Part shown: positions 1-64,000 of the stretch, piece after piece
Layout: every line of letters starts with the position of its first letter
Position numbering within the stretch: the first letter of the stretch is position 1
Source: an uncultured Gammaproteobacteria bacterium
Lineage (GTDB): Bacteria > Patescibacteriota > Microgenomatia > Levybacterales > UBA12049
Length of the DNA stretch: 64,000 bases
Reading direction: 5' to 3'
Assembly (NCBI GenBank): GCA_964579845.1
Contig: CAZOHC010000001.1
Coordinates: forward strand, 27,196 to 91,195
Translations under genes and position numbers: made by a program
Notes under the pieces: generated by a model
What the model saw: the letters and a program-made list of their open reading frames with translations, nothing else
What the model was told of the DNA's origin: nothing
Database searches by the model: none

Positions 1-300
1 ATGTGCCTGTTGAGCAAACGCGGCAAGACCTTGAGCACCGGGGTCAGTTGTATCCAGACCACGTTCACCTGGTTTCACACCGAAATAGAGCAGAACGGTA
101 TCAGTATCAACGGCGATCTCATCACCCAGTGTCCAGTAGGGGACAAAGACTGAGTGTTTCTGCCTGCCCGGCTGCTCAATAATGTCGGCCTCAGGTGAGG
201 TAGGTTTATGAACAGGGCTCATGATCGGTTCCCCCCGCAGGAAGAACCAGGATGCACCCAGAATACTGAAAAAAAGGAGCAGAAAAATAAATTTTTTCAT
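1..300 (-). CDS. partial CDS (N-terminal part only; continues off the window edge); hydrophobic signal-peptide-like N-terminus MKKFIFLLLFFSILGASWF; function unknown
   Basis: Open frame on the minus strand from ATG at 300..298 running off the left edge; N-terminal signal-peptide-like segment; TATAAT-like box directly upstream. Not in the ORF track because it is open-ended. Confidence 0.4.
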   Translation of the reverse strand, partial: MKKFIFLLLFFSILGASWFFLRGEPIMSPVHKPTSPEADIIEQPGRQKHSVFVPYWTLGDEIAVDTDTVLLYFGVKPGERGLDTTDPGAQGLAAFAQQAH

Positions 301-347
301 GGCAACATTATACGCTTTCTGCCACGAATAGCCAAAAAAAGCAGAAG

Positions 348-611
348 TTAATTCTTGGCAACTTTTCCTGTCTGGACATTTCCTTCCGTAATCGCGAGGA
401 GATTACCGAGCTCTCTCAGAAATTTCTTCGCATGCTCACGGCTCATTCCGACTCGCGCGACAATTCGTTGCTGATTCGTCCCGACTAACTTTTGCGCGAC
501 ATCAAGCGTAAGTCCGTCTTCACTCGTTGAGAGATAGATGTTCTCAGTATACAGAATCGGTGTCTCATCTAAGTTTATGTTTAATGCAACTTGTTTCTTC
601 GTCTCTGCCAT
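348..611 (-). CDS. DUF3467 domain protein
   Basis: 87 aa; pattern LNINLDE..Y.N....S..gLtLDv...QQRIVARVGMSREHAKKFLRELGNLL matches the DUF3467 family signature. Confidence 0.65.
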   Translation of the reverse strand: MAETKKQVALNINLDETPILYTENIYLSTSEDGLTLDVAQKLVGTNQQRIVARVGMSREHAKKFLRELGNLLAITEGNVQTGKVAKN

Positions 612-653
612 AGTTCACCTCCCTGTGTTGAATTTTGAATCGAAAATGTATTC

Positions 654-1643
654 CTACATTGAGGATTCCTGAATCTTTTCCACGATCTCCACCTCAACCT
701 CAGGCCTGAAACCGAACGTTTCTTCACAGCTATCCTGAATCTTCTGTATCACCGCTCTGACGTCAGATGCTTTCGCGCCGCCGAGATTAATGATAAAGTT
801 ACAATGCTTCTCAGAAACCTGTGCGTTGCCGACAGTATAGCCTGCTAAACCGAGCTTTCTTACCATATACCCCATTGATACTTTTCCGTGCCACCGACCC
901 TCCACTTGTTCTCGAATCTCAGGCCAGACACGCAAAATACGTGCCACCTGCTCTTTGTCTTTAATGTTTTTAAACACGCTTCCGCAGTTGGGATACTCAA
1001 GCGGATGATTTCTTTTTCGGTATGCCTTATTATTTGCATACGTCTCCTCGGCAGCTGTTACTGTCTCCTTATCAGCTGACGTGAGCTGAAACGTGGCCGA
1101 GAGCACCAGCAGATCTCTCTGTTCTTTTATCAGGCTATGCCGATAGGCAAATTTAAGATCATTCTTTGCGAGCGGAAAAATACCTTTTTCAGGATGACTA
1201 AGCGAGAAAACCTCGACCTGATCTAAACTATCTTTTATCTCACCACCGAATGCACCGACATTGCCGCGAACGCCGGCACCGACCGTTCCGGGCAATCCGC
1301 CTGCCCACTCAAGACCGACCAGATGCTCATGAAACCCGAACTGAATTGCTTGATCAAGCGTATTTCCGGCAAAAACTGTTAGTAGTCCGTCAGCAGTTAC
1401 TGCTAATGGGGACTTTTTTTCCGGTTCGACCACCGAGATGACAACCCCATCAAAATCCTCATCCTGAAAGACGAGATTTGAACCGAGGCCGCAGATAAAA
1501 ATACGCTTCGGGTTTTCCTCCTTGAGAAAGTCAACGAGTGCATGCACATCATCACGGGAGGAAATTTCAACAAAAAACTTTGCTTTGCCGCCTATCTTAT
1601 ACCAAAGAAACTCTGAAAGCGGATAGTCCTGTACAATGTTCAT
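654..1643 (-). CDS. murB: UDP-N-acetylenolpyruvoylglucosamine reductase MurB
   Basis: 329 aa; FAD-binding PCMH N-terminus (GLGSNLVFQD) and MurB C-terminal domain motifs; stop TAG. Confidence 0.9.
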   Translation of the reverse strand: MNIVQDYPLSEFLWYKIGGKAKFFVEISSRDDVHALVDFLKEENPKRIFICGLGSNLVFQDEDFDGVVISVVEPEKKSPLAVTADGLLTVFAGNTLDQAIQFGFHEHLVGLEWAGGLPGTVGAGVRGNVGAFGGEIKDSLDQVEVFSLSHPEKGIFPLAKNDLKFAYRHSLIKEQRDLLVLSATFQLTSADKETVTAAEETYANNKAYRKRNHPLEYPNCGSVFKNIKDKEQVARILRVWPEIREQVEGRWHGKVSMGYMVRKLGLAGYTVGNAQVSEKHCNFIINLGGAKASDVRAVIQKIQDSCEETFGFRPEVEVEIVEKIQESSM

Positions 1644-1658
1644 AAAGGTTGGGCAGGG

Positions 1659-3464
1659 TTAGGCTTCGTTCTCCATCTCAACGTGCACGACGTGGTGCTC
1701 TTCCAAACGGAAGAGTCCTTCGTCAAGTCGCTTCTGATCAAGGAAATGGGAGATAAAGCCGACTGAGCGTGAGAGAACGAATAACGCATTAAAGAACTCA
1801 ACCTCTGTCAGGTGCCGCAACTCATCATCAGAGTAGCCCTCTTTTTCTGAGAGGATATCAAGTAAAACAGCAGCGATGGTACCGTCAACGTTAAGGATTA
1901 AGTTGCCTTTTTTAGCAACGGTAACCTGTTCAACTGCAAGCGCAAATGATGTAAAGCGTTTGCTTTCCAGTCCGTCACCGTATGACAGTAGAGCTTTTAC
2001 GCGAGGATCAGGCATATCAACGCGATATTTCCTATGACCGATTCCGAGAATGTATTTTTTCTTGGCTGCAAACTCTTCAACAAAGTGATCCGCATCTACC
2101 TTACCGGTTACGCCTGTTATCCAGTTTGCTGCAGCTTCATTGATCGCACCGCCGAACCGGGGACCGACGGTCAAAAGTCCTGCCGACAAAGATGAGACGA
2201 GATCTCTTCCTGCACGTGCGGTGACGATGGTATTTACCGCACCTGAGACATGCGGTCCGTGATCAACAAGCAACCTGAGAATAAAATCAATAAAGGACAC
2301 AAGCTCTTTCGATGAGGCTTTTCTACCTAAAAAGAGATTTGCGACAATCTCAGCAAATGAGTGATCATGTGAAAATGCGAGCAGGTCTTCATCAAGCACT
2401 TTCACCACACCGTTATCATCTGTTGAGATACTGCTTGTGATGAGTGCTTTTTGTCTGTTTTTTGCTTCCTCCATATGCGTAGTATAGTCGATATACTCAT
2501 CGTTGTGTACTGCATCTGATTGCTCGATCTTTTTTACAAAATCAGAAAACGAAGATTCTGCCTGAACGCCAACATCGCGTAAGGCCTTCCGTTTCGCTTC
2601 TGCTGTTTCCGTTCTGGTTTTGGCCATTGCTTTCGCATGACCGAATTGGGGAGCACTCGGAAACAGGGTTGAGACCGTACCGCCGATATAGCAGATAACA
2701 GGTTTTGTGACTTTTCCGTCGCTAATAAGGTCGACAAGCTTATACTCGTCCGTCCCTCCGAGTTCACCGTAATACACGATTACCTCAGTTGCGGGGTCCT
2801 GCTCAGCTGCGAGAAAGGCATCCTCCGGGGTAAATATCGGAAATCGGTCGCCGCCGAATGAGAGTGCGAACGAGATTCGTTTCCCCGATCTGACAACAAT
2901 ATTAATCAGTTCGTTTGTCATACCGCCTGAGGCAGAAAACACCGCAATGCTTCCTTTTGTGAATAATTGTGCTTCAGCAAGTTGCCTGATATCCACACCG
3001 CCGATGGCACCGAGTTTGAGAACCTGCGGAATCAGTAATCCGACGCTGGCAGGACCGATGATACGTACATCTCGTTTTCCGGCATCTTCGTACAGGGCAA
3101 GCGCATGCCGTTCCGGCACATTTTCCGCAAAGACAGCACCTGCCCGTATGGAAGGGAAAGTACTCAACACTGAGCGTGTAGACGTGAGAACACGTCTTGC
3201 AGAACTGAGCTGTAAGAAAAAAGATACTTCCTGCCTCAGGCGCTGAGGAACTGCTTCCCCTGACTGGTAGACCGGGAGCAATATTTCTTTATTTCCGAAA
3301 AAATAACGCTCGAACCGCCGACCTGATGCGATAATACCAACCAGGCTCGGTGACTGTTTTCCGGCCAGGTAATCAAAATCCAGGATTGACTGGAGAATGC
3401 CTGGGTGGCTGCCGACGGCGATAATCTTCGGCTCAATTGATCGAAATGTTTGGATATCTATCAT
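1659..3464 (-). CDS. aclA: ATP-citrate lyase subunit A (CoA-binding/SCS-alpha-like domain plus citrate-synthase-like domain)
   Basis: 601 aa; phosphohistidine loop SAPQFGHAKAMAKTRTETAEAK; block-wise collinear with the human ACLY C-terminal half (HRKYRVDMPDPRVKAL / NLILNVDGTIAAVLLDIL / FVLSRSVGFISHFLDQKRL). Confidence 0.8.
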   Translation of the reverse strand: MIDIQTFRSIEPKIIAVGSHPGILQSILDFDYLAGKQSPSLVGIIASGRRFERYFFGNKEILLPVYQSGEAVPQRLRQEVSFFLQLSSARRVLTSTRSVLSTFPSIRAGAVFAENVPERHALALYEDAGKRDVRIIGPASVGLLIPQVLKLGAIGGVDIRQLAEAQLFTKGSIAVFSASGGMTNELINIVVRSGKRISFALSFGGDRFPIFTPEDAFLAAEQDPATEVIVYYGELGGTDEYKLVDLISDGKVTKPVICYIGGTVSTLFPSAPQFGHAKAMAKTRTETAEAKRKALRDVGVQAESSFSDFVKKIEQSDAVHNDEYIDYTTHMEEAKNRQKALITSSISTDDNGVVKVLDEDLLAFSHDHSFAEIVANLFLGRKASSKELVSFIDFILRLLVDHGPHVSGAVNTIVTARAGRDLVSSLSAGLLTVGPRFGGAINEAAANWITGVTGKVDADHFVEEFAAKKKYILGIGHRKYRVDMPDPRVKALLSYGDGLESKRFTSFALAVEQVTVAKKGNLILNVDGTIAAVLLDILSEKEGYSDDELRHLTEVEFFNALFVLSRSVGFISHFLDQKRLDEGLFRLEEHHVVHVEMENEA

Positions 3465-3479
3465 AGTCTTTCACGTGTC

Positions 3480-4676
3480 TTAGACCTGTCCGGTCGCATT
3501 ATGGACGATCTCGGTTAACAAGACGTCAGGACCGACAACACGTCCGAGCAACGCTTCCTGTGTCAAGAATTCACTCATCTGTTTAAGCCCTTCTGCCTGG
3601 TTCGGCCCGCCCCGCCTGACATACACTCGAACTTGCTGTTCGCGGAGCTCATGTGTATAGTCTGTCAGCGCTCGGATCACACCTCGAAACGTTGCTTTGA
3701 TGTCAGTAAAATTTGCCACCCCACCACCGATAATCAGTACTTTTTTCTCCGCTTTCGAACGAAGCAACAGTTTGAGTACCTGTGTTGTATAGATATACGT
3801 CTCCTCTTCATTCGGATTGCCGCTGTATTCTCCGTAATTCGCGAGTTCTTCGCCCAACCCCATGTTCGCAACCTCATCGGCCAGAACCAAACTCGCACCC
3901 CCACCTGAGAGAAGCATAAAAATACTGCCGTTTGGGTTTAAAACAGTAAGTGTAAAGGCTGCCTGAGAATTTTCTTTGAGCTCCTGAACAACACCTTCTT
4001 CCGCAGTTTGCGCTCCATGTTCGCCATAGGTAAAGTCATGAGCACCCCAACTCTTACCTGCGAAAAAGTCTGCGACACTGTCTACTTCAACAGCAAGATC
4101 AATAACATGCAGTTCATTTCCCTGAAGCACGAGCGGATTAATTTCTAAGAATGAGAAGTAATGTTCATCAAAAACAGCGATGAACGTTTCGATAATATCA
4201 GGAGATAGCCCGATACTTGCTGCAATCTGTGCTTTTCCTTCTGTCCGTTGCTCCTGCTGGTAGGGGAGAAGCACCTGCTGCACAGTATCCTCGTACTCCT
4301 CGATGTCAATCCCACCCCGAGGCGATATCGAAACCACGTAGCCGTCCCGCTGCCGTTCCATGGCAAAATATTTTTCATGCTCACCATCATACCGTGCCAT
4401 CGGTTCAATAAGAAACTGCGAAAAACCCTTGGCAGTGATATCACTCAGTACTGCAGGAATTTCTTGAGGATTAAGGTTCAGACCGATAAGTCCACGCTTC
4501 ATACGTTTTTTCACACCTTGGTCGACTTTTACCACATATTTTTGTTCAGGAGAAAGACTCTTCAGTTGCGGCTCGATATCCCGATCTGAGAAGACCTGGA
4601 TGCCGAAATAAGGACGGTCTAGCCGAGCAAAGAGGAGGGTTTTTGCCCGAAATTCAGTGATTCGCTGTCTGGCCAT
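3480..4676 (-). CDS. aclB: ATP-citrate lyase subunit B (ATP-grasp, SCS-beta-like)
   Basis: Collinear with the ACLY N-terminus: LIEPM, TVLNPNGSIFMLLSGGGASLVLADEVANMGLGEELANYGEYSGNPNEEETY, LIIGGGVANFTDIKATFRGVIRAL. Start chosen at internal ATG (MARQRITEFRAK, 4676..4674); the track ORF extends to 4736. Confidence 0.8.
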   Translation of the reverse strand: MARQRITEFRAKTLLFARLDRPYFGIQVFSDRDIEPQLKSLSPEQKYVVKVDQGVKKRMKRGLIGLNLNPQEIPAVLSDITAKGFSQFLIEPMARYDGEHEKYFAMERQRDGYVVSISPRGGIDIEEYEDTVQQVLLPYQQEQRTEGKAQIAASIGLSPDIIETFIAVFDEHYFSFLEINPLVLQGNELHVIDLAVEVDSVADFFAGKSWGAHDFTYGEHGAQTAEEGVVQELKENSQAAFTLTVLNPNGSIFMLLSGGGASLVLADEVANMGLGEELANYGEYSGNPNEEETYIYTTQVLKLLLRSKAEKKVLIIGGGVANFTDIKATFRGVIRALTDYTHELREQQVRVYVRRGGPNQAEGLKQMSEFLTQEALLGRVVGPDVLLTEIVHNATGQV

Positions 4677-4766
4677 AAATTCTGTGCTTATTGTACCATA
4701 GAAGCATGAAAAGAGCGCGAATAGAGGAAGTATCACGCATCGGATACCAGGGTGCGAGAAGAAGTC

Positions 4767-6875
4767 TTATTCAACCCGACCGGTGAAGTTTGATTTTGCA
4801 ACCATTTGGTCGACAATATTCTTCGGAACGATGTCATAGTGAGACGGCTCCATGTAGAAGTGAGCACGGCCCTGTGACATTGAGCGAACCTGTGTTGCAT
4901 ACCCTGAGAGTTCAGCCAACGGAACCTGCGCTAAAATAATTGTTGAGTTTCCTCGCTCTTCTGTTCCGTTAATCTGCGCTCGCTTACTCGAAAGATCACC
5001 GATAATATCTCCCATGAATTCAGACGGTGTAGTAACTTCTACTTTCATAATTGGCTCAAGAAGCCCCATGCCAACCTTTTTTGAAGCTGCTTGAAGCGCT
5101 TGTGACGCCGCGATCTTAAAAGCAACTTCAGATGAATCAACTTCATGATACGATCCGTCGTAACACGTGACTTTTACGTCAATGACCGGATAGCCGAGCA
5201 AGACACCGTTTTCAAGCGTTTCTTTTACGCCTTTTTCGACTGCCTTCACGAACTCAGCAGGAATAGCGCCGCCTTTGATGGCATCAACGAATTCATTCCC
5301 CTCACCGCGAGGTTTCGGCTCAACCTTAAGCCAGCAGTGACCGAATTGACCGCGACCACCTGACTGACGGACGTATTTTCCTTCCGCTTCGGTCGAATTT
5401 TCAAACGTTTCTTTATATGCTACCTGCGGCGCACCGACATTTGCTTCAACATTAAATTCTCGCTTCATACGGTCAACCATAACCTCAAGCTGAAGCTCTC
5501 CGATACCTGAAATAACAGTCTGGTTGGTCTCCGGATTTGACTTCACACTGAATGTCGGATCTTCCTCAGTCAATCGCTTAATTGCCAGACCGAGTTTTTC
5601 CTGGTCTGATTTTGTTTTCGGTTCAATAGCCAGTGAGATAACCGGTTCCGGAAAGGTAATCTGCTCAAGAACAATCGGCTTTGTCTCATCACAAAGCGTG
5701 TCACCGGTCATGGTTTCTTTCAGCCCCACGATAGCAACAATCTCTCCTGCGTATGCTTCCTTAATTTCTTCTCGCTGATTTGCGTGCATAAGAAGCAGTC
5801 TTCCGATACGCTCTTTCACACCACGGTTCCCGTTATAGGCATAAGAGCCGGAGGTCAGTTTTCCGGAGTAAATTCTGAAGTATGTCAATTTTCCGACATG
5901 AGGATCATTCTGAATCTTAAATGCAAGTCCGGAGAATGCTTCCTCTGGAACGAGCTTTCTTACTTCCTCAGCTTCTGTTTTCGGATTAATCCCATCAACC
6001 TTGTCCAGGTCAACAGGAGATGGAAGGTAGTCGATGACAGCATCCAAGAGCGGCTGAACACCTTTATTTCGGAGTGAGGTTCCGGCATAGATCGGAACAA
6101 GTTTATAAGCGATAACAGCAGCTCTGAGTGCTTTTTTCAGCTCTTCAACAGTCGGTTCTTCCCCTGAAAGATATTTCTCAAGCAGTGCGTCATCTGTCTC
6201 AGCAATTTTTTCGATGAGTTTCCCGCGGAATTCTTCGACTTTCTCCTTCATATCTTCCGGGACTTCATCTTTTACTTCAAACTTCGCTCCGAGTTCATCA
6301 GAACCCCAGATATATGACTGCCGTGTCAAAAGATCAACATTTCCGACGTAGGTGTTTTCGCTTCCGATAGGGAGAACCATGATCGCAGGATTTGCTCCGA
6401 GGCGATCAACGATGCTTTTAACTGTCGCGAGAAAATCAGCTCCGAGTTTATCCATTTTGTTGACAAAACAGAGTCGAGGTACTTTATATTTATCAGCCTG
6501 TCTCCACACTGTTTCGGACTGAGATTGAACGCCTTCTTCAGCGTCCAGCACTGTAATACCGCCGTCAAGTACGCGCAATGAACGCTCTACTTCAGCCGTG
6601 AAATCAACGTGGCCTGGGGTGTCGATAATGTTGATGCGATTGTCCTTCCAGAAGGTCGTGGTGGCAGCTGACATGATCGTGATACCACGCTCTTTTTCCT
6701 GGTCCATCCAGTCCATCTGCGTATCACCTTCATCAATGTCACCGATTTTATAGGTACGACCGGTGTAAAAGAGGATTCGTTCCGTCGTTGTGGTTTTTCC
6801 CGCGTCAATGTGCGCGATAATCCCGATATTTCGGATTTTGTCCAACGGATAGGTGCGATTATTTGTGTCTGCCAT
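4767..6875 (-). CDS. fusA: translation elongation factor G
   Basis: G-domain AHIDAGKTTTTERILFYTG, DTPGHVDF, NKMD; the full five-domain EF-G length. Start set at MADTNNRTYPL (6875); the track ORF carries a spurious hydrophobic N-extension to 6959. Confidence 0.95.
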   Translation of the reverse strand: MADTNNRTYPLDKIRNIGIIAHIDAGKTTTTERILFYTGRTYKIGDIDEGDTQMDWMDQEKERGITIMSAATTTFWKDNRINIIDTPGHVDFTAEVERSLRVLDGGITVLDAEEGVQSQSETVWRQADKYKVPRLCFVNKMDKLGADFLATVKSIVDRLGANPAIMVLPIGSENTYVGNVDLLTRQSYIWGSDELGAKFEVKDEVPEDMKEKVEEFRGKLIEKIAETDDALLEKYLSGEEPTVEELKKALRAAVIAYKLVPIYAGTSLRNKGVQPLLDAVIDYLPSPVDLDKVDGINPKTEAEEVRKLVPEEAFSGLAFKIQNDPHVGKLTYFRIYSGKLTSGSYAYNGNRGVKERIGRLLLMHANQREEIKEAYAGEIVAIVGLKETMTGDTLCDETKPIVLEQITFPEPVISLAIEPKTKSDQEKLGLAIKRLTEEDPTFSVKSNPETNQTVISGIGELQLEVMVDRMKREFNVEANVGAPQVAYKETFENSTEAEGKYVRQSGGRGQFGHCWLKVEPKPRGEGNEFVDAIKGGAIPAEFVKAVEKGVKETLENGVLLGYPVIDVKVTCYDGSYHEVDSSEVAFKIAASQALQAASKKVGMGLLEPIMKVEVTTPSEFMGDIIGDLSSKRAQINGTEERGNSTIILAQVPLAELSGYATQVRSMSQGRAHFYMEPSHYDIVPKNIVDQMVAKSNFTGRVE

Positions 6876-6992
6876 AAGTAAGAAAATCAAAAGCCAAAAT
6901 GCAAAAATCAAAATTATTTTTTGACTTTCACCTTTTGACTTGAGCATAAAGTATACCATATTTTTTTTCTTCCTGCTATACCTGTTTTTGCT

Positions 6993-7021
6993 TTGACAAA
7001 CCTTTAAAAAGCACCTAGACT
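6993..7021 (+). promoter_or_regulatory. candidate sigma70 promoter for the pilN operon (TTGACA-17-TAGACT)
   Basis: TTGACA at 6993-6998, 17-nt spacer, TAGACT at 7016-7021, about 70 nt upstream of the pilN ATG in the fusA/pilN divergent intergenic region. Confidence 0.3.
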
Positions 7022-7091
7022 GGAAGAAGACCGCTCAGACGTCGTGAGCTTTATTTCTCGTGGAGAAAAGCCTGTCCTGAGGGGAGCAAAG

Positions 7092-7646
7092 ATGGCAAAA
7101 GTAACCTCCATCAATTTAATTAGATCAGAGCAAACACACCACATTGACACCATTTTAAAATGGGCGCTGACAACAGGGAGGTTCCTGATTATTCTCACTG
7201 AAACAATAGCGCTTTCGGCATTTGTGTATCGTTTTAGCCTGGATCGTGAAATTATCGACTTAACGGATGAGATAAAAAATAATCAGGCAGTCGTCTCACT
7301 GTATACAGATGAACCTCGCTACCGAAACCTCCAGGAGCGGCTTACCTTTGTTGAGAGTATCAGACCGACACAGTCAGAAAAAACGATCCTCATGCATGAG
7401 GTTGTCAGCCTGTCAGACTGAAAAGTCACCTTTCAGCAGATAGCAATCGGATCAAGCGAAGTAAACCTTGCAATTACTACATCCTCAACAGGGGCACTCT
7501 CGTCATTTTTAGCCGGGATTAAGACCGTCCCCACGATTCAAGAAGTACGGGTGAACAATGTAGAAAACAGAGCGGGAAGTGGTGAAATCGTCGTCAACAT
7601 AACAGCAAGCCTGAAGACACAAGGAAAGGAACAGTCCGATGAATAA
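7092..7646 (+). CDS. pilN: PilN-like type IV pilus assembly protein interrupted by an in-frame TGA at 7419-7421; the frame continues 75 codons to TAA at 7644
   Basis: SD GAGGGGAG then ATG at 7092; N-terminal INLI(R) motif plus a single TM helix. After the TGA the same frame encodes VTFQQIAIGSSEVNLAITTSSTGALSSFLAGIKTVPTIQEVRVNNVENRAGSGEIVVNITASLKTQGKEQSDE and ends in an ATGA-type 8-nt overlap with the pilO start. Total length about 184 aa, as for PilN. Confidence 0.55.
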
Positions 7647-8274
7647 CGAACAAAGAACTTCACTGCATAATCTGCCGAAGAAGACATATTTGAACTACAT
7701 CAAGTCGTTTCCTGTTACGCAATCTGAGCAGGTCAGAAGTTATACAACGATAATTCTCACACTTTTGGCAATTATCGGATTCAGTGTATTTGCCATCAGC
7801 CCAACCATTAATACGATTCTCGAGCTCAGGAGGCAACTTGAAGATAACAGGTACGTAAATACCGCGCTCGAAGAAAAAATCACGGCTCTCGGATCACTTC
7901 AGGCTGAGTATACTGGTATGGGAAGCACGCTCGAGGTTATTGAGACAGCGCTCCCGACGAAACCGAATGTTCCGGACCTGTTTGCACGGCTGCAGACGCT
8001 TGCTACGAGGTATCAGGTAACGCTCATTACACTGGACTCTGAAGAAGTCGAACTCACCAAAACCGCACAGGGGAAAGAACCTTCATCGTTCGTTTTTTTA
8101 ATTACAGCTCAGGGTGCGTATGATAATATTTTTTCCTTTTCCGAAGCGTTAACCGATTTCAATCGCGTTGTCAGTATTGATGGAATTACGTTTACGAGAA
8201 AAGTAGGAGAAAACCAGACCGTCGAAGCGATCATCAGGGCACGAGCATACTTTCATCCGGAGGTAAAAGAATGA
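7639..8274 (+). CDS. pilO: PilO-like type IV pilus assembly protein
   Basis: 211 aa; N-terminal TM, coiled-coil (ILELRRQLEDNRYVNTALEEKITALGSLQAEY), C-terminal PilO-like fold; translationally coupled to the flanking genes (stop TGA overlapping the next ATG). Confidence 0.65.
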   Translation: MNNEQRTSLHNLPKKTYLNYIKSFPVTQSEQVRSYTTIILTLLAIIGFSVFAISPTINTILELRRQLEDNRYVNTALEEKITALGSLQAEYTGMGSTLEVIETALPTKPNVPDLFARLQTLATRYQVTLITLDSEEVELTKTAQGKEPSSFVFLITAQGAYDNIFSFSEALTDFNRVVSIDGITFTRKVGENQTVEAIIRARAYFHPEVKE

Positions 8275-8585
8275 AACTAAAAGGGGAAAATATTACCAAT
8301 TTACTACTTTCTGTGACTTTTGTGACGCTAGCGTATATTGGCTTTACGTTTTACCATACATCAGTCACCTCGACACTCGATGATGATCTTACCTTGCAGA
8401 TTCAGCCGATTTCGGCTAGCTTTAATAAAACGGCTATCGAACATCTTATCGGAAGAACTTCGGTACCACCAACCTATGAACTGGCAGGAGAAGCAGAAGT
8501 CACTGAAGAGGCAGCCTCAGCCGCTGGGTCACTGCAACCGGTAGAGGATACATCAGCTGAGGAAACAGAGGAAAGCGCGTTATGA
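8271..8585 (+). CDS. small membrane-anchored protein with an acidic tail (pilus accessory, PilP-like?)
   Basis: 104 aa; one N-terminal TM helix, Ser/Thr and acidic C-terminus; ATGA overlaps on both sides indicate it sits in the pilN-pilO operon. Confidence 0.45.
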   Translation: MKLKGENITNLLLSVTFVTLAYIGFTFYHTSVTSTLDDDLTLQIQPISASFNKTAIEHLIGRTSVPPTYELAGEAEVTEEAASAAGSLQPVEDTSAEETEESAL

Positions 8586-9973
8586 TAAAAAAACTATTAA
8601 GCATACGAATTCCTTCCGTCATCGGAATTCTTCTCCTGCTTATCGGAGTCGGCGTTACATCGTATCTTGTGGATCAGGGAATAATCTTTGAAGGAAGAGC
8701 AGCTCCTGAAAAAGAACCTGAGAATATCGCAATCACGAATGTCAGTCCGACGGGCTTTACCGTTCTCTATACGACCACGACAGCAGTACCGGGGACGATT
8801 TCATATGGAACGGAAAAAGAAGGAACAAATGTCGCGGTGGATGATCGGGATCGTGAAACAGGCAGATCAACTCCCTCAAAAATTCACCATATAACAGTAA
8901 GCAACCTGAACCCTTCAACGACGTACTATTTTTCTATTCTCTCAGGGGATGCAGTCTTTCTCAATGAAGACGAGCCGTATGAGGTGATGACAGCACCGAT
9001 GCTCCCCACACAGCCTGAAGAAACTCCGCCGATTACCGGATCAATTACGGTTCCTGAGGATGTCGAGGAGAAGCAGTCGATTGTCCTCATGACGTCTGAT
9101 GACTCGCAGATGGTCTCAGCGCTGGTCGATGAAGATGGATCCTATGTCATTCCGACCACAGGTATTCGCTCGGAAGACCTCTCAGCATACGCTGTCTTAC
9201 GTGACGACACCTTGTTTGATATGGTGGTATTGAATGCTTCCCGTACATCAACCGCTTCCGTACTGTACGAGAATACGAGCCCGATACCGCTCATTCTCTT
9301 GGGACAAGCATATGACTTCACCATCAGTAATGACCCACTCGATGACGGAACGATCGCATCAGAATCTGCAAATGTCAGCTTACCGGAAGTTACAACGAAC
9401 TCTTCAGACGAACCTTCCATTCAGATCGTTTCCCCTGAAGAAGAAGAAACATTTTCCGACCAACAGCCGGTTTTCCGCGGGAAGGCACTGCCCGGGAGTG
9501 AGATCGAGATACTCATCCATTCCGAGGGTCCTATCTCAGCAACTATTGAAGCAGACAGTGATGGGAGCTGGGAATTCCGACCTGAAACACCGTTAGCTCC
9601 CGGTAAGCATACGATTACGATTAAAACCCGTGACATTACCGGAACGCTTCGTGAATTCAGCAGGTCTTTTACGGTCTTCGCTCAAGGAAGTCAATTCGTC
9701 GAACCATCCGTCTCGCCGACCAGAACGCCCACGCCAACGCTGAGCCTAATGTCACCAACGCCGACCGCGAGTCCGACTGCTGTTCCGACACCGACTGAGT
9801 TCCCGACGCCGACACCGACCATAGTGTCCGAGGTGACTGCTCAACCATCCCCAACCAGGCCTCCGATGGAAGCTCCTGGAGCACGAGAAGTTGTTATCGG
9901 CGGTGTCATCGGTGTAACAACTATCCTGGCAGGGTTCCTGCTATTCTTCCTAACGAAAGGTTCGACGCTATGA
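8582..9973 (+). CDS. cell-surface protein with FN3/purple-acid-phosphatase-N-like and bacterial Ig-like domains, a Pro/Thr-rich stalk and a C-terminal TM anchor
   Basis: 463 aa; N-terminal TM; ITNVSPTGFTVLYTTTTAVPGTISYGTEKEG...STTYYFSI (FN3-like); PVFRGKALPGSEIEILIHSEGP...GKHTITIKTRD (Ig-like); PTRTPTPTLSLMSPTPTASPTAVPTPTEFPTPTPT linker; C-terminal hydrophobic helix. Confidence 0.7.
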   Translation: MIKKLLSIRIPSVIGILLLLIGVGVTSYLVDQGIIFEGRAAPEKEPENIAITNVSPTGFTVLYTTTTAVPGTISYGTEKEGTNVAVDDRDRETGRSTPSKIHHITVSNLNPSTTYYFSILSGDAVFLNEDEPYEVMTAPMLPTQPEETPPITGSITVPEDVEEKQSIVLMTSDDSQMVSALVDEDGSYVIPTTGIRSEDLSAYAVLRDDTLFDMVVLNASRTSTASVLYENTSPIPLILLGQAYDFTISNDPLDDGTIASESANVSLPEVTTNSSDEPSIQIVSPEEEETFSDQQPVFRGKALPGSEIEILIHSEGPISATIEADSDGSWEFRPETPLAPGKHTITIKTRDITGTLREFSRSFTVFAQGSQFVEPSVSPTRTPTPTLSLMSPTPTASPTAVPTPTEFPTPTPTIVSEVTAQPSPTRPPMEAPGAREVVIGGVIGVTTILAGFLLFFLTKGSTL

Positions 9974-11268
9974 GGATAGGTATTATCGGGGCAGGCTTCA
10001 CGGGACTGAGTGCCGGATACAATCTCGCAAAAAAAGGCCATGAAGTAACAATTATTGAGAAAGATAGCCACCCGGGAGGGCTAGCAATAGGATACAAGGA
10101 GCCTGCATGGGATTGGTCACTTGAGAAACACTATCATCATTGGTTCACAAATGATGACTTCGTTCTCCGCCTCGCAAAAGAAATAGGTCATGAGGTCATT
10201 ACCAAACGACCGAAAACGTCTGTATATCTGCGGGGCAAGTTGCATCAACTCGACTCTCCTGCACATGTCCTACGTTTTTCTGAACTCTCAATCATACAAA
10301 GGTTTCGGATGGCAACAGTTCTGGGACTGCTCAGGTACAACCCTTTTTGGAAACCACTTGAAAAAATAAAAGCAGAACCGTTCCTAAAAAAAACCATGGG
10401 AGAAAAAGCGTACACCCTGTTGTGGGAGCCACAATTTCAGAATAAGTTCGGCGATTTTGTCGGTGAGGTCTCACTTGCCTGGTTCTGGGCTCGTATTACT
10501 AAACGGACGCCGTCACTCGCATATCCGAAAAAAGGATTTCTCCCGTTTGCAGAACACCTCGTCAAATCCATCAGAGAAAAAAACGGAACAGTACTCTTTT
10601 CAACCGAGGTGACTACGCTGCGTGATGAGGAGAAAACAACGATTACGACAACAAACGAAAAAGGGGAGAAGCAAACACACATCTTTGATAAAGTCATCGT
10701 AACGCTCCCGTCATTCCTTTTCGTCAAAACAACGCCGCAACTGCCTGACAGCTATGTGCGCAGTCTGAATAAACTAAAAGGACTCGGTGCAACCAACCTT
10801 GTTCTGCGGCTTAAGAAACCGTTTTTTGCCGATAACACCTACTGGTTATGTGTTTGCGAGAAAAAAAGCCCTGTCATGGCAATTGTTGAACATACGAACT
10901 TTATGGAGAAAAAACACTATAACAACGAACACCTCCTCTATCTCGGCAACTACGTCGCACCTGATCATGCATATTTCTCTATGAATGAACACGAGATGCT
11001 ACAACACTTTGATCCCTTCCTGAAAAAAATAAACCCTGAATATCAAGACAACCTTATCGGGATGAAGCTCTTTAAAGCTCCCTTTGCCCAGCCGATTATT
11101 CCGGTAAACTATTCAAAAATCCTCCCATCAATGGTTACGCCTCTTCAAAACGTGATTCTCGCGAATATCGAACAGGTCTATCCCTGGGACCGGGGAACAA
11201 ACTACGCTGTCGAACTGGGTGAGATCGCCGCAGGGCTCGTTACACAAGCACATCATGAAGCTGAGTAA
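9970..11268 (+). CDS. NAD(P)/FAD-dependent oxidoreductase, UDP-galactopyranose-mutase/amine-oxidase-like Rossmann flavoprotein
   Basis: 432 aa; N-terminal GIIGAGFTGLSAGYNL...IIEKDSHPGG dinucleotide fold; HYHHWFTNDDFV resembles the Glf (UGM) motif GAHIFHTNDKYIW. Confidence 0.7.
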   Translation: MRIGIIGAGFTGLSAGYNLAKKGHEVTIIEKDSHPGGLAIGYKEPAWDWSLEKHYHHWFTNDDFVLRLAKEIGHEVITKRPKTSVYLRGKLHQLDSPAHVLRFSELSIIQRFRMATVLGLLRYNPFWKPLEKIKAEPFLKKTMGEKAYTLLWEPQFQNKFGDFVGEVSLAWFWARITKRTPSLAYPKKGFLPFAEHLVKSIREKNGTVLFSTEVTTLRDEEKTTITTTNEKGEKQTHIFDKVIVTLPSFLFVKTTPQLPDSYVRSLNKLKGLGATNLVLRLKKPFFADNTYWLCVCEKKSPVMAIVEHTNFMEKKHYNNEHLLYLGNYVAPDHAYFSMNEHEMLQHFDPFLKKINPEYQDNLIGMKLFKAPFAQPIIPVNYSKILPSMVTPLQNVILANIEQVYPWDRGTNYAVELGEIAAGLVTQAHHEAE

Positions 11269-12901
11269 TAAAACGTACGTCATCCTCATCATACTGCTCG
11301 TAATCGGTATTTTTCTTCGATTTTTCAATCTGGATTGGGGAGCGCCGTATTATTTTCACCCTGATGAGCGGAACATGGCATTTTCCGTTACACAACTTTC
11401 GTTCCCCGACCAGATGAATCCGAATTTTTTTGCGTACGGATCACTCCCTTTGTATGCTATCTTTTTTACCGGACTTCTCTCGAATTTTTTTACCGAATGC
11501 CGATTTGCACTCACCTCCTGTACAGTTTCGTTTGAACAAGCGATCCTCATAAGCAGATTCTTTTCAGCGTTATTTTCAGTCGGTCTTATCCCGCTTTTGT
11601 TTCTTACCGGTAAGAAGCTCTACGGGCAAATGCCGGGTCTCCTCGCTGCGACTCTGGCTACGATAAGTGTCGGTTTTATTCAGTTTGCTCATTTCGGAAC
11701 AACTGAGATGTGGTTAACATGCTTCAGTCTCCTCTTTTTTTATCTTTTACTGCATACAGAACGTCACATATCGCGTAAAATTCTGCTGCTCCTGGGGGTG
11801 ACGGCAGGAGTGCTCATCTCGACCAAGGTCTCAACCGCTGTACTTTTCATACTGCCATTTCCGGTTTTTTTATTTTCGTATAAAAAGCATCACAGCACGA
11901 CGCTTCATCAGATACGCAGAGCAGGACTCGTTTTTTTTCTATTCCTCTGGGTAGCAGGAGTGGTGTATCTGCTCACGAATCCTTTTGTAATCCTGGACAC
12001 GACAGCATTCCTAAACAGTATGCGGTACGAATCAACGCTCGCAACAGGTTCACTCCCGGTTTTTTATACACAGGAATTTTTCGATACCGTTCCTCTTTTG
12101 TATCAGTTCTCATCTATCTATCCGTTTCTTCTCAATCCTCTGGTGACGGTTTTTTTTCTTCCCGCTTTTTTATATCTGACAGTTTTCGCACTCAAACGAT
12201 TTGATAAACAGATCTTGCTTCTCCTGTGCTTTTTTCTCATACTCTTTTTCTCTCAGGCACTCCTTTTCGTGAAATGGACACGATATATGGTTCCAACCCT
12301 GCCGTTTATCTACCTCATCTTTTCAGGTGCGCTGTATAATCTGGCTGAGCAGCTTGACCGCAGTCAGCGCGTACTGATCCTTTACCGAGGCGGTCTATCA
12401 ATACTGCTCCTTGTATCAAGTTTCATTGCCGGATCCTATTTCATAACCGTTTACGGAAGAAGCGATACCAGAATTGAAGCGGCAGCCTGGGCAGAGAAGA
12501 GTATTCCTCACGACGCACAGATTTTGAGTGAAGTATACGACCTCGGGATTATTCCATTTAATGATCATTTTGCGAATGTGGCACTCTTTAACTTTTACGA
12601 GCTGGACGAAACAAGTACGGATACTACGCCTGAGCAATTATCAGCGTATATAGAAGATGCAGCGTATGTAATCTTACCCAGCCAACGCTTGTATAAAACC
12701 AGGCTTAAACAACAAGAGCGGTTTCCCCTCGGTCATGAGTTTTATACTGGCTTGAATGATGAGACTGCCTACCGTAAACTATATGAAACACACTGCGACA
12801 TGCTGTGTCAGATCGTTTACTTGGGCGACCCAGTCTTTTCGTATGAAGGAACAGCAACGGTTTTTGACCGACCGACGGTCATGATCTATCAGAAACTATG
12901 A
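11255..12901 (+). CDS. GT-C fold (PMT/ArnT family 39/83-like) membrane glycosyltransferase, paralog 1
   Basis: About 548 aa polytopic membrane protein; first extracytoplasmic loop NLDWGAPYYFHPDERNMAFSV...FFAYGSLPLY (Asp-Glu motif typical of GT-C transferases that use polyprenyl-P-sugar donors). Start at MKLSNKTY (11255) overlapping the upstream stop. Confidence 0.65.
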   Translation: MKLSNKTYVILIILLVIGIFLRFFNLDWGAPYYFHPDERNMAFSVTQLSFPDQMNPNFFAYGSLPLYAIFFTGLLSNFFTECRFALTSCTVSFEQAILISRFFSALFSVGLIPLLFLTGKKLYGQMPGLLAATLATISVGFIQFAHFGTTEMWLTCFSLLFFYLLLHTERHISRKILLLLGVTAGVLISTKVSTAVLFILPFPVFLFSYKKHHSTTLHQIRRAGLVFFLFLWVAGVVYLLTNPFVILDTTAFLNSMRYESTLATGSLPVFYTQEFFDTVPLLYQFSSIYPFLLNPLVTVFFLPAFLYLTVFALKRFDKQILLLLCFFLILFFSQALLFVKWTRYMVPTLPFIYLIFSGALYNLAEQLDRSQRVLILYRGGLSILLLVSSFIAGSYFITVYGRSDTRIEAAAWAEKSIPHDAQILSEVYDLGIIPFNDHFANVALFNFYELDETSTDTTPEQLSAYIEDAAYVILPSQRLYKTRLKQQERFPLGHEFYTGLNDETAYRKLYETHCDMLCQIVYLGDPVFSYEGTATVFDRPTVMIYQKL

Positions 12902-14610
12902 GGAACCTGCGATTTTTTATTCTCTTTTATGCCGTTTTTTTTCTGGCCGGCATCCTTCGCCTCTATAACGTGAACTGGGATAGCGGTTTCCACATGCATC
13001 CTGATGAACGTTCCATCACACTTTCTGTGATCTCCCTCGCGTTTCCTACTAGTCTGACGGAATTTTTCTCACCAGATAGTCCGTGGAATCCCAAGTTTTT
13101 TGCGTACGGGAGCCTCCCGTTTTACCTGTTATATGTGGCAGGAAACATCGGTGGACTCCTCCAGCCTGCATTCGCGACCTATGAAAGTATTAACATTATC
13201 GGACGGTATCTTTCAGCATTTTTTGACTTGGGAACTCTTGTTTTTGTTTTTCTCATCGGACGAAAAATTCTCCCGGTGAGATATGCGTTGCTGGGTATGT
13301 TTTTTTATGCCATCAGCGTGCTGCCGATTCAGCTATCTCATTTTTATGCAGTCGATACGATCCTGACTTTTTTTATCACAGGAACACTGTATTTCCTCAT
13401 CCGGTACTATGAATCGTATTCAACAAAAGATGCAGTTCTCATCGGCTTGTTTTTCGGTGCAGCGCTCGCGACAAAGATCAGCGCAATGGTTCTTCTGGTC
13501 TCAATCGGCACGGCACTAACCGTTGATTACCTCCTGCTTATCCTTAGACAGCCGAGAAAGCAGGCAAACTATCTTCCCCATCTCCCGAAGTTTTTGCGAC
13601 GGTTCCTGAAGCACACACTGATCATTCTCATCGTTGCATTCCTAACCTTTTTGCTTCTTGAACCGTATGCGCTCATCGATTTCCCGACCTTTATCCGCCA
13701 AACTATCGAGCAATCAAAAATGACTGCGAGTGCCTTTACCTTTCCTTATACTCTGCAGTACGTCGGGAAACTGCCGTATATATATGAAATCAGGAATCTC
13801 ATGCTATTCGGGCAGGGTATCTTGTTGGGGATTCTCTGCCTCGCGGGAATACTGTTCCTGACGTATCATGCTTTTCTGAAGCAAAAAAAGGATGCATGGG
13901 CGAAAGAATTCATACCGGTCATGTACTTCTGGATCTATTTTATTATCGTCGGCAATTTTGCAATCGGCTTCATGCGCTACATGCTGCCTCTCTATCCGCT
14001 CCTGGCAGTCACCGGTGCTTTCTTCCTCTACCAAGGTGTGAAATTCTTTCCGGTCCTTAAAAGTCGTTTCTTGCTGACAGTCGGAGGAGGCATGCTGTGT
14101 CTCCTTCTTTTGATTTGGCCGCTTAGTTTTATGCAGATTTACCAAACGGAGAATACCAGAATCAGAGCCAGTAACTGGATTCACACGAACATACCACCGG
14201 GGAAAGTTCTGGGTATTGAGCACTGGGATGACGCACTTCCCCTGACCGGGCAGATGCAGTATCCGCTCGTCACTCTCACGCTCTATGATGAAGATACACC
14301 GCAGAAATGGGACGTAATCAGACAACAACTACGTGAGATCGATTACCTTATCCTGGCTTCAAACCGACTGTATACTCCGCTTATGAAATTAACCGACTGC
14401 AAATCACTTCCTCCCGGAAGATGTTACACTGACACAGCTGAATACTACACCAGCCTTTTTAACGGCTCACTCGGTTTTGAGAAAGTTGCGGATATCTATG
14501 AGTATCCGACGGTTCCTCTGACAAACATTTCCATGCCTGACCAACACGCTGATGAATCCTTTACCGTCTATGACCACCCCCGTATCATGATTTTTAAGAA
14601 AATAGAGTAA
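12898..14610 (+). CDS. GT-C fold membrane glycosyltransferase, paralog 2
   Basis: 570 aa; NVNWDSGFHMHPDERSITLSV...FFAYGSLPFY, same motif arrangement as the upstream paralog; ATGA overlap with it. Confidence 0.65.
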   Translation: MRNLRFFILFYAVFFLAGILRLYNVNWDSGFHMHPDERSITLSVISLAFPTSLTEFFSPDSPWNPKFFAYGSLPFYLLYVAGNIGGLLQPAFATYESINIIGRYLSAFFDLGTLVFVFLIGRKILPVRYALLGMFFYAISVLPIQLSHFYAVDTILTFFITGTLYFLIRYYESYSTKDAVLIGLFFGAALATKISAMVLLVSIGTALTVDYLLLILRQPRKQANYLPHLPKFLRRFLKHTLIILIVAFLTFLLLEPYALIDFPTFIRQTIEQSKMTASAFTFPYTLQYVGKLPYIYEIRNLMLFGQGILLGILCLAGILFLTYHAFLKQKKDAWAKEFIPVMYFWIYFIIVGNFAIGFMRYMLPLYPLLAVTGAFFLYQGVKFFPVLKSRFLLTVGGGMLCLLLLIWPLSFMQIYQTENTRIRASNWIHTNIPPGKVLGIEHWDDALPLTGQMQYPLVTLTLYDEDTPQKWDVIRQQLREIDYLILASNRLYTPLMKLTDCKSLPPGRCYTDTAEYYTSLFNGSLGFEKVADIYEYPTVPLTNISMPDQHADESFTVYDHPRIMIFKKIE

Positions 14611-14657
14611 GCGAGCGCATTTGCTACAGTAGGATATCGCATAGTACAATAGTCCTA

Positions 14658-15695
14658 ATGACAAAACGGGTCTTTATCACAGGCGGAACCGGCTTTTTAG
14701 GAGTCCATCTGGCCAGGCGTTTTTTACGGGAAAAATGGGATGTCACCCTCTATGACATCGCACCGCTTGATGCCAAAGACCTTATCGGAAAAGTAGAGGT
14801 CATAAGAGGAGATATCCGTGACCTTGCTGCCGTTAAGAAGGCAATGAAAAAGCATGACTACGTCGTTCATGCAGCAGCAGCACTGCCGATACAGCGCACG
14901 AAACAAGCGATTTACAGTGTGAATATTGACGGGACCAATAACGTCCTCACGGCAGCACTTGAACAGCATGTCAAACGAGTAGTCTTCATTTCAACAACAG
15001 CCGTGTACGGTGTTCCGAAACATTTACCGGAAAAAGAAGACAGTCCGCTTGACCCGATCGGCTACTACGGTGAATCAAAAGTTAGAGGCGAAGAACTTTG
15101 TTTTGCGTTTGAGAAGCGAGGGCTCGAGTCCAATATCATCAGGCCGAAAACTTTTTTAGGACCTGAGCGTTTAGGCGTTTTCTCGCTCTGGTTTGAGGCG
15201 ATGTTTAACGGACATAGGATTTTCATTCTCGGTAACGGCAACAATAAATACCAACTTCTCGCAGTCGAGGATGTTGTTGACGCAGTCTTCAGAGCACTGA
15301 CTTCCCGAGTTCACGGAGAGATATTTAATATTGGCGCAGAAAAATTCCAAACCTGGAGAAAGGATCTTGAGGACATTATCAGAGAACATAACTCCGCTTC
15401 AAAAGTCACCGGCCTTCCCGTCTTGCCGTCACAGATCATCCTCCGAGTCCTCGAAACTTTGAAGCTCTCTCCACTTTCAGCATGGCACTACATGACAATG
15501 CCGGTCCCGTCGTACGTCTCAACCGAGAAAGCACAGAAGCTTCTCGGCTGGCAAGCGACACAGTCAAATAAAGAGATACTTTCGACCAGTTACCGCTGGT
15601 ATAAAGAAAATCGGAAGAAATTACTGAGTCGAAAAGGAAACACACACAGAGTAGGATGGAACTTCAAACTGCTTTCGTGGGTTGCACGACTGTAA
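14658..15695 (+). CDS. NAD-dependent epimerase/dehydratase (extended SDR)
   Basis: 345 aa; ITGGTGFLG Rossmann motif, catalytic YGESK, extended-SDR length; TACAAT -10 box 7 nt upstream of the ATG. Confidence 0.85.
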   Translation: MTKRVFITGGTGFLGVHLARRFLREKWDVTLYDIAPLDAKDLIGKVEVIRGDIRDLAAVKKAMKKHDYVVHAAAALPIQRTKQAIYSVNIDGTNNVLTAALEQHVKRVVFISTTAVYGVPKHLPEKEDSPLDPIGYYGESKVRGEELCFAFEKRGLESNIIRPKTFLGPERLGVFSLWFEAMFNGHRIFILGNGNNKYQLLAVEDVVDAVFRALTSRVHGEIFNIGAEKFQTWRKDLEDIIREHNSASKVTGLPVLPSQIILRVLETLKLSPLSAWHYMTMPVPSYVSTEKAQKLLGWQATQSNKEILSTSYRWYKENRKKLLSRKGNTHRVGWNFKLLSWVARL

Positions 15696-15740
15696 ACGTA
15701 CCGGATTTCTCACACCGCAGAAGTTGCGGTTAGTATTACT

Positions 15741-16307
15741 ATGAACATAGGTTTTGATTTTGATAAAGTATTTATAGATTACCCACCTGTTATTCCTGAT
15801 TATTTCTTTGATCGTTTTTATAAAAAAAAAGCAAACGGCCAACTCCTCTACAGAATTCCGTCAAAGCCTGAACAGACATTACGCCTACTCACCCACTTAC
15901 CTTATCTCAGACCGGTCATCAAAGAAAACCTGCGTTTTCTTAAAACTCTCCCGCAGGAAAAACATCATCTTTACCTTATCTCAAGCAGATTCGGTTTCCT
16001 CGAGGAGGTGACGGATCGAATTGTGAAAAAACATGGTTTTGATAAGATTTTTGATGAGCTCTTTTTCAACTTCCGAAATGAGCAACCGCATACATTTAAG
16101 AACAAGGTGATAAAAAAACTCAAACTCGACGTGTATATTGATGATGACCTTCCACTCGTGCGTTATGTCGCTAAAGATAACCGCCAAACACAGTTCTACT
16201 GGCTGAATAGTAAAATAACAGGAACTATCTCGCCTAATATTACCGCCATAACCAAGCTTTCAGATATTTCGCATACTACTCCGAAAAAAAACGCTACCGG
16301 AAAATAA
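15741..16307 (+). CDS. HAD-superfamily hydrolase-like protein
   Basis: 188 aa; motif I FDFDKV, distal YIDDD motif. Confidence 0.55.
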   Translation: MNIGFDFDKVFIDYPPVIPDYFFDRFYKKKANGQLLYRIPSKPEQTLRLLTHLPYLRPVIKENLRFLKTLPQEKHHLYLISSRFGFLEEVTDRIVKKHGFDKIFDELFFNFRNEQPHTFKNKVIKKLKLDVYIDDDLPLVRYVAKDNRQTQFYWLNSKITGTISPNITAITKLSDISHTTPKKNATGK

Positions 16308-16331
16308 TATTGTATACTGGAGATTAATTCT

Positions 16332-18632
16332 ATGGCTTTAAATGAGATACTGCTTGTCCTCAGATGGTGGGGCATGTTTTTTTTGCTATCTGTGACGGTT
16401 CTTCCGTTAACTGCTGTTTTATTCCGGTCATTTTTCGATAAAGGATACATTTTCTCAAAAGCGATCAGCTTAATACTGCTCTCATATATTACGTTGCTGT
16501 TTGGCACTTTGCAGGTGTTTCCCTTTACCTCGTACACGCTGATTTTCTATTTGTTGCTCATTACCGTTTTGAGTTACTTCGGACTGAGTTTCATACCATC
16601 CTTTGAAACAGGCAGGAAACACCTGCCCGCACTTATTTCAAAGTACTGGAAGATTATCTTCGTTGAGGAGGTGCTGTTCCTGGCAGGATTGTTCTTTTTA
16701 GCGTACATACGGGCTTTTTCTCCTGACATTCACGGACTCGAAAAGTATATGGACTACGGCTTTATGAACAGTATCCTGCGTTCTGATGTTTTCCCTCCGA
16801 AAGACATGTGGCTTACTCCGTTTTCAATAAACTACTATTACTTCGGTCACTTTACCGGGGCAGTACTGACCAAGCTTTCGCACATCGCCCCGAATCTTTC
16901 GTATAACCTTATTCTTGCCGGGGTATTCTCGCTGAGTTTTACCATGGCTTTTTCACTGGGAGCGAACCTCTTCCATCTGATTGGGCTGAAAGGGCGATTT
17001 CAGCAGTTGAAAACTACCGTGGCAGGGTTGTTAACAGCATTCCTCGTCACACTCGCAGGCAATCTCCATACGATGTATGCATTCTTCAGCCCGTATGAAA
17101 ATGAGAAGCCGGTCCCTGTCTGGGAATTATCATTTCTTCCTGCATCATTTCCTAACAGCTATTGGTACCCGAATGCGACCCGATTTATCTACAACACGAT
17201 TCATGAATTTCCGATCTATTCCTGGGTCGTCGCTGACTTACACGGGCATGTCTTCGATATCCCATTCGCCCTCACGACACTCGCTTTGCTTCTCTCTTTT
17301 CTCGTAACGTTCTCGCAGAAGAACACTCAAGGATCATCGACAATGCATAAGAAGTCGTCGCTTAGCTCCATCATTCGAAATCATCCTTTTCCGATGTGGT
17401 CGATACCGATCCTCGGATTTATGCTCTCGGTATTGTACATGACCAATGCATGGGACGGCTTGATATATTTACTACTGAGCGGTTTATTTATTCTCTACAT
17501 CCATCTGGTTCTTTTTCCCCAGAAGCAGAAAAGGTCATGGAGATTTCTTTTATCAGCTCCGTTCATGTTTCCGCTCGTACTCTCAGGTTCGATCTTATTC
17601 ATCAGCTTTTCTGTCTTCTCACTTCCGTTTTCGCTTCACTTTAAGCCTTTTGTCTCAGGAATCGGAGTCCTCTGCGCACCGGAATTTCTCGTTCAAATGA
17701 AGACACTCGGTCCATTTTTATTTGAGGCAGATCACTGTCAGCGTTCTCCTTGGTGGCAGCTTATGATGCTATACGGATTTTTTTACATCTACATCTTCTC
17801 TTTTCTCATCTTCCTGTTCAAAGTACGAAAAGTCAGAATTTCTGACACCTATGTTTTGCTCCTTATTATTCTGGGTACGCTCTTGATTCTTATTCCTGAG
17901 TTTATTTACGTGAAAGATATTTACCCTGCACACTACCGAGCGAATACGATGTTTAAGTTGGTATTTCAGTCATTTATCTTATTTTCAGTTGTCAGCAGTT
18001 ATACCATTGTCCGAATCACAAGCGCGATGCGAAGCCGCACGCTCACTTTTTTTGAGAAGTTGGCATCCGTCGGCTTCATTCTGCTCACGCTGCTACTTTT
18101 AACATTAGTCGGTATCTATCCGGTCCAAGCAATTAACTCGTATTATGGCGAATTAAAACACTACGCAGGAATCGACGGAACAAAGTATCTAGAAAAGCTC
18201 TACCCGTCTGACTATCAGGCTATCCGCTGGCTTAATGAGCATGTGACGGGACAGCCGGTCATCCTTGAAGCACAGGGAGATTCTTACACTGACTATGCGA
18301 GAGTTTCTGCCAATACCGGCTTACCGACTGTCCTCGGCTGGACAGTACATGAATGGCTTTGGCGAAATTCTTATGATGTCCCGAATCCACCTGCTGATCC
18401 GAACGTGATCTACGAAGTTCCGGCACCGAGAATTGTTGAAGTTCAGACATTGTATGAGACTGCTGATATTACCGAAACCAGGCGCTTACTTCAAAAGTAT
18501 ACGATTGAGTATGTTTTCCTCGGAGCACTGGAGCGACAGAAATACCCGAGTCTCAATGAAGAGAAGTGGAACCATCTCGGCGAACGTATATTCTCCCATG
18601 ACTCCACGATGATTTATCGAGTCACCAAGTAG
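16332..18632 (+). CDS. large polytopic membrane protein (DUF2298-like; possible GT-C-type glycosyltransferase)
   Basis: 766 aa with more than 12 predicted TM helices and a C-terminal soluble domain (GLPTVLGWTVHEWLWRNSYD) reminiscent of DUF2298/COG5427 proteins. Confidence 0.55.
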   Translation: MALNEILLVLRWWGMFFLLSVTVLPLTAVLFRSFFDKGYIFSKAISLILLSYITLLFGTLQVFPFTSYTLIFYLLLITVLSYFGLSFIPSFETGRKHLPALISKYWKIIFVEEVLFLAGLFFLAYIRAFSPDIHGLEKYMDYGFMNSILRSDVFPPKDMWLTPFSINYYYFGHFTGAVLTKLSHIAPNLSYNLILAGVFSLSFTMAFSLGANLFHLIGLKGRFQQLKTTVAGLLTAFLVTLAGNLHTMYAFFSPYENEKPVPVWELSFLPASFPNSYWYPNATRFIYNTIHEFPIYSWVVADLHGHVFDIPFALTTLALLLSFLVTFSQKNTQGSSTMHKKSSLSSIIRNHPFPMWSIPILGFMLSVLYMTNAWDGLIYLLLSGLFILYIHLVLFPQKQKRSWRFLLSAPFMFPLVLSGSILFISFSVFSLPFSLHFKPFVSGIGVLCAPEFLVQMKTLGPFLFEADHCQRSPWWQLMMLYGFFYIYIFSFLIFLFKVRKVRISDTYVLLLIILGTLLILIPEFIYVKDIYPAHYRANTMFKLVFQSFILFSVVSSYTIVRITSAMRSRTLTFFEKLASVGFILLTLLLLTLVGIYPVQAINSYYGELKHYAGIDGTKYLEKLYPSDYQAIRWLNEHVTGQPVILEAQGDSYTDYARVSANTGLPTVLGWTVHEWLWRNSYDVPNPPADPNVIYEVPAPRIVEVQTLYETADITETRRLLQKYTIEYVFLGALERQKYPSLNEEKWNHLGERIFSHDSTMIYRVTK

Positions 18633-18687
18633 ACACTTGGAAGCTGCACGACGTTATACACTGACTGAGACGTGTTATAATCCATGC

Positions 18688-19188
18688 ATGAATGCCTCTG
18701 ATAAAAAATCTCTCCAAAATCCGTTGCGGGTCACGACACTGACATTTCTCCTGCGGAACGATGAAATTCTCTTGGCGATGAAAAAACGAGGATTCGGAGA
18801 AGGGAAGTGGAACGGCATGGGAGGAAAGCCGATGATTGATGAGACCATTATCGATGCTGCGATCAGAGAGACTACGGAAGAAATCGGTGTGACACCGACG
18901 CAGTTAAAAAAAGTCGCAACCCTGAACTTTCATTTTCCCAAAAGGCCGGAATTTCAGGATTGGGATCAACAGGTTATTGTCTTCTTTGTCGACGAATGGG
19001 AAGGCGAACCGAAGGAAACGGAAGAAATGGCACCGAAGTGGTTTCCTATAGCAGCAATCCCGTTTTCTCAGATGTGGCCTGATGACATCCACTGGCTGCC
19101 TAAAGTCATCCAAGGTAACATTATCACCGGAGAGTTTCACTTTAATAAAGAGCTGCAGCTTGCATCTTTCTCGGTAACAGAAGAGTGA
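18688..19188 (+). CDS. NUDIX hydrolase (MutT-like)
   Basis: Nudix box GGKPMIDETIIDAAIRETTEEIGV; start at MNASDKK with TATAAT 6 nt upstream; stop TGA. Confidence 0.8.
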   Translation: MNASDKKSLQNPLRVTTLTFLLRNDEILLAMKKRGFGEGKWNGMGGKPMIDETIIDAAIRETTEEIGVTPTQLKKVATLNFHFPKRPEFQDWDQQVIVFFVDEWEGEPKETEEMAPKWFPIAAIPFSQMWPDDIHWLPKVIQGNIITGEFHFNKELQLASFSVTEE

Positions 19189-19199
19189 GAAAAAAGACA

Positions 19200-20345
19200 T
19201 TACTCATTTGACATCGGCGGTGTCGTCGGTGTTATCGTACAGTTGCCGATGGTTATCTCACATTGGACATACTCCTGAATCTCACTGAAATCTCCGTTTC
19301 CGGCCCGCGGGATAATAACCCACTGTCCTCTGAATTCGGCCCTCGGGAGCGGAGAGTCGAGAAGTCCTGCCCTATTTTCTGCTTCATTCCCTTCATCAAG
19401 CACGATACTTTTCATTTCAGCCTTTTCCATCTTACGGGCGAGCTTGATGAAGTCATCATACTCTTCTTGTTTTATGTCAGTATCAATGCTTCCTTCCAGA
19501 ACATTATAGAGGTTAACTAACTTAAGAGGGTTGAGAATCGTCCCCAGTGAAAACACTTTATTCCGCAGCGCACTGATCACTTTTTCTTGACGCTGTGATC
19601 TGGCAAAATCAGACCCCTCTATACCCGTTGCATGTCGTGAGCGGACAAAACGAAGCGCCGTTTCACCGTCCATGGACTGTTTGCCGGCATCAAAGTGAAG
19701 ATGCTCATAACGGCACGGGAATGCTTCCAGCTGCGATGAGGCTGTTGCCCGTTTTTCAAACTCTTCCCCTTCAAACCCGCAGGTGTCTGTCTCTTTCCCT
19801 GAGATCGGATACTCATAGTCATCAAACCCACGGGCGACGTCAACCTCTATGCCGCCTACCATATCAACTGCACGGACGAATCCGTTAAAATCTACTCGCA
19901 GAACATAGTCAACGGGCTGACCTAAAACCTTCTCTACAACAGCACGGGAAAGGGTGATTCCTCCTCCTTTTTGTTTGACCTCTGCATCAGAATACGCTCT
20001 GTTTATCTTTCCGTTTAAATCAGGGATCCAAAGATCCCGCGGGAGGGAGATGAGGGTGACCTTGTTTTGTTCCGGGTCAATGCTGGCATAAATTATTGTA
20101 TCAGTCAGTAACGGACCGTCATGTTTTCCGCCTCCGATGCCAAGCAACAAAATATTCACCCGTTCATCTTTTTTATCAACTTTTTCAAGCGCGATTTCTT
20201 GCTGGAAGAACAGCTCATAGAGGACAGGGATGTATGACCCGAAACGGTACAGCAACACGCCCATGATAATGAGAAATACCACGAAGAAAAAAAGTTTGAC
20301 TCTCTTTTTTCCGCGCTTTGATCCGTGAGTGGAAGTACTTTTCAT
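19200..20345 (-). CDS. LCP family (LytR-CpsA-Psr) cell-wall polymer transferase
   Basis: 381 aa; N-terminal TM then LCP core (ILLLGIGGG...TDTIIYASID...TLISLPRDLWIP). Confidence 0.85.
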   Translation of the reverse strand: MKSTSTHGSKRGKKRVKLFFFVVFLIIMGVLLYRFGSYIPVLYELFFQQEIALEKVDKKDERVNILLLGIGGGKHDGPLLTDTIIYASIDPEQNKVTLISLPRDLWIPDLNGKINRAYSDAEVKQKGGGITLSRAVVEKVLGQPVDYVLRVDFNGFVRAVDMVGGIEVDVARGFDDYEYPISGKETDTCGFEGEEFEKRATASSQLEAFPCRYEHLHFDAGKQSMDGETALRFVRSRHATGIEGSDFARSQRQEKVISALRNKVFSLGTILNPLKLVNLYNVLEGSIDTDIKQEEYDDFIKLARKMEKAEMKSIVLDEGNEAENRAGLLDSPLPRAEFRGQWVIIPRAGNGDFSEIQEYVQCEITIGNCTITPTTPPMSNE

Positions 20346-20348
20346 AAC

Positions 20349-21014
20349 TTATGCGTTTTTGACTAGGGAGAGAAAAGAATCTGCAGATAAACTCGCACCT
20401 CCGATAAGCGCACCGTCAATTGAGGATTGATTCGTAAAAGTCGCGATATTCTCAGGCTTGACACTTCCACCGTAGAGGACAACTTTTGCCTGCTTTTCCT
20501 GTTTTAAAAAGCGGGCAACTTCTTCCGCATTGTCCGGCGTATCAGGAGTTCCTGAACCGATTGCGAACACAGGCTCATAGGCAACGATCGCAACACCGTC
20601 CGGGATCATGGTTTCTTTCCCCTGAACACAGAAGATCACGTGCAATCCGGCATCATGTGCCCGAACGACCTTCTCTGCCAACATCTCATCTGTTTCATTG
20701 AAAAGTTTTCTTCTTTCAGAGTGACCGATAATCACATAGTCACACAGCTCACGTAATTGACCGGCTGTGACTTCACCCGTATAGGCTCCTTCTTCATAAG
20801 GAGAGCAATTCTGCGCACCTACACGGAGCGGGAGGGAGTTCCGGTCGATATAGTGCTTCATCTCTGACAGTGCAGAAAAAGGAGGACACACAACAGCTAT
20901 TTTCTCTTCTTCCTGTCCGGCAGGCCAGCTGCTGTTTACGGTTTCTTCAAGCCAGGCAAGAGACTGCTCAACAGTTTTATATGATTTCCAGTTTCCGATA
21001 ATATATTTCGCCAT
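20349..21014 (-). CDS. tpiA: triose-phosphate isomerase
   Basis: IIGNWKSYKT, IIGHSERRKLF, AYEPVFAIGSG; a short (221 aa) TIM. Confidence 0.85.
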   Translation of the reverse strand: MAKYIIGNWKSYKTVEQSLAWLEETVNSSWPAGQEEEKIAVVCPPFSALSEMKHYIDRNSLPLRVGAQNCSPYEEGAYTGEVTAGQLRELCDYVIIGHSERRKLFNETDEMLAEKVVRAHDAGLHVIFCVQGKETMIPDGVAIVAYEPVFAIGSGTPDTPDNAEEVARFLKQEKQAKVVLYGGSVKPENIATFTNQSSIDGALIGGASLSADSFLSLVKNA

Positions 21015-21116
21015 ATGCTACAATGAAGTTTACTTCCAGATTACTGCTCTTCACCACGTTGTCAGCTGAAACGATCTCAGCATGACATTTTTGAAGACGT
21101 AATGTCATTATAGTCT

Positions 21117-22961
21117 ATGGAAAATGCACTTCTCAAGCAGTTAAATAAGGATCAACAGGAAGCAGTACTTCACACCGACGGTCCTGCAATTATCCTTGCC
21201 GGCGCGGGAAGCGGTAAGACACGAGTACTGACCTATAAAGTTCTCTACCTCGTTTCAGAGAAGCAGATTAACCCTAATGCAATCCTCATGGTAACGTTTA
21301 CTAATAAAGCAGCACAGGAAATGCGCGAACGGATCACAACCTATTTCGCAGAACACAACATCAAAGCTTCAACCCAACCCTTTGTATCTACCTTTCACTC
21401 ACTCTGTGCACGCATACTCAGATTGGAAGGAAAACATATCGGACTTGGCCCTCAATTCGTAATCTATGATACATCTGACCAGATAGAAGCGATTAAGGAA
21501 GCAATGAGTCAGCTCCATATATCAGTGAAAGATTTTAAGCCTGCTTCTGTTCTGGCCACCATCTCAGGTGCGAAGAACGAACTGATCACGGATAAAGAGT
21601 ACCCTTCATTCGCACGAGGATATTTCCAAGAGACCGTCGCGAAAATATTTACCGTCTACCAAAAAATCCTGAAAGAAAATGATGCGCTGGACTTTGATGA
21701 TATCTTACTGAAAACAGTGAAGTTGTTTCAGAATAATGAGCAGGTACTTGAAAAATATCAGGAAATGTTCCGGTACATCATGATTGATGAGTACCAAGAT
21801 ACAAATAAAGTACAGTATGCGCTGACGAAATTACTCGCAAAAAAATATAATAATATCTGCGTTGTCGGTGATTTCTCACAAAGCATCTACTCCTGGCGCG
21901 GGGCTGATTTCCAAAACCTGGTTCGATTTAAACAGGATTTTGAGAATGTGCAGGAATTCTCCCTCTCTCAGAATTACCGCTCCACACAGAAAATTCTTGA
22001 TGCAGCTTCATCTGTCATCGCCAGAAATAAATCGCACCCTGTGCTCAAGCTCTGGACCGAGAATCCGTCGGGTGAAGAACTTCAGCTCTATGAAGCAAAA
22101 AATGAGCAAGATGAAGCGGAGTTTATCGTCCGGATGATCAGCCACCTCGGTATCCAGGACTTAAGTAAGGTCGCGATTCTTTACCGAACCAATGCACAGT
22201 CACGAGTCATCGAGGAAGTCTTTCTGCACTTTGCCATTCCGTATCTCTTAATCGGTGGCACCAGATTCTATGAGCGAAAAGAGATTAAAGATGTTATCTC
22301 ATACCTCAGACATCTGAACAACCCGAAAGACAGTATCTCACTTAAGCGGATTGAGAAATTGGGGAAGGGGAGGCTACAAAAATATTTTACCTTTCAAGAA
22401 AACAATGATCTGACGAATGTTGCAACGATTGATGTCCTCGACCGGGTTCTTCATGCGACTGACTACCTCTCGCTCTACGACGAAGACGATGAGGAAGATC
22501 GAGCCCGGCTTGAAAACATTAAAGAACTTCGATCTGTTGCACTGGCATACCCTGACCTGACTGAGTTTTTGGAAAATATCACGCTGGTCGAACAAGAGGC
22601 ACTGAACCAGGATACGAACAGACGGAAAAACGGGGTGACACTCATGACACTCCATGCTGCCAAAGGACTGGAATTCCCGGTTGTCTTCATGATCGGTATG
22701 GAAGAAGGTGTTTTCCCTCATGCCAGGTCACTCATGGATAGGTCAGAGCTTGAAGAGGAACGAAGACTCTGCTATGTCGGCATGACCCGTGCCAGGGAAA
22801 AATTATTCTTAACATATGCACGACGGAGACTTTTTTTCGGACAACGGGCGTCAAATACAACCTCACGGTTCTTGCTAGAGATCCCTGAACACGTCATTGC
22901 AAAAAGTCGAAATGCACTCAGTCTTGAAAAAACAGATGCATCATCAACCGATTTTTTTTAG
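21117..22961 (+). CDS. pcrA: ATP-dependent DNA helicase, UvrD/PcrA/Rep family
   Basis: 614 aa; Walker A AGAGSGKTRVL; motifs DEYQDTN, YRS, TLHAAKGLEFPVVF, VGMTRAR. Confidence 0.9.
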   Translation: MENALLKQLNKDQQEAVLHTDGPAIILAGAGSGKTRVLTYKVLYLVSEKQINPNAILMVTFTNKAAQEMRERITTYFAEHNIKASTQPFVSTFHSLCARILRLEGKHIGLGPQFVIYDTSDQIEAIKEAMSQLHISVKDFKPASVLATISGAKNELITDKEYPSFARGYFQETVAKIFTVYQKILKENDALDFDDILLKTVKLFQNNEQVLEKYQEMFRYIMIDEYQDTNKVQYALTKLLAKKYNNICVVGDFSQSIYSWRGADFQNLVRFKQDFENVQEFSLSQNYRSTQKILDAASSVIARNKSHPVLKLWTENPSGEELQLYEAKNEQDEAEFIVRMISHLGIQDLSKVAILYRTNAQSRVIEEVFLHFAIPYLLIGGTRFYERKEIKDVISYLRHLNNPKDSISLKRIEKLGKGRLQKYFTFQENNDLTNVATIDVLDRVLHATDYLSLYDEDDEEDRARLENIKELRSVALAYPDLTEFLENITLVEQEALNQDTNRRKNGVTLMTLHAAKGLEFPVVFMIGMEEGVFPHARSLMDRSELEEERRLCYVGMTRAREKLFLTYARRRLFFGQRASNTTSRFLLEIPEHVIAKSRNALSLEKTDASSTDFF

Positions 22962-22982
22962 CATTTCCGCTATACTCTAATC

Positions 22983-23474
22983 ATGGAGCAAGAATCAGTA
23001 TCGTCGCCTGAAGCGACAGAACCAGGACCCGAACGTGCACGTTCACGGACACCCCGGTCGCTTATCGTCATGCTTTTGCTCATCCTTCCTCCGCTTGCCT
23101 GGTTTCTGATGTGGCGGGATAAAACATACCATCATTGGTTCGGGAAAATTCTTCTCGTTTCAGCAGGAATTTCACTCGCGTTTCTGGGATTTTTTTATAT
23201 CTTCGTTTATCTACGGATCGGAGAGCTGTATCAGTCACTCGGACTTCCGACTGCGAATGAGACGCTGGCTGTGAGTGCAATCGGCATTGGTATCTTCCTG
23301 ACACTGCTTGAAATTTTCTATGCATGGTATGTGTACCGCATGACAAAAAATGGCTACCTGACACCGTTTCAACTTCTGGTAACGATCATATTTCTTCTCC
23401 TAAATAGTTATCTCACCATGATCGGCCCGCTCATCGTGCTTCGGTCCATCTATCGACTTGTTGGTTCGTTGTAG
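22983..23474 (+). CDS. hypothetical membrane protein (4 TM)
   Basis: 163 aa; hydrophobic helices; no recognisable motif. Confidence 0.45.
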   Translation: MEQESVSSPEATEPGPERARSRTPRSLIVMLLLILPPLAWFLMWRDKTYHHWFGKILLVSAGISLAFLGFFYIFVYLRIGELYQSLGLPTANETLAVSAIGIGIFLTLLEIFYAWYVYRMTKNGYLTPFQLLVTIIFLLLNSYLTMIGPLIVLRSIYRLVGSL

Positions 23475-23516
23475 GCTCCTCTTTCAGGAAATCTCCGAAT
23501 CAACTACAATAACATC

Positions 23517-24548
23517 ATGCGTTTTGAATCAATCCTCCCGAATCAAAAGTCAGCCTATAACAGTATCGTCTCCCATCCGCTCCAAGCATACGAATGGGGG
23601 GAGTTCCGGGAAAAAACAGGGGTTAAAGTTATCAGAAAGGGAGTTTTCGATGGCGAGAAACTTATCGACGGATTTCAGCTCACGATTCATCCTGTTCCGA
23701 AAACGAACTTCACCATCGGCTATCTACCGAAAGGAAATCGTCCGAGTAGGGAAGTCCTAGCAGAACTGCAAAAGATCGGAAAAAAAGAAAACTGTATCTT
23801 TATTCAATTGGAGCCAAACATACGAGAAAATTCGAAATTCGAAATTCGAAATTCGAAATTCCGGCTGCAGCCGGCCGCACATCCGCTTTTTACCAAATAT
23901 ACTTTTGTCCTCGATTTGACGAAGTCTGAGGAGGATTTACTCAAGCAGATGCATGCGAAAACCAGATATAACATACGGGTCGCGACACGACACGGGGTGA
24001 CTGTTCAGGAGGAGAAAACACCTGAGGCATTCGAAAGATACTGGCACCTGACTGAAGAGACGACTAAGCGACAAAAATTCTATGCACACACGAAAAATTA
24101 CCATGAACTGCAATGGGAGGTTTTACAACAAGCCAAAGACCGCGAGCCGAAAGCGAAAAACGCTTTGACGTCCCACTTACTGACAGCACGATATGAAGGG
24201 AAAATTCTTACCACCATGCTGTTCTTTGTATTTAAAGACACGCTCTACTATCCGTACGGTGCTTCGAGTAATGAAGCCCGAAACACGATGCATTCAGTTC
24301 TCACGATGTGGGAGGGAATTCGTTTCGGAAAAAAGCTTGGACTGAAATCATTTGATATGTGGGGAAGTCTCGCTGAGAATCCTGACCCGAAAGACCCATG
24401 GTACGGTTTTCATCGCTTTAAACAGGGTTTCGGTCCAGAACTTGTGGAGTTCGTCGGGAGCTATGATCTGGTGATACATCCACTCGCGTATCAGGGATAC
24501 AAAATCGCGGATAAACTTCGATGGTTGTACCTGAGGATAAAAAAATAA
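23517..24548 (+). CDS. FemAB-family aminoacyltransferase (peptidoglycan interpeptide-bridge formation)
   Basis: 343 aa; FemAB/GNAT-fold blocks (MHAKTRYNIRVATRHGV, LLTARYEGKILTTMLFFVFKDTLYYPYGAS). Confidence 0.7.
   Translation: MRFESILPNQKSAYNSIVSHPLQAYEWGEFREKTGVKVIRKGVFDGEKLIDGFQLTIHPVPKTNFTIGYLPKGNRPSREVLAELQKIGKKENCIFIQLEPNIRENSKFEIRNSKFRLQPAAHPLFTKYTFVLDLTKSEEDLLKQMHAKTRYNIRVATRHGVTVQEEKTPEAFERYWHLTEETTKRQKFYAHTKNYHELQWEVLQQAKDREPKAKNALTSHLLTARYEGKILTTMLFFVFKDTLYYPYGASSNEARNTMHSVLTMWEGIRFGKKLGLKSFDMWGSLAENPDPKDPWYGFHRFKQGFGPELVEFVGSYDLVIHPLAYQGYKIADKLRWLYLRIKK
23826..23861 (+). repeat. heptanucleotide tandem repeat (TTCGAAA/GAAATTC) x about 4.7 inside the FemAB-like CDS
   Basis: gaaaattcgaaattcgaaattcgaaattcgaaattcc, encoding ENSKFEIRNSKF; a 7-nt unit within a coding frame. 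Confidence 0.8.
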
Positions 24549-24620
24549 ATTTCTAATGACGAATTACTACTTTCTAATCAATGCTCACTTTCCAATGTCT
24601 CATTTCATTCATGGGATTTT

Positions 24621-24647
24621 ATTAGAAATTAGATATTAGAAATTAGA
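24621..24647 (+). repeat. tandem 13-nt direct repeat ATTAGAAATTAGA x2, with two upstream inverted TTTCTAAT copies, immediately 5' of the 24655 gene
   Basis: attagaaattaga t attagaaattaga at 24621-24647; TTTCTAAT at 24550-24557 and 24571-24578; ATG at 24655. Confidence 0.6.
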
Positions 24648-24654
24648 CATTCAT

Positions 24655-26100
24655 ATGAACCGTTATTTGCCTTTTTTACTGCTTGCTGCGTGCTTTTTAC
24701 TCCTCAAACTCTCGAATCTCGGCATTCGTCTTTCTGATAAGAATATCTATTTCTACACCGGCCTGCAGCTTCTTAAAGGAAATATGCTGTATAAAGATGT
24801 TTTTTTTACTAACTTTCCGCTATTTCCGTATGTCTCAAGTCTGTATGTTCTGCTGAGTTTTAAGCAGTTGCCACTTTTCTTCTTTACAGCAGTTATCGAG
24901 GCATCACTCGTCGGATTTCTGCTCTATTCCATCATTCTCAAGCAGACGAAACATATGCTCACCGCGACACTTTCTGCAATGGTGTACCTATTCTCCTTTA
25001 TGATTCTCTCGACCACGGACCACCAGACAGGCGTCTTTCTCGCCTCAGTTTTTGCGGTCGCGAGCTATTATTTTTATACTGAAAAGAAGTATCTGCTCAC
25101 TGGCATATGTGTCGCACTGGCATTACTAACCAAGGCATATTTTCTGCCGGTCTTTCTGACATACATATTTGTTCTTTTGTTCAAACAGAATAGGGGAGAG
25201 GATTCAGAAAAAAATGTCCGTAATCCTGAACGTAGTGATGGATCACTAGGAAACAGATCCCTCGTCTCTACTCAGAATGACAGACTTGGGTTTTTTATCG
25301 GGTTTACGGTAACATTGCTCCTCGTACTTCTTCCGTCGCTCTTCTTTGCACCATCTGATTTCTTCCATAATGTCTTTGAGTATTCATTAACTCGCTCACA
25401 GGGCATAGGGAAAGGAAATCTTCTCTGGTTTTTTATTACCCATGATCTGCTGCTTTTTACCGCGTTCATCTACTCACTGATCTCGATTCGCAAACACCTG
25501 TTCTTAGGAATTTTCTCGATTTTTTCGTTGCTTTTTATCTTCCTATATCAGGATATCTACTATCTCTATCTGAACTTCATGCTCCCTTTCCTCGTACTCT
25601 CTTTTGCTAACCTCTACCGGGATCTGGAACAAAAAATCAGTATGCAGAAAATGATAATCCCGACTATTATCATAATATTTCTTCTGATCAATTTAGGGAT
25701 CTATATTTCAGGATATAGAAATCTCCAGAAGATTGAGAACATAGAACACCTCACCACGGCGATAGAAGAGAACAACCCACCCGCACTCTACGGAATAAAT
25801 TCACTGACGCCAGCCCTCGCATATTTGACAGCCACACCGCTGCTTAACAGTACAGTCGATACGAATCCGAACATCTATCGGAAAGGATTTCTAAGCGCAG
25901 AGACTATGACGAGGGATGCGATAGATCAAGGCGCACTCTTTGTAACACAGGGACTCTTCTATCCCGAGTTCGGGGTTGAACAACCGGTGACAGATGAGAT
26001 CTTTGACATGGAGCAAATGGGAAACTGCCGACTCATGCAAAGTATCCCGATTCAAAACGAAGGCCCACAGAATAGGATCAACCTGGTCCAGTGTAAATAG
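24655..26100 (+). CDS. polytopic membrane protein, probable third GT-C (ArnT/PMT-like) glycosyltransferase
   Basis: 481 aa; first loop SDKNIYFYTGLQLLKGNMLYKDVFFTNFPLFPY resembles the ArnT/PMT loop-1 pattern (DE.RY...G.W..P.....PYF.KPP). Confidence 0.5.
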   Translation: MNRYLPFLLLAACFLLLKLSNLGIRLSDKNIYFYTGLQLLKGNMLYKDVFFTNFPLFPYVSSLYVLLSFKQLPLFFFTAVIEASLVGFLLYSIILKQTKHMLTATLSAMVYLFSFMILSTTDHQTGVFLASVFAVASYYFYTEKKYLLTGICVALALLTKAYFLPVFLTYIFVLLFKQNRGEDSEKNVRNPERSDGSLGNRSLVSTQNDRLGFFIGFTVTLLLVLLPSLFFAPSDFFHNVFEYSLTRSQGIGKGNLLWFFITHDLLLFTAFIYSLISIRKHLFLGIFSIFSLLFIFLYQDIYYLYLNFMLPFLVLSFANLYRDLEQKISMQKMIIPTIIIIFLLINLGIYISGYRNLQKIENIEHLTTAIEENNPPALYGINSLTPALAYLTATPLLNSTVDTNPNIYRKGFLSAETMTRDAIDQGALFVTQGLFYPEFGVEQPVTDEIFDMEQMGNCRLMQSIPIQNEGPQNRINLVQCK

Positions 26101-26265
26101 CCACCCCGTATACTAAAAAGGAAGAGCTCCAAGCATCTCAAATATTTCTGAATTGAATCCAGCTTCTAGATTCTATGAAGCAATAGAAAAGCATTAATCA
26201 TGTTTGAAGCTATTTAATTTTCATTTCTACTATCACAGTATATTAAAATCGTATATAATCTCGAT

Positions 26266-26922
26266 ATGATCGATGTTGCTGAGTTTCAGGATAGATCAAT
26301 CGAAAAGAGCCAAAGAGTCGCGTCGATTAATCGTTCATTTAAAGAAGGGCAAGATGCATTAGATATTTCAGAGTCTTTAAAAGCTATCGAAAAACCAATT
26401 CTAGTTGATTTTAATAATGTACTTTTCAATAATAGATCACCATATGTACCTAATCCAGAGGCGGGAACATTTCTTCACGAGCTACAATCTATTGGTGATG
26501 TGATTATTGCAACTACATCAAGGGACTGGGATGGCGTGCAAGGATTATTACAAAGAGCAGGAATGTGGAGTGACAACATAGTCCTAATGACGGCTTCAAA
26601 TTATGAGTCTACCAGACTCAATGAAGAGTTACTGAATGAATTTCTCCAAAAAAGAGATTTACCCGTTATAGGGAAGAGATTCTATGATATATCCCCGGGA
26701 GGTAAGCCTCTTTCGCCACTCTTCGATAAATCTTTTGATATACCATTATTGGATGACGACAGTGTTGCAGAACATCCTTTTCCGGGATTACTTGGGGTAA
26801 AGATTCGTCCTTTTTTCGCCACTGAGGAAGAAGGAGCATTCAGAGGAGATCAAGAACGAGGAAAATCACTCTCAGAAGCAGTCGAAATAGTTAGAAACCA
26901 TTACTCGACGATTTCAAAGTAA
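26266..26922 (+). CDS. hypothetical protein with HAD-like motifs, in an AT-rich (about 38-40% GC) segment
   Basis: 218 aa; ILVDFNNVLF (motif I-like), IIATTSRDW, LLDDD; markedly lower GC than its neighbours; TATAAT 6 nt upstream of the ATG. Confidence 0.45.
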   Translation: MIDVAEFQDRSIEKSQRVASINRSFKEGQDALDISESLKAIEKPILVDFNNVLFNNRSPYVPNPEAGTFLHELQSIGDVIIATTSRDWDGVQGLLQRAGMWSDNIVLMTASNYESTRLNEELLNEFLQKRDLPVIGKRFYDISPGGKPLSPLFDKSFDIPLLDDDSVAEHPFPGLLGVKIRPFFATEEEGAFRGDQERGKSLSEAVEIVRNHYSTISK

Positions 26923-26993
26923 TAATTCTAGAGCGTGTGACCCAGAGGAAATTCGAAACAGAATAAATACCTTCTTAATTTGAATATCTGAGG

Positions 26994-27604
26994 TTATTTC
27001 GAGGCTTCTTCGAGGCGGCGGGCTACTTCTTCCCAATTAATGACATTAAACCATGCCTCAACGTACTCAGGGCGTTTGTTTTGGTATTTCAGATAGTATG
27101 CATGCTCCCAGACATCGATACCCAGAATCGGATGCTTGCCCTCCATGACAGGGGTATCCTGGTTCGGAGTGGTGACAATCTTCAGACCGTCTCCATCTGT
27201 AATAACCCAAGCCCAACCACTGCCGAAGACGCCAAGTGCTGCTTTGGTAAATTCTTCCTTAAATTGATCGAATCCGCCGAACTGATTCCCGATTTTATCA
27301 CCGATCGTGCCTTTGGGTGTTGTATCCACACCGGGTGCCATCATCGTCCAGAACAGGGTATGATTCGCATGGCCACCACCGTTATTTCGTACTTTGGTTC
27401 TGACATCTTCAGGGACTTTATCAAGGTTTTGAATGAGGTCGTTGATGTCCATGTTCAGTAATTCATCATGGCCTGATAAGGCATCGTTGACGTTTTTTAC
27501 ATACGTCGCATGGTGCTTACTGTGATGCAACCGCATGGTTGTCTCATCGACCCATGGTTCAAGTGCGCTGTAGTCATAACTGAGATCGGGGAGTGTGAAC
27601 ATCG
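26994..27604 (-). CDS. sodA: Fe/Mn superoxide dismutase
   Basis: MFTLPDLSYDYSALEPWVDETTMRLHHSKHHATYV...DVWEHAYY; SD AGGAGA; start at internal ATG 27604. Confidence 0.9.
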
Positions 27605-27709
27605 TGTCTCCTAGACTACACCTGTTCTGGAATTTAGTCAAGCAAGAACTTTCTTACAATGCAGTATGTCATTCTGGAACGGAGTAATAATGAAGCGAGA
27701 ATGGAGCAT

Positions 27710-28339
27710 TTATTCAGGAATACCGGCCAGCGTGTTCGCGAGTTTGTCTGCTCGGTTGTTATTCACGTCATCTGCGTGTCCTGCAACTTTTTCATACTGA
27801 ACCTCAAGATCATGGTCGGTAATCAGATTGTGAATTTTTTCAAAGATTTCGCGGTTCGCGATTACTTTATGAACAGGCTTTGACAAACTGTGAATACTGA
27901 TTTGGCTGTCTGTATAAATTTTTATCCGTTTATGCTTGTTCTGAGTAGCCCAGCGCAAGGCATTGTAGATCGCATATGCCTCAGCAGTATTATTGGTCTG
28001 TTTTCCCTCAACAATGCCGCTTGCTTCATGCGCACCTGAGACAAACGCCCAGGCTGCAACCGCATGATCAGTCCCGTTGCCGCGACAGGCGCCGTCAGTC
28101 CAGATATGGACATCAACATCATCTGTTGAAGACTTCATATCTGTGAAGAGATTCTTATGATTATTTATAACTTTAAATTTGTCATTATGGTACATTTTTC
28201 GGCATTTCGGGCAGAAATAATACGCGGTATAGTAATACGCTTTTTGCAATTGTTCAGGAGTTCTTTTGGTTGCTTTCCTGAGGAGGGGAGTGCCGCATGT
28301 TTTACAAGTCATAAGCTGAATTTCTGAATACTCAGACAA
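27710..28339 (-). CDS. rnhA: ribonuclease HI with an N-terminal CxxC...CxxC zinc-ribbon extension
   Basis: RNase H catalytic blocks WTDGACRGNG, NNTAEAYAIYNAL, IYTDSQ, KVAGHADDVNNNRADKLA, preceded by CKTCG...CPKC. The track start is a TTG; an ATG (MTCKTCG) lies 9 codons inside. Confidence 0.85.
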   Translation of the reverse strand: MSEYSEIQLMTCKTCGTPLLRKATKRTPEQLQKAYYYTAYYFCPKCRKMYHNDKFKVINNHKNLFTDMKSSTDDVDVHIWTDGACRGNGTDHAVAAWAFVSGAHEASGIVEGKQTNNTAEAYAIYNALRWATQNKHKRIKIYTDSQISIHSLSKPVHKVIANREIFEKIHNLITDHDLEVQYEKVAGHADDVNNNRADKLANTLAGIPE

Positions 28340-28478
28340 CTCAGTGTCTCAAAAGTTATTGATATATCGGAAAAATTCAGAAGTATCAGTATCAAATAGT
28401 CTGAAACTCTGACTTTCTGAAACACCGACTGCCGACATGCAGATCTGAATATCCTGAGTTTTCTGAAGTACAAAAGTA

Positions 28479-30626
28479 TTATACTACAAGTTTCTCGTTC
28501 TCGACTGTCGGGCTGACTGTGTCGCCTGGCTTTATCGTCCCTTCAATAATCCGCATCGCTATTTCATCAACAAGCTGTTCCTCGATAGCACGGCGGAGCG
28601 GTCTTGCCCCGAAGACCGGGTCAAACCCTACTTCAGCAAAGTAGATTGCAACGTCATCGCTTATTTTCAGATCAATATCACTCTCACGGAGTCTTTCACG
28701 GACTTGTTCTAACTGTAGTTTCGCGATCTCGACGAGCTCTTTCGGCGTTAAGGCGTTAAAAATAACGACTGAATCAAGCCTATTGAGAAACTCCGGCTTG
28801 AATGCTGTATGTAACACTTCCCAGACTTTTTTATCCATTTCTTTTTTATCCTTCTCTGCGTATTCTCTGATAATGTCACCGCCGAGATTACTCGTCATGA
28901 TAATAATCGTATTCTTAAAATCAACGACGGTACCTTTGCTGTCAGTCAGCCGTCCGTCATCCAGTATCTGGAGCAGGATATTAAATACTGACGGATGTGC
29001 TTTCTCAATCTCATCAAAGAGAACGACTGAATAGGGTTTGCGCCTGACTGCCTCAGTCAGCTGTCCGCCTTCCTCATACCCGACATAGCCGGGAGGCGCA
29101 CCTATGAGTCGTGCGACTGCATGCTGTTCCATATATTCACTCATGTCGATACGGGTAAGTGCATGTTCATCACTAAAAAGGAGGGAAGCGAGAGCTTTGG
29201 CTGTTTCTGTTTTCCCGACACCGGTCGGTCCCAGAAAAAGAAATGAACCGATCGGGCGATTTTTCGCACTCAGCCCGGACCGTGAACGACGGATAGCGCG
29301 GGAGATAACTTCAGTCGCTTTTTCCTGTCCTACCACACGATTTTTTAGCTCATCCTCCAAGTTCAGGAGTCTCTCAGCTTCGGTTGAGAGAATCCTGGTT
29401 GCAGGAATTCCGGTCCACCGGGAGACAACCTTCGCGACGTCATCATCATCGACTTCTTCCCGTAACACACGATTTTCAGACGGAATCTGTGCCCATTCTT
29501 CCTGATAGGTATGCAGTGTTTTCTCAAGCTCCGGAATTTTTCCGTATTTTATCTCTGCTGCTTTCTGCAGATCAACATCACGCTCAGCTTTTTCCAGCTC
29601 AATCCGCAGTGCATCTATTTTTGCCCTGACATCCTGGATATGCTTAATAATTTCTTTCTGTTCATTCCAACGATTCTCAATCCCTGATGCATGTTCTTTC
29701 AGCTTCTCAAGCTCTTTTTCTACCTGAGTTCGACGGTTTTTAGCGAGATCAGTTTTCTCTTTTTTCAAAGCAGCAAGTTCGATTTCGTGCTGTGTTATTT
29801 TCCGTTTTAGCTGGTCAAGCTCAGCCGGCATACTTTCTGTCTCGATTTTGATTGCTGCTGCTGCCTCATCGATTAAATCAATCGCCTTATCTGGTAGAAA
29901 GCGATGGGGGATATACTGCGCGGATAATTTCGCAGCTGCGATTAAGGCGTTATCCGTGATCCTAATACCATGGTGCACTTCGTATCGTTCTTTAATACCC
30001 CGAAGAATTGAGATCGTGTCTTCGACCGTCGGCTCATCAACCATCACCGGCTGAAAGCGGCGGGCGAGGGCAGGGTCTTTTTCGATATACTTGCGGTACT
30101 CACCAAGGGTCGTTGCACCGATAACTCTCAGTGTCCCGCGGGCGAGAGAAGGCTTTAAGATATTCGCCGCATCAGTTGATCCTTCAGCGCCGCCGCCTCC
30201 GACCAGTGTATGCAGTTCATCGATAAACATGATGTATTTGCCGGCAGCATCTTCAACAGCCTTGATAACACCTTTGAGCCGTTCTTCAAACTCACCTCTG
30301 AATTTCGCGCCCGCCAGAAGCTGGGCAAAGTCCAGAACAATCACCTGTTTATCTCGAAGGGGAGTGGGGACTTCATTTGCGACGATTTTCTGAGCAAGCC
30401 CTTCAACGATAGCTGTTTTTCCGACGCCCGGATCACCGATTAAAATCGGATTATTTTTTGTCCGACGGGAGAGTATCTCCATAACACGACGGATCTCAAC
30501 CTCACGTCCGATCACGGGGTCAATTTTGCCTTGCGTTGCAGTCTCAGTCAGATTAATCGTGAACTTTTTTAACGCTTCTTCAGGGGAGACGGGCTTTAAA
30601 AAATCAGGCATCTGATTATTATCCAT
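28479..30626 (-). CDS. clpB: ClpB-type AAA+ disaggregase lacking the N-terminal domain (two NBDs plus a coiled-coil M-domain)
   Basis: 715 aa; begins directly at NBD1 ([15 protein letters not shown]); long coiled-coil between the NBDs; NBD2 [15 protein letters not shown]; sensor and GARPLRR motifs. Confidence 0.9.
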
Positions 30627-30646
30627 ATCATTAAGTATATATCGAA

Positions 30647-30673
30647 TTAGCAGTCATGTCAATACTCTGCTAA
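30647..30673 (+). promoter_or_regulatory. CIRCE-like inverted repeat (TTAGCAGTC-N9-CTCTGCTAA) 21-47 nt upstream of the clpB start
   Basis: Perfect 7-bp arms TTAGCAG/CTGCTAA; left half matches the CIRCE consensus TTAGCACTC 8/9, right half 6/9. Confidence 0.3.
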
Positions 30674-30936
30674 CATCTCTTGCCGGAAGCGTACTCGGGG
30701 ACGGGGCATCAAGAAGTTTCAAAAAAGCAGTATGCATATGCCGTCAACGTAGAACGTCTCAATATAGTGATCCCTGTTGGAGATTCGTTCTCAAAAGTTA
30801 TCCACAACGCCTTTCGTGTTTTTTTCTGTGAAAAGTTCTTCGTGAAAAGACTATATCATACTATATCTATATCAAACTATATCACCCTATAGGATATATA
30901 CCACTCCTCTCTTCCCTGTCTTCCTCCATCCGTACG

Positions 30937-30978
30937 AAAAATCCCGCTTGCTGCTTATCTGCATTGCGGGATTTTTCT
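30937..30978. terminator. bidirectional intrinsic terminator (11-bp stem AAAAATCCCGC / GCGGGATTTTT)
   Basis: Perfect 11-bp inverted repeat flanked by an A-run and a T-run, so a T-tract follows the stem on either strand. Confidence 0.5.
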
Positions 30979-31253
30979 GTCTGTAATGATTATTCATCTC
31001 GTAAGTTCTATCGCGAAACGATTCCGCTTCAGAAAGAAATAATCATTACCTGATATTATTTTACCGGTGACGAAATCACCACAAAAAATGATGCTACTAC
31101 TGTCTCAAAATATTGTCTTATTTTCCTCATCTACTCCTCCTTTCTGTAAGAATCGTGATTAATTAAGCTCAATATAAGCTCAATAATAGAGAAACGACAT
31201 AAGAAATAATTGAAAATTTTGTAAGAAATGACTAAGAAGAAGATGTTTGAAGA

Positions 31254-32012
31254 TTACAGTGGTTTACCGGCAAAGATGAGGTTTGTTGCCATGCCTGAAA
31301 CCCCGATTCCCACATGCGTCCAGTCGCTATGCAACTGATTCATATCATGAGGACGGTCACCTGCGTAGACATCCTCGATTAACTTTGTTCCTGACACTTT
31401 ATAGCCGTAACTTGAGTTCTCTCCGATTTTCATAAAACCTAACTTCGTAAATCCATCCTGACTATTGATAAAATCCAAAAAACCTTCATGGCTATCTGTT
31501 TTCTCTTTATCTGCAAAGAGTTGTGCACGGGAGGATGCGTATTCAGAGAGCTTTTCACTCAATTGGAGAGATGTTTTTCCGTTCTTCTGCCGGTACGAAT
31601 TCAGAGCCTGAAAAATCTCATCCGCTGTTCCTGCACGATCATCTTCCGGTACGTCAATCGTCCAGGTATATTCCCCTATCTGGCGAGATCGACTGTATTT
31701 GTCATGATCCTGTGCTTCAGAGGATTGCTGACCTGTCGGTGTCGGTGCGGATGACGGAGTGATTGTTGCTGAGATACGTTCTTCTTCCGGGTAGAAAATA
31801 GGATATTCCCATTCCTCCACTTCGCGGTCCTCAACTGTTGCTCCCAACACGTCTGGCTCCACTGAGATATATGCTTCACCTATCTGAGGAGGTGTCAGAT
31901 AACTATAAAAAACACTAAGAAATACAGCCCAGAGTATAAAGAGGAACCGAAGTCGATAGAACGAATAAGGCTTTTTTGTTCGTCTTACGGATGTTGTAGC
32001 AGAAGTATTCAT
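31254..32012 (-). CDS. secreted/membrane-anchored CAP (SCP/PR-1/YkwD-like) domain protein
   Basis: 252 aa; N-terminal TM/signal, Pro/Thr linker, C-terminal block EIFQALNSYRQKNGKTSLQL...HSDWTHVGIGV consistent with the CAP superfamily. Confidence 0.5.
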   Translation of the reverse strand: MNTSATTSVRRTKKPYSFYRLRFLFILWAVFLSVFYSYLTPPQIGEAYISVEPDVLGATVEDREVEEWEYPIFYPEEERISATITPSSAPTPTGQQSSEAQDHDKYSRSRQIGEYTWTIDVPEDDRAGTADEIFQALNSYRQKNGKTSLQLSEKLSEYASSRAQLFADKEKTDSHEGFLDFINSQDGFTKLGFMKIGENSSYGYKVSGTKLIEDVYAGDRPHDMNQLHSDWTHVGIGVSGMATNLIFAGKPL

Positions 32013-32102
32013 GGACAGTACGTATGTCTTATAAAAGTATCACAGCATTCAGGTCCCTGCAAGTTCATCTTTTCAGTACTTTCCTGTACAATACGACTCA
32101 GA

Positions 32103-32873
32103 ATGATCTCTGTGTATAAACCCCTTGGACTCACACCGCTTGAAACTATTCAACGGATTAAAGAGCAGGTGCCCTCGCTTCAGAAACAGAAAGTAAGCTA
32201 CGCAGGCAGACTCGATCCGATGGCTGAAGGGTTGCTCCTGCTATTAGTCGGTGATGAAAATAAAAAAAGAAAAGACTACGAAAATCTACCGAAAATCTAT
32301 GAGTTTGAAGTGCTTTTCGGAATCGAGACAGATACCTATGATCTGCTAGGACGCATTACGCAAACAAGCAATCAGCAACTTGTACTCAGTCGTCATGAGA
32401 TTAACTCCTTCCTGCCAAATTTCCTCGGGACATATAAGCAACCATACCCCCCTTATTCGTCAAAGCCAGTTCAGGGAAAACCTCTCTATCGGTGGGCTCG
32501 TGAAGGTAAACTTGGAGAAATACAAATTCCCGAACGGGAAATTACGATCACTTCCCTCTCACTGCTCAGTGAGGCCTCCCTTTCCCCTGCTACGCTCGCA
32601 GATGCTGTTAAGCAACGTATTACAAACGTAACAGGTGACTTTCGACAAGAAAAAATACTCGCTACCTGGGATGACTATCTCACTAATACTTCCCTTCTTT
32701 CCTTCCCGCTCTTTACTTTTTCAATTGCCTGTTCAAGCGGTACATATGTCCGCTCCCTAGCATATAGACTCGGGAGAGTAACAGTGACCGGCGCCCTCGC
32801 CTTCTCGATCAAACGAACAGGTGTGGGTACGTTTACTCTTGACGATGCGCTGTACCTTGAACCTCAGGAGTAA
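32103..32873 (+). CDS. truB: tRNA pseudouridine(55) synthase
   Basis: GRLDPMAEGLLLLLVG catalytic Asp motif; 256 aa. Confidence 0.9.
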   Translation: MISVYKPLGLTPLETIQRIKEQVPSLQKQKVSYAGRLDPMAEGLLLLLVGDENKKRKDYENLPKIYEFEVLFGIETDTYDLLGRITQTSNQQLVLSRHEINSFLPNFLGTYKQPYPPYSSKPVQGKPLYRWAREGKLGEIQIPEREITITSLSLLSEASLSPATLADAVKQRITNVTGDFRQEKILATWDDYLTNTSLLSFPLFTFSIACSSGTYVRSLAYRLGRVTVTGALAFSIKRTGVGTFTLDDALYLEPQE

Positions 32874-32917
32874 AATTGTTATACTTCGCCCACTCTCAGT
32901 GAGAGAGGAACATTTCA

Positions 32918-33193
32918 GTGTACGGAATAAAAAAGGAGAACGAAATGCCTAGAGAGAATAGACAGGAATCTGATTTCTGTGATCAGGTACTCTCCATTCT
33001 CAGGTCAGATCCTGAGGCCCAAAACGTCTACGCCTGGATTAAAGAGTGTGTCCCGGCTGAGAATCACTGTGGGTTCCTGAACGCAACTTTCAGCTATCTC
33101 AAGAGTGGAACGCTCGCAGAGCACATTCTACGCCGGAATTTCAGACAGATCGAGGCAGCATTCGAAGCATACGATTCAAGTGTGTTTATCTAA
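32918..33193 (+). CDS. hypothetical protein
   Basis: 91-aa ORF; no recognisable motif. Confidence 0.3.
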   Translation: MYGIKKENEMPRENRQESDFCDQVLSILRSDPEAQNVYAWIKECVPAENHCGFLNATFSYLKSGTLAEHILRRNFRQIEAAFEAYDSSVFI

Positions 33194-33208
33194 CAAGGAG
33201 GCATGGTA

Positions 33209-33583
33209 TGGAACGAAACATGTTCGAGAGAGCAGACGGATATGATCCGGAGCTCCATGAGCTCCGGGTACCTATCATCGTACTCATGAAGCCCACCTCA
33301 AGCATCCTATCGATCGATGGATTCGTCGCCACCTGAATATCGACACCGGATACTGCAGGAGAAACGGTTGACCTCACTATTAACGTCCAACTGCCTGACA
33401 GTATCTTTTTCGACGCTTGGTCATTCAGACCACCGATGCCACCGACCACATGGGAATACGAAGGACCGATACCATACAGGCATGGTGGAAACTATAACGC
33501 TCCTTTTCATCAGACCCTCCTGGGGGTCTACGCACAATCAGGGACACCGCTTATGTACACGCTTCACCTTTGGGAGCGGTAAT
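33209..33583 (+). CDS. small ORF with a perfect SD (AAGGAGG-6-ATG) interrupted by an in-frame TGA at 33335-33337; the frame stays open another 81 codons to TAA at 33581
   Basis: MERNMFERADGYDPELHELRVPIIVLMKPTSSILSIDGFVAT-TGA-ISTPDTAGETVDLTINVQLPDSIFFDAWSFRPPMPPTTWEYEGPIPYRHGGNYNAPFHQTLLGVYAQSGTPLMYTLHLWER; no homolog recognised; contains a perfect 9-bp-arm palindrome at 33248-33268. Confidence 0.3.
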
Positions 33584-33672
33584 ACCCTTTTCCGTACCCG
33601 CTTACAAGCACCCTAAGGTGCTGAAAGGAGGGATTTTTTTCTTCGCTCAAGACGCGAGCAGGAACGAAAAAA

Positions 33673-33710
33673 CCCGGTCTTTCAGGTCACACCGACCGGT
33701 GCTTTTTTCG
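33673..33710. terminator. bidirectional intrinsic terminator (CCGGTC...GACCGG hairpin between an A6 and a T6 run)
   Basis: aaaaaacccggtctttcaggtcacaccgaccggtgctttttt; lies between the + strand small ORF and the - strand membrane-protein gene. Confidence 0.5.
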
Positions 33711-33727
33711 TATACAGGAGAGATTTA

Positions 33728-34039
33728 TCAGCGGAACATCGAGAAGACCAAACCGACGATCAGCGCGATGATAATCAGACTCGGCAGTCCGGCGAGCGCG
33801 ATAATTCCAAGCGTTGCGAGAATCCATAACACTAATGCCACCCCGGCAATCTGCCTGAGTGGACTCGGAAGCACGCCGATTGCCCAGATGACCACAAAGA
33901 GGATAAGTATGTCCCACAGAGATATTTCTTGTCCGTTGAGTGTAAAGAGGACGATATCCGGGAGATTAATACTCCCGACATTTACGTAGCCGAGGAACCA
34001 AAGTGCCAATAAGATGAGGATAAGTACTGCTACCATCAA
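33728..34039 (-). CDS. small membrane protein (lmo0937-like repeats)
   Basis: 103 aa, three or four TM helices; LILLALWFLGYVNVG resembles the lmo0937-family core. Confidence 0.4.
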   Translation of the reverse strand: MMVAVLILILLALWFLGYVNVGSINLPDIVLFTLNGQEISLWDILILFVVIWAIGVLPSPLRQIAGVALVLWILATLGIIALAGLPSLIIIALIVGLVFSMFR

Positions 34040-34299
34040 CCTTTGTTGCTTTTACTGCTTCCCATTATATTGCTGACTTTCTTCATTGCACCTGTTGCAA
34101 CCGCTGAAACACTACTGGCAACAGTTTCGGCATTTGCGGTAATTCTTCCGACCGCATCAATCTGCTCGCTGATTTTGGCACTCAGCTCCCCGATTTTCGC
34201 CTTAATATAAAACAGGAGAATTACAATCACGACCAGAATGAGTATCATCATACTCATAAAAATAATATTCGTGAGGTAAAAAATATCTTGCAAGCTCAT
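34036..34299 (-). CDS. DUF948-like membrane protein
   Basis: N-terminal TM followed by an amphipathic helix (KIGELSAKISEQIDAVGRITANAETVASSV); start at MSLQDIFYL. The track ORF extends to 34380. Confidence 0.5.
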   Translation of the reverse strand: MSLQDIFYLTNIIFMSMMILILVVIVILLFYIKAKIGELSAKISEQIDAVGRITANAETVASSVSAVATGAMKKVSNIMGSSKSNKG

Positions 34300-34424
34300 C
34301 TGAATCGTCCTCTCCTTATCATGACCGAACACAGCTGTCCTGTCAATGGTTTCATAAAAACCAGCGTAATTGAGATACACTAACGATGAGTCAAAGGAGG
34401 GTAAGGATTTCGTAAGAAGACTGC

Positions 34425-35063
34425 TTAGTAGCCGAGTACTTCTTTGACAAAGATGAGGTGAATTCTCTCCGGATTCGGCTCTTTGTTCATAATCAGAACC
34501 TTACTGACGTTACTACCCGGAACACCGTACGCTTCTCTCGCCCGCTCTGATTCAAGTGGGAGAACATATTCGTCAATTCGCTTCATGCCTTCATCAACAT
34601 TTCGAACGATTTTGTGTGCTCCGACCACCCAGATCACCTGCTCCGCACCGTAGGCATAAGCAGGCAACTGGCTACCTGAGTTTGAGGCAATGAGTACCTT
34701 ACCGTCCTCAGTCACCGCATGCACACTGCCGACAGCATAATCAGGTGCTGCACCCATCTGCCGCATTACTTTTCCGTCTGTTTCTCTTGATAACGTCTGC
34801 AGGGTATTCTTCACGGCCTTGTACTTCCCTGAATTGAGAATGAGGTCCTGAATCCCGGTCTCAGCAAGCGTCACCGAGGTCATATCCATGACTTCCGCGT
34901 CTTCAGGAAGCATCGAGGCTATTTTCTCTTTCGCTTCTTCTTTTGTCTCAGCGACAAGCGCGTTGATACCGTTTTTTTGTAAATGCTGAATCGTCTTTTT
35001 CAGAACTTCGTCCGTTGGTAATGTTTTCCAGTTATTCATGACAATATCTATACTATCAATCAT
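34425..35063 (-). CDS. LUD-domain protein (LutC/YkgG-like)
   Basis: 212 aa; TSVTLAETG...VGSVHAVTEDGKVLIASNSG...VVGAHKIV pattern of the LUD family. Confidence 0.6.
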   Translation of the reverse strand: MIDSIDIVMNNWKTLPTDEVLKKTIQHLQKNGINALVAETKEEAKEKIASMLPEDAEVMDMTSVTLAETGIQDLILNSGKYKAVKNTLQTLSRETDGKVMRQMGAAPDYAVGSVHAVTEDGKVLIASNSGSQLPAYAYGAEQVIWVVGAHKIVRNVDEGMKRIDEYVLPLESERAREAYGVPGSNVSKVLIMNKEPNPERIHLIFVKEVLGY

Positions 35064-35129
35064 ACTTCATTTTGTAAAGTACTTACAAAAAGGGAAGTAT
35101 GCGATTTGGTTTAATGGTATAATATCCCT

Positions 35130-35438
35130 ATGATAAATCACGATAAAATCTGTGTCTCAAACACGATTAAGATCATCGGCAGTAAATGGACAATTTTGAT
35201 TCTTCGCGAGCTGTGTGAAGGGACAAAGCGCTTCGGTGAGCTGGAGCGTTCTCTTGAGGGTATCAGTCCGAAAACTCTTTCGCTTCGACTAAAAGAACTT
35301 GAACGACAGAAAATCGTTGCGAAGAAAATGTATAAAGAAGTCCCGCTTCATGTTGAGTATTCACTCACTCCCCGCGGACAGTCACTGCGTAACATTATTG
35401 AAAAAATGCGTGAATGGGGCGAGACCGCAACTATTTAA
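35130..35438 (+). CDS. HxlR-family winged-helix transcriptional regulator
   Basis: ISNTIKIIGSKWTILILRELCEGTKRFGELERSLEGISPKTLSLRLKELE...VEYSLTPRGQSL. Confidence 0.8.
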   Translation: MINHDKICVSNTIKIIGSKWTILILRELCEGTKRFGELERSLEGISPKTLSLRLKELERQKIVAKKMYKEVPLHVEYSLTPRGQSLRNIIEKMREWGETATI

Positions 35439-35445
35439 ACAATCA

Positions 35446-35763
35446 CTACCGTTTAAACGAATACAAAACTTCAAAAATCTCCGGTTCTGATTTTCCCCGC
35501 TTCATAAAGTAATGGACAATCTCGATTGCTTGCCTCCTGGTCTCCTGGAGTTGTTGTGTTCGAGAGTACGCAGTCCCATCCTCGTTTGTTTTATGCTCAA
35601 ACCCTTGAATAGGCTTCGTAATGTGTTGGTGAATCCAGAACATAAACTTCTTCGGAATTGAGAATTGGTCAATAATAAAATCACGTTTTATCATAAGATA
35701 ACGAATAACACGGCTACAATAGCATTTCTTTTCGGAGAAAGAGAAAAATACTACTCTTGGCAT
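35446..35763 (-). CDS. hypothetical protein
   Basis: 105-aa ORF; no motif recognised. Confidence 0.3.
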   Translation of the reverse strand: MPRVVFFSFSEKKCYCSRVIRYLMIKRDFIIDQFSIPKKFMFWIHQHITKPIQGFEHKTNEDGTAYSRTQQLQETRRQAIEIVHYFMKRGKSEPEIFEVLYSFKR

Positions 35764-35835
35764 AGCACTATAGTATCTTCTTATATTAAGAAGGTGATAA
35801 AAGAAACGTAACGTTTCTGAAAGAAGAAAGGCAGA

Positions 35836-36540
35836 TCAGCGTTCGATTTTTCCTGTGTGTTTTTCTAAAATCCCGAGGAATGTATGTGGTACCGATGCCT
35901 CACGAAATGTAAATGCAAGCCAGTGATAGTGACCATGAGACCATGCGGAAGCAAACCGCGCGTGTGAAAGCGAATGGAGTCGGCCGTCCCACGGATCGAT
36001 AAACGTAACATGCAGATCATCCATACCGTTCACGACAATTACATGGGAGTGTTCAGTTACACTTGCCTCGTTATAGAGCATATTCCGATCCGCCATATGC
36101 ACGATCACCGGTCGAGAAGCGCGAAGTTCACGCTTCAGGAGCTGTTTCCAGCTGTCTTGATCAACGTGTGAATACTCAAGGAAATACGTTTGTGAAGTCA
36201 GAAAAGGTGTCACATGTCGGAGTGCCTCAGGAGAGACACCTCGGGAATGATCAGGAGCAAAAATCCGTACCAGCTGTCTGACAGACGGATAGCTTATAGC
36301 ATGCTGTTCTGTCGGAATTTTGCCCTGCTGAGAAAGCACTTGTAGAGCGATTGCAAGCGAAGCTGGCATACAGTTGTGCATTCCGGTATCTCCACTCGCA
36401 TCAGCAGGAAGAAATCGCTGAGCGATAGTCGGAGCTGGAAGGAAGAGATTCTCAGCCCGCACAGTTGTTGCGCTGCCAAAAAATACCCACAACAGAAGTG
36501 TACAGACGATAACCTTATTCCGAACATTTTGCTTTTTCAT
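35836..36540 (-). CDS. secreted C39-like cysteine peptidase (Peptidase_C39_2/BtrH-like)
   Basis: Signal peptide; Cys motif HNCMPASLAIAL; His HSHVIVVNG; Asp FIDPWDG. Confidence 0.5.
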   Translation of the reverse strand: MKKQNVRNKVIVCTLLLWVFFGSATTVRAENLFLPAPTIAQRFLPADASGDTGMHNCMPASLAIALQVLSQQGKIPTEQHAISYPSVRQLVRIFAPDHSRGVSPEALRHVTPFLTSQTYFLEYSHVDQDSWKQLLKRELRASRPVIVHMADRNMLYNEASVTEHSHVIVVNGMDDLHVTFIDPWDGRLHSLSHARFASAWSHGHYHWLAFTFREASVPHTFLGILEKHTGKIER

Positions 36541-36605
36541 ACGCTATGGACAGGTGCTGCGTATTCTACACTACACCAGTGACCGCTGCAATCCTATGGG
36601 ACTGA

Positions 36606-37343
36606 TTGCTCTTCGCTTCAGGTTACCATACAATAGAATCAATGAAGAAAAAACACCTCAAACCCCACCCACTCATACCCGTGCTGACAGCAGAAATCAT
36701 ACTCGGCATTGTCCTGGCTGCCGGCTCTTTTTTACTTTTTGCCGATCTGTCACGACACGTGATCTCCGAGGAAATCCTTCTTCTTGATACGAGCCTCTCT
36801 GAAACTGTTTATTCGCTCAGAAGTCCGTTACTCACCCAGACATTCCTCTTCATTACCTTTCTCGGTGGAAGTACCTGGCTTCTGTTCGCCTCATTAGTCA
36901 TGTTCCTTTTTCTGATCCTGAAGAAGAAAACACATGCAGCTCTCCTGTTTCTGTTTACCTTTTCCCTGGGAGTCGCATTAAATTTGTTTATCAAATACAT
37001 TGTTGCCAGAGCACGACCTGATATTGAACCGATGATTGATGAGATTTTCTATAGCTATCCGTCAGGACATAGCATGAATGCTTTCGTGTTCTATGCACTG
37101 CTTGCGTACCTAACTTATCACGTCGGAAGAAATAGCATGGTCAGTGCCCTCGTAACGTTTCTCTGCGGTATATTAATTCTGGCAATCGGATTCAGTAGAA
37201 TCTACCTGGGTGTTCATTACCCGAGTGATGTTATTGCAGGATTTCTGGCAGGATGCGCATGGTTTCTCACGGTCTTAGTTAGTCACAAGACAATTCAGGC
37301 ATACAGGAGCTACCAACGTGCACCGCGGAAGAAAAAAATCTAG
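36606..37343 (+). CDS. PAP2-family phosphatase (undecaprenyl-diphosphatase/PgpB-like)
   Basis: KYIVARARP, YPSGHS, SRIYLGVHYPSDV; 6 TM. Confidence 0.8.
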   Translation: MLFASGYHTIESMKKKHLKPHPLIPVLTAEIILGIVLAAGSFLLFADLSRHVISEEILLLDTSLSETVYSLRSPLLTQTFLFITFLGGSTWLLFASLVMFLFLILKKKTHAALLFLFTFSLGVALNLFIKYIVARARPDIEPMIDEIFYSYPSGHSMNAFVFYALLAYLTYHVGRNSMVSALVTFLCGILILAIGFSRIYLGVHYPSDVIAGFLAGCAWFLTVLVSHKTIQAYRSYQRAPRKKKI

Positions 37344-37642
37344 CTACGTTTTCGAGCTGACTTCGTATGTATTTTTCGTGACATCCGTACCGAACGGTGA
37401 ATACCGACAGCAAGGATGAGGATACCGATGATAATTGAGACAATACCGATTCCTTGGAGCACGCTGTCTCTGCTCAGATGAATAAGCGTCATACCGACAA
37501 CGATTACAGCAAGTGTTGTCCTGACATACGAAAGGAGTGTTCGCTCATTCGCTAATATCGTTCGGTCAAGCGCAAGGTGGTCTCGCAAAATCAGCTCTTC
37601 TTCACGGAAATTTTCATACGGCCGTTTCTTCATTACGTTCAT
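37340..37642 (-). CDS. DUF202 (YidH-like) membrane protein
   Basis: RDHLALDRTILANERTLLSYVRT followed by two TM helices. Confidence 0.65.
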   Translation of the reverse strand: MNVMKKRPYENFREEELILRDHLALDRTILANERTLLSYVRTTLAVIVVGMTLIHLSRDSVLQGIGIVSIIIGILILAVGIHRSVRMSRKIHTKSARKRS

Positions 37643-37693
37643 TATACCAAACCCTGCTCAGGCAGAGCTTGTATACCATGGTACAATACCTCT

Positions 37694-38239
37694 ATGAATG
37701 AAACTGCTACATTCGCGTCAGGCTGTTTTTGGTGTACCGAGGCGATATTCCTCCGTCTTAACGGTGTGTCATCTGTCATTTCAGGATATACGGGCGGAAA
37801 AACTGTCGATCCGACATATGAACAGGTCTCAACCGGAATGACCGGACACGCTGAGGCAATACAGATCTCTTTTAATCCGTCGATTATTTCCTACCAAAAG
37901 CTGCTTGAGATATTTTTTGAGACACACGACCCGACATCCAAAGACCGACAAGGTGCTGATCACGGAACACAGTACCGTTCTGTCATTTTCTACCACTCAG
38001 AAGAACAAAAGCACCAGGCTGAAGACATGATTTCCACCCTGACAAAAACAAAACGATACCAAGAACCGATCGTGACCGAAGTTCTCCCCGCTCTTCCGTT
38101 CTATCAAGCTGAGGAGTATCATCAGGATTTTTATGCGAAAAACCGCGAGTATCCGTACTGCACCGTCGTTATCAATCCGAAATTGACAAAACTACTCAGT
38201 ACCTTTACGAAAGAAGTGAAAGAGGAATATCGCAGCTGA
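37694..38239 (+). CDS. msrA: peptide-methionine (S)-S-oxide reductase
   Basis: ATFASGCFWCTEAIF active site; start at internal ATG 37694. Confidence 0.9.
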   Translation: MNETATFASGCFWCTEAIFLRLNGVSSVISGYTGGKTVDPTYEQVSTGMTGHAEAIQISFNPSIISYQKLLEIFFETHDPTSKDRQGADHGTQYRSVIFYHSEEQKHQAEDMISTLTKTKRYQEPIVTEVLPALPFYQAEEYHQDFYAKNREYPYCTVVINPKLTKLLSTFTKEVKEEYRS

Positions 38240-38240
38240 C

Positions 38241-38801
38241 TTATGACCCCGGGCAAACCACTGTATCAACCAACCACGTTCCCTGCTCTTTAAGCACAAT
38301 GACCGAGATTTTTTGGGCAAAGCCATTGCCTGACTGTAAAACAACTGTTGCGACTGCACGTTGAGGATCCTCATAGTCTACCGTCTCAACTGATGTACTT
38401 CCTCCCGTATTCTGTGAACACAGCACCGGATCAGCCCTGAATAATGTGGCTTTATTTTCCTGCAGGTTTTCAAGAAACGCATCCGTCGTAAACGCTATCT
38501 CTTCCTGACAGTACAGACTTACCCGCCCCCTTGCCTCAGCAGGAGGCTGTGAAAGACACGACGTATACGCCGTATAGAACTCACTGATGACAGTCTTAAT
38601 CGCTGCCGTATCCTGCTCAATGATTGAGGTCGTTGGAGTCGTCTGCGAAGCAGGCGGAATCGTCGGCTGAAGCGGCGAGGTGACCTGTTCCGGTGCTGAA
38701 AAACCATAATAGAAAAAACCGACCCCCAGCCCAATGACCAGAAAGAGCCCGAAAAAGAGTAACAGTATTTGTTTCATGTGTATCCCGTTATTCATCAGCA
38801 T
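38241..38801 (-). CDS. secreted hypothetical protein
   Basis: 186 aa; signal/TM anchor, Pro/Thr-rich spacer, two Cys; no motif. Confidence 0.4.
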   Translation of the reverse strand: MLMNNGIHMKQILLLFFGLFLVIGLGVGFFYYGFSAPEQVTSPLQPTIPPASQTTPTTSIIEQDTAAIKTVISEFYTAYTSCLSQPPAEARGRVSLYCQEEIAFTTDAFLENLQENKATLFRADPVLCSQNTGGSTSVETVDYEDPQRAVATVVLQSGNGFAQKISVIVLKEQGTWLVDTVVCPGS

Positions 38802-38957
38802 GTGCGTTGGCAGAGGATCATACGATCAAACGTAGGTTTTCTACGGCAAGTATAGCAAATCATCGAAGCGTTCACTCCCTGCAAAAAGCCCACTCTTACA
38901 TGATCTTTGCGGAAATGTTACGAATCATTGGATTTTGATAGCTATACTTTAGATATG

Positions 38958-39995
38958 ATTCGTCTTGGCTATGCTCTCTCAGGTGAAGAACATGACGCAC
39001 CGACGCTCATCACACATGCAGCGCGTGCGGAACAGGCGGGCTTCTCCTTTGCATTAGTTTCTGATCACTACCATCCTTGGATCAATCAACAGGGAGAGTC
39101 CCCGTTCGTCTGGGCTGTCCTCGGAGGCATTGCTCAACAGACACAAACAATACAGATCGGAACCGGCGTCACATGTCCAATTATCCGAATGCATCCTGCT
39201 ATTATCGCACAGGCTGCTGCAACAGTCGGACAGTTACTCGAAGATAGATTCTTCCTGGGTGTCGGAACAGGAGAAAATCTGAACGAGCACGTCATCGGGC
39301 AGGGCTGGCCGCCGATCGGAATACGCCAACAGATGCTTCGTGAGGCAATTCAGATTATACGATTACTGTGGGAAGGGAAAAATACAAATTTTAACGGAGA
39401 GTTTTACACCGTTGAAGACGCCAGAATCTATTCGCTTCCTGCGACACTCCCTAAGATCATGGTCGCTGCCTCAGGTCCGTTCAGTACTATTCTCGCAGCG
39501 CAGGTTGGAGACGGCTTTATCACCACATCACCCAACCGAGAACTTGTACAGACATTTGAAGAAACAGCCGGAACGGAAAAACCCAAATACGGGCAGATCA
39601 CTGTTTGTGTGGCAAAAAACGAAACAGACGCACTCAAAACAGCGATGAAGTGGTGGCCAAACAGTGCCATTCCGGGACAGTTTTCTCAGGAAGCGCGTAT
39701 TCCTGCGTACTTTGAGCAGGCAGCCAAACTCGTCACACCTGATCATATCAAGAAAAACTATGTCTTAGGAGCAGACCCGAAGAAACATCTTGAGGAGATT
39801 AAAAAATATGCTGACGCAGGATTTGATCACATCTATATTCACCAGATCGGACCTGATCAGGAAGCTTTCTTTACGTTATATGAGAAAGAGATTCTTCCTC
39901 AGATCAAAACGCTATCACCTGCTCGTCAAAAAAATGGGCGCAAACGAGGAAGGCCGAAGAAAAACGGCAAGATTCGATTTTCTCCTTCGCTCTAG
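38958..39995 (+). CDS. LLM-class (luciferase-like) flavin/F420-dependent oxidoreductase with a C-terminal AT-hook-like basic tail
   Basis: IRLGYALSGEEH...AGFSFALVSDHYHPW...GVGTGENLNEHV typical of F420-dependent G6PD-like LLM enzymes; the tail QKNGRKRGRPKKNGKIRF contains an RGRP AT-hook core. Confidence 0.75.
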   Translation: MRLGYALSGEEHDAPTLITHAARAEQAGFSFALVSDHYHPWINQQGESPFVWAVLGGIAQQTQTIQIGTGVTCPIIRMHPAIIAQAAATVGQLLEDRFFLGVGTGENLNEHVIGQGWPPIGIRQQMLREAIQIIRLLWEGKNTNFNGEFYTVEDARIYSLPATLPKIMVAASGPFSTILAAQVGDGFITTSPNRELVQTFEETAGTEKPKYGQITVCVAKNETDALKTAMKWWPNSAIPGQFSQEARIPAYFEQAAKLVTPDHIKKNYVLGADPKKHLEEIKKYADAGFDHIYIHQIGPDQEAFFTLYEKEILPQIKTLSPARQKNGRKRGRPKKNGKIRFSPSL

Positions 39996-40010
39996 CTAGT
40001 ACTTCTCTCG

Positions 40011-40087
40011 TGTACCAGGGGTGGGGCACGATCCCACGACCTCAGCGTTATGAATGCTGTGCTCTAACCAGCTGAGCTACCCTGGCT
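40011..40087 (-). tRNA. tRNA with CAU anticodon (Met, or Ile2/lysidine type); non-canonical details (G1.U72, A31.C39, T-loop ATCGTGC)
   Basis: Reverse complement GCCAGGGTAGCTCAGCTGGTTAGAGCACAGCATTCATAACGCTGAGGTCGTGGGATCGTGCCCCACCCCTGGTA folds as a cloverleaf: canonical D-arm, anticodon loop TTCATAA, 5-nt variable loop. Confidence 0.6.
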
Positions 40088-40147
40088 TACCATTGACTCA
40101 AGTGAGTTTGAAATCCCGCTTTTAGCTTCCAAAGTATACCAAATTGT

Positions 40148-40176
40148 TTGACCGTGAAGCAAATAACCTGTATAAT
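40148..40176 (+). promoter_or_regulatory. strong sigma70-type promoter TTGACC-17-TATAAT driving the tRNA-like sRNA
   Basis: TTGACC at 40148-40153, exact 17-nt spacer, TATAAT at 40171-40176; predicted TSS about 40183-40186. Confidence 0.55.
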
Positions 40177-40187
40177 CTCCTTTACGC

Positions 40188-40253
40188 GCGGGGTAGTGTA
40201 AGGCGCACGCGAGGCTCATAATCTTGCAGTCTGGTTTCGATACCAGCCCCGCA
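40188..40253 (+). ncRNA. 66-nt tRNA-like small RNA (7-bp acceptor-like stem, anticodon-like loop CUCAUAA, UUCGAU T-loop-like hairpin; compacted D/T arms)
   Basis: GCGGGGTAGTGTAAGGCGCACGCGAGGCTCATAATCTTGCAGTCTGGTTTCGATACCAGCCCCGCA; 5' GCGGGGU pairs with 3' GCCCCGC; flanked by its own promoter and terminator; about 7 nt too short for a canonical tRNA. Confidence 0.45.
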
Positions 40254-40263
40254 ACACAGAGGA

Positions 40264-40295
40264 ATGAGGAGGATTTTATATCCTCCTCATTTTCT
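40264..40295 (+). terminator. intrinsic terminator (ATGAGGAGGAT-TTTAT-ATCCTCCTCAT then TTTCT)
   Basis: Perfect 11-bp stem and 5-nt loop with a T-run on the + strand; overlaps the stop codon of the convergent methyltransferase gene. Confidence 0.55.
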
Positions 40296-40817
40296 ATATA
40301 ACCTGAGGTTACCATTCTTTTGCACAACCTTCCAGTGAGGGAAAGAGAATGTGTTCAAAATAACCCATGTACCAGGTGTTACCTCGTTCTCCAATTTTTT
40401 CTCAAGACGACGCATCATATACGGTATACCGTAGATGATGAGGATGTCATACTTTGAAAAATCTTCACGCCAGAAGTCCCGCCAGTACACGCTTGCTTTG
40501 TTCTCTACACCGGCTTGCTTGATACGAAATCTGGAATAGATAACCAAGAGCGGGTTAACTTCGTAGCCATGAACTTCAATGCCTTGCCTCGCCAGTGCGA
40601 GCAATATCTTTCCATCACCTGAGCCCAGATCAACCGCTTTCTTCCCTGTGTGGTCCCCGATCATCTCCAGCAGATTTGCAACTGTTTTATCATCGGTTGC
40701 GACATACGGTGCACCACGAGAAGCGATGTAGACGAGAAATAGAAGAACGAGAACTTCAACCAGGAGAAAAAGTGTCAATATAACCAAAAGAACAATGTGT
40801 GCAACTGATAATTCCAT
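40287..40817 (-). CDS. membrane-anchored class I SAM-dependent methyltransferase
   Basis: N-terminal TM; motif I VDLGSGDGKILLALARQG; 176 aa. Confidence 0.7.
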   Translation of the reverse strand: MELSVAHIVLLVILTLFLLVEVLVLLFLVYIASRGAPYVATDDKTVANLLEMIGDHTGKKAVDLGSGDGKILLALARQGIEVHGYEVNPLLVIYSRFRIKQAGVENKASVYWRDFWREDFSKYDILIIYGIPYMMRRLEKKLENEVTPGTWVILNTFSFPHWKVVQKNGNLRLYRK

Positions 40818-41158
40818 TACATAAAGAGCTTATACCACTGCAGCCACACAGGATCAGGCGGAGCAATTTCCTGCTGCGTTTCCTCTTCTTGACCACCAGA
40901 TGCAGGCAGAACGATGACCTGCTCCCCCGGCTTGACCAAGAAGAGACTGTTTCGAGCTTCCTGCTCGAGGTATGCAGGGTGCTCTACCTTCTCTAATTGC
41001 TGCTGTAACATACGTTGTTCCTGCTTTTCCCTCGCCAATTCTTTTCGAGCTGTAACGACTAAATCCTGTTTCTGCCATAAACGGTGGATTGAGTGATAGA
41101 AGTTATTAATGATAAACAGAAAGAGGATGATACTGATAAAAAAGGTTATTTTTTTCAT
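40817..41158 (-). CDS. ftsB: septum formation initiator (FtsB/DivIC family)
   Basis: N-terminal TM, coiled-coil, then YLEQEARNSLFLVKPGEQVIVLP, the conserved DivIC/FtsB C-terminal motif. Confidence 0.65.
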   Translation of the reverse strand: MKKITFFISIILFLFIINNFYHSIHRLWQKQDLVVTARKELAREKQEQRMLQQQLEKVEHPAYLEQEARNSLFLVKPGEQVIVLPASGGQEEETQQEIAPPDPVWLQWYKLFM

Positions 41159-41241
41159 GTTATGGCATTAAAAGTGACTTTTCCCCCTATTTTGTGCTTG
41201 ACTAATGCTTTTTTTCTTGATATTATGGGATATACTAATCT

Positions 41242-42102
41242 ATGGACGCTGTAAAAGTGCGCGAAGCACATCAAAAATTTACTGACTTTTTAAAAGGAAA
41301 GAAGCACTCTAATGCTACTATTTTAGCATACGGGAAAGATATCGATCAGCTCGCCTCTTTCCTCGAAGAGTTGGACAAACACCATATCCACGAAGTAGAA
41401 AAAGGTGATATTGAGGCATTTTTAGCAAAAATGTCTGACAAAGGCTACACCCCGAAATCAATTTCCCGCAAACTCAACTCAACCAGGACATTTTACCGAT
41501 TCCTTAAAGTCAATGAAATCATAACAGACGATCCATCACTGCTTGTTTCACACCCACGCTATGAGCTTGCTCCTCCCCGTATTCTGAAACCGACTGAGTA
41601 TCGGGCACTTCGCGATGCTGCTCGTAATGATGCCCGCATGTACGCAATTATCGAGATTCTGTTGCAGACAGGCATCCGAATCGGAGAGCTTGCCGCACTC
41701 AGAATGGAAGATATTCAAGGTGACACGCTCCGTATCAGGCCGATGGAAAAACATGAAGAGCGGGTTGTTCCTCTTAATCGGCCGGCGAAAGATGCGTTAA
41801 ATCGCTACCTGGCACAACGCCCGCAGGTGGAAGATACACATGTTTTTATCACTAAATCAGGCAAACCGTTCCTCGTCCGAAATATCAGAACCGCGATCGA
41901 GCGATATTTCCGTCTCGCCGGTATCGAAGGTGCAAAAGTAAATGACCTTCGCCACACTTTCGTTGCACACCACATCAAACACGGTGTTTCACTGGTCCTT
42001 CTCTCAAAAGTACTGGGACATAAGAGAATCTCAACGACAGAACGATACCTTGAATACGTCAAAGAGCGCGCGAAAGACACAACACAGCTTTCAGAATTAT
42101 AA
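41242..42102 (+). CDS. xerC: tyrosine site-specific recombinase XerC/XerD family
   Basis: 286 aa; N-terminal core-binding (SAM-like) domain; catalytic-domain motifs LLQTGIRIGEL, HDLRHTFV, LGHKRISTTERYL. Confidence 0.85.
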   Translation: MDAVKVREAHQKFTDFLKGKKHSNATILAYGKDIDQLASFLEELDKHHIHEVEKGDIEAFLAKMSDKGYTPKSISRKLNSTRTFYRFLKVNEIITDDPSLLVSHPRYELAPPRILKPTEYRALRDAARNDARMYAIIEILLQTGIRIGELAALRMEDIQGDTLRIRPMEKHEERVVPLNRPAKDALNRYLAQRPQVEDTHVFITKSGKPFLVRNIRTAIERYFRLAGIEGAKVNDLRHTFVAHHIKHGVSLVLLSKVLGHKRISTTERYLEYVKERAKDTTQLSEL

Positions 42103-42108
42103 CAATCT

Positions 42109-42507
42109 ATGAGCCACGAACGAAGCGACAGACGACACGAAGAACTCCCCCAAAAGACTAATGCGCTCTTCAACCCTGGTTCTGTCTATGAAGGCATCGC
42201 ACCGGTTGTAGATATCTTAACAAGAAATCTTGCTGAACCGAAGTCATATTCTGAGGTATTTGACTTAATGAGAAAAAATGCTCCGGATCTGGATTATACC
42301 TACGGAATCCAGGTGGCACGAGATCACGGTATAATCAATGAACGATCAGTCGACAATAAGCTCGTTAATGGCCCACGTTTTACCAGACAACTCCTATTAC
42401 CGGGGTTTGATACAGAAGAACTCCAGAGGGAGCGGAGAGAGAACATGGTTCCCTTCACCAAAGAAGCGGTTGTTTTTCGTGATCCTACTCTAAAATCAGA
42501 CGAGTAA
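42109..42507 (+). CDS. hypothetical protein
   Basis: 132-aa ORF 6 nt downstream of xerC; no motif. Confidence 0.4.
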   Translation: MSHERSDRRHEELPQKTNALFNPGSVYEGIAPVVDILTRNLAEPKSYSEVFDLMRKNAPDLDYTYGIQVARDHGIINERSVDNKLVNGPRFTRQLLLPGFDTEELQRERRENMVPFTKEAVVFRDPTLKSDE

Positions 42508-43210
42508 ATCCTTCAGCGTACATGCATCCGGCATGTTTGCCAAAGACCTCAGCGCGACGACGAACTCTATCCTTTGTCTCCTCACTATCTGAAACCTGAC
42601 TGACGTGCGCTGCAATTGCCTGCCATTTCTTTTCAAACTGTTCGGAGATATCAATTACATGGTTCGGATTTTCAAACGCGACCATCCAAAGTTCTTTGAC
42701 ATGATGCGGTGAAAGTCCTGCTGCTTCATGCTCAGGATAGGTCAACCGGTCACGGGCGTACGGAAAACACGCATCCATGACAGCCTGACCACAAGCCCTA
42801 TGATCTGAGTGATTGACAAAGCTCCCTTTTCCCCACGGAGACTGTGTAATATATACAGTCGTCGGATCCCATGAGATTACAATGTCAGGCTTTATTTTCC
42901 TGATGATCTCGACAATCTCTTCGCGTACTTCCTGATTACAATCAAGCTGCGTATCCTTATGATCGAGAAAGAAGACATCTTTCAGGCCGAGGAGCTTTCC
43001 GGCATCGATCTGCTCCTGCCGTCTGATTGCCGCGAGTTGTTCGTGTGTCATCGATGGGTCTTCCGAACCACGTGAACCGTCAGTACAGATGAGATAGTAA
43101 CAATCATGCCCTTCTTCAGCGAATTTTGCAACAGTTCCTGAGGAAGTAAAATCCATATCATCAGCATGAGCTCCGACAGCCAGGATCACTTTTTTATCGT
43201 GCGTGTCCAT
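42485..43210 (-). CDS. PIG-L/LmbE-family N-acetylglucosaminyl deacetylase
   Basis: VILAVGAHADDMDF...HDCYYLICTDGSRGS...HSDHR zinc-binding motifs of the PIG-L family. Confidence 0.8.
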   Translation of the reverse strand: MDTHDKKVILAVGAHADDMDFTSSGTVAKFAEEGHDCYYLICTDGSRGSEDPSMTHEQLAAIRRQEQIDAGKLLGLKDVFFLDHKDTQLDCNQEVREEIVEIIRKIKPDIVISWDPTTVYITQSPWGKGSFVNHSDHRACGQAVMDACFPYARDRLTYPEHEAAGLSPHHVKELWMVAFENPNHVIDISEQFEKKWQAIAAHVSQVSDSEETKDRVRRRAEVFGKHAGCMYAEGFTRLILE

Positions 43211-43360
43211 AATGATGAGATTATACCATACAAACCAACAGGAGAACTACTACAGGCTTGGAGGTGGGAGTACTTGGGATCCCTGGCCGCACTCGGCGAC
43301 GACGAAAGCACTGCAGACGGGGAACCAAGGACCACTTCGTTACCTGCCTTGCTTTACTTG

Positions 43361-43432
43361 TGCGTCCGCTTGGGATCGAACCAAGGACCACTACTTTATA
43401 AGAATAGCGCTCTACCACTGAGCTACGGACGC
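43361..43432 (-). tRNA. tRNA-Ile with UAU anticodon
   Basis: Reverse complement GCGTCCGTAGCTCAGTGGTAGAGCGCTATTCTTATAAAGTAGTGGTCCTTGGTTCGATCCCAAGCGGACGCA: perfect 7-bp acceptor, canonical D and T arms (TTCGATC), anticodon loop CTTATAA. Confidence 0.7.
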
Positions 43433-43515
43433 AACGAATATGCAGGCTGGGTACTGAGCCACACACCCGATGTAGGTAATTTTAACAAAGCGAGCCTCAA
43501 GAAGACAAGGGAGAC

Positions 43516-45882
43516 TTATAATCGGGATCGCTGAGCAATCTCTGCTTCAACTGTCTGGACAGAGCGACCGTATTTGAGTCGTGAAAGCTCTTTTATAAGC
43601 TCAGCAACCCTCGGATTCATGAGGGCTTTTTCTTTTGAGATATCTTTGGTCGTATCAAGTGAGAATGGCGGCACAGGTTCACCGTTGACAAGCGTCCGCA
43701 TGTAGCAGTTAAAGCGATCGATATTAATCAAATCAGCTTCACCGAATGTCGGCTGGAACTCATGCTGCAGATAATTAGCATCAGTAACACCAACTCTGAA
43801 AGAAGCAATCGTACCGACATTACCGAAAATAGCATTCTTCACTTCCTCTTCCATCTGTCCGACAAACTGGTTCGCAACGATCAGGCTCAAACGATATTTC
43901 CTCGCTTCTGAGAGAATTTGTGCAAAGTCAGGCGTTGCGAAGTTTTGGAACTCGTCAACATACAGGAAAAAATCCCGTCGTTGATCCTGCGGCATATCCT
44001 GTCTGCTCATCGCTGAGATTAAGATCTTCGGAACCAGAATTAATCCCAAAAAACTCGAATTTTCCTCACCGATTTTACCCTTGGAAAGGTTTACCAGCAG
44101 AATTTTCCCGGTATCCATTACCTCACGGAAGTTAAACGCATTATCAGATTGCCCGATAATATTTCTGATCATTTTATTGGTCACAAACCGACCGAATTTG
44201 GAGACGATATAGTCAAGCGTCTCTGATTTATGGAAGTCAGACGTATTTGCGATCTGATCAGTCCAGTACCGCCTGATAACCGGGTCCTCAACTTTCGGCA
44301 ACAACTCCTGCACAAAACTCTGATCCGTAAGCGCCCGGACTACCTCCATAAAGGTTGCTCCCGGCTCATACATACAGGTCAACATCGCATTTCTGATTGC
44401 ATGCTCAAACCGAGGCCCGATAATTCCTGTCTTGTTCGGGTCAAAGAGCTTGTACATAAGGCCGATGACTGAGGAGACCATCAGATGCTTCTGCTGCTCG
44501 GTTTTCCCTTCAAGTAAATTAAATCCCATGGGACGCTCCGTATCCCCCGGATCAAACAAGATAACGTCTTCTGCGCGGTGTGGCGGCACCATCTGTAGGA
44601 TATCTTCGATCAAGTCCCCGTGCGGATCGACAACAGCCAATCCTTCGCCGTTGTTAATATCCTGCATGATCATCTGCTTTAAAAACTCTGACTTACCGGT
44701 ACCGGTTTTTCCGATGATATAGGTATGACGCATTCTGTCTTCCCGGCCGACATACACAGGCTTGGAGATGCCACGAAACGTACTCTTTCCCAGATACAGT
44801 CCTTCGGTCGGAATATTAGCAGGAGCAGGCGCACGCTTCGAGTTGACCCAGTGGATACCCGGTGTTGTGACTGATTTATTCGGAAAGTGGAAAAAGGTTG
44901 CGAGTTCTTCCGTATTCAGAATTGAGGTGTGCCCCCAGAGCGGAAAGTACCGATAAATAAAATCCTGCATGAAAAGCCCTTTCATGCGAATCTTCGATTT
45001 CGTGAACGAATTCTGGCCGCTGTACTGTTCCAACGAATGAACGATATTATCAAGGTGTGCACTTGCTGCTTCTTTGGTGCTTGAGGAGACGACGACCCGT
45101 ACTGTGGTCAAAAACCCCGGCTTACCCACTTTTGTCTCAATCCCCTCCAGCTCTTTCGAGTCAGCTGAATATTTGGCGGTTTCCGGGTTTGCTTCATTTT
45201 TTTTGGTTTTGGCGATATAGTCTTTCCCGGCTTTCTTCCAGTCAGAACCGGCAGGACTGATCATCAGTTGGATAGCAGCGCCTTCTCCCGGTCCCATTTT
45301 GGCAAGAATTGAGGTGAGTGAGGACAGCGGATCAACCGGCAGATCTTTAAAGACTTTGAGCGGTTTGTAATCAGCGTCTTTTAAGCGCAGACTCGCAAAA
45401 GCAACCTTCCCATCCTCTGAAAAGATGTTATACTCGCCGCCTACTAACGCATCTGAACGCTGTTTTGCTGCAGGATCGGTTATCTCGACAACTTCAGCCT
45501 CAGGATAGGCACCGTTTATCTGTTTTTCGACAAAGTCACGCAGTTTTTTCGGGACATGGATATAGAATCTGATATCGCCGGGCTGTCCGACCATCTCAAA
45601 GGTGAGGTGAGGTGCCCGCTTCATCTGATACCACTTCGGCTGCTTTCCGATCGATGCGAGCGAGGAAAATAACTGTTCTGCAGCATCTATCTTTACTTCA
45701 TTATCACGAGGAAGGGCAACCTGCAGTAACGATGATTCCAGTGAGTCCTGTTCTCTTTTTTTATTTCGAAGCCACAGCCGAAGCGCTAAGAAGCCGACAA
45801 ATCCCAGTCCGGCAAATACTCCGATCGCCAGCAGACTTATGATGAGGGTGAGCATTAATTGATTGATTGTATCTAGGTCCAT
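43516..45882 (-). CDS. membrane-anchored FtsK/HerA-superfamily ATPase with a TraD/VirD4 (type IV coupling protein)-like NBD and TraM-recognition-like C-terminal region
   Basis: 788 aa; N-terminal TM helix, about 350-aa unassigned domain, Walker A IIGKTGTGKSEF, Walker B LYVDEFQNF, C-terminal block RKYRLSLIVANQFVGQ...IASFRVG. Confidence 0.7.
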   Translation of the reverse strand: MDLDTINQLMLTLIISLLAIGVFAGLGFVGFLALRLWLRNKKREQDSLESSLLQVALPRDNEVKIDAAEQLFSSLASIGKQPKWYQMKRAPHLTFEMVGQPGDIRFYIHVPKKLRDFVEKQINGAYPEAEVVEITDPAAKQRSDALVGGEYNIFSEDGKVAFASLRLKDADYKPLKVFKDLPVDPLSSLTSILAKMGPGEGAAIQLMISPAGSDWKKAGKDYIAKTKKNEANPETAKYSADSKELEGIETKVGKPGFLTTVRVVVSSSTKEAASAHLDNIVHSLEQYSGQNSFTKSKIRMKGLFMQDFIYRYFPLWGHTSILNTEELATFFHFPNKSVTTPGIHWVNSKRAPAPANIPTEGLYLGKSTFRGISKPVYVGREDRMRHTYIIGKTGTGKSEFLKQMIMQDINNGEGLAVVDPHGDLIEDILQMVPPHRAEDVILFDPGDTERPMGFNLLEGKTEQQKHLMVSSVIGLMYKLFDPNKTGIIGPRFEHAIRNAMLTCMYEPGATFMEVVRALTDQSFVQELLPKVEDPVIRRYWTDQIANTSDFHKSETLDYIVSKFGRFVTNKMIRNIIGQSDNAFNFREVMDTGKILLVNLSKGKIGEENSSFLGLILVPKILISAMSRQDMPQDQRRDFFLYVDEFQNFATPDFAQILSEARKYRLSLIVANQFVGQMEEEVKNAIFGNVGTIASFRVGVTDANYLQHEFQPTFGEADLINIDRFNCYMRTLVNGEPVPPFSLDTTKDISKEKALMNPRVAELIKELSRLKYGRSVQTVEAEIAQRSRL

Positions 45883-45890
45883 GATCCTCC

Positions 45891-46370
45891 TTAGATGACC
45901 TTTTCCATGCCGAATTTTTCCAGGACATACTTGGAGAGCATTGCAAGCCAGGTCTTGGAGTTACCGGGGTTACCTGAGCTTTCTTTCTTTGCCTCTTCAT
46001 AGTTCATTGCTGTCGGGAGCTGAACAGATGGTTGTGTCGGTTCGAGCGTCGTCTGCGGCTCAAAAGAGACAGGAACCGCATCTTTTGCCGGCCTGACACC
46101 TGCATCTCTCGCCTCTTCAGGAATACTCGGCTGTTCGTGTGAGGGTACGACCTCAACACCTGCTTCTTTCACATCCGGCGGAAGCTCCGGTGATGCTTCT
46201 GCAGGATGAGGTGAAACATACTCACGCACCTGCCCTATCGGTCCGTGTTCTTTATTACCGATACTCACAGGGGCAACCGGTTCAGGCTGCTGCTTCGCCG
46301 TATCAGTCTGAGACTGCGTTGGTAAAGCGGTATCAACGGCAATGTTTTGTGTGGAAGTGTTGGTGTCCAT
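45891..46370 (-). CDS. hypothetical low-complexity Pro/Glu/Thr-rich protein with a C-terminal amphipathic helix
   Basis: 159 aa; 9 nt upstream of the ATPase gene on the same strand. Confidence 0.4.
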   Translation of the reverse strand: MDTNTSTQNIAVDTALPTQSQTDTAKQQPEPVAPVSIGNKEHGPIGQVREYVSPHPAEASPELPPDVKEAGVEVVPSHEQPSIPEEARDAGVRPAKDAVPVSFEPQTTLEPTQPSVQLPTAMNYEEAKKESSGNPGNSKTWLAMLSKYVLEKFGMEKVI

Positions 46371-46449
46371 ATAGGATTATCTTAGCATGAATACGAGGGA
46401 GACACAATGAAATTAGCCTTATACCAAGCTTACAGCATGCTTATAATCG

Positions 46450-47685
46450 TCAGCACCTGACATCCCGCCGACAGGAAACATTCTGACAGTTGGTTATGAG
46501 CTGATTATACGGTCGTTTATTTTCGAATTTGCAGTGAGGACAGGAAAACGTCAGTTTCCCGTAGCGATCGGTTGCTACCCCGAATTCCATAACACTGAAA
46601 GGAACACTCATTCCGAGGTCTAGTTTACCTCCTCCTGAGAAAGCTTCCTGAGCACCTATACTGAACCCTCCTGAAAACCCACATCCTGTCGTTACCTCTC
46701 TGACAGGCAACCTTCCCCAGTAGCTGATCTGCTCGTCGATACTTTCTTCATCAGCAACCCCCCGCTGATACAGTGTTACCCATTTCCCCGTATCTCGTGT
46801 TTCCCGCTCGAGGTGATCTGCTTTATTCATAATCGTATTTAACAACGTATTTCTCTCCGTAATCGCCCATGGACGTGTGGCGAGAACATTAATATATGCC
46901 AAAAAAAGCGGCTCACATCCTTTAAGGATGTATTCATAGTCCTCACGTGACAGTGTCGTATGCTCCTTATGAAGCACGTTGTGAATATCATCAGCTGAGG
47001 TAAGTCCTGTCTGATCAGGATCAATCATGATCGGTTTACTGAGGAAGTAAGCATCAAACGGCAGATCGGTATATTCATGTTCAGCAAAATACCCGGGAGA
47101 AACTGAGGCAGCAAAGTCGATATACTCATGCCTTTCCAGTGCGGAGCTATAACGGGAAACTTCGATGACACGCTCATCGTTCTTTTCTCTGAGGGTGAAA
47201 ATGTCATAAAAATTATGTTTATACTCCGAATCTTCCCCACCAGGAGGCGAAAGCGAGATCATCCTCGTCCCGACAGGTGTTGTTTCAATCCCGAGAACTT
47301 CCTGTATCTTCGAAAACCCATCCAACTCAGCCTGTTCACGCATTCTGTCATGGTCTGACGAATTTTCATATCGATAATCCCGTCCGCGAGCAAAAACAGT
47401 CTCCAAGGGTTCATCTGAGAATGTGCTATAGATTTTCCCGCCCATGACCCTGTCTTCCCGACTGCTGATACCGGCGTTATACCGTTCACCAAGCATTGTC
47501 TTGAGATTAAAGACCGTTTCCCCATCCAGCATAGCTTTTTTCGCTGCATATTCCTCGGGTAATGTGTCCTTAAGTGCATTGAGCGCTTCGTACTTCTGTG
47601 AATCAAAATCCGGATTATATGTCAGATGACGCTCTTTTTCTGTTCGAACTTCTTTTACATATGGTCTGCTTTCTATTGTTTGCAT
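46450..47685 (-). CDS. hypothetical soluble protein with a C-terminal CPHC...C..C zinc ribbon
   Basis: 411 aa from ATG 47685 (SD GAGGAG inside the leader hairpin); no recognisable catalytic motif; first gene downstream of riboswitch-like leader 2. Confidence 0.5.
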   Translation of the reverse strand: MQTIESRPYVKEVRTEKERHLTYNPDFDSQKYEALNALKDTLPEEYAAKKAMLDGETVFNLKTMLGERYNAGISSREDRVMGGKIYSTFSDEPLETVFARGRDYRYENSSDHDRMREQAELDGFSKIQEVLGIETTPVGTRMISLSPPGGEDSEYKHNFYDIFTLREKNDERVIEVSRYSSALERHEYIDFAASVSPGYFAEHEYTDLPFDAYFLSKPIMIDPDQTGLTSADDIHNVLHKEHTTLSREDYEYILKGCEPLFLAYINVLATRPWAITERNTLLNTIMNKADHLERETRDTGKWVTLYQRGVADEESIDEQISYWGRLPVREVTTGCGFSGGFSIGAQEAFSGGGKLDLGMSVPFSVMEFGVATDRYGKLTFSCPHCKFENKRPYNQLITNCQNVSCRRDVRC

Positions 47686-47840
47686 AAAAAAACTCCTCAC
47701 TACCGAGGAGCATGCATCATACTGCACTTCTACTCGGAAGATTTCTTGGGCTCTGACTTATCTCGCCTGCGGCGGAATCACAGTTGCGGTACAGTGCTTG
47801 AATCACACAAGCTTCACCTCTGACTTTTCCAGATTACTTC
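47686..47840 (-). ncRNA. cobalamin-riboswitch-like leader 2 (aptamer core GGUGAAG...AUUC...ACCGCAACUGUGA; expression platform = SD-sequestering hairpin plus U7 abutting the ATG)
   Basis: Minus-strand RNA GGAAAAGUCAGAGGUGAAGCUUGUGUGAUUCAAGCACUGUACCGCAACUGUGAUUCCGCCGCAGGCGAGAUAAGUCAGAGCCC...GCUCCUCGGUAGUGAGGAGUUUUUUUAUG; its 5' end overlaps the last codons of pduO; paralogous to leader 1. Confidence 0.45.
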
Positions 47841-48356
47841 TTTTTTTTGATCATGATAATTAATCAGACGTGCACTACTGAAAAGCAGGTCAGACAGCCG
47901 ATTCAGGTATCTGAGAACATCCTCTTCTATCGGCTCTTGTTGTATCAGCAAGACAATACATCTTTCTGCCCGCCTGCATACTGTTCTGGCATGATGGAGC
48001 GCTGCGCCTCCTGTTCCGCCGCCCGGGAGGATAAAGTTTCGAAGCGCGGGAAGTTCAGCGGTTTGCGCATCGATCAGTGACTCAAACACCGAAATTCGTT
48101 CACCAATCCCCGACAGCTGTGTTGCAGATGGGTTTGAGAGATAGGATCCGATCGTGAAAAGGTCATGTTGAATCGCTGTCAGCTCTTGCAGTAACGCACT
48201 CTCACGATCGGGAAGTGTTGCGAGCACCATCCCCAGTACACTATTTAATTCATCAACCGTACCGTATGACTCTACCCGGAGATCTGATTTCAGGACGCGC
48301 TTTCCTCCCATGAGTGACGTTTTTCCCTTATCCCCTGTTCGTGTGTAGATTTTCAT
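47814..48356 (-). CDS. pduO: ATP:cob(I)alamin adenosyltransferase, PduO type
   Basis: MKIYTRTGDKGKTSLMGG...; 180 aa; PduO/MMAB family N-terminal signature. Confidence 0.85.
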   Translation of the reverse strand: MKIYTRTGDKGKTSLMGGKRVLKSDLRVESYGTVDELNSVLGMVLATLPDRESALLQELTAIQHDLFTIGSYLSNPSATQLSGIGERISVFESLIDAQTAELPALRNFILPGGGTGGAALHHARTVCRRAERCIVLLIQQEPIEEDVLRYLNRLSDLLFSSARLINYHDQKKEVIWKSQR

Positions 48357-48895
48357 TCTTTTTTTAATGCCGTCGCACGTGGTATGAAAAATGCGCGGAC
48401 GATTTCATACCCTCCGAAGAAAAGAGCCGTATACATGAGATCACTCAGGACGGTGTTCCTAAAAAACGGAAGTGCATAGTAATAGGCATCCATCAGTCCT
48501 GACACGGTCTTTGGGTACAGCAGTCCTCCCATCCAGACACCGAAGTTCGTCAGAAGAAAGAACAACAATGACGACGTTAATGATGCGAGCAGGACAGTCG
48601 AAACCCTGGTGTGTTTTTTCAGTGCCATACCCAAAAACGCCGTCAAGAGAAAACTGCCGTACACGTAAGGCATCGTATCATGGAAGCCGATAATCACATC
48701 CGAGAGAAACATAGCACCGAGCGGAAGGATGAGGGCATATCGTTTGTCCAGGTAAAAACCGCTGAACAGCGCCAAGGCAGCGATTGGGGCGAAGTTTGGT
48801 GCATGCGGTATGACACGAATCAGTACTGCAACAGAGATGATGACAAGCGGCAGCAGGAACGGGGTGATCGCACTTAGTAGGTTTCTATTTTCCAT
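48353..48895 (-). CDS. solitary ECF-S-component-like membrane protein (BtuM/DUF6580-like, putative vitamin transporter)
   Basis: 180 aa, about 6 TM; N-terminal PHAPNFAPIAALALFSG pattern of the DUF6580/S-component type; lies between the DUF4430 and PduO genes. Confidence 0.45.
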   Translation of the reverse strand: MENRNLLSAITPFLLPLVIISVAVLIRVIPHAPNFAPIAALALFSGFYLDKRYALILPLGAMFLSDVIIGFHDTMPYVYGSFLLTAFLGMALKKHTRVSTVLLASLTSSLLFFLLTNFGVWMGGLLYPKTVSGLMDAYYYALPFFRNTVLSDLMYTALFFGGYEIVRAFFIPRATALKKE

Positions 48896-49275
48896 TCGAT
48901 ACGGTCTCCTTCCTTCGTAATGTATTGTTGAGGCCCGACAGGAGAAGAGGTTCCGTTCACATAAAATGCCCAGAACTCTCGCTTGTCAGCTTCTGCTTCC
49001 CGTCCGTTAATTGAGGTAACAAGGCCGGCCTCGTCCTGCGTTATCTGATAGTAACGCTCAAGAAGTAATAAAGCATTGACGCCTTCCTGTCCTTCATAGG
49101 AATAGTGAGGTTCTGCTGCAGGACGTATTTCTTCTTGCGAAGCAGGCGTCGTATTCCGGCTCGCAGTCTGTGATGGTGTGAGACGAACAAGCGTAGCTCC
49201 GACAGCGATCAACGTCACGACAGAGACAACTATGAGTATCAGTTTATATTTATGTTGTTGTAACACGTTCTGCAT
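48874..49275 (-). CDS. DUF4430 (transcobalamin/IF-beta-like) putative cobalamin-binding protein
   Basis: N-terminal anchor; ALLLLERYYQITQDEAGLVTSINGREAEADKREFWAFYVNGTSSPVG...GDRIEWK matches the DUF4430 signature (W.YYVNG...GD.I.W). Start at MQNVLQQ (49275) directly after the U-run of leader 1. Confidence 0.7.
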   Translation of the reverse strand: MQNVLQQHKYKLILIVVSVVTLIAVGATLVRLTPSQTASRNTTPASQEEIRPAAEPHYSYEGQEGVNALLLLERYYQITQDEAGLVTSINGREAEADKREFWAFYVNGTSSPVGPQQYITKEGDRIEWKIETY

Positions 49276-49419
49276 AAAAAAACTCCTCACCCGAGGAGTA
49301 TAGTCATCGTACGAACGATGCTTCCTGCTCGGGATAGAAACTACTGACTCGTTTTCTGACTGTCACAGTTACGGCATAGCCACGGACTTGCACCGTGCTT
49401 TCCGAATCAGTAGGATAGA
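49276..49419 (-). ncRNA. cobalamin-riboswitch-like leader 1 (GGUGCAAGUCC...GCCGUAACUGUGA core; hairpin+U7 platform that sequesters the SD)
   Basis: Minus-strand RNA ...GGAAAGCACGGUGCAAGUCCGUGGCUAUGCCGUAACUGUGACAGUCAGAAAACGAG...CUCCUCGGGUGAGGAGUUUUUUUAUG fills the 145-nt nrdJ/DUF4430 intergenic region; resembles the RF00174 core (GGUGnnAAUCC, CCGCnACUGU). Confidence 0.5.
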
Positions 49420-51903
49420 TTAACATTCGCTATAGCCACAACTATAGCATTTTTTACAACCCTCTTCATACGCAAAACTACTGGTTCCGCACTCAGGGCA
49501 GATATCAAATAGGTTTGTTGTGGAGCTTGATAGATCATAGCCTTTTTCCTGAGGGATCATCGCAAGCTGTCCTTGAGGAACTGCTGCTTCGGAAGAAACT
49601 TGCTCTGAGGGTTCATCATGTTTCACACCGCTTCCGTTCGTGCTCCCTGCTGATACTGTCGCCGGAGACTGGAGCACCTGCGCGACAACTTCTTTATCTT
49701 CGACTTTCCCGTTTACTTTAAAATTTGAGTGCTTCGCAAGTGTTTTCGCCACGGCATCCGGTAATGAGCGAACCCGATTCTCTCCGAATCCGATGCTTCT
49801 TGCACCGCCCAGACCTGATAATTCCGAGATGATCTCTCGCATACGCTCTCGTGTCGGAACAGGGCTGTGAACACGGAGAACAAAAGAAATCATTCTGCCT
49901 AAAGCATCTGCCATTGCCATCAGGTCTGAACCTGATTTACCGTTATTAATAAAGACCTCAAACGGCTCGTTCTTCTCGTTGTGATTAATCGTGATATAGG
50001 TTTTCCCCGTCGGACTGGCTGTTTTATATGTGGTTCCGGTCAGCATCATCGGTCGGGACACACGAGGTGTGGCAGGAATAACAGGTTCAACAGGCACTGA
50101 TTTTTCAGCAGCTTGTTTATCAACAGCAGCATCTTTCTTTTTCTCATCAACGCGCTCTAACACACCAGCACGTGAGCCGTCGCGGAAATACGTTACACCT
50201 TTCAGCCCCATATCATAGGCCATCATATATAACGTCTTCACGTCATCAATGGTATGAGCATTCGGTGCGTTAACGGTTTTGGAAATCGAAGAATCAATAT
50301 ACTCCTGAGCAACTGCCTGCACTCGAGCGTGCTCAAGCGGCGTCAGGTCATTGGATGAGACAAAGTAGTCAGGTCGCTCTTCAGTCGGGTGAGCGTTTTT
50401 CCAGATCTCAAGCAGTGGATGGTACAGGATGTGCTCGCCTGTTCTGTCACGTCGAACAAAGGTAAACTCATATACAGGCTCAATTCCTGATGAAACACCG
50501 GAGAGGAGGGATGTGGTTCCGGTTGGAGCAATTGTTAACAGGACAGCATTGCGAATACCGTTTTTCGCGATTTTGTTCTGGATTGCTTTCGGGAGTGCTT
50601 TAATGTGATGGCCTTGCATGTATTTGTCCGCATCAAACATCGGGAACGCACCTTTTTCTTTCGCAATATCAGCTGATGCGTCGTATGCATTATCTCTGAG
50701 TGTTGCGAAGATCTTCTTAATAACCGGAAGTGATTCCTCAGAGCCATATCGGATTTTCATTTTGATTAGAGCATCTGCAATACCCATAATTCCCAGACCT
50801 GTTCTTCTGATATCTTTTGCACATTTTTCATTTTCTTTATAGAAGTAATAGGTATCGTCAATAACATTGTCTAAAAAGCGCATCGCGATACGCACGTCAT
50901 TCCCGAATGCCTCGTAATCAAACGTACCAGCTTTATCATTGGCGAGGTCTTCTCCTTTGACATACGCTGAGAGGTTCATCGCACCGAGATTACAGACAGC
51001 CCATGGGCCAAGCGGCTGTTCTCCGCATGGATTGGTCGCCTGCAGTCGTTCAAAATACCAGGTATTACTCCATTTATTTGAGCGCTCCAGGAAGTGAAGG
51101 CCGGGCTCAGCTGATTTCCAGGCAGCGGTACAGATCAGATCCCAGAGTTCCCGCGCTTTAACTGTTTTATAGACTTTCACTGCTCCGCCGAGTTCTTTCC
51201 ACTTTGCCATATCGCCGTCCCAGTCTGAATCATACTTCGGATCATCAAGATCAGGATACATGAGGTCCCAGTCCGAATCATCTTTGACAGCCTGCATAAA
51301 TGAGTCAGAAATACAGACAGAGAGATTCGCACCGTTAATTTTTGAGACATCCTGTTTTACCGTAATAAACTCCTCAACATCAGGATGCCAATCCCAGAGC
51401 ATGAGCATGGTAGCACCGCGACGCGAACCACCCTGCTGCACAATATCATGGGTTGCGACTGAGAAGAGGTTTGCCCAGTTGACAGGCCCTGAGGACGTCC
51501 CGTTTACCTTACGGACACGAGCTCCACGAGGTCGGAGTGAGGATAGGTTCAGCCCGACCCCGCCTGAGCGAGCTTGAATTTCAACTAATTGGCCAAGGGA
51601 TTCGAGGATACCGCCACGGGAATCTTTCGGAGATGGAATCACAAAGCAGTTAAAATACGTAACCTGGTAATCAGTTCCTGCTCCTGAGAGGATACGACCG
51701 CCCGGGACAAATTTAAAATCCGTCATGACGTCGTAAAACTTTTTCTGCCATTCACGGCGGACTTCTTTACTTTCTTGTTTAGCAACCCCACGGGCAACTC
51801 GCTTCCACATCTCTTCAGGAGTAGTCTCCGTCGGATCTCCGGCTTCATTCTTTAAGGAATAGCGATCTAAGAATACTTTTTGTCTGATACCGTCAAGTTT
51901 CAT
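49420..51903 (-). CDS. nrdJ: adenosylcobalamin-dependent (class II) ribonucleotide reductase
   Basis: 827 aa; NCFVIPSP..GGVGLNLSSLRPRGARV, NPCGEQPL, C-terminal C..C...C..C zinc ribbon. Confidence 0.9.
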   Translation of the reverse strand: MKLDGIRQKVFLDRYSLKNEAGDPTETTPEEMWKRVARGVAKQESKEVRREWQKKFYDVMTDFKFVPGGRILSGAGTDYQVTYFNCFVIPSPKDSRGGILESLGQLVEIQARSGGVGLNLSSLRPRGARVRKVNGTSSGPVNWANLFSVATHDIVQQGGSRRGATMLMLWDWHPDVEEFITVKQDVSKINGANLSVCISDSFMQAVKDDSDWDLMYPDLDDPKYDSDWDGDMAKWKELGGAVKVYKTVKARELWDLICTAAWKSAEPGLHFLERSNKWSNTWYFERLQATNPCGEQPLGPWAVCNLGAMNLSAYVKGEDLANDKAGTFDYEAFGNDVRIAMRFLDNVIDDTYYFYKENEKCAKDIRRTGLGIMGIADALIKMKIRYGSEESLPVIKKIFATLRDNAYDASADIAKEKGAFPMFDADKYMQGHHIKALPKAIQNKIAKNGIRNAVLLTIAPTGTTSLLSGVSSGIEPVYEFTFVRRDRTGEHILYHPLLEIWKNAHPTEERPDYFVSSNDLTPLEHARVQAVAQEYIDSSISKTVNAPNAHTIDDVKTLYMMAYDMGLKGVTYFRDGSRAGVLERVDEKKKDAAVDKQAAEKSVPVEPVIPATPRVSRPMMLTGTTYKTASPTGKTYITINHNEKNEPFEVFINNGKSGSDLMAMADALGRMISFVLRVHSPVPTRERMREIISELSGLGGARSIGFGENRVRSLPDAVAKTLAKHSNFKVNGKVEDKEVVAQVLQSPATVSAGSTNGSGVKHDEPSEQVSSEAAVPQGQLAMIPQEKGYDLSSSTTNLFDICPECGTSSFAYEEGCKKCYSCGYSEC

Positions 51904-51906
51904 AGT

Positions 51907-52356
51907 TTAATTAGTTAAGGTCTTCACTTCTTTTTCAAAATCCTCTGCATCAACAAACCGTTTAAAGACACTCGCAAATCTGATATAGGCGACTTTATCG
52001 AGTTTTTTCAGCTCACCTGCAACGATCTCACCTATTCTCGCACTCTCAATCTCACTTTTCTCAGCGCACCTGGTCTCCCGTTCGATTGCAGTCACAATCC
52101 GCTCTATCTCTCCTACAGGAACAACTGTTTTCTCACATGCCCTGAGAATTCCTGTTTTTAATTTATCCCGATCAAAACGTTCACGTTTTCCGTCACGTTT
52201 GATCACGATCAAATTAACTGTTTCGATACGCTCATACGTCGTAAACCGCTTCGCACATGAAAAGCATGCCCTCCGCCTTCTGATCGTATCTAGGTCTTCA
52301 TTATCCCGTGTTTCAACAACTTCTGTTTCCCGGCTACCGCAATAAGGACAATGCAT
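51907..52356 (-). CDS. nrdR: transcriptional repressor NrdR
   Basis: MHCPYCGSRETEVVETR...CFSCAKRF zinc ribbon plus ATP-cone; start at internal ATG 52356. Confidence 0.9.
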   Translation of the reverse strand: MHCPYCGSRETEVVETRDNEDLDTIRRRRACFSCAKRFTTYERIETVNLIVIKRDGKRERFDRDKLKTGILRACEKTVVPVGEIERIVTAIERETRCAEKSEIESARIGEIVAGELKKLDKVAYIRFASVFKRFVDAEDFEKEVKTLTN

Positions 52357-52395
52357 ACATCTCGTTTCTCCAGTATTTCGAGCCTGATCCGAAAA

Positions 52396-52445
52396 CACTA
52401 GATTTAGTATCCAAGAAAATCATAGGCCACTACATAGGTAGTGTC
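52396..52445 (-). promoter_or_regulatory. two NrdR-box-like palindromes upstream of nrdR-nrdJ
   Basis: cACTAGATTTAGTat (52396-52410) and cCACTACATAGGTAGTGtc (52427-52445), centres about 33 bp apart; resemble the NrdR-box consensus acaCTAtATaTAGtgt. Confidence 0.45.
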
Positions 52446-52522
52446 AAGAGATCAGAATAGATCAGGAAAAAAGCTTATGCGTAACGACATGTATTCCATA
52501 ATGTTTTCTTACATTTCAGGAC

Positions 52523-53086
52523 CTATTTCCCCGCGACAGAACCGGCAAGTTGTATATACTCCCGGGAACGTTTTAAAAGGAGTGAAAAATCTTCTTTCTT
52601 CTCTCCATCGAACCGGTCAGCTTCCTTGTGCAGCAGCTCATCATGTTTTTGGGCTGCAGTATAGAGTTTATCAGGAAGAGTGCCGAGTGTGTCTTTAACT
52701 GACGGATCTTCACGCTGTATGGTTGATAAGCCTGTTATCGCTTCATGCAGGTAGTTTTGTCCTTTAGAAATAGTAGTTATGGCGAGTCCGACATCCGGGT
52801 CTTCCTTATGCAGAAGAAATAAACCTGCTTGAAGCCGTTTATCTGCTTGCAAAAGATCAAACTCAGCTTTTTTTACAGGATCAGCAATAAAAAAACTCAC
52901 AATTCTGTCACGGGCTGCTTTCAGCAGATAAAAAGGATTATCAGGCAACAACCCGGGATATGGTAAGGCATATGAGACCGAAGGAACAGGTGTCGGTGTC
53001 TGGGTATCTATTTTTAGCGATTCTTGGGCAAATGAAGGAGTTACGAGGAGAAACAGGAAAACTACGACTGAAATGATACCTTTCAT
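52523..53086 (-). CDS. secreted DUF5667-domain protein
   Basis: Signal peptide; LPYPGLLPDNPFYLLKAARDRIVSFF motif characteristic of DUF5667. Confidence 0.6.
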   Translation of the reverse strand: MKGIISVVVFLFLLVTPSFAQESLKIDTQTPTPVPSVSYALPYPGLLPDNPFYLLKAARDRIVSFFIADPVKKAEFDLLQADKRLQAGLFLLHKEDPDVGLAITTISKGQNYLHEAITGLSTIQREDPSVKDTLGTLPDKLYTAAQKHDELLHKEADRFDGEKKEDFSLLLKRSREYIQLAGSVAGK

Positions 53087-53110
53087 AGTTGCGCTCCTAT
53101 ACTACTCAAA

Positions 53111-53764
53111 TTACTCAGTGTTTGCAAGCGAATGATCAGGGAGCAGTGCCATTCTTTGGGCATTCATAATCGCTTCGACTGCGCGAAGTGTTTCATCAAG
53201 AGCATTGTCTTCGTTTTCAACGAGGTAATCACAGTCCCGATATTGCTTCATTTCCCAAACGACTAACGGTTCGTTCCACCTAATCTTGGCCTTTTCTTCA
53301 CCTTCTGATGCGTATACACGCCGCTTCATTTCAGTAATGTTGGGTGCGGAGATATAGACAAAGACAGATCTTGGCACCATTTCTTTTATTTTTGCTTTAA
53401 TATTCTTCACGCCCTTTGCCTCAATCCGCCAGACAACATCAACACCCTGTGCCAACGCATCGGTCAGAGTTTTTTTCTGCGTTCCGTAGAGCTCTCCTCG
53501 AAACTCTACCCATTCAAAAAATGCTTCCTCAGCGATTAAACGTTCAAACTCTTCTCTGGAGAGGAAGTGATACGCCTTGCCTTCTTCTTCCCCGTCGCGT
53601 GGTTTCCTGCTCGTTGTTGTCACGATCTTTAGTGCAGTCGGGTACTTTTTTAAGAAGGCTGCGATAACGGTATCTTTTCCAGCACCACTCGGACCGGTCA
53701 AGACAAGCAAAACGCCTCGTTTCTTTTGGTCTGTCAGTTCTTCTTCAAGAGGTTTTACCATCAT
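53111..53764 (-). CDS. gmk: guanylate kinase
   Basis: LTGPSGAGKDT P-loop, TTTSRKPRDGEEEGKAYHF (GMP-binding), YISAP... Confidence 0.8.
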   Translation of the reverse strand: MMVKPLEEELTDQKKRGVLLVLTGPSGAGKDTVIAAFLKKYPTALKIVTTTSRKPRDGEEEGKAYHFLSREEFERLIAEEAFFEWVEFRGELYGTQKKTLTDALAQGVDVVWRIEAKGVKNIKAKIKEMVPRSVFVYISAPNITEMKRRVYASEGEEKAKIRWNEPLVVWEMKQYRDCDYLVENEDNALDETLRAVEAIMNAQRMALLPDHSLANTE

Positions 53765-54801
53765 ACCGCGGAGTTATGGACCAGGAGGACTTCTTCAACA
53801 AGCCGATTAGCGTAGCCATACTCATTATCATACCAGGCAATAATTTTCACCATATTCCCGCCGACCACCTGCGTCAGAGATAAATCAACAATAGAGGAAT
53901 GAGAGTTTCCGATAATGTCTGAGGAGACCAGCGGATCCTCGGTTACCATCATGATCCCTTTGTAAGCATCAGTCTCTGCTTCTTTTTTCAGTAAGTCATT
54001 TACTTCTTCAACAGTCGTATCTTTCTTTAACAGAAAGGTGAAATCAGAGAGTGATCCGACGGACACAGGAACGCGAATCGCGAGTCCGTTAAAAATTCCT
54101 TTCAGCTCAGGGATCGCCTCAGCAGCAGCAAGCGTCGCACCGGTCGACGTCGGAATAATATTCAGTCCCGCAGCTCGTGCTCGACGATAGTCTTTATGTC
54201 CTCCGTCATGGAGTCGTTGATCTGAGGTATATCCGTGGATCGTCGTCATCATTGCTTTTTCAATACCGTAGGTTTTCTGCATGATGTTAGCAACCGGTGA
54301 GATACAGTTCGTGGTACACGATGCATTACTGATTACTTTTTCTCCTTGGTACTGGTCAGCATTTACTGACAGAACATAGGTCGGGACTGATCCTCCTTTG
54401 ACAGGTGCTGAGAGGATAACTGCTTTCGCTCCTGCATCAAGGTGTTTTTTCAAGTCTTCCTCTTTCGTAAATGCACCGGTTGACTCGATAACCACATCAA
54501 CCTCGTGCTTTCCCCACGGAAGAAGTGAGGGATCGCGCTGAGAGTAAACAGGAATTTCCTTGCCATCAATGAGGAATGATCCGATATAATCACCTTTTTC
54601 TTCTGCCTTTTTAAAGGAAATATCCATCGGCAAAAATCCATAGACGGAGTCGTACTTGAGGAGATACATCCACCCTTCGATATCAGTCGAGTGACCTGCA
54701 TTAATCGCGACAACTTCAATCTCATCACTGTGGTGTTCAAGTATCACCCGATGCGCGACGCGCCCGATTCGACCGTAACCGTTAATCGCAACTTTTACCA
54801 T
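53761..54801 (-). CDS. gap: glyceraldehyde-3-phosphate dehydrogenase (type I)
   Basis: VAINGYGRIGR, SNASCTTNC, 346 aa. Confidence 0.95.
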   Translation of the reverse strand: MVKVAINGYGRIGRVAHRVILEHHSDEIEVVAINAGHSTDIEGWMYLLKYDSVYGFLPMDISFKKAEEKGDYIGSFLIDGKEIPVYSQRDPSLLPWGKHEVDVVIESTGAFTKEEDLKKHLDAGAKAVILSAPVKGGSVPTYVLSVNADQYQGEKVISNASCTTNCISPVANIMQKTYGIEKAMMTTIHGYTSDQRLHDGGHKDYRRARAAGLNIIPTSTGATLAAAEAIPELKGIFNGLAIRVPVSVGSLSDFTFLLKKDTTVEEVNDLLKKEAETDAYKGIMMVTEDPLVSSDIIGNSHSSIVDLSLTQVVGGNMVKIIAWYDNEYGYANRLVEEVLLVHNSAV

Positions 54802-54850
54802 ATATCTAAACTATACCGAAGACATGTTTATTACGCAAGTAGAAATCCCA

Positions 54851-55882
54851 TTAATTCGTAAACTCTTGGGTATACATCTTCCCGTAGATCCCCCCATCCA
54901 TCACACCGATGCCGATTTTCCCGAAATTCTCAGAGAGGATATTTGCTTTATGCCCAGGAGAATTCATCAATCCCTGCATCGCAAAAACAGTCGTGGGTGC
55001 CAGTGCGAGGTTTTCACCTGCGGCTAAGAATGCTATGCCTGATGCTTCCATTCGGTCAAATGGTGACAGCGGTGGATCGTCCGGTGTGTAATGTGCGCAG
55101 TTGCACCTGCTGAACATGTCCGCCGAGTTTCCTCTCGCCAGATCACGAAGCTCTGTATCAAAAATAAGTGGTTTCAGTCCGCGCCTAACTCGCTCATGAT
55201 TTACCATGTGAAACATCTCTTGCTCTGCGTCTTCATCAACGCTCGGGTGCTGTACCGTAAAGCCCAGGTCCACTGACTCACTACTCTCCGGTTCAATCGT
55301 CAAATAGGTCAGCGTATCCTTGAGCGCACCTCCGAAAACTTCATTTATTTTTCCTTCAATTACCGCCGTGTTAGCAATCAGTAACGGGCCGGTCCGCGAA
55401 CCTGAGACCAGCTCTTTTAAAGCCGGTGATGAAGGGAGAGCGATAACAACACTAAGCAAAAATGTCAGGACGATAAGTGCTGAAATCAGACCCGGTACCA
55501 TGCCGAGCCAATGATTAAGCCCTGAGAAGCGCTCGCGGACAACATCAGGCAGTGACGGAATAGGATAGCGGTGAACGAGAAATTTCAACAGCAGATTCAG
55601 CCCGATCTCAGCTCCGAGTGCGATACAGAAAAACCCGAGCGCATTAGCAAAGCCTTGTGGCATAGCAAAAAGCATCATGAAGACAGTACCCGCAGCTGTA
55701 TAAAATAACAGTGCCAGAAGAAAAGAAAGGATAAAGCTCAGGAGGTCAAGCGTGGCCAAGAAAAAACCGACGACATACCCCTCATACAGATAAAACGCGA
55801 CAACCGCAAGAACGATAATGTCTAAAATATTAAACGGTAAGGTCGGAAACTGCAGTAATGTGAATAACTCGGTAAAGCTCAT
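54851..55882 (-). CDS. CvpA-like membrane domain fused to a C-terminal CAP/YkwD-like domain
   Basis: N-terminal 4-5 TM (CvpA pattern), then ...GIAFLAAGENLALAP...MNSPGHKANIL..FGKIGIGV, a CAP-domain signature. Confidence 0.6.
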   Translation of the reverse strand: MSFTELFTLLQFPTLPFNILDIIVLAVVAFYLYEGYVVGFFLATLDLLSFILSFLLALLFYTAAGTVFMMLFAMPQGFANALGFFCIALGAEIGLNLLLKFLVHRYPIPSLPDVVRERFSGLNHWLGMVPGLISALIVLTFLLSVVIALPSSPALKELVSGSRTGPLLIANTAVIEGKINEVFGGALKDTLTYLTIEPESSESVDLGFTVQHPSVDEDAEQEMFHMVNHERVRRGLKPLIFDTELRDLARGNSADMFSRCNCAHYTPDDPPLSPFDRMEASGIAFLAAGENLALAPTTVFAMQGLMNSPGHKANILSENFGKIGIGVMDGGIYGKMYTQEFTN

Positions 55883-55978
55883 ACGGTCGTCTTCTTATTA
55901 TACGCAAAACCCGATTCCCTGTCCCCTGGAAACTGAGAGTTTTTGATAGGAAGAAATGAAACATGGTATTATTACCAC

Positions 55979-58138
55979 ATGAAAGTGAAAGTTATCAAGA
56001 AGAAAAAGCTGCCCCGGAAACGGTTTCTTTTCCTGTGGCTCCTCCTTCTCTTACCGATTCTGATCGCAGTCGGTGTTTTTTACTATTATATTCTGAAAGA
56101 CCTTCCCTCACCGACGCATCTGAGCACGAATTCGCTCGGCCAATCAACCCAGATCTATGATCGTAACGGTGTCAGGCTGTATACAATCTATGATAATAAA
56201 AATCAGACCTTCGTTCCGTTAAAGACGATTCCCAGAAACCTTCAGCTCGCAACCTTGGTGGCTGAGGATAAGGATTTTTATAAACACGGCGCGATTGACC
56301 TGCGGGGTGTCGCCAGGGCGTTCTACGCAACAATCTTCCAGAAAAACCTTCAGGGTGGGTCAACACTCACACAGCAGTTAGTAAAAAACAGCTTGCTGAC
56401 GCCGGAGCGCACTATTCAGCGTAAACTCAAAGAACTCATTCTCTCATTCGCAACTGAAGCGCTCTATTCTAAAGATGAGATTATCGAGATGTATCTGAAT
56501 CAGGTTCCTTACGGTGGGACAGCCTACGGTGTTCAAGCTGCGTCAAGAATGTATTTCGGAAAAGACGTGGATAAACTGACACTGGCAGAGAGTGCACTGT
56601 TAGCCGGATTTCCTGAATCACCTTCAACCTATGCACCGTTCGGATCACGCCCTGAACTCGGCAAGCAGCGACAAGAATATATCCTCAGGAGAATGCAGGA
56701 AGAAGGATTTATCACCGCGAAAGAACGTGAAGAAGCACTGAAGCAAAAAATAAGCTTCAGAAGCACGATCAGTGAGATCAAAGCACCGCATTTTGTGTTT
56801 TATGTACGGGATCTTTTAGTAAAAAAATACGGTGAACGAACGGTCAACGAAGGCGGGCTCCAGGTCAAAACCAGCCTGGATCTCTCAATGCAGGAATTTG
56901 CAGAACAAACCGTTGCCAGTGAAGTTGCGGAGTTAAAGCGATTTAACGGTAGTAACGGCGCAGCGCTGGTCACCAACCCCGGGACAGGAGAGGTACTGGC
57001 AATGGTTGGTTCCAGGAACTACTTTGACCAGGAAATTGACGGGAATGTGAATATTACCCTGTCACATCGACAACCAGGCTCTTCAATTAAGCCGATTAAC
57101 TATGCTGTAGGATTGATCAAGGGATATGCTGCTTCAACCCCTTTCATCGATAAAGCAAGTTGCTTTCCAGGAAGGCCGACGTACTGTCCGAAAAACTATG
57201 ACGGGAAATACCACGGTGTTGTTTCTTTCCGAAATGCACTCGGCAACTCACTGAATATCCCGGCCGTACAGATGCTGAAAGTAAACGGGCTGGATGCTAT
57301 GATTGCAACAGCCTCGGCGATGGGTATTACAACCTTTAAAGATCCGGAGCGCTATGGATTATCACTCACCTTAGGCGGTGGTGAGGTCACGATGACTGAT
57401 ATGGCAACTGCCTTCGGTGTCTTCGCAAACAGAGGCTATCGTATTGACCTGCATCCGATTTTAAAAGTCACTGATAAAACAGGAAAAGTGCTCGAAGAAT
57501 ATACCCCACCTGAAAGTCCTATTTTCGGAAAAAAAGTATTACCACCCGGCGTTGCGTTTATAATCTCAGACATTTTACAAGATAACGGAGCCAGAACAAT
57601 GGCGTTCGGGCCAAACTCCATGCTTCGCATTCCGGGACAGACAGTGTCAGTCAAAACAGGTACGACCAATGATTACCGGGATAACTGGACGATCGGCTAT
57701 ACCCCTTCCCTGCTCACAGCTGTTTGGGTAGGAAATAATGATAACACCCCGATGAGCGGCGTTGTCTCAGGTGTCACAGGAGCTGCTCCGATATGGAACA
57801 CACTGATGACGGAGTTTCTCAAAGATAAACCTGCCGAACCGTTAGCACAGCCTTCTGATGTTATTTCGCGAGCAGTCTGCACCAGTAGCGGGAGCATTCC
57901 TCCTGCTGAGGGATGTCAGACACGACGCGAGTATTTCCTCAAAGATTATCCTGTCAAGCAACCGATTACCAGGCGGGAAAAAGTGTTTATTGATAAAGAA
58001 ACCGGCGATATTGCACCGGCAGGTAAGACAGAAAATGTTGAAGAGCGGGAAGAGACGATTATTATCGACCCACTAGGAAACCGTTACTGTCTGACATGTC
58101 CGCACCCCTCCCCGAGTGAATCTCCTCAACCCGAATAG
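55979..58138 (+). CDS. class A penicillin-binding protein (bifunctional glycosyltransferase GT51 / transpeptidase), copy 1
   Basis: GT51 motifs EDKDFYKHGAIDL, GGSTLTQQL; TPase SSIKP, SLN, KTGT. Start at ATG 55979 (the track start is TTG 55943). Confidence 0.85.
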   Translation: MKVKVIKKKKLPRKRFLFLWLLLLLPILIAVGVFYYYILKDLPSPTHLSTNSLGQSTQIYDRNGVRLYTIYDNKNQTFVPLKTIPRNLQLATLVAEDKDFYKHGAIDLRGVARAFYATIFQKNLQGGSTLTQQLVKNSLLTPERTIQRKLKELILSFATEALYSKDEIIEMYLNQVPYGGTAYGVQAASRMYFGKDVDKLTLAESALLAGFPESPSTYAPFGSRPELGKQRQEYILRRMQEEGFITAKEREEALKQKISFRSTISEIKAPHFVFYVRDLLVKKYGERTVNEGGLQVKTSLDLSMQEFAEQTVASEVAELKRFNGSNGAALVTNPGTGEVLAMVGSRNYFDQEIDGNVNITLSHRQPGSSIKPINYAVGLIKGYAASTPFIDKASCFPGRPTYCPKNYDGKYHGVVSFRNALGNSLNIPAVQMLKVNGLDAMIATASAMGITTFKDPERYGLSLTLGGGEVTMTDMATAFGVFANRGYRIDLHPILKVTDKTGKVLEEYTPPESPIFGKKVLPPGVAFIISDILQDNGARTMAFGPNSMLRIPGQTVSVKTGTTNDYRDNWTIGYTPSLLTAVWVGNNDNTPMSGVVSGVTGAAPIWNTLMTEFLKDKPAEPLAQPSDVISRAVCTSSGSIPPAEGCQTRREYFLKDYPVKQPITRREKVFIDKETGDIAPAGKTENVEEREETIIIDPLGNRYCLTCPHPSPSESPQPE

Positions 58139-58216
58139 TCACTCATCCGGTTTTACTGCTTTTCAAGGCCAAACTGCTTTAGTATAATCGTCTGACCTCC
58201 TGCTCTCGTTCTTGCT

Positions 58217-60436
58217 ATGCAAATTGTTGTCTCGTTCATTATTTTACTGTACGTACTTTTCCTAAAACTATGTGCTCGTCTCCTGAAACCGTTTGCGTTT
58301 CTTGCTTCAAAGATTAGACAGCTCGCTGAGAACAGCAAAGACGGAATACGAACGATTCGCCACAAAACAAGAAGTCTCGTGAGGAAACTCACTCCCAGAA
58401 AAGAGTCAAGAGTCCTGCAGACAGACACCGCTGGTACAGACGTGAGCAATCTACTGAAAATCCCGTTTCGATTTAAGCTTCGTTACTTTATCCTCGGATC
58501 TGTTTTTTCACTGCTCTTTGCGTTTCTGCCGCTACTTTTTTATCTGTTCCTCCAGGATCTTCCCAACCCGAAGGAACTCAGTATCAGACAAATTCCCCAA
58601 GCAACCAAGATTTACGACCGAAACGGCACCCTGCTCTACCAGATCTATGCACAGCATAACCGAACGATTATTACTCTCAACGATGTCCCGAAGTCGCTGC
58701 AACACGCAACACTCGCCATTGAAGATAAAAACTTTTATTCTCACCCCGGCTTTGATCTCCCGGCGATAACCCGAGCTTTCATCGAGAATATGAAAGGGAA
58801 CAATATCCAAGGAGGATCAACAATTACCCAGCAGCTCATTAAATCCTCCATGCTCACACCGGAGCGGCTCATCTCGCGGAAAATTAAAGAAGTTATCCTC
58901 GCATTCTGGACAGAGCGGATGTATACGAAAAATGAAATTCTTGAAATGTATTTCAACCAGATTCCTTATGGCGGAACCGCCTGGGGAGTAGAAGCAGCAG
59001 CTGAGATATACTTCGGCAAATCAGTCCAGCAGCTTACACTGGCAGAAAGTGCGTTTCTGGCAGGAATAACCGCAGCACCCAGTGCATACTCTCCGTACGG
59101 CCCCAATCCGACGGCCTGGAAGTCCAGGCAGAAAGAAGTGCTCAATCGCATGGTTATTCTTGGTTATATATCCGAAAAAGAAGCAAAAACAGCTGAAGAA
59201 CAAGTCCTTACCTTCCAGCCGCTCAGAACAGCGATGCGTGCTCCTCACTTCATCCAGTATGTCAAAGACGTTCTCACCGAACGGTATGGACTTCCCATGC
59301 TCGAGCGGGGCGGGTTGACGGTCGTAACTTCGCTCGATCTGAGTCTGCAAGAGTCCACCCAGGAGATTGTGGCTGATGAGGTCGCACAGGCTTCATACCT
59401 CCAGGTCAGTAATGGCGCAGCATTAATTACTGACCCGAGAAACGGTGATATCCTGGCAATGGTCGGCTCCAAAGACTTCAATAACCCGAACGGAGGAAAA
59501 GTGAATCTGACAACAGCATACCGTCAACCGGGAAGCACGGTCAAAGTTATCACCTACAGCGCTGCATTAGCAAACGGATTCACGGCTGCATCTATTGTTG
59601 ACGATACCCCGATCACATACCCGAATCCGGGAGGAACACCGTATACGCCGGTGAACTATGACGGCACATACCGAGGAAGAGTCCCCCTGAGATTTGCTTT
59701 GGCAAATTCACTGAATATTCCGGCAGTAAAAATTCTGCAGCAGGTAGGTATTCCGACCATGGTGACACTTGCCCAGGAAATGGGAATACGAAGCTGGCAG
59801 GATCCTGAAGCATATGGCCTCGCGGTGACACTGGGAGGGTCGGAAGCGACAATGCTTGAGATGGCTACTGTTTTCGGGACGTTGGCACATTCCGGAAAAA
59901 GAACTGATCTCAACCCTATTCTGAAGATCAGCGACGTGAAAGGTGAAATTATCGAAGAAAAGACTAACCCACCACAACCACAGGTACTGGACGAACGAAT
60001 AGCATTTATTATTTCAGACATTCTGTCTGATAACCAGTCCCGTGCTGCTGCCTTCGGAGCAAACTCTATTCTGACGATTCCAAATCACACGGTATCGGTC
60101 AAAACAGGAACTTCTGATAACAAACGCGATAACTGGACCATCGGGTATACTGATCACCGCGTTGTCACCGTCTGGGTTGGGAATAATGACAACTCTCCGA
60201 TGAGCCCCACACTCGCTTCAGGAATTACCGGTGCAGCTCCAATCTGGAACAGAGTTATGACAAATCTTCTTGAAAAAATACCGGAGAAAAAAAGAGCAAT
60301 CCCTTCAGACATTGTGCAGCGCGCATGTTTCGGGAGAATGGAGTATTTTATCAAAGGAACGGAAAACAGTGTCAGCTGTTCCCGTTCTCGAGAGGCAACA
60401 CCGACGACTCAACCTCTTTGGCAACGATTTCGCTGA
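58217..60436 (+). CDS. class A penicillin-binding protein, copy 2 (tandem paralog with a long cytoplasmic N-tail)
   Basis: EDKNFYSHPGFDL, GGSTITQQL, GSTVKV, SLN, KTGTS; its 3' end overlaps the convergent rpe by 65 nt. Confidence 0.85.
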   Translation: MQIVVSFIILLYVLFLKLCARLLKPFAFLASKIRQLAENSKDGIRTIRHKTRSLVRKLTPRKESRVLQTDTAGTDVSNLLKIPFRFKLRYFILGSVFSLLFAFLPLLFYLFLQDLPNPKELSIRQIPQATKIYDRNGTLLYQIYAQHNRTIITLNDVPKSLQHATLAIEDKNFYSHPGFDLPAITRAFIENMKGNNIQGGSTITQQLIKSSMLTPERLISRKIKEVILAFWTERMYTKNEILEMYFNQIPYGGTAWGVEAAAEIYFGKSVQQLTLAESAFLAGITAAPSAYSPYGPNPTAWKSRQKEVLNRMVILGYISEKEAKTAEEQVLTFQPLRTAMRAPHFIQYVKDVLTERYGLPMLERGGLTVVTSLDLSLQESTQEIVADEVAQASYLQVSNGAALITDPRNGDILAMVGSKDFNNPNGGKVNLTTAYRQPGSTVKVITYSAALANGFTAASIVDDTPITYPNPGGTPYTPVNYDGTYRGRVPLRFALANSLNIPAVKILQQVGIPTMVTLAQEMGIRSWQDPEAYGLAVTLGGSEATMLEMATVFGTLAHSGKRTDLNPILKISDVKGEIIEEKTNPPQPQVLDERIAFIISDILSDNQSRAAAFGANSILTIPNHTVSVKTGTSDNKRDNWTIGYTDHRVVTVWVGNNDNSPMSPTLASGITGAAPIWNRVMTNLLEKIPEKKRAIPSDIVQRACFGRMEYFIKGTENSVSCSRSREATPTTQPLWQRFR

Positions 60437-61049
60437 GGTGATGATACGCCTCTTGAGGGTCATCTTTTGAGAACAATGCTGAGGTCGCGACAAAACGTCT
60501 GGCTCCTGCCTGATACACCTTCGTAATCGTTTGATCGGTAATTCCCCCGTCAACCTCAATTGTCAGCATCGGATGCTGTTTGGCAAGTGAGGCAATTTTG
60601 TGCAATGAATTTTCAAGAAACACTTGCCCTGAGAACCCCGCCTTCACACTCATCACGAGCACGCTATCAAGATTCTCAAACGGAACGGTAATTGCGCTCA
60701 AAGGTGTATCAGCATCGAGCACAAGCCCAACCTCACCGAGTGACTCAGTGACTGCAACAAATTCTGTCTGGTCAGGCATCATCTCCACATGTCCCAAAAA
60801 CCGTCGGAACCCTGCCTCAGCAAATGGCTTCACGTATTGGAGAGGATCTTCAACCATGAGGTGGAGCTCAAAAAGCGTATCCTTTGTATACGAAGTAAAC
60901 GGATGAGGATCACGAAACGTAAAATTCTCAGCAAATTTTCCGTCGAGCAAATCGATATGAACCGTTTTCGCAAACGAGGTAACCACATCAAGTTTTGCTT
61001 TCATGGCTTCCCATTCCTGCTCTAGTATACCGGGTACTATTTCAGTCAT
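60372..61049 (-). CDS. rpe: ribulose-phosphate 3-epimerase
   Basis: VHIDLLDGKFAENFTF, MMPDQ, VDGGI. Confidence 0.85.
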   Translation of the reverse strand: MTEIVPGILEQEWEAMKAKLDVVTSFAKTVHIDLLDGKFAENFTFRDPHPFTSYTKDTLFELHLMVEDPLQYVKPFAEAGFRRFLGHVEMMPDQTEFVAVTESLGEVGLVLDADTPLSAITVPFENLDSVLVMSVKAGFSGQVFLENSLHKIASLAKQHPMLTIEVDGGITDQTITKVYQAGARRFVATSALFSKDDPQEAYHHLSEIVAKEVESSVLPLENGNS

Positions 61050-61504
61050 ACATTTGTTCTCTGTTTCTCAAGTGCTGCAACTTTATCAAGACGTTTACTA
61101 TATCGTTCATTTGAAGAAAACGGCGTCGACAGAAAGGATTTCACCATTTTTTTCAGTTCTTCAGGAAGCGTATAATCAGTTGCAAGTGCGAGCACGTTAA
61201 TATCATCGTCCTTTCGTGCTGCCATCACCTGATCTTCAGCAATTCCCAGTCCCGAGCGAATACCGTTGACTTTATTTGCCACCATATCCACACCAACACC
61301 ACTCCCGCACAGTACAATTCCCCGAGAAGTAGAGTCTGTTGCTACCTTTGTTGCGACTGCGTGCGCATAATCAACATAGTCATCATCAGGAATCACACGA
61401 TCAGCACCGAGATCAAGAACCTCAACACCCAGTTCTGCTAACAGTAGCTTTACCTGTTCTTTGGCGGGAAACCCTCTGTGATCAGCACCGATATATACTC
61501 TCAT
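61046..61504 (-). CDS. rpiB: ribose-5-phosphate isomerase B
   Basis: MRVYIGADHRGF...VLCGSGVGVDMVANK; 152 aa. Confidence 0.85.
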   Translation of the reverse strand: MRVYIGADHRGFPAKEQVKLLLAELGVEVLDLGADRVIPDDDYVDYAHAVATKVATDSTSRGIVLCGSGVGVDMVANKVNGIRSGLGIAEDQVMAARKDDDINVLALATDYTLPEELKKMVKSFLSTPFSSNERYSKRLDKVAALEKQRTNV

Positions 61505-61507
61505 CGC

Positions 61508-62494
61508 TTATTTCTCCGTGACGATTTCACGAACTCGTACTCGCTTTTCTTCCAGCTCGTCATTCATCTGTTTTTTCGTCAGCAACCCTGGCTGCGAGCC
61601 GACCTGACCGATAACTGATGAGGAGCTCAATGTTCCCCATTGCATCGCCTCAGTAATATCTTTTCCGGAAAGAATAGCGCCTAAAAATCCGGTCGCATAA
61701 CTGTCACCTGCTCCTGTTTTTTCAATAACCGGGACTTTCAAAATCGGCGCGTGATAGATCGTCCGTGTCGCATCCATCGCATACGAACCATCCTCACCAT
61801 CTGTCACGACGACTGTCTCAGCACCCAGCGTATGCAGAGAGTTAAGCAGCAGTTCCATATCCTGTTTCCCTGTTTCCCGTCCGATAAGACGAAATCCTTC
61901 TTCTTTATTAATAAACAATATTCCCGTCATTGCCAGCATATCCCGGATAAAGCCGGGCGCATCTATAAGCTGTCTGGTACCGGGGTTTAAGACTAAGAAT
62001 GTCTTTTTCTCCCGAACATACTCTCTGACCATCTGATAGACATGCTTCCAGTCATTGCCGATTGAGGTCAGATAGAGGCAGTGTGCACCCACGCCATAAA
62101 GCGAAAAATCATGCTCACGCTCAACATGCTGAACAAGCAGTGTGCGTTCCCCTTTAAGATTAATACCGATCGCGAATGAGGAACGTCCTTTTCTTTTCAC
62201 CTTAACGGTTTCGACTTTTTCTTTTTTCAGCCGTAATAGAATCGTCTCACTGAATTCATCTTCCCCAGTCTCAGCCATGAGACCGGTAACAAAGCCTAAC
62301 CGGGATAATCCGACGGCAACATTACAGGCATTGCCGCCAACCTCAAAGACACAGTCTGTCAGCTGAATTTTCTCTCCTGAGGCCAAGCGAAGTTCATTCC
62401 GTTCTTTATCCAAGCGAATATTCTTCTCATCATCCCCGATTGAGAGAAACGCGTCTATCAGTGCATTACCGATCGTGAGGACATCAAAGTGCAT
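61508..62494 (-). CDS. PfkB-family carbohydrate kinase (ribokinase-like)
   Basis: N-terminal LTIGNALID; C-terminal VVTDGEDGSYA and TGAGDSYATGFL anion-hole motifs. Confidence 0.8.
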   Translation of the reverse strand: MHFDVLTIGNALIDAFLSIGDDEKNIRLDKERNELRLASGEKIQLTDCVFEVGGNACNVAVGLSRLGFVTGLMAETGEDEFSETILLRLKKEKVETVKVKRKGRSSFAIGINLKGERTLLVQHVEREHDFSLYGVGAHCLYLTSIGNDWKHVYQMVREYVREKKTFLVLNPGTRQLIDAPGFIRDMLAMTGILFINKEEGFRLIGRETGKQDMELLLNSLHTLGAETVVVTDGEDGSYAMDATRTIYHAPILKVPVIEKTGAGDSYATGFLGAILSGKDITEAMQWGTLSSSSVIGQVGSQPGLLTKKQMNDELEEKRVRVREIVTEK

Positions 62495-62539
62495 ACTTCC
62501 ATGCTATATGATGCATGAGGCTTTGACAAGTCACGCTAC

Positions 62540-63100
62540 TTACTCCTCAGCTTCAGTTTCTTTCTCATCTCTGTCCCGGCCGATAATTACGACAACATCA
62601 GCATTTGCGCTCACATCTTCTTCTTCGATTGATTCAACGGTATAGTTTGCTGACAAAGCCTGTCTCACAGCATCAGCCGCTCCTTTCTCCCCTGCCCGAT
62701 ACTGAATCGAAAGCCCCACTTGATCATAGCTTTCGGCATTCCCGGTCGTCACCGTTGTGAAACCTGCATCCTTTAACACCGTTGCAGCGTCGCCTGCAGC
62801 TCCAGCCACACCGCTGCCGTTGAGCACTGAAATTCGGACCGTCTTTTTATCTTCATCTTTGAATGGTTCAGCAGTCGGAGTCGGGGTGGTAGTCGGCATG
62901 ACCTGTGCTGTGGGTGTCGGCTGGGTATTGAGTTGGTCAAGTGTCGGCAGCTCAGGAAGCGTAAAACCGTTCTGTTTGAGGTAAAAATTAGCTGCAAAAA
63001 GCAAAAACCCGAGCAGTAGGCCGATCGGGATAATATAATAAAGCCCGATTCGGCGATGTTTCGGGCTTTGTGTAGACACTGGTCGTGCCACATCATCCAT
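62540..63100 (-). CDS. membrane-anchored LytR_C-domain protein
   Basis: TM anchor, Pro/Thr linker, C-terminal VRISVLNGSGVAGAAGDAATVLKDAGFTT...VVVIIGRD (LytR C-terminal domain); start at MDDVARP. Confidence 0.6.
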   Translation of the reverse strand: MDDVARPVSTQSPKHRRIGLYYIIPIGLLLGFLLFAANFYLKQNGFTLPELPTLDQLNTQPTPTAQVMPTTTPTPTAEPFKDEDKKTVRISVLNGSGVAGAAGDAATVLKDAGFTTVTTGNAESYDQVGLSIQYRAGEKGAADAVRQALSANYTVESIEEEDVSANADVVVIIGRDRDEKETEAEE

Positions 63101-63178
63101 AGCAGTTGTACTATAACAGATTTTGTCTCCTTGGCAAGAAAATGAGCTTCGCATTACCCCTTTACCCGGTTTGCTATA

Positions 63179-64000
63179 ATGAAAGATATGCCCTTCAAGA
63201 ATCGTCTTCTGCTTGCCTGTTGCTTCATTGGCTTAGTTCTCATGATGATGCTTCCGTACACTGCATTCGGCCGGGACGAGCTGGATGAAATTAATGATCA
63301 GATAAACGACCTTACCACGAAGCTCAATCAATCAATTGCTGCGACAAAACCTCTGGAGTCACAACTCGCAGGACTCAAGACACAGATTGAGGGAATTAAA
63401 GGACGGGTGAATTCGATCGATAAGGACTTAGAAGCCAAGAAAAAAACGATTGATGACGGATATAAGTCACTTGAACAGAAACAAATCGTCTTGAATAAAA
63501 CAATCAGGGATTACTACATAAAATCGTATTATAACTCACCGCTTCTGATCTTTTTTTCATCAGACTCTGCCTCCGATGTTACCCGTGTTATGGCGTATCA
63601 ACGAGCCGCAGCAAATCAGGATAAAAGTATTATCACCGGTATCGTGGTGTCAATCACAGGACTTGAAGAAAAACGCGAGCAACTGAAGCGGGAGCAGGCA
63701 CGACTACTTATCGCGAGGAATAACCTGGATGAACAGAGCCGAAAACTTGATGAAGTTATCCTCGGTGCGAAGACCTACCAAGCAGAGGTGTCAGGAAAAA
63801 TTGCGGCACTCTCCTCAAAACAGCAAGAAATTGTCAACGCGAGATCGGGAAACTATACCTTTACCATCGGCAACGGTGAACTGGCTGATGAGTACCTGTC
63901 CTCCGCCAAGGGCTTTCGAGAATCAGCCCCGGCAGGATCATTTGCGATTTTCTCATTCGGCGGGTATACACACCGAAAGGGTATGAGTCAGTATGGAGCC
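63179..64000 (+). CDS. partial CDS (5' part): signal peptide, long coiled-coil, then SpoIID/LytB-like domain (runs off the window)
   Basis: Open frame from ATG 63179 to the window end, absent from the ORF track because there is no stop; ends ...FAIFSFGGYTHRKGMSQYGA, resembling the SpoIID GHGVGMSQ.GA motif. Confidence 0.55.
   Translation, partial: MKDMPFKNRLLLACCFIGLVLMMMLPYTAFGRDELDEINDQINDLTTKLNQSIAATKPLESQLAGLKTQIEGIKGRVNSIDKDLEAKKKTIDDGYKSLEQKQIVLNKTIRDYYIKSYYNSPLLIFFSSDSASDVTRVMAYQRAAANQDKSIITGIVVSITGLEEKREQLKREQARLLIARNNLDEQSRKLDEVILGAKTYQAEVSGKIAALSSKQQEIVNARSGNYTFTIGNGELADEYLSSAKGFRESAPAGSFAIFSFGGYTHRKGMSQYGA

Follow-up and report, generated by a model that had tools for sequence, protein, structure and literature searches.

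An in-frame TGA in pilN of a Patescibacteria-type genome looks like an ordinary point mutation or base-call error at a conserved glycine codon

PilN is an inner-membrane component of the alignment complex of type IV pili, and GspL/EpsL/XcpY is its counterpart in type II secretion. In known type IV pilus systems the periplasmic domain of PilN pairs with PilO. The pilN gene considered here lies in a 64-kb stretch of DNA from an uncultured Levybacteria-like bacterium, hereafter the window, and encodes, if an internal TGA is read through, a protein that resembles PilN (PF05137) and GspL/EpsL/XcpY in having an I-N-L motif, one membrane helix, a stalk and a C-terminal beta-beta-alpha-beta-beta domain. 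The likeness extends to gene arrangement, as pilN stands directly upstream of pilO and the stop of the one overlaps the start of the other. The window copy differs from the described systems in that it is interrupted by TGA at codon 110, belongs to a divergent family and has no pilM upstream.

The interruption itself also has described parallels. As in pseudogenes that arise by nonsense mutation, the stop is one base away from the ancestral codon, orthologs elsewhere are intact and so are the neighbouring genes; unlike such pseudogenes, the window pilN lacks secondary decay in the form of frameshifts, further stops or faster amino-acid change, and the interruption is therefore either very young or an error. 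Programmed UGA recoding, whether as selenocysteine or as read-through, likewise features an in-frame UGA followed by conserved coding sequence, but the window has no downstream stem-loop, the homologs have no Cys or Sec, and the stop occurs in none of the 161 orthologous loci. A third parallel is reassignment of the codon: UGA encodes Gly in Gracilibacteria and Absconditabacteria, and Trp in other bacterial lineages (PMC8629427). The window shares with genetic code 25, in which UGA is Gly, an in-frame UGA at a conserved Gly in an organism of the same radiation (PMC8629427); it departs from that code in that UGA ends 17 of 60 genes, does not otherwise occur within genes, and stands at protein ends where relatives have TAA.

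On the plus strand, the uninterrupted reading of pilN runs from ATG 7092-7094 to TAA 7644-7646, a total of 184 codons that includes the TGA at codon 110 (7419-7421). By translation, codons 1-109 (7092-7418) specify a conserved cytoplasmic SINL motif, the membrane helix and a long helical stalk, the TGA marks the junction of the stalk helix and the first beta strand, and codons 111-184 with the TAA (7422-7646) hold the whole periplasmic beta-beta-alpha-beta-beta (ferredoxin-like) domain. The original prediction, made from the letters and open reading frames of the window, was that this TGA interrupts pilN and that the frame continues beyond it with no alternative start or ribosome-binding site, and both statements hold. 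Past the TGA, 74 sense codons remain open in the pilN frame before the TAA. No canonical start codon occurs in frame before GTG 7551, from which only about 31 codons remain; the open reading frame list contains no ORF of at least 40 aa that starts in the pilN frame after the TGA, no SD-like motif precedes any position in 7422-7550, and a consensus scan of 7422-7638 returned no promoter-like site. If termination at 7419 is efficient, codons 111-184 would go untranslated. The translation of codons 1-109 is identical to the 109-aa NCBI call P0002 on the 108,154-bp NCBI contig.

Upstream of pilN, an SD-like AGGGGAG read from the sequence (7080-7086, plus strand) lies 5 nt ahead of the ATG, and a promoter-like TTGACA-17-TAGACT (10 of 12; 6993-7021, plus strand), found by consensus scan only, is a candidate operon promoter. 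The neighbour on that side is fusA, on the other strand. The mechanical EF-G ORF (minus strand) takes ATG 6959 and so acquires a hydrophobic extension of 27 aa (6879-6959); the start of the conserved protein is most likely ATG 6878 (MADTNNRTYP...), in which case the divergent intergenic region available to the pilN promoter would measure 213 nt.

Downstream, the end of the full-length pilN frame and the start of pilO share 8 nt, ATGAATAA. The junction had been described earlier as an ATGA-type overlap, a description that the 8-nt overlap and the position of the pilO ATG (7639-7641) correct. An SD-like AAGGAAAGGA is read from the sequence at 7621-7630 on the plus strand, 8 nt ahead of that ATG, and by this element of its own pilO can, on the evidence of the sequence, initiate without coupling to pilN. 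The pilO gene (7639-8274, plus strand, 211 aa) is intact: it matches Pfam PilO (PF04350) at E=2e-10, and its length and C-terminus are those of its relatives. It is followed on the same strand by a 104-aa ORF, the third gene of the operon (8271-8585), which has one N-terminal hydrophobic segment and syntenic counterparts of 110-123 aa in three loci from relatives (L001, L161 and L163), and by the fourth gene (8582-9973), which encodes a 463-aa surface protein with fn3/Big_13 (Pfam) and a C-terminal membrane anchor and has syntenic orthologs of 462-464 aa. Where the contigs are long enough, those three loci and the window share the gene order pilN, pilO, small ORF, surface protein, amine oxidase, two GT-C genes, epimerase, 186-aa ORF and DUF2298. 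In the syntenic operons pilN is intact, at 184-190 aa, and the lengths of the operon proteins other than PilN agree between the window and its relatives.

Comparison with relatives bears directly on whether the short form could be the normal one. From related Levybacteria/Microgenomates genomes and from metagenomes, 163 pilN loci were fetched, of which 161 are complete and two are cut by contig ends. They derive from Candidatus Levybacteria / Levyibacteriota, Microgenomates and unclassified Patescibacteria MAGs, and the closest relatives, 50-69% identical, are known from metagenome assemblies only. None of the 161 complete loci is interrupted, with lengths of about 175-200 aa. A database search returned 41 full-length homologs of 175-236 aa, and the sole short one was the genome's own 109-aa call P0002. 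It had been suggested that the 109-aa PilN might prove to be the conserved form; this is not so, as every relative is long. A stop found in no ortholog argues against a programmed event.

The residue that aligns with the TGA is Gly in 15 of the 16 closest homologs, where it sits in the motif A-Q/R-G, and in 16 of the 32 aligned full-length homologs; the residues found at this position are Gly or assorted polar ones, and never Cys. At the level of DNA the codon is GGA in L161 and L162, GGC in L001 and GGT in L163. The first pair read GGA AAA GTC where the window reads TGA AAA GTC, and a single G-to-T transversion would thus be enough to turn the Gly codon into the pilN TGA. An exact 33-base pattern around codon 110, with NNN at the codon itself, had no match in the genome contigs or the metagenome contigs searched. 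Exact-protein look-ups with PilO and with the 109-aa fragment likewise gave no contig, and the protein cluster led to the one NCBI contig of 108,154 bp and no other.

The identity of the protein rests on several features. With X placed at the stop, the product matches Pfam PilN (PF05137) over residues 100-165, a span that includes the TGA, at 14.7 bits (E=0.033), which is below the gathering cut-off of 22.8 bits. Of the aligned family members, 19 of 34 match Pfam PilN at E<=0.01 (best 6.8e-7), and the family is accordingly placed by sequence as a divergent PilN clade, membership resting on the motif, the domain and the pilO neighbour. A profile of the family matches Myxococcus PilN (PDB 3jc8, chain 3jc8_Na) at E=6e-4 across the stop position. 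In the family alignment the residues of the N-terminal I-N-L motif (I7, N8 and L9) are invariant, a hydrophobic stretch at residues ~24-46 constitutes a single membrane helix, and pilO (PF04350) directly adjoins pilN in the same order in L001, L161 and L163.

The position of the stop within the fold was read from an AlphaFold model (mean pLDDT 77.6) not of the window protein but of its closest homolog, P0001, which is 69% identical, of equal length and aligned without gaps. In this model helices occupy residues 11-72 and 74-108, a short loop at 109-112 holds the Gly, and a strand-strand-helix-strand-strand unit follows at 113-174 with pLDDT of about 85-88. Foldseek relates the modelled domain to 5hl8, 2w7v, 6ghu and 4bhq, which are periplasmic domains of GspL/EpsL/XcpY and of Thermus PilN, with TM scores of 0.54-0.78 on the target. 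The TGA is thus predicted to fall precisely at the boundary that precedes the globular periplasmic domain, and a 109-aa product would be without that whole domain.

In this genome TGA otherwise behaves as a stop. The 60 genes of the window end in TAA 32 times, TGA 17 times and TAG 11 times (TAA 31 in a slightly different gene list), the TGA count including the truncated pilN call and being 16 without it. The other window genes contain no in-frame TGA in 19,001 codons, as against 1,212 Gly codons, 412 of which are GGA. Moreover, pilO and the gene for the first GT-C glycosyltransferase end in TGA at homologous C-termini where L001 and L161 have TAA. Because TGA ends 17 of 60 genes, is absent in frame and matches relatives' TAA at C-termini, this is a standard-code genome in which TGA is a genuine stop, as had been proposed at the outset.

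The part of pilN beyond the TGA has kept the character of a gene. Its codon-usage log-odds is +0.21 in the pilN frame, where genes have a mean of 0.24 (sd 0.05), and negative in the other five frames. In comparison with L001, pN/pS is 0.31 for the post-TGA part and 0.17 for the N-terminal part, values that are uninformative on recent events since synonymous sites are saturated with respect to the closest relative (pS 0.78-0.79). The ratio of C-terminal to N-terminal identity between the window pilN and its close homologs is 0.642, a value near the centre of the range obtained when the homologs are compared with one another (0.556-0.706). The stretch had been called PilN-C-terminus-like from the letters alone, a view borne out by the uniformly long homologs and by codon usage that is gene-like in the pilN frame only. 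By these sequence measures the post-TGA part shows no extra divergence or decay, and it follows that the change is very recent, or an error, or that the codon is decoded.

We consider it probable, with good confidence, that the TGA is best explained by one recent G-to-T change of the Gly110 codon, be it a true nonsense mutation or a consensus error; that it is a true allele is roughly an even bet. The ancestral Gly110 codon would have been GGA, still present in one relative, and would have become TGA by the single G-to-T change. Read as a stop, the TGA would yield a 109-residue fragment that comprises the cytoplasmic PilM-binding motif, the membrane helix and the helical stalk, and that would lack the entire periplasmic domain, while pilO and the downstream genes would be left intact and with their own ribosome-binding sites. 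From the sequence we infer a loss of PilN function. Either the change would be very recent in the lineage, a strain-level loss-of-function allele caught by the assembly, or the consensus would carry a wrong base. Of the three options originally offered, mutation and error fit all of the evidence, namely the conserved Gly, a GGA one step away and the lack of decay; the third, recoding, is without positive support, considering the uninterrupted relatives (0/161), the missing hairpin, a window that lacks a tRNA(UCA), and TGA that terminates normally. The pilN TGA therefore looks like an ordinary point mutation or base-call error, and not like a special decoding mechanism.

Some observations run against the preferred explanation of a single recent G-to-T change. 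One is that the stop coincides precisely with a Gly codon, and in two other CPR lineages, Absconditabacteria and Gracilibacteria, UGA means Gly (PMC8629427). A second in-frame TGA interrupts a coding-looking frame (33334) 26 kb away, and two interrupted genes in about 61 are rather many for a streamlined genome. Among pairs of open segments in one frame, each of at least 60 codons and separated by one stop, the cases at 7419 and 33334 are the only ones left once adjacent real genes and alternative frames of real genes are set aside, and as interrupted frames the two exceed chance.

This second case is a candidate ORFan gene on the plus strand (33208-33582), which consists of ATG 33208, 42 codons, TGA 33334-33336, 81 codons and TAA 33580-33582. 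A strong ribosome-binding site, AAGGAGG, lies 6 nt ahead of the ATG, and both halves are coding-like in their shared frame only (codon-usage scores of +0.23 and +0.18). A word-indexed search found no homologs of the ORFan, and an exhaustive HMMER search with the 81-aa downstream part against 1.84 billion representatives returned only the genome's own 48-aa call, P0044, which is the sole part in the public annotation, comprising the last 48 aa. The original prediction of a second such case is thus right as to its existence, with its position amended from 33335 to 33334-33336, but it lends no support to a systematic effect: as the ORFan has no homologs, the second TGA corroborates nothing systematic. 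At both interruptions (7419 and 33334) the TGA is followed by A, which with n=2 is not significant. A stable RNA fold (33340-33413, z -2.7) begins a few bases after the ORFan TGA.

Other candidate interruptions were set aside. A third pair of same-frame segments separated by TGA (36540-35836 and 35763-35446, minus strand) represents two separate genes with a 72-nt spacer that is AT-rich and promoter-like. The 628 nt between a 715-aa ClpB-like gene and the next gene (30627-31253), unusually long for so gene-dense a window, were considered as a broken N-terminal domain upstream of clpB, a reading rejected on account of stops in all frames; the interval has no Rfam match, and the 715-aa gene has no match to Pfam Clp_N.

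Elsewhere, the window contains further features of note in their own right. Two adjacent ATP-citrate lyase-type genes (1659-4736, minus strand), one with ATP-grasp and citrate-binding domains and the other with CoA-ligase and a citrate-synthase C-terminal domain, are unexpected in a small-genome Patescibacteria-type organism. An AdoCbl-II (B12) riboswitch (49341-49413, minus strand; 51 bits against a cut-off of 36.5 bits) precedes a minus-strand run of DUF4430, DUF6580 and PduO-type cobalamin adenosyltransferase genes (49290-47814), and is located just downstream of nrdR and the gene for the ribonucleotide reductase large subunit, with barrel, N-terminal and TSCPD domains (52398-49420). At 40012-40255 and 43360-43432 there are two divergent tRNA genes with CAT anticodons, one of only 69 nt with a low score (41 bits), and a tRNA-Ile (TAT anticodon) beside genes for a TraG/VirD4-like coupling protein (43516-45882) and a tyrosine recombinase (41242-42102); this region may be the edge of a mobile element. 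A tandem pair of class A penicillin-binding protein genes, each with transglycosylase and transpeptidase, occupies 55943-60436 on the plus strand.

Within the preferred explanation, one sub-case is that the assembly and not the gene is at fault. Here the TGA would stem from a consensus or sequencing error or from a minority allele; GGA (Gly) would be the codon of the population at 7419-7421, and pilN would be intact, with no pseudogene. G-to-T is a typical artefact of oxidative damage, the window is a single base away from the GGA of L161 and L162, and neither the post-TGA part of pilN nor the remainder of the operon shows any damage. Substitution errors are, however, rare in short-read consensus assemblies, and the window shows no frameshift and no other broken gene, contrary to what an assembly with many errors throughout would lead one to see. 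The searched collections contain no independent assembly of the species: there was no exact DNA match, and the nearest protein is only 69% identical. We regard this sub-case as possible, but only tentatively so.

Tolerated leaky termination would leave the allele genuine and its effect softened: the UGA at codon 110 would be read through by a near-cognate tRNA at a low but useful rate, without any programme, so that a certain amount of full-length PilN is produced and the allele is retained. UGA is the leakiest of the bacterial stop codons, the downstream part of pilN is undecayed, and the second TGA, in a coding-looking ORF, is likewise followed by A. Genes that end in TGA are also enriched in back-up stops, with TAA or TAG within two codons of 8 of the 17 TGA stops, compared with any stop after 6 of 43 TAA or TAG ends (Fisher p=0.015). 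As a sign of leaky UGA this enrichment was set aside. Six of the eight cases are 4-nt start/stop overlaps of the ATGA type, which confound the comparison, and a control on gene starts gave a high background, 24-34% of them having TAA or TAG in the +1 frame; this leaves a small and doubtful signal. Examples of such back-up sites are found at 8272-8280, 8583-8588, 9971-9979 and 53755-53763. Low-level read-through would, moreover, yield little PilN, a protein that pairs with PilO, and near-cognate read-through inserts Trp, Cys or Arg and not the conserved Gly. The TGA has no stimulatory structure or special context, and a recent event explains the lack of decay equally well. Leaky termination is therefore judged unlikely.

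A more elaborate proposal is that UGA has a dual meaning, in that a suppressor resembling tRNA-Gly(UCA), with its gene elsewhere than in the window, decodes some UGAs as Gly while RF2 ends most genes. This would be an intermediate in the reassignment of UGA to Gly, which among CPR has so far been known only in Gracilibacteria and Absconditabacteria. The alignment of the TGA with the Gly of 15 of 16 close homologs would suit such a suppressor, as would the organism's membership of the radiation that gave rise to UGA=Gly and the fact that both interruptions in the window are TGA. The coincidence with Gly is weak, since GGA is one of about eight sense codons that are one step from TGA. Against a suppressor, no TGA occurs in the 19,001 in-frame codons of the other genes or inside pilN of the 161 relatives, and the TGA stops match the TAA stops of relatives. 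Such a tRNA is absent from the window, whose 64 kb contain only tRNA-Met, tRNA-Met and tRNA-Ile(TAT) and no tRNA with a UCA anticodon; neither RF2 nor sel genes are among its annotated proteins. A search of the full-text literature on in-frame UGA in Patescibacteria found no paper. A dedicated suppressor of this kind is highly improbable, and it is very unlikely that UGA, while the main stop, is usefully decoded as Gly at both pilN codon 110 and the 33334 ORFan by a tRNA(UCA)-type suppressor from outside the window.

The gene might instead be functionally split, with the stalk fragment and the periplasmic domain made as two polypeptides. The open frame alone recommends this arrangement, and it is barely credible: no in-frame ATG, GTG or TTG occurs before GTG 7551, which lies inside the domain, 7422-7550 offers neither an SD-like motif nor a promoter-like site, a separate domain would have no signal peptide or membrane anchor with which to reach the periplasm, and no relative among the 161 loci is split. 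Programmed read-through of the TGA is not supported, and its selenocysteine version, for which it can be said only that the UGA is in frame, has a negligible probability given that the 50-100 nt past the UGA contain no hairpin (the fold is no better than shuffled sequence, with z +0.47 for 101 nt and +1.25 for 52 nt), that homologs have Gly and never Cys at the position, and that there is no SECIS-type match in Rfam and no sel gene in the window.

As it stands, the finding matters little beyond a point of annotation, namely that the public 109-aa 'PilN' is a truncated call of a 184-codon gene. For the organism, the pilN TGA may point to a single strain in which the type IV pilus alignment complex has disappeared or is in the course of being lost. 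If reads were to confirm the TGA and the genome proved to have a UGA-decoding tRNA or many further in-frame TGAs at Gly positions, it would signify a dual-meaning UGA in a new CPR lineage.

Follow-up and report, generated by a model that had tools for sequence, protein, structure and literature searches.

Protein O-mannosylation by PMT enzymes (GT39) in Actinobacteria and eukaryotes uses polyprenyl- or dolichyl-phosphate-mannose; the entry 6p2r is the structure of the yeast pair Pmt1-Pmt2. In Chloroflexi and Archaea, members of the TIGR03662 and TIGR03663 families often lie next to each other. A TIGR03663 protein of Haloarcula hispanica, Agl23, is a GT-C-like protein associated with a lipid-linked-sugar flippase (PMC11182771). 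[quoted passage not shown]

A gene block at positions 7092-18632 of the window (the whole 64 kb stretch of DNA that was analysed) has likenesses to these systems and to the PilMNO(PQ) alignment subcomplex of type IV pili. Conserved across at least 80 uncultured Levybacteria genomes (candidate phyla radiation, Microgenomates), the block probably serves to add sugars to the cell surface. The reading tentatively preferred here, at a little less than even chances, is that of a Levybacteria-wide envelope operon in which GT-C enzymes glycosylate outside the membrane, most plausibly on the Pro/Thr stalk of a co-encoded surface protein.

The gene block and its coupling

The block comprises eleven genes, all on the + strand. 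The initial annotation described it with the right coordinates, and all its open reading frames are present; several of the labels, however, are corrected here. The features are as follows.

6993..7021, +, promoter-like site TTGACA-17-TAGACT upstream of pilN (10/12 consensus matches)
7092..7646, +, PilN-like bitopic membrane protein with an in-frame TGA at 7419-7421 (orthologs match PF05137)
7639..8274, +, PilO-family bitopic membrane protein (PF04350, E 2.1e-10, 41 bits against a cutoff of 22)
8271..8585, +, small membrane protein of 104 aa with an acidic C-terminal tail and no family (4-nt overlaps on both sides)
8582..9973, +, surface protein of 463 aa with N-terminal signal/anchor, FN3-like domain, Big_13 Ig-like domain, Pro/Thr stalk, C-terminal TM segment and basic tail
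9970..11268, +, cytoplasmic FAD oxidoreductase of the NF005560/PRK07233 family, amine-oxidase/PPOX/PDS fold (profiles and predicted model)
11255..12901, +, GT-C glycosyltransferase 1 (GT-C1), PMT_2 type with HPDER loop (PF13231, 36.9 bits against a cutoff of 26.1)
12898..14610, +, GT-C glycosyltransferase 2 (GT-C2), PMT_2/PMT type (PF13231, 45.5 bits; PF02366, 25.6 bits)
14658..15695, +, extended SDR, NDP-sugar epimerase/dehydratase-like (PF01370, E 1.9e-45)
15741..16307, +, HAD-superfamily phosphatase-like protein, distantly BT0820-like (NF046079, E 0.0028; PDB 2obb, E 0.76)
16332..18632, +, DUF2298/TIGR03662 'YYY' protein of 766 aa, GT-C fold with a C-terminal extracytoplasmic domain
19200..20345, -, LytR-CpsA-Psr (LCP) glycopolymer ligase, convergent (PF03816, E 8e-33)

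Start and stop codons overlap by 4 nt at 8271-8274, 8582-8585, 9970-9973 and 12898-12901. Coupling of the first four genes by ATGA overlaps had been proposed, and this holds for the two junctions flanking the small membrane protein gene, but pilN and pilO overlap by 8 nt (7639-7646). The intergenic gaps measure 47, 45 and 24 nt; a sequence scan found no terminator-like site in any gap of the block. The promoter-like site is in the 85-nt gap between pilN and the divergent EF-G gene; it is a consensus match only, and the regional count of such sites is not above that of shuffled sequence. The overlap at 9970-9973 bears out the claim that the pilus-type genes run unbroken into the glycan genes, and to judge from the sequence the two halves are physically joined and probably co-transcribed.

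The comparison set consists of 80 Levybacteria species-level loci, all of one lineage, with 81 loci for the surface-protein/flavoprotein junction. The order pilN, pilO, small membrane protein, surface protein, flavoprotein is kept in nearly all of the 80 loci whose contig extends that far, and the surface-protein and flavoprotein genes are adjacent in 81/81. The exact 4-nt overlap recurs at this junction in 39/81 loci and between the small and surface protein genes in 46/71. After the flavoprotein gene, nearly all loci have at least one polytopic protein of ~540 aa, and the GT-C content varies (PMT_2, GT87-like, DUF2298-like). DUF2298 is the last gene of the block in at least 50 loci, and it is present in nearly all whose contig extends there. 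The neighbour upstream of pilN is EF-G in some loci and MurJ with S20 in others, and therefore the unit moves as a block.

It should be pointed out that the housekeeping neighbours EF-G, TIM, UvrD and FemAB are likewise syntenic in the 80 loci; because of this, and because one lineage is involved, conserved adjacency is the weaker evidence of shared function. This raises the question of whether lineage synteny alone holds two unrelated modules next to each other. PilN, PilO and two accessory proteins would then serve a type IV pilus-like machine encoded elsewhere, and the flavoprotein, GT-C and DUF2298 proteins would build a teichoic-acid-like or arabinogalactan-like polymer, linked to peptidoglycan by an LCP ligase. 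Such an arrangement is possible though doubtful: the housekeeping synteny agrees with it, but the surface-protein/flavoprotein overlap in almost half of the loci, and the adjacency of this pair despite a changed upstream neighbour, argue against it.

Pilus-type genes and the stalked surface protein

The pilO assignment stands, and PilO is present in 77 related loci. In the window copy of pilN, the in-frame TGA interrupts a reading frame that continues beyond it; this copy has no Pfam match and is recognisable as PilN solely through its orthologs, 35 of 43 of which match PF05137 (best E 2.6e-8). The name pilN is thus borne out by the orthologs but not by the window sequence. The orthologs are intact in 77/77 cases, at 176-223 aa, and their N-terminal S-I-N-L, which resembles the PilM-binding INLLP motif, is invariant or nearly so. 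Orthologs of the small membrane protein are found in 71 related loci.

The likeness to PilMNO(PQ) consists of the PilO Pfam match, the PilN matches of orthologs, the bitopic topology, the adjacent and translationally coupled pilN and pilO genes, and the conserved N-terminal I-N-L. Unlike that system, the block has no PilM beside PilN, and in place of PilP/PilQ or pilins the pair leads into genes for a sortase-type surface protein and for glycosylation. No further pilus gene was found within the 64 kb window, where PilM, the PilB/T ATPase, the PilC platform, the PilD peptidase and pilins were looked for. 'Pilus-assembly locus', as the block had been called, therefore overstates what is a PilN-like/PilO pair. 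PilN and PilO may have a role beyond co-expression with the downstream genes.

The 463-aa protein was rightly described as an Ig/FN3 protein with a PT-rich stalk. It matches Big_13 (E 1.3e-11) and FN3/Pur_ac_phosph_N (E 1.7e-9), and its stalk, at approximately residues 373-425, reaches 60% P+T over 40 aa. The stalk is kept in 77 orthologs. In 36 of these 77, a sortase-type signal [LIVM]Px[TS]G is located just before the TM segment (LPPTG in 19), and PF00746 Gram_pos_anchor is matched by 5/38 orthologs. The window protein has a degenerate 'MEAPGAR' where orthologs have the LPXTG-like signal.

O-glycosylation of the Pro/Thr stalk is credible. Of the earlier proposal that the pilus or the surface protein is glycosylated, the surface-protein part gains from this and from the conserved joining of the genes, but the window has no pilin. 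A correlation between acceptor and enzymes was not found across the related loci: the stalk occurs alike in loci whose GT-C sets are very different, and also in one locus (L061) without GT-C genes beside the flavoprotein.

The flavoprotein and its relatives outside Levybacteria

The flavoprotein matches PF01593 (E 2e-23) and NF005560 (386 bits against a cutoff of 252), and its orthologs are 62-77% identical. NF005560/PRK07233 is an uncharacterised family, related distantly to HpnE and CrtI in a family profile search. With the predicted model (pLDDT 87), the best Foldseek matches are PPOX (2ivd/2ive), PDS (5mog, TMq 0.81) and MAO, at ~15% identity. The original label, Glf/UGM-like, is rejected: no GLF domain was found by profile search, the best family is NF005560, and UGM is absent from the Foldseek top 50. 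A DprE1-like enzyme is also rejected, given the amine-oxidase/PPOX class of the flavoprotein versus the VAO class of DprE1. The initial annotation had set kinship with phytoene desaturase or PPOX against its own proposal; the fold class is indeed the same, but because identity is only ~15% the flavoprotein is not an ortholog of either.

In Anaerolineae, the NF005560 flavoprotein is flanked by a PF03706 flippase-like protein on one side and a UDP-sugar dehydrogenase on the other. Its gene directly follows the PF03706 gene in 42 of 80 loci, and in one case (P0262) the two are fused. This uncharacterised module, found in the present analysis, has the same flavoprotein family at ~40% identity, translationally coupled to a polytopic membrane protein for lipids or lipid-linked groups; it differs in that the membrane partner is PF03706 and not GT-C, and in having neither pilus-type nor stalk proteins. 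No pilus or GT-C link is seen among the Anaerolineae neighbours, and DUF2298 is within 10 kb in only 3/80 loci. Partners of the flavoprotein thus differ between phyla, and in two phyla the family is associated with lipid-handling membrane proteins. The Anaerolineae context favours a lipid-linked substrate and disfavours an intrinsic pilus link; the latter fits the two-module arrangement as well.

Perhaps the flavoprotein acts on the lipid itself, by saturating or desaturating a polyprenyl carrier so that PMT-type GT-C enzymes receive a dolichol-like one, or on another membrane lipid; the GT-C genes would then be neighbours only because they use the modified carrier. Enzymes of similar fold (PPOX, PDS) act on hydrophobic or membrane substrates, and both the HpnE/CrtI relationship and the coupling or fusion to PF03706, the membrane domain of an enzyme that modifies and flips lipids, point the same way. 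Nevertheless the proposal is unlikely: no characterised desaturase exceeds ~15% identity, the block has no isoprenoid-synthesis gene, and the recurrent UDP-sugar dehydrogenase neighbour in Anaerolineae indicates sugar chemistry.

GT-C enzymes, accessory genes and a possible pathway

The two GT-C genes are paralogs with an HPDER loop, as first described. Both are above the PMT_2 cutoff and they align over their full length (26% identity, E 4e-42); the D-E-R of the loop, which is the first external loop, is invariant among 39 compared homologs. They differ from PMT enzymes in lacking MIR domains, and the similarity is at clan level only (PDB profile E above 0.4). In addition, no Ppm1/GT2 donor synthase is near the block, and the flavoprotein has no counterpart in the PMT pathway.

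DUF2298/TIGR03662 scores of the 766-aa protein are far above cutoffs, in keeping with its earlier label, and since it has the GT-C fold the block holds three GT-C enzymes. A clear TIGR03662 member beside PMT-like GT-C proteins recalls the TIGR03662/TIGR03663 pair. However, GT-C2 scores only 20.5 bits against TIGR03663 (cutoff 126), and thus DUF2298 is partnered here by GT-C enzymes of another family; also outside that description is the link to PilN/PilO, the stalk protein and the NF005560 flavoprotein. A further GT-C-like gene had been placed at 24655, but its matches are sub-threshold (DUF2079, 25 bits; PMT_2, 21 bits) and relatives do not keep it at that position.

The extended-SDR assignment is upheld. 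The nearest named model is HpnA (TIGR03466, 117 bits, below the cutoff of 368), the nearest solved structures are generic epimerases/dehydratases, and a DprE2-type classical SDR is rejected in favour of the extended NDP-sugar type. The HAD phosphatase also stands: despite weak sequence matches, the four HAD motifs (D6, D8, S81, K120, D134-136) are all invariant in 28 orthologs. Among related loci the SDR co-occurs with GT-C2 and the HAD protein with GT-C1; neither tracks the other nor the flavoprotein. The flavoprotein is constant across the loci, but the SDR and HAD genes are lacking in around half of them, and therefore an obligate FAD+SDR epimerase pair is not the conserved core.

The block is similar to the TfpW system in having pilus-related genes beside GT-C enzymes, whose donor would likewise be a lipid-phosphate-linked sugar, with a flavoprotein and an SDR as accessory enzymes. 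The initial annotation extended this likeness to a DprE1/DprE2-like epimerisation of a lipid-linked sugar. In its full form, flavoprotein and SDR would epimerise a polyprenyl-phospho-pentose, the HAD phosphatase would take off a 5-phosphate, as happens in the decaprenyl-phospho-arabinose pathway, and GT-C enzymes would transfer the furanose to pilin or surface protein in the manner of TfpW. The enzyme classes fit (flavin oxidase, NAD(P) reductase, phosphatase, GT-C transferases), and a pilin-arabinosylating GT-C is a precedent (bioRxiv 10.1101/2020.04.19.049825). Such a pathway is nonetheless unlikely, given a flavoprotein of the wrong class, an SDR of the wrong type, the optional SDR and HAD genes, and a 64 kb window with neither a UbiA-type phosphoribosyltransferase nor a pilin gene; the HAD gene aside, the Levybacteria block, with only PilN/PilO of the pilus genes, also departs from TfpW on these points.

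For the preferred envelope operon, the following scheme may be drawn, in which we infer donor, acceptor and flavoprotein chemistry. The 5′ half would provide four membrane-anchored envelope proteins (PilN-like, PilO-like, small acidic TM and FN3/Ig stalk protein), and the 3′ half a lipid-linked-sugar glycosylation module of flavoprotein, variable GT-C set, SDR, HAD and terminal DUF2298 GT-C. A synthase encoded elsewhere would make a polyprenyl-phosphate-linked sugar, the flavoprotein (with SDR and HAD where present) would modify it on the cytoplasmic face, and the product would be flipped across the membrane. There the GT-C enzymes would use it to glycosylate an envelope acceptor, of which the Pro/Thr stalk is the best candidate; the PT-rich linkers of Actinobacteria, which undergo PMT-type O-glycosylation, offer an analogy. 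Such a pathway would not be complete on its own, since no polyprenyl-phosphate sugar synthase (GT2 or UbiA-type), flippase or sortase was found within the 64 kb window.

The LCP gene is directly 3′ of DUF2298 in most related loci whose contig extends there, and FemAB, MurB, MurJ and two class A PBPs are nearby; both observations suit a wall-linked polymer built by a separate module. Against this, the LCP gene has the opposite orientation, and LCP enzymes take pyrophosphate-linked polymers built in the cytoplasm, which GT-C enzymes alone do not make. The LCP ligase is a possible consumer of the pathway.

Gene order and conservation in Levybacteria

The block at 7092-18632 contains eleven open reading frames, all co-oriented on the + strand, in the genome of a member of the Levybacteria (candidate phyla radiation, Microgenomates) with a G+C content of ~46%. 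An 85-nt spacer past the divergent EF-G gene has a promoter-like site with 10/12 matches, and no terminator-like sites are found in the gaps of the block. The genes are closely packed. Overlaps of the ATGA type, exactly 4 nt long, are at positions 8271, 8582, 9970 and 12898; translational coupling by such overlaps had been proposed in the initial annotation for pilN-pilO, the small membrane protein and the surface protein. The overlap between pilN and pilO is 8 nt, that between the flavoprotein gene and GT-C1 is 14 nt if GT-C1 starts at ATG 11255, and the other gaps are 47, 45 and 24 nt. Family assignments of three of the proteins are as follows:

7639-8274, + strand: PilO (PF04350, E 2.1e-10, 41.3 bits versus a cutoff of 22)
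9970-11268, + strand: flavoprotein, Pfam Amino_oxidase (PF01593 class)
end of the block, + strand: DUF2298/TIGR03662 YYY protein, 766 aa (PF10060, 321.5 bits; TIGR03662, 503.9 bits versus a cutoff of 300)

With respect to the divergent EF-G gene (4767-6959, - strand), its longest open reading frame opens with a hydrophobic extension of ~28 residues, and the true start is probably the internal Met immediately before 'ADTNNRTYPLDK'.

A motif-guided scan with one genome per species yielded 158 confirmed matches. The best 80 of these 158 were used; all are Levybacteria, some of them in mislabelled records. In these loci the order pilN, pilO, small transmembrane (TM) protein, stalk protein and flavoprotein is kept wherever the contig reaches. 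Exact 4-nt overlaps are found at 24/76 pilN/pilO junctions, 46/71 junctions between the small TM and stalk protein genes, and 39/81 between the stalk protein and flavoprotein genes. The upstream neighbour varies, and is EF-G in some loci and MurJ together with ribosomal protein S20 in others. Downstream, the order LCP (the LytR-CpsA-Psr glycopolymer ligase)-TIM-UvrD-FemAB is likewise conserved; part of the synteny signal is therefore plain lineage synteny. Few envelope loci of the lineage are conserved as stably as this operon.

Gene content 3′ of the flavoprotein is modular. One group of loci, to which the window belongs, contains GT-C1 and/or GT-C2; the SDR accompanies GT-C2 orthologs and the HAD protein accompanies GT-C1 orthologs. 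A second group keeps the flavoprotein and the terminal DUF2298 protein but is without SDR and HAD; its loci have a ~545-aa protein with a weak DUF2298-like match and 9-11 TM segments, often accompanied by GT87-like and PMT_2-like proteins. In one related locus (L061), LCP comes directly after the flavoprotein. The best-supported interpretation is that of a Levybacteria-wide envelope operon, whose 3′ half would carry out GT-C glycosylation outside the membrane. The architecture is conserved and uncharacterized, and combines members of known superfamilies with an abundant, uncharacterized flavoprotein family. Like other candidate phyla radiation bacteria, Levybacteria have not been cultured and probably rely on surface contacts, and very little has been described of how such bacteria build and decorate their envelopes.

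Two features of the flanks were also noted. Immediately behind DUF2298, and in the same orientation, is a NUDIX hydrolase gene (18637-19188); as none of the 80 related loci has a counterpart, it appears to have been inserted recently into the otherwise conserved gene order. Upstream, on the - strand at 1659-4736, is an ATP-citrate-lyase-like gene pair (Citrate_bind/ATP-grasp, and CoA-ligase with a citrate synthase C-terminal domain). This pair is unusual for a reduced candidate phyla radiation genome, and an upstream counterpart is present in 1/80 related loci (L045).

GT-C enzymes and putative accessory proteins

GT-C1 and GT-C2 score 36.9 and 45.5 bits, respectively, against PF13231 (PMT_2; cutoff 26.1), and only GT-C2 reaches PF02366 (PMT; 25.6 versus 22.7). 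The two are paralogous over their full length (26% identity, E 4e-42). In the HPDER loop, which is the first external loop, D36, E37 and R38 are invariant across 39 sequences. The original description of two tandem paralogous GT-C transferases with an HPDER loop is thus well founded. GT-C1 and GT-C2 are not GT39 protein O-mannosyltransferases proper, as neither matches MIR domains and no significant match to PMT came from a profile search of the PDB. Membership in TIGR03663/Agl23 was also rejected, with GT-C2 at 20.5 bits versus a cutoff of 126 and no match for GT-C1.

The protein at the end of the block, initially described as a DUF2298-like giant membrane protein, is a clear TIGR03662/PF10060 member. 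In its motif N167-Y-Y-Y-F-G172, residues N167, Y168, Y169, F171 and G172 never vary and Y170 hardly does. PDB sequence-profile searches with the GT-C and DUF2298 alignments produced nothing significant, and structure comparison alone succeeded. The DUF2298 model (pTM 0.84, pLDDT 74.5, with several conserved loops modelled poorly) is similar to solved GT-C enzymes, and Foldseek concurs. DUF2298 thus has a GT-C fold and is a likely GT-C glycosyltransferase, which with GT-C1 and GT-C2 brings the GT-C enzymes of the block to three. The GT-C assignment of DUF2298, in terms of both fold and likely role, is a useful lead.

The SDR is extended, as the initial annotation had it, and of the NDP-sugar type, and has no equivalog. 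The HAD protein (188 aa) shows only weak family-level matches. It has all of motifs I-IV (DxD, S/T, K, DD), with D6, D8, S81, K120 and D134-136 conserved without exception among 28 orthologs; invariance of the four catalytic motifs argues for the phosphatase assignment. The SDR and HAD proteins may serve as accessories to particular GT-C paralogs.

The known systems that the block resembles most are GT-C-dependent surface-protein or pilin glycosylation systems, i.e. PMT-type O-mannosylation and arabinosylation by the Pseudomonas pilin transferase TfpW (bioRxiv 10.1101/2020.04.19.049825). Compared with Agl23 (PMC11182771), the block has a bona fide TIGR03662 protein, but its GT-C partners are not TIGR03663/Agl23. 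Besides the Agl23 paper, nothing relevant was found in the literature on DUF2298, PRK07233, TIGR03662/3, Levybacteria pili or the locus itself.

The flavoprotein and its family

The flavoprotein is a member of NF005560/PRK07233, an uncharacterized NCBIfam (385.8 bits versus a cutoff of 252, residues 1-428 of 432). It had been termed Glf/UGM-like, and this description has to be abandoned: there is no GLF domain (PF03275), and UDP-galactopyranose mutase (UGM) is not among the Foldseek top 50. UGM chains align to the N-terminal Rossmann segment only (residues 2-94, E ~6e-5). The structures nearest to the predicted model (pLDDT 87) in Foldseek are protoporphyrinogen oxidase (PPOX), phytoene desaturase (TMq 0.81) and monoamine oxidases. 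The flavoprotein is not an ortholog of PPOX, phytoene desaturase or HpnE, because despite the like fold the identity is ~15% and scores are far below the equivalog cutoffs (HpnE, 62.9 versus 283 bits; PPOX, 37.6 versus 97.9; CrtI family, 36.6 versus 238).

The initial annotation had also put forward DprE1/DprE2-like epimerization followed by GT-C transfer. This model has matching enzyme classes in its favour, i.e. a flavoprotein, an SDR, a phosphatase and GT-C enzymes, but the flavoprotein and the SDR differ in class from those it calls for. The flavoprotein belongs to the PF01593 class and not to the VAO-type FAD_binding_4 proteins, which rules out a DprE1-type enzyme; the sole FAD_binding_4 protein in the window is MurB. 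The SDR, being extended, is not a classical DprE2-type partner. In addition, SDR and HAD are optional, and Pfam scans of window ORFs of at least ~120 aa over the 64 kb show no pilin gene, UbiA-type transferase or GT2 polyprenyl-phosphate sugar synthase. The model is weakened by these findings and is improbable. None of the proteins belongs to the DprE (decaprenyl-phospho-ribose epimerase), UGM, PPOX or GT39 families.

An exhaustive search of cluster representatives places 673 clusters at 50% identity in the NF005560 family (E < 1e-30). Fusions are found to PF03706 (LPG_synthase_TM, flippase-like; e.g. the natural fusion protein P0262) and to a methyltransferase. A set of 80 metagenomic loci (L082-L161) represents a branch ~40% identical to the window flavoprotein, and is Anaerolineae/Chloroflexota by database names. 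PF03706 is encoded on the same strand among the three genes preceding the flavoprotein in 42/80 of these loci, and in 29 it is immediately adjacent. A UDP-glucose/GDP-mannose dehydrogenase gene is downstream of the flavoprotein in 13/80, and the PF03706-flavoprotein-dehydrogenase module, uncharacterized and with translational coupling, was confirmed on two further long contigs of this type (L164, 6919-10646; L165, 1040-4770). DUF2298 is within 10 kb of the flavoprotein in only 3/80 loci, and neither PilN nor the window-type GT-C (A4-type) is found near it in any of the 80 non-Levybacteria loci. What the family shares across these neighbourhoods is thus a polytopic membrane partner handling lipids or lipid-linked groups, and not pili. 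In the Levybacteria operon, the flavoprotein would work on the cytoplasmic side, preparing or modifying a substrate that is linked to a lipid. Less probably, it may act on the lipid carrier itself. The association of NF005560, an abundant and uncharacterized family, with lipid-linked membrane chemistry in two phyla provides a useful lead.

The PilN/PilO pair, the stalk protein and the proposed acceptor

The designation of the region as a pilus-assembly locus is too broad. The PilO domain is present, and PF05137 (PilN) is matched by 35/43 orthologs of the pilN-like gene (best E 2.6e-8), although the window product has no Pfam match even when read through. At the N-terminus of PilN-like proteins, S-I-N-L is invariant or almost so in the ortholog alignment; the sequence is reminiscent of the PilM-binding INLLP motif. 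On the other side, Pfam scans of window ORFs of at least ~120 aa find no PilM, pilus ATPase, platform protein, prepilin peptidase or pilin in the 64 kb, and none of these pilus genes lies upstream in related loci. The pilus connection is thus thinner than the designation implies.

The pilN-like gene of the window has an in-frame TGA at 7419-7421, beyond which the frame stays open up to a TAA overlapping the start of pilO. Recoding of this TGA was rejected. Several neighbouring genes end in TGA, and 77/77 orthologs are uninterrupted; as TGA is a normal stop here, this leaves either a nonsense mutation private to this genome or an error in the assembly.

Next in order is a 104-aa protein with a single TM helix and an acidic tail, which matches no family. 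The 463-aa protein that follows combines a hydrophobic segment at the N-terminus, FN3-like and Big_13 Ig-like domains, a stalk with 60% Pro+Thr over a 40-residue stretch, and a C-terminal TM segment. Stalk and anchor are kept across 77 orthologs. In 36/77, [LIVM]Px[TS]G is right before the TM segment (19 have LPPTG; e.g. the Levybacteria loci L009, L019 and L048) and a basic tail follows, which together constitute a predicted sortase-type sorting signal. PF00746 (Gram_pos_anchor) is matched by only 5/38 orthologs at E <= 0.1. The window protein has the TM segment and a lysine, with a degenerate 'MEAPGAR' where the sortase motif is expected; the Pfam scans (ORFs of at least ~120 aa) detect no sortase gene in the 64-kb window.

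PMT-type enzymes O-glycosylate Pro/Thr-type linkers in Actinobacteria. For the GT-C enzymes, the most economical acceptor would be the Pro/Thr stalk of the surface protein encoded alongside them. A fuller reading can be framed, and is improbable as a whole: the NF005560 flavoprotein would be an unrecognized lipid-linked-glycan enzyme that, at the cytoplasmic face of the membrane, oxidizes or reduces either a sugar linked to polyprenyl phosphate or the carrier, thereby feeding a dedicated set of three GT-C enzymes that O-glycosylate the sortase-anchored stalk, and the PilN/PilO pair, outside a classical pilus operon, would help to assemble or position it. If true, this would represent a new envelope-decoration system in candidate phyla radiation bacteria.

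In the main alternative, the glycan module would serve a wall polymer that the LCP ligase next to it handles, and synteny alone would connect it with the PilN/PilO unit. The wall-related genes of the window are those for MurB, the LCP ligase, FemAB, PAP2 and two class A penicillin-binding proteins, together with a weak GT-C-like gene at 24655. With respect to the stalk as acceptor, the PT stalk shows no difference with the type of GT-C set (median P+T 0.60 in one group and 0.55 in the other). The stalk itself, as well as its gene order with the flavoprotein, is conserved in the related loci. Should the two halves be merely adjacent, the region would be an ordinary cell-wall glycopolymer locus. 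Should the stalk be the acceptor, the region would amount to a compact system for protein O-glycosylation that is open to testing and includes a new accessory enzyme.

The class A penicillin-binding proteins, which have transglycosylase and transpeptidase domains, are encoded in tandem at 55943-60436. In one related genome (L001), the block is followed not by LCP but by genes at 20364-21299 that match T4SS_pilin and PrgI, as in a conjugation-type pilus. The window also has, at 40012-45882, two tRNA-Met genes on opposite strands, a tyrosine integrase (41242-42102), a tRNA-Ile(TAT) and a VirD4/TrwB-like coupling protein (43516-45882); this region may be an integrated conjugative element.

Follow-up and report, generated by a model that had tools for sequence, protein, structure and literature searches.

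Phase variation and the hypermutability of simple sequences are known almost wholly from cultured pathogens, and our literature search turned up nothing that connects heptanucleotide repeats or simple sequence repeats (SSRs) with CPR/Patescibacteria. Among the closest described systems is neuO of E. coli K1, carried by the CUS-3 prophage, in which a coding (AAGACTC)n tract makes an O-acetyltransferase phase-variable; the tract lies at the 5' end of the gene and ranges over 3-53 copies, the gene is OFF in 65.6% of 64 complete genomes, and variation within a culture is measurable (PMC13001214). In Haemophilus influenzae, heptanucleotide SSRs are found in the hmw1A/hmw2A promoters, in the HI1369 homolog and in the hmw1a ORF of PittAA, and likewise modulate or frameshift genes (PMC2651432). 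On a broader scale, Mrazek 2007, as outlined in PMC4679880 and PMC4692102, reports that heptamers are over-represented among SSRs with 5-11-nt units in many bacteria, hypothesises that they originate by slippage related to the polymerase footprint, places long SSRs mainly in genomes that are large, rich in GC or host-adapted, and describes units of a multiple of three as favoured in coding regions. Heptamers also exist as dispersed sets of 2-6 units, or preferably 4, often adjoining start codons, such as TAACTGA in Beggiatoaceae and cyanobacteria, GGGNATC in Xanthomonas and Nostoc, and the tandemly repeated heptanucleotides of Calothrix (PMC4679880, PMC4692102). Finally, the Rickettsia palindromic elements are selfish DNA lying in frame within protein-coding genes (PMC10969869).

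In this study, we have explored a heptamer tract in a FemX-like gene (femX) of the window, that is, the whole 64-kb stretch of DNA analysed, which comes from a Levybacteria-like (CPR) genome (Table 1). A sequence-only reading had described a GAAATTC microsatellite at 23826-23861 inside a FemAB-like coding sequence, and both parts of this description hold: the microsatellite is our tract read in another phase, and the host protein belongs to the FemAB family, with a match to PF02388 above the gathering cut-off (E = 3e-35, 122.3 bits, cut-off 24) and a tandem-GNAT Fem fold. The protein matches PDB 6SNR at 2.8e-18, and its AlphaFold2 model (pLDDT 87.8) retrieves with Foldseek both 6SNR (E = 1.1e-22, TMq 0.81) and Weissella FemX (TMq ~0.75). 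Its Levybacteria homologs are annotated as lipid II:glycine glycyltransferase / FemX; against the FemX equivalog NF047883 (UDP-MurNAc-pentapeptide-lysine N6-alanyltransferase) it scores 39 bits, under the NCBIfam cut-off of 500. The window protein has a single exact occurrence in the databases and no record in the contig index, its best relative being 75% identical (78% with the loop masked). Its ORF aligns at full length with homologs, so that the window allele is ON.

Table 1. Coordinates of the femX tract, its host gene and the neighbouring features, as positions in the window
Feature	Position	Strand	Evidence or setting
FemAB-family (FemX-like) predicted aminoacyl-tRNA-dependent peptidoglycan cross-bridge transferase, 343 aa, ON	23517..24548	+	ORF, Pfam, PDB, AlphaFold2/Foldseek
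Loop 1, residues 102-120	23820..23876	+	Alignment A1 and pLDDT; landing site of the tract
Heptamer tract (AAATTCG)x4.86	23828..23861	+	Tandem Repeats Finder (TRF; period 7, 4.9 copies, matches 100%, indels 0, score 68), own scan (perfect), simulations, lag scan, sequence
Perfect GC palindrome, 14 nt, CCGGCTGCAGCCGG	23861..23874	.	Adjoins the 3' end of the tract
Loop 2, residues ~203-217	24123..24167	+	The family's second hot-spot for heptamers
Degenerate heptamer tract (ATTAGAN)x4.4 = 14-mer x2.3	24620..24651	+	Spacer downstream of femX; TRF, sequence, lag scan
Putative surface glycosyltransferase, multi-pass membrane protein, 481 aa, weakly DUF2079/PMT_2-like	24655..26100	+	Downstream gene

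According to our own scan, the tract is the sole perfect repeat of the 64-kb window with a period of at least 5 and more than 3 copies, and in 200 Markov-1 simulations of the window the perfect period-7 maximum was 2.57 copies, against the 4.86 observed. A lag scan of the whole window (lags 2-12) gave at least 18/21 matches at lag 7 only, at two sites, 23825-23864 and the downstream spacer tract. The tract thus belongs to the heptanucleotide class of long SSRs (5-11-nt units, three or more perfect copies, above chance, period 7 dominant). It lies in frame, the encoded stretch being ...IRENSKFEIRNSKFRLQPA..., and its peptide NSKFEIRNSKF occupies an internal position at residues 104-115, inside loop 1, with ~1.6 heptads encoded. 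The sequence-only reading had pointed out TTCGAA palindromes in the units, and the tract contains four such sites; we rejected them as a meaningful feature since they are particular to the window's unit and absent from most relatives' units. Outside the tract, TTCGAA is under-represented in the window. Together, the tract and the adjoining 14-nt palindrome are predicted to form a stable ssDNA fold (-14 kcal/mol, z = -3.8); the palindrome is probably incidental, because relatives do not conserve it. The spacer downstream of femX, in which we detected neither promoter nor terminator, carries the degenerate tract, which stops 3 nt short of the ATG of the next gene, is comparable to spacer tracts in L016, L024 and L025, and is of a kind with the dispersed heptamer sets near start codons. 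The protein encoded by this next gene has Pfam matches under the gathering cut-offs and a weak NCBIfam match, and the gene is syntenic with femX in relatives (L001, L168).

Hypervariable and rich in indels, loop 1 runs between the invariant E99-P100-N101 (of IFIQLEPN) and A121-H122-P123 (of AHPLFT). Among the loops of the protein, it has the least conservation in alignment A1 and the lowest confidence in the model (pLDDT block means of 62 and 76, mostly coil predicted). Comparison with orthologs had been proposed earlier as a check on the insert; among 163 orthologous loci, 38 carry 2.5 or more perfect copies of a heptamer at loop 1 and 16 carry 4 or more (maximum 5.43), with period 7 only, other periods absent, and with differing units (29 unit classes among 41 loop tracts). 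Perfect tracts with turned-over units are kept at this loop among proteins that are 54-78% identical, and a series of single substitutions from AAATTTC (L001, the nearest relative) through GAATTTC (L122) to GAAATTC (the window) indicates substitution followed by homogenisation. Judged from these aligned sequences, the heptamer tract is an old feature of loop 1 whose units differ among orthologs. A small set of units reappears in distant branches, while between nearest relatives (85-89% identical) the loops are unrelated in content. In relatives, in-frame hairpin inserts also sit in loop 1, in line with its permissiveness. Its modal length is 19 aa, with or without a tract.

Two explanations carry little weight. 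In the first, the copy number in the window would be an assembly artefact, with a short tandem repeat collapsed or expanded. De Bruijn assemblers may miscount tandem units if k is smaller than the tract length; against this, a 34-nt tract is shorter than the reads and than the larger common k values, the reading frame is intact, and the corresponding site holds 4.3-5.4 copies, in frame, in 16 independent assemblies, so that an artefact is hardly credible here. In the second, selection would favour the encoded 7-residue repeat as a small beta-hairpin or interaction module, the periodicity of the DNA being secondary. Translated tracts do alternate hydrophobic and polar residues with turns at N-G, N-S or G-N, and they close with a conserved hydrophobic-x-hydrophobic-x-P-A motif that is also present in repeat-free loops. 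Examples of such strand-turn-strand peptides are KFEIR-NS-KFRLQ and WKLEI-GN-WKL. On the other side, the repeats are perfect at every nucleotide, synonymous sites among them, a precision that selection at the protein level does not call for; the peptides diverge greatly among close relatives, the model gives mostly low-confidence coil at loop 1, and non-coding spacers carry the same tracts. We find this protein-driven origin very improbable.

The same periodicity extends beyond loop 1. In 761 kb of loci, we counted 90 perfect period-7 tracts versus 0-4 for each other non-harmonic period (2 to 21). The femX genes hold 64 of them in ~158 kb and the flanks 26 in ~600 kb (16 in ORFs and 10 intergenic, from a survey of only ~5 kb per genome), making femX ~10-fold richer. 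Tract size is uniform everywhere, at ~30-38 nt. Loop 2 has no tract in the window and a pLDDT below 50 at residues 210-212; in 16 mapped relatives it bears tracts, with a median length of 19 aa as against 12 aa when tract-free. It corresponds to the position of the coiled-coil arm in S. aureus Fem proteins, and the PDB alignment of the host protein passes over residues 228-296 of the 6SNR chain. The highest number of tracts in one femX gene is three, in L075. Both femX and its glycosyltransferase-like neighbour are related to the envelope; the survey of ~5 kb per genome also found tracts at 6 triose-phosphate isomerase loci and at 3 loci of a UvrD-like helicase, in orthologous loops of each protein. 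The earlier assertion that coding heptamer repeats are rare consequently fails in this lineage, where they occupy loops of these two enzymes, and spacers carry heptamer tracts as well. The tracts share with the long SSRs of Mrazek 2007 the specificity for period 7; unlike them, they belong to an ultra-small CPR lineage and sit in frame, in conserved housekeeping genes and in orthologous loops.

Such a distribution could also come from a repeat element that is dispersed and perhaps mobile or templated. It would reach permissive sites by insertion or copying instead of growing there, and might have a role as DNA or RNA, such as binding proteins of the cold-shock type. The sharing of a few units by distant branches and different genes, next to close relatives with unrelated loops, argues for such an element, as do the uniform tract length and the in-frame hairpin elements that occupy the same loop in relatives. 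Genome-dispersed sets of 2-6 heptamers are known (PMC4679880, PMC4692102), and so are the in-frame Rickettsia palindromic elements (PMC10969869), which the femX tract resembles as in-frame repeat DNA tolerated in surface loops of conserved enzymes. There are clear differences, however. The Rickettsia elements are inverted repeats of ~100-150 bp, whereas the femX tract is a 34-nt direct tandem repeat that lacks inverted-repeat architecture and changes length by whole units, as slippage predicts. The heptamer families described so far are single-unit, with one or a few fixed units per genome and mainly intergenic; here, there are at least 29 unit classes sharing no flanking motif, and most tracts are coding (64/90 in femX). 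In addition, the modal length of loop 1 is equal with and without a tract, neither an associated enzyme nor a target-site duplication was seen, and no RNA family of Rfam matches the tract site, the single noise hit (proV) reaching 18.8 bits versus a gathering cut-off of 88.5. On these grounds, we regard a dispersed element as improbable.

Gain or loss of a unit frameshifts the gene, as the sequence-only reading had claimed: simulated changes of 1 or 2 units lead to a product of 131-139 aa while a change of 3 units keeps the frame, and natural OFF alleles occur in relatives (n = 4, L164-L167). Each of these is repaired by whole-unit changes and has downstream frames that are otherwise intact, which fits recent, possibly reversible, switching. 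Adding 2 units to L164 gives the loop of its ON sibling P0197; this is the one ON/OFF pair, in another species, with 108/108 residues identical up to the tract (P0196/P0197) and a difference of 2 units. The four alleles came from a search of 120 short N-terminal fragments, and full-length homologs number thousands. All OFF proteins are singletons in the cluster look-up. Three of the four would be poorly reversible, because just 2.0-2.7 copies are left, which counts against a contingency locus. De Bruijn collapse is unlikely to lie behind L164, L166 and L167, because collapse at a k of at least 21 cannot give tracts of 14-19 nt; it could lie behind L165 (26 nt). Two further candidates were rejected as heptamer OFF alleles: P0245 (234 aa) begins inside a tract peptide, where its 726-nt contig ends, and P0164/L163 has its frame broken at A8/A9 homopolymers in the loop. 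In a length-unbiased sample, 118/120 top matches to the C-terminal profile reach full length, the other two being short proteins on short contigs. Assemblies display the majority allele only, so that minority OFF subpopulations are invisible in such counts. Among the 162 loci fetched, none has its frame broken at the loop, in a sample of the best 80 matches per scan that favours intact genes.

These alleles raise the question of a true contingency locus, in which selection for mutability would keep the tract and slipped-strand mispairing would reversibly switch FemX and the peptidoglycan cross-bridge, with a resulting heterogeneity of the cell wall, for example versus phages, lytic enzymes or the host defences of an episymbiont. 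There is a parallel with neuO: both have a coding 7-nt unit, full-length products only at frame-keeping copy numbers, whole-unit slippage and a 7-aa periodic peptide, and neuO shows that a coding heptamer can act as a switch (PMC13001214). The femX tract is moreover a perfect in-frame SSR whose unit is not a multiple of 3 and whose whole-unit changes frameshift the gene; the ON/OFF pair and the three further unit-change OFF alleles with intact downstream frames, the perfect tracts that loop 1 retains through unit turnover, the enrichment of femX over its flanks and the tract in the spacer of the neighbouring envelope gene all point the same way. Nevertheless, ON and OFF are not both common, since OFF makes up ~1% or less of tract-bearing alleles versus 65.6% for neuO. 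The copy-number range is not wide either: intact alleles have 4.3-5.4 copies, with a maximum of 5.43 (38 nt) in 761 kb, versus 3-53 in neuO (PMC13001214) and 8-38 in the strain-variable, adhesin/receptor-linked heptamers of H. influenzae, when the femX copies are low and uniform. Unlike neuO, femX carries its ~5 copies in an internal loop and is a chromosomal gene with conserved synteny, whereas neuO is an accessory prophage surface-modification gene, and the NeuO-type heptad domain (N-terminal, tens of heptads, length tuning activity) has no equivalent in the femX tract. Identical tracts sit in the loops of triose-phosphate isomerase and UvrD helicase, where switching is implausible, a single femX gene may have as many as three tracts, and the 64-kb window holds no FemAB paralog able to buffer an OFF state. 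We therefore consider a contingency locus unlikely, while still giving it some weight. Of the proposal of a phase-variation switch, the frameshift-prone tract and the OFF alleles in relatives stand; the step to a contingency locus is not supported, given the loop, the copy numbers and the 118/120 ON. Indeed, a poorly conserved loop and a shared copy number had been named beforehand as observations telling against a switch, and this is largely what we see, the tract lying in a poorly conserved, low-pLDDT loop with about the same number of copies in intact relatives.

Based on our results, we favour, with a probability of a little under 60%, the explanation that the tract is a slippage-generated long SSR tolerated in a permissive loop of FemX, mutable as a side-effect rather than kept as a balanced contingency switch. 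Replication slippage would create the heptanucleotide tract and then keep its units homogeneous, in a surface loop of the Levybacteria FemX-type cross-bridge enzyme that is disordered and structurally permissive. As the sole enriched tandem class in the lineage, 7-nt tracts of ~30-38 nt would settle where sequence is weakly constrained, namely in two to three FemX loops, at fixed loop positions in triose-phosphate isomerase and in the UvrD-like helicase, and in intergenic spacers. Within genes, only units that are stop-free in the coding orientation, at frame-keeping copy numbers, would survive. Successive in-frame states would differ by 3 units (21 nt, 7 aa), so that intact alleles would gather at ~4.3-5.4 copies and loop 2 would gain 7 aa when tract-bearing. 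The tract makes femX frameshift-prone; switching would be a mutational side-effect or, at most, a source of low-frequency heterogeneity, and the ON state would be under purifying selection, because OFF alleles are rare. The tract and its position, its recurrence in the family, the period specificity, the OFF alleles and the prevalence of ON are observed, and from them we infer slippage as the mechanism, the non-adaptive character of the tract and the +3-unit model. Against such a neutral model, the ~10-fold enrichment in femX is explained only by assuming unusually permissive loops, and perfect tracts persist or re-arise although single-unit slips frameshift the gene, which selection for mutability predicts likewise. 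Simple slippage also leaves the exclusivity of period 7 and the ceiling of 5.4 copies unexplained.

Taken alone, the tract in the window is mechanistically ordinary, being an SSR prone to frameshifts. What is out of the ordinary is the comparative picture, which combines period 7 only, orthologous loops of several housekeeping proteins across the phylum, turnover of units and occasional OFF alleles. The recurrence of few units in distant branches, together with unrelated loops in close relatives, hints at more than in-situ decay. One could then imagine, as a speculative and rather doubtful possibility, that Levybacteria, and perhaps other CPR, have a heptanucleotide-specific process, beyond ordinary slippage, that time and again writes in-frame tracts of ~35 nt into the same surface loops of conserved proteins, namely FemX loops 1-3, triose-phosphate isomerase and the UvrD-like helicase. 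If true, turnover would be far quicker in the loops than elsewhere in the protein and genes would be shut off stochastically, which would amount either to a lineage-wide contingency network that includes the cross-bridge enzyme or to a new coding-compatible selfish tandem repeat with a generating mechanism of its own.

In practice, our results also serve as a warning that genes bearing such tracts get split by gene callers, and that short-tandem miscounts in MAGs mimic pseudogenes. If the pattern generalises, it would bear on the heptamer dominance of long SSRs, a question open since 2007, on the generation of diversity in protein loops of ultra-small genomes, and on the stochastic diversification of the cell wall in uncultured episymbionts.

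The gene that carries the heptamer tract, here called femX (23517-24548, plus strand, 343 aa), encodes a protein that matches Pfam FemAB (PF02388) at E = 3e-35 (122 bits, cut-off 24), with S. aureus FemX (6SNR, E = 2.8e-18) and FemA as its top solved relatives. Judged by these matches, membership of the FemAB family is established, and the assignment extends to the family only, substrate specificity lying outside it; the NCBIfam FemX equivalog score (39, cut-off 500) falls far short. The AlphaFold2 model, made from a 40-sequence alignment, has a pLDDT of 87.8 and a pTM of 0.85, and superposes on 6SNR (TMq 0.81) and on Weissella FemX (TMq ~0.75). The exact protein sequence occurs once in the database. 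Its homologs belong to MAGs classed as Candidatus Levybacteria / Patescibacteria (nearest, 75% identity), and relatives share the gene order triose-phosphate isomerase, UvrD-like helicase, small membrane protein, femX, large membrane protein. Some also carry a second, divergent FemAB-family paralog (23-26% identity) at or up to ~1.8 kb downstream of femX; none lies within the 64-kb window.

Our own repeat scan reads the tract as (AAATTCG)x4.86, the sole perfect repeat in the 64-kb window with a period of at least 5 and more than 3 copies; 200 Markov-1 simulations of the window gave perfect period-7 runs of at most 2.57 copies. When lags 2-12 were scanned, at least 18/21 matches were reached at lag 7 only and at two sites, the femX tract and a degenerate one in the spacer beyond the gene. 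The tract is in frame and encodes IRENSKFEIRNSKFRLQPA. Repeat scans and translation agree with the sequence-only reading, which gave about 4.7 copies of GAAATTC encoding ENSKFEIRNSKF, and the TTCGAA palindromes it described, which lie at unit junctions, number four. Across the window TTCGAA is scarcer than expected (15 sites versus 35.9 +/- 5.6, 4/15 of them inside the tract), which could reflect restriction-site avoidance. In an alignment of 40 homologs, the residues encoded by the tract are flanked by invariant E99-P100-N101 and A121-H122-P123 and belong to a hypervariable segment with many indels (loop 1, residues 102-120). This loop has the second-lowest model confidence in the protein (block mean pLDDT 62 and 76). 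The lowest belongs to residues 205-217 (below 50 at 210-212), within a second loop (loop 2), which match the position that the coiled-coil arm occupies in Fem proteins of S. aureus, where the PDB alignment skips from chain residue 227 to 297.

At the protein level, many homologs have loops that repeat every 7 aa (for example ISNFKFQISNFK, NWKLEIGNWKL, TLNSQLSTLNL, MENGKWQMEN), and no other amino-acid period behaves comparably. DNA was obtained for 160 orthologous loci, with the loop placed by alignment (163 loci including the window). At least 2.5 perfect period-7 copies are present in loop 1 of 38/163 loci, at least 3 in 23 and at least 4 in 16, with a maximum of 5.43 copies (38 nt); a comparable repeat of another period, the harmonic at 14 excepted, occurs in 0/163. 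The 29 unit classes include AAATTTC, AATGGTC, AAATTGG, AACTCTC, AAATGGC, AAGATAC, AAAATGG and AATTTCG. The nearest relative of the window (L001/L002, 78% identity without the loop) carries (AAATTTC)x5.43 at the equivalent site, and the next nearest (L168) an imperfect (CnAAATA)x4.3. Single substitutions connect AAATTTC to GAATTTC (L122) and to the GAAATTC of the window, a series indicating that substitutions arose and the array was afterwards homogenised. The femX gene of one relative (L075) stays in frame with three separate perfect tracts, which measure 34, 34 and 27 nt and differ in their units.

The pattern extends beyond this loop. Across the 761 kb of locus DNA left once redundancy was removed, we counted 90 tracts that repeat perfectly at period 7 (11 or more matches past the first unit), versus 0-4 for each of the remaining non-harmonic periods between 2 and 21; none exceeds 38 nt, and femX is about 10-fold richer than its flanks. 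Loop 1 holds 37/90. Most other tracts within femX lie in loop 2, and a hairpin turn close to residue 227 forms a third site with a few more. Loop 2 has a median length of 19 aa with a tract versus 12 aa (mode 11) without, a gap of 7 aa, or three units. This lowest-pLDDT segment is a second heptamer hot-spot in L106, L075, L143, L017, L019, L160 and others; in the window, loop 2 (24123-24167) has no heptamer tract. Outside femX lie 26/90 tracts, 16 within long ORFs, at recurring orthologous loops, and 10 intergenic. Triose-phosphate isomerase carries them in frame at one fixed loop (WL.. to I..CPPF) in at least 6 loci/species, and the UvrD-like helicase between DEAEFI and AILYRTNAQ in three loci/species and at a different loop in L122. 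The spacer tract of the window stops 3 nt upstream of the ATG (24655) of a DUF2079/PMT_2-like membrane protein gene, and the equivalent spacer in other species has different heptamer tracts (3, 24 and 77 nt past the femX stop in L016, L024 and L025).

Positions of heptamer tracts and associated features in the window and in related loci
Locus	Feature	Position (nt)	Remark
Window	Period-7 array	23828-23861	Tandem Repeats Finder: 4.9 copies, 100% matches, zero indels
Window	14-nt perfect GC palindrome CCGGCTGCAGCCGG	23861-23874	adjoins AT-rich tract; codes part of RLQPAA
Window	Degenerate heptamer tract	24620-24651	(ATTAGAN)x4.4 = 14-mer x2.3; 106-nt spacer past femX
Window	Triose-phosphate isomerase ortholog	20349-21014	minus strand; upstream of femX
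Window	UvrD-like helicase ortholog	21117-22961	
L075	femX tract	2800-2833	loop 1
L075	femX tract	3092-3125	
L075	femX tract	3184-3210	
L008	Triose-phosphate isomerase tract	341-367	
L026	Triose-phosphate isomerase tract	405-432	
L050	Triose-phosphate isomerase tract	376-408	
L075	Triose-phosphate isomerase tract	315-345	
L150	Triose-phosphate isomerase tract	524-553	
L077	Triose-phosphate isomerase tract	585-602	
L036	UvrD-like helicase tract	1548-1567	
L150	UvrD-like helicase tract	1643-1672	
L143	UvrD-like helicase tract	31-48	
L122	UvrD-like helicase tract	873-896	
L107	Divergent FemAB paralog	3568-4329	
L139	Divergent FemAB paralog	5148-5873	
L142	Divergent FemAB paralog	3163-3789	
L159	Divergent FemAB paralog	3529-4320	
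L164	OFF tract (AATGGTC)x2.43		frame back at +2 or -1 units
L165	OFF tract (AATTGGA)x3.71		frame back at +1 or -2 units
L166	OFF tract (AAAATGG)x2.71		frame back at +2 or -1 units
L167	OFF tract, two units vs four in L168		frame back at -1 unit; also at +2 with L168-like variant units
L164	C-terminal ORF from tract Met	486-680	
L166	C-terminal ORF from tract Met	407-1096	

Six relatives (L007, L144, L013, L148, L158, L152) instead have in-frame loop 1 inserts of 90-115 nt that form long hairpins (L007: -44 kcal/mol, z = -7.4), with peptides including RHSGE..DSGQARMT, VIPAKAGIHGS..GVGDD and DTKIL..ILISQYPNI. They are similar to the palindromic elements found in frame in Rickettsia genes (PMC10969869), or to MITEs; since loop 1 takes both heptamer tracts and such inserts, it is a site where repeat DNA of various kinds settles. 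That the heptamer tract is itself an inserted or templated repeat element seems to us improbable; in favour of that reading, a small set of units recurs in distant branches, whereas relatives of 85-89% identity have unrelated loops.

The sequence-only reading had proposed that gain or loss of a unit would frameshift the enzyme, and relatives demonstrate such changes. A search with an N-terminal-domain profile gave 120 short proteins, several of which lose frame right inside the heptad peptide, and DNA was taken for four of those (L164-L167, all on short contigs of 623-1123 nt). Whole-unit changes mend each of these frame-broken (OFF) alleles and the downstream frames are intact in 4/4; tract length therefore changes naturally by whole units, inactivating or splitting femX. 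Adding 2 units to L164 regenerates the loop of P0197 (compared as protein), an in-frame (ON) sibling to which the OFF product P0196 is identical at 108/108 positions up to the tract. Where OFF units bear an ATG (AATGGTC, AAAATGG), the C-terminal ORF begins at a tract-encoded Met (MVNGQLRPSFHPLF.., MENLYPSFHPLF..). In L164 and L166 femX is thus two adjacent ORFs, and a working split enzyme is conceivable. In L163, whose contig of 4968 nt keeps the conserved synteny, a frameshift at A8/A9 homopolymers inside loop 1 (~2800-2870) divides femX into ORFs of 130 and 223 aa, and the OFF state was therefore reached by a non-heptamer route. Independent truncated homologs (P0166, P0173, P0174, P0186, P0190) lose frame at the conserved HPLFTKY motif (T/A runs), as if slippage had another favoured site there or sequencing errors in homopolymers kept recurring.

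That the tract is adaptively maintained as a contingency switch is nevertheless unlikely, since its copy number is narrow and the full-length (ON) state prevails. With a profile built from the last 223 residues, which samples alleles whatever lies upstream, 118/120 best matches are full length; the other two are short, on short contigs, and one begins at a contig edge within a tract. Roughly, heptamer OFF alleles are ~1% or less of tract-bearing alleles (four versus thousands of full-length homologs), with no more than 2.7 copies left in three of these four. In contrast, the benchmark coding heptamer switch neuO has 3-53 copies and is OFF in 65.6% of 64 genomes (PMC13001214), and copy number is 8-38 in the heptamer SSRs of H. 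influenzae (PMC2651432). Identical tracts also occur in housekeeping genes, among them that of triose-phosphate isomerase, a glycolytic enzyme for which adaptive phase variation is unlikely. Equal copy number in relatives and a poorly conserved loop, which largely describe what we found, argue against the proposed switch, for which support is modest.

Based on these results, we favour, with a probability of about 0.58, a slippage-made tract in permissive sequence, within a gene that is frameshift-prone but normally ON; protein-level selection or artefact jointly take the little that the other readings leave. Slippage with a preferred 7-nt step has been hypothesised for long bacterial SSRs (Mrazek 2007, as related in PMC4679880 and PMC4692102). 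Such slippage would create and homogenise tracts at weakly constrained sequence, and the survivors in genes would be stop-free units in coding orientation. The cluster at ~4.3-5.4 copies and the 7-aa steps of loop 2 would then arise because only stop-free, frame-keeping states, three units apart, survive. In the window, the unit and the neighbouring GC palindrome form a stable ssDNA fold (z = -3.8) that may aid slippage; the palindrome is absent from relatives' loops, and other units lack such a fold (L001, z = -0.7). Coding heptamer SSRs and heptamer over-representation are already known; in the literature we found no report of heptamer repeats or SSRs in CPR/Patescibacteria, nor of conserved enzymes that bear heptamer tracts at orthologous loops throughout a lineage. 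The lineage-wide heptamer pattern is of more interest than the femX switch itself.

Follow-up and report, generated by a model that had tools for sequence, protein, structure and literature searches.

We conclude with high confidence that the small element at positions 40187-40254 of the 64-kb stretch of DNA analysed here, hereafter the window, is the initiator tRNA(fMet) gene of a Microgenomates-class Patescibacterium, very probably its sole one, in a compact form typical of the clade. An earlier note, made from the letters alone, had described it as a stand-alone tRNA-like small RNA and had offered a regulatory tRNA mimic, a decoy, an antitoxin, and a highly reduced or decaying tRNA as explanations. 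The option of a highly reduced tRNA turned out to be the correct one. The gene and its flanking signals are laid out as follows:

40148-40153, plus strand: -35 hexamer TTGACC, followed by a 17-nt spacer to the -10 hexamer
40171-40176, plus strand: -10 hexamer TATAAT, ending 10 nt before C1
40184-40186, plus strand: predicted 3-nt 5′ leader ACG, from promoter geometry
40187-40254, plus strand: compact tRNA(fMet) gene, 68 nt up to the discriminator A73 (ARAGORN, Rfam, MFE fold, covariance model R1)
40255-40256, plus strand: C74-A75 after the compact tRNA
40263-40299, plus strand: intrinsic-terminator-like hairpin (40263-40291, 12 bp) and tail

The promoter, TTGACC-17-TATAAT at 40148-40176, matches the consensus at 11 of 12 positions. 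The string TTGAC-N18-TATAAT occurs a single time within the 64-kb window, where 0.01 occurrences are expected by chance. The near-perfect sigma70 promoter claimed in the earlier note is borne out. As the -10 hexamer ends 10 nt 5′ of C1, the leader is expected to be about 3 nt long, with transcription probably starting at A40184. On the 3′ side the sequence reads A73-C-A-C; C74 is templated and the CCA is not. The hairpin begins 8 nt past the compact tRNA. Its arms, AATGAGGAGGAT and ATCCTCCTCATT, enclose the loop TTTAT and are followed by TTCTATAT, and the sequence 3′ of the hairpin reads UUCUAUAU. A terminator had been placed directly downstream with a stem of 11 bp; its position holds, and the stem has 12 bp. 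The compact tRNA plus terminator hairpin has a z-score of -4.76. A convergent methyltransferase ORF has its stop codon (40287-40289) within the hairpin, so the terminator may work in both directions. Minus-strand Rfam matches over the hairpin (SpF03, MIR848) were far under thresholds and were dismissed. The compact tRNA constitutes a unit of one gene, equipped with a strong sigma-70 promoter and an intrinsic terminator of its own.

The element folds as a complete cloverleaf. ARAGORN reports a tRNA-Met(cat) at 40187-40255, and Rfam RF00005 matches 40187-40254 along the full-length model (1-71) with 41.2 bits, the gathering score being 29. The unconstrained ViennaRNA MFE fold is the identical cloverleaf (-26.4 kcal/mol, z-score -2.46). 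Its parts are:

40187-40193 / 40247-40253, plus strand: acceptor CGCGGGG/CCCCGCA, with a C1·A72 mismatch and six G-C/C-G pairs, then A73
40196-40199 / 40205-40208, plus strand: D stem GUGU/GCAC, 4 bp
40200-40204, plus strand: D-loop AAGGC, 5 nt
40209-40214 / 40222-40227, plus strand: anticodon stem, 6 bp including G26:C44
40215-40221, plus strand: anticodon loop CUCAUAA, 7 nt, with the anticodon CAT at 40217-40219
40228-40230, plus strand: variable region AGU, 3 nt
40231-40235 / 40242-40246, plus strand: T stem CUGGU/ACCAG, 5 bp
40236-40241, plus strand: T-loop UUCGAU, 6 nt

U8 and A9 join the acceptor to the D stem, and C1·A72 is the sole non-pair flagged in the Rfam alignment. Much of the fold had been seen correctly before, including the CUCAUAA loop, the UUCGAU T-loop and the short D region; the latter has a 4-bp stem and a 5-nt loop. 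The tRNA-like element had been given as 66 nt with a 7-bp acceptor GCGGGGU/GCCCCGC. The cloverleaf and the stem stand, whereas the length is 68 nt (40187-40254) and the register was one base off, the real acceptor being CGCGGGG/CCCCGCA with C1·A72. With this one-base shift of coordinates both ARAGORN and Rfam call a tRNA(CAU), and the view that this is something other than a standard tRNA falls away.

The compact tRNA is short because of its 5-nt D-loop, its 6-nt T-loop and the Watson-Crick 26:44 pair; in canonical geometry the T-loop has 7 nt and the D-loop 7 nt or more. The elbow residues G18, G19, U54, U55, C56 and A58 are all present, and the contacts 18:55, 19:56 and 54:58 are maintained. 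Thus, the compact tRNA departs from the canon in size and not in fold.

The identity elements are those of an initiator. In bacteria the initiator signature consists of the absence of a Watson-Crick 1:72 pair along with the pairs 2:71 and 3:70, which form the main formyltransferase determinant (PMC5389676). C1·A72, G2:C71 and C3:G70 are found in the window tRNA and in all of the 86 sequences of the family described below, in which A73 and the CUCAUAA loop with its CAU anticodon are likewise invariant. The anticodon stem has A29:U41, G30:C40 and G31·U39 (au/GC/gu) instead of the strict three G-C pairs, as do 85 of the 86 family sequences, and the relaxed initiator form is retained with three consecutive R:Y pairs at 29:41, 30:40 and 31:39. 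This au/GC/gu stem is a natural initiator variant reported from mycoplasmas and alpha-proteobacteria (PMC5389676). The D stem carries U11:A24 in 86 of 86 sequences. R11:Y24 is usual at this place in bacterial initiators and carries little weight as a determinant in E. coli; U11:A24 is therefore a real deviation that does not exclude initiator function.

Relatives of the gene were collected from one genome per species by searching for CAU tRNAs of the C1·A72 type with a shortened 5′ half, which gave at least 119 loci. The compact family is present in 113 of 119 loci among the matches listed, with one copy per locus, and follows the pattern CGCGGGG-UA-GUGU-(5-6 nt)-GCAC-…-CUCAUAA-…-CCCCGCA-A. 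Most of the listed family loci are titled Levy-, Gottesman-, Woese- or Roizmanbacteria, Microgenomates or "Patescibacteria group". Others bear titles such as Gammaproteobacteria and have the same gene block with 65-85% amino-acid identity; since they share this Microgenomates gene block, we regard such titles as unreliable. A covariance model of the family (R1) finds one member per listed locus, with scores of 74.8-97.4 bits (83.3 bits for the window), whereas ordinary tRNAs reach at most 43.6 bits. A scan of viral contigs for the compact family yielded no member, which argues against a phage-borne tRNA.

Covariation was assessed on 86 distinct sequences. Standard pairs fill 99.7% of pair cells versus 91.0% in shuffles, a level reached by none of 500 shuffles. 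Nine pairs change on both sides, and the covariation score of 0.290 exceeds those of shuffles (0.115) and of slid registers (0.095 at most). Compensatory changes affect each of the five pairs of the T stem and three pairs of the anticodon stem, with G30:C40 remaining invariant, and at 26:44, 48 sequences have G-C and 27 have A-U. No variation is seen in the acceptor stem and hardly any in the D stem (G10:C25 becomes G·U in 3 sequences only), which is consistent with a role in identity. The MAFFT and covariance-model alignments both place the 3′ strand of the subclass with a 6-nt T-loop one column off register, and this subclass was counted from an explicit parse instead of alignment columns; when pairs were tallied, 50:59, which closes the loop, was treated as a gap and left out for 15 sequences, most of them from this subclass. 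Genomes and JGI metagenomes together supply at least 20 distinct sequences of the subclass, whose T stems come in 12 versions, and all but one of them form a 5-bp T stem around an invariant UUCGAU.

The elbow covaries as well. At 18:55, G18 goes with U55 or C55 in 50 sequences and A18 with G55 in 35, so that 85 of 86 are concordant, which none of 10,000 permutations matched. Both states occur on 5-nt and on 6-nt D-loop backgrounds, and some pairs of sequences differ solely at positions 18, 54 and 55. The 19:56 contact is G:C in 74 of 75 sequences. In the sister lineages of the window's 6-nt-loop subclass, the T-loop has 7 nt with G55 and C54. In ∼40% of the sampled distinct sequences A18:G55 replaces G18:pseudouridine-55, often together with C54. 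The covarying elbow and stems point to selection on the tRNA elbow, which would be unexpected for a decaying gene.

These data bear on whether the gene could be a tRNA pseudogene in decay, or else a tRNA-Met of elongator type or a lysidine-type tRNA-Ile2 that has lost a few bases. Such an origin would fit the short length and the off-consensus T- and D-loops, but decay cannot be reconciled with covariation and invariant identity elements over more than 100 species, and the earlier suggestion of a decaying gene fails against orthologs with compensatory changes in more than 100 related genomes. An elongator or Ile2 tRNA is expected to have a Watson-Crick or wobble 1:72 pair, whereas the mismatch found here is invariant and is an anti-determinant for elongator use (PMC5389676); for Ile2, AUA decoding is already covered by a tRNA-Ile(UAU). 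We give these possibilities practically no weight.

The surroundings of the initiator gene contain two further tRNAs, and TruB lies elsewhere in the window:

40013-40086, minus strand: elongator-type tRNA-Met(CAU) of normal length (ARAGORN; Rfam, 58 bits)
43360-43432, minus strand: tRNA-Ile(UAU) (ARAGORN; Rfam, 70.5 bits)
32103-32873: TruB

The divergent tRNA(CAU) lies exactly 100 nt from the compact tRNA. It has the loop UUCAUAA, the T-loop AUCGUGC and a G1·U72 wobble (G-C in some relatives), in agreement with the distance and the non-canonical T-loop and acceptor noticed before, and its anticodon stem does not have three R:Y pairs in a row. Its pairing with the compact tRNA is kept in relatives. 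The block runs in the order compact initiator, divergent elongator-type tRNA(CAU), DivIC, XerC/D, (PIG-L), tRNA-Ile(UAU) and VirD4-like ATPase, with tRNA-Ile(UAU) syntenic in at least 32 loci. Among the matches listed, loci L052 and L022 are closest to the window (Xer 82.5%; VirD4-like 77.5% and 86.3% identity). We considered a mobile-element attachment site with an integrase, in view of the nearby tyrosine recombinase, and rejected it because the XerC/D-like protein and DivIC are in conserved synteny with 65-83% amino-acid identity across the clade. Besides TruB, the window encodes MurB, EF-G, TIM, GAPDH, UvrD, FemAB, a ClpB-like protein, SodA, two class A PBPs, NrdR with a class II RNR, Gmk, MsrA, DivIC and XerC/D. 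It represents normal chromosomal sequence from a bacterium with a small genome, and fmt, def and infC are all absent from the 64 kb.

A role outside translation, as a tRNA-mimic regulatory RNA, decoy or antitoxin, could be read into the gene's own promoter and terminator, its small size and the non-canonical lengths of its D- and T-loops. Such a mimic would be expected to lack the identity set for charging and decoding, and usually to be confined to a lineage and linked to a toxin or a regulated gene. Instead, the elements for MetRS, Fmt and the P site (CAU in CUCAUAA, A73, C1·A72, G2:C71, C3:G70, G30:C40) are invariant in 86 sequences, the 18:55 covariation is as expected for an L-shaped tRNA, and the gene sits in a housekeeping block without a toxin-like or regulated partner gene. 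No Rfam sRNA family scores above its gathering score here. More than 100 relatives carry an ortholog of the compact tRNA, and removing it from the initiator class would leave their genomes without an initiator, as judged from published tRNA counts (PMC13011429). The mimic, decoy or antitoxin proposed in the earlier note is therefore very improbable; with conservation in more than 100 genomes, decay is excluded and there is no need to invoke a role outside translation.

In order to assess whether the compact tRNA is the only initiator, we turned to published tRNA counts. Among 12 complete Microgenomatia genomes analysed with ARAGORN, two CAU tRNAs were reported in 8, one in 4 and three in none (PMC13011429, Table S2), the counts being by anticodon CAU and not by compact type. 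The number of tRNA-Ile is two in 11 of the 12 genomes, while Patescibacteria classes with a single tRNA-Ile have at least three CAU tRNAs, namely Met, fMet and Ile2 (PMC13011429, Table S2). ARAGORN finds two CAU tRNAs and tRNA-Ile(UAU) in the 64-kb window, and the presence of the latter explains the need for just two CAU tRNAs. In Microgenomatia, AUA thus appears to be decoded by tRNA-Ile(UAU), leaving a need for just one initiator and one elongator Met. With a published maximum of two CAU tRNAs, the compact tRNA is very probably the sole initiator of its genome.

The compact tRNA could also be an auxiliary or specialised second initiator, used for example under stress or for a subset of mRNAs, with a canonical tRNA-fMet elsewhere doing the bulk of the work. 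The tRNA census of this genome is that of the 64-kb window, and the compact tRNA is without the three G-C pairs and R11:Y24, a change that weakens initiator function in E. coli (PMC5389676). This arrangement is nonetheless improbable in view of the limit of two CAU tRNAs per complete Microgenomatia genome (PMC13011429); of the compact type, ARAGORN recognises about 110 of 114 cases. Moreover, the other CAU tRNA at the locus is of the elongator type (1:72 paired, UUCAUAA), no canonical initiator is present in any family locus among the matches listed, and it is the compact gene that has the strongest promoter match of the window. We therefore retain the reading of the compact tRNA as the probable sole initiator.

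The stand-alone layout of promoter, gene and terminator, as originally described for the window, is real and conserved in orthologs. At least 38 family members have a promoter with 9 or more of 12 consensus positions that ends 9-10 nt before C1, typically TTGACC-17-TATAAT, and a second mode of promoter position lies 19-20 nt before C1. Of 128 independent contexts, 57 have ACG directly before C1, with A at -3 in 67% and G at -1 in 60% of the contexts. In 42 of 107 orthologs a terminator-like hairpin starts no more than 45 nt from A73, compared with 49 of 588 random positions. A73 is invariant, C74 is invariant as well (128/128 contexts), and position 75 is A in 83%. The complete CCA is templated in only 12 of the 128 contexts, whereas it is templated in 74% of bacterial initiator genes (PMC5143459). 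As the CCA is mostly untemplated, a CCA-adding enzyme would be needed.

We propose the following life cycle for the compact tRNA. Transcription would begin with the A of ACG, ∼3 nt upstream, and RNase P would cut off the tiny leader. The 3′ trailer with its hairpin would be trimmed to about C74, after which the CCA-adding enzyme would finish the end. MetRS would charge the tRNA via the CAU anticodon and A73, and the formyltransferase would read the lack of pairing at 1:72 and the pairs 2:71 and 3:70. IF2 would then bring the fMet-tRNA to the 30S P site, where selection would occur via the au/GC/gu stem (A29:U41, G30:C40, G31·U39) and not via three G-C pairs. Despite the shortening, the elbow contacts of G18/G19 with U55/C56 and of U54 with A58 are kept. 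From the sequence elements we infer methionylation, formylation and P-site placement, and we assume that the compact tRNA is compatible with MetRS, Fmt, IF2 and the ribosome despite its 6-nt T-loop and 5-nt D-loop. As such, the compact gene is a functionally ordinary, annotatable housekeeping tRNA that needs no new mechanism.

Taken over the family, the remodelled features of the Microgenomatia initiator are a D-loop of 5-6 nt, a T-loop of 6-7 nt, a Watson-Crick 26:44 pair, U11:A24, the au/GC/gu stem, a templated C74 without CCA and a predicted conserved leader of ∼3 nt. The literature that we searched holds no description of compact Patescibacteria initiators, an absence that is no proof, and one systematic study of Patescibacteria tRNAs concerns introns only. 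The clade-wide remodelled architecture thus appears to be undescribed in the searched literature.

As a broader and tentative suggestion, which we hold with somewhat less than even confidence, Microgenomatia may have remodelled their sole initiator including near-universal parts of tRNA, which would imply a co-evolved formyltransferase, IF2/IF3, P site and processing machinery. If true, this would be an undescribed natural experiment on the minimal needs of an initiator tRNA, in bacteria known for reduced ribosomes. The rules for initiators (three G-C pairs, R11:Y24, a T-pseudouridine-C loop and a templated CCA) derive mostly from E. coli, and here a large uncultured clade breaks several of them at once, in what seems to be its sole initiator, while visibly keeping the L-shape by compensatory changes. 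The ∼86 natural variants could be used to probe the real requirements of formyltransferase, IF3 and the P site, and would bear on start-codon fidelity in reduced-genome bacteria with trimmed ribosomes. There is also a warning for annotation, as isotype classifiers may call compact initiator genes plain "Met".

One of the nearest known counterparts is the canonical bacterial initiator tRNA-fMet, for example that of E. coli metZWV/metY. The two have in common the acceptor CGCGGGG/CCCCGCA with C1·A72, A73, G2:C71 and C3:G70, and further the CUCAUAA loop, G30:C40, a 4-bp D stem and a 5-bp T stem. They differ in length (68 nt versus ∼74 nt before the CCA), in the D-loop (5 nt versus 8-9 nt) and in the T-loop (6 nt versus 7 nt). 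Unlike canonical tRNA-fMet, the compact tRNA has a Watson-Crick 26:44 pair, U11:A24 in place of A11:U24, an au/GC/gu stem in place of three G-C pairs, and an untemplated CCA.

In its anticodon stem the compact tRNA resembles the unconventional initiators of mycoplasmas and alpha-proteobacteria (au/GC/GC, GC/GC/gu, au/GC/gu), which also keep three R:Y pairs (PMC5389676). It differs from them in that au/GC/gu is joined to a remodelled elbow and is fixed class-wide (85/86). To our knowledge, the D- and T-loops of those mycoplasma and alpha-proteobacterial initiators are of normal size.

A sub-canonical C1·A72 CAU tRNA with the same acceptor strands is found in a Terrybacteria (Paceibacteria) MAG (locus L032), scoring 55 bits with model R1. 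In contrast to the compact family it is without nucleotide 26 and has a 7-nt D-loop, A11:U24 and the 7-nt T-loop UUCGAUU. It falls outside the Microgenomates family.

Shrunken D- and T-loops are also known from metazoan mitochondrial tRNAs. The compact family is like such size-reduced organellar tRNAs in its shortened D- and T-loops, and in that sister lineages have C54 or G55 and not T54/pseudouridine-55. The reduction is mild by comparison, as the compact tRNA keeps four arms and G19:C56 (74/75), and in contrast to organelles it is restricted to the initiator and takes place in a free-standing bacterial genome.

The genes of the compact initiator, the shortened C1·A72 tRNA-fMet(CAU), carry C74 in all 128 family contexts and A at position 75 in 83% of them (window 40255-40256), and thus template "ACA" rather than "ACCA". 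The triplet ACG stands immediately 5′ of C1 (positions -3 to -1; window 40184-40186) in 57 of the 128 contexts. Taken together, the C74/A75 pattern and the upstream ACG suggest that processing of the ends is constrained and unusual: the leader for RNase P would be very short, and CCA would be partly repaired. A candidate modification enzyme is encoded 7 kb from the initiator:

32103-32873, plus strand, TruB-family pseudouridine-55 synthase gene

U55 is kept in the initiator of the window, which could be a substrate of this synthase. About 40% of the compact initiators of sister lineages have G55 and cannot be TruB substrates.

The partner of the compact initiator is the following tRNA:

40013-40086, minus strand, elongator-type tRNA-Met with G1·U72 and T-loop AUCGUGC

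This T-loop places A54 and U58 where the U54:A58 reverse-Hoogsteen pair is universal, and looks like a swapped 54:58 pair. A54 was found only in 3–4 close relatives; most orthologs have UUCGAxx.

Two further genes of the same block adjoin one another:

43360-43432, minus strand, tRNA-Ile(UAU)
43516-45882, minus strand, VirD4/TraD-like coupling-protein ATPase, 788 aa

tRNA-Ile(UAU) is conserved within this block at no fewer than 32 loci; besides the window, it occurs at L003, L010, L022, L052, L062, L107 and other scanned loci. In published counts, complete Microgenomatia genomes have two tRNA-Ile and at most two CAU tRNAs; Saccharimonadia, JAEDAM01 and others have one tRNA-Ile and three CAU tRNAs (PMC13011429 Table S2). 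The conservation of tRNA-Ile(UAU) and these counts suggest that AUA is read by a UAU anticodon in Microgenomatia and that the lysidine tRNA-Ile2 system is absent. The ATPase is syntenic across the clade and very highly conserved (64–86% amino-acid identity); it behaves like a core gene and not like a gene of a conjugative element.

The compact initiator of Microgenomates also occurs in many MAGs whose genome records bear the titles "uncultured Gammaproteobacteria/Pseudomonadales", Acidiferrales, Limnocylindrales or Limisphaerales (loci L003-L008, L014, L016, L019, L020, L026, L028-L031, L046 and others). In those checked, the same block of DivIC, Xer and VirD4-like genes is present as well, with ~70% amino-acid identity. 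Such MAGs look either wrongly titled or like contaminated bins.

Elsewhere in the window, several genes were annotated:

1659-3464, minus strand, Citrate_bind and ATP-grasp domain gene, ATP-citrate-lyase-type
3480-4736, minus strand, CoA-ligase and citrate-synthase C-terminal domain gene, ATP-citrate-lyase-type
46450-47727, minus strand, 425-aa ORF
47814-49290, minus strand, DUF4430/DUF6580/PduO-type cobalamin adenosyltransferase operon
49341-49413, minus strand, AdoCbl-II riboswitch (51.1 bits)
49420-51903, B12-dependent class II ribonucleotide reductase

The two ATP-citrate-lyase-type genes lie side by side and would represent a metabolism unexpected in a reduced Patescibacteria genome. The 425-aa ORF has no Pfam match; its C-terminal Cys-rich tail (CPHC…C..VSC…C) resembles a zinc ribbon. 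The riboswitch lies immediately upstream of the PduO-type operon and adjoins the class II reductase and NrdR; the whole looks like a compact module for B12 salvage and use.

Five of 12 complete Microgenomatia genomes have two tRNAs called "Met" by tRNAscan-SE; other Patescibacteria classes nearly always have one (PMC13011429 Table S2). Based on these counts, we suspect that its isotype classifier may label the compact initiator as elongator Met. A different compact type was found in Terrybacteria (locus L032, MHSS01000015.1):

L032:1421-1490, minus strand, C1·A72 CAU tRNA

Initiator shortening may have more than one origin within Patescibacteria. The Terrybacteria tRNA lacks nucleotide 26, has a 7-nt D-loop, keeps A11:U24 and has a normal 7-nt T-loop.
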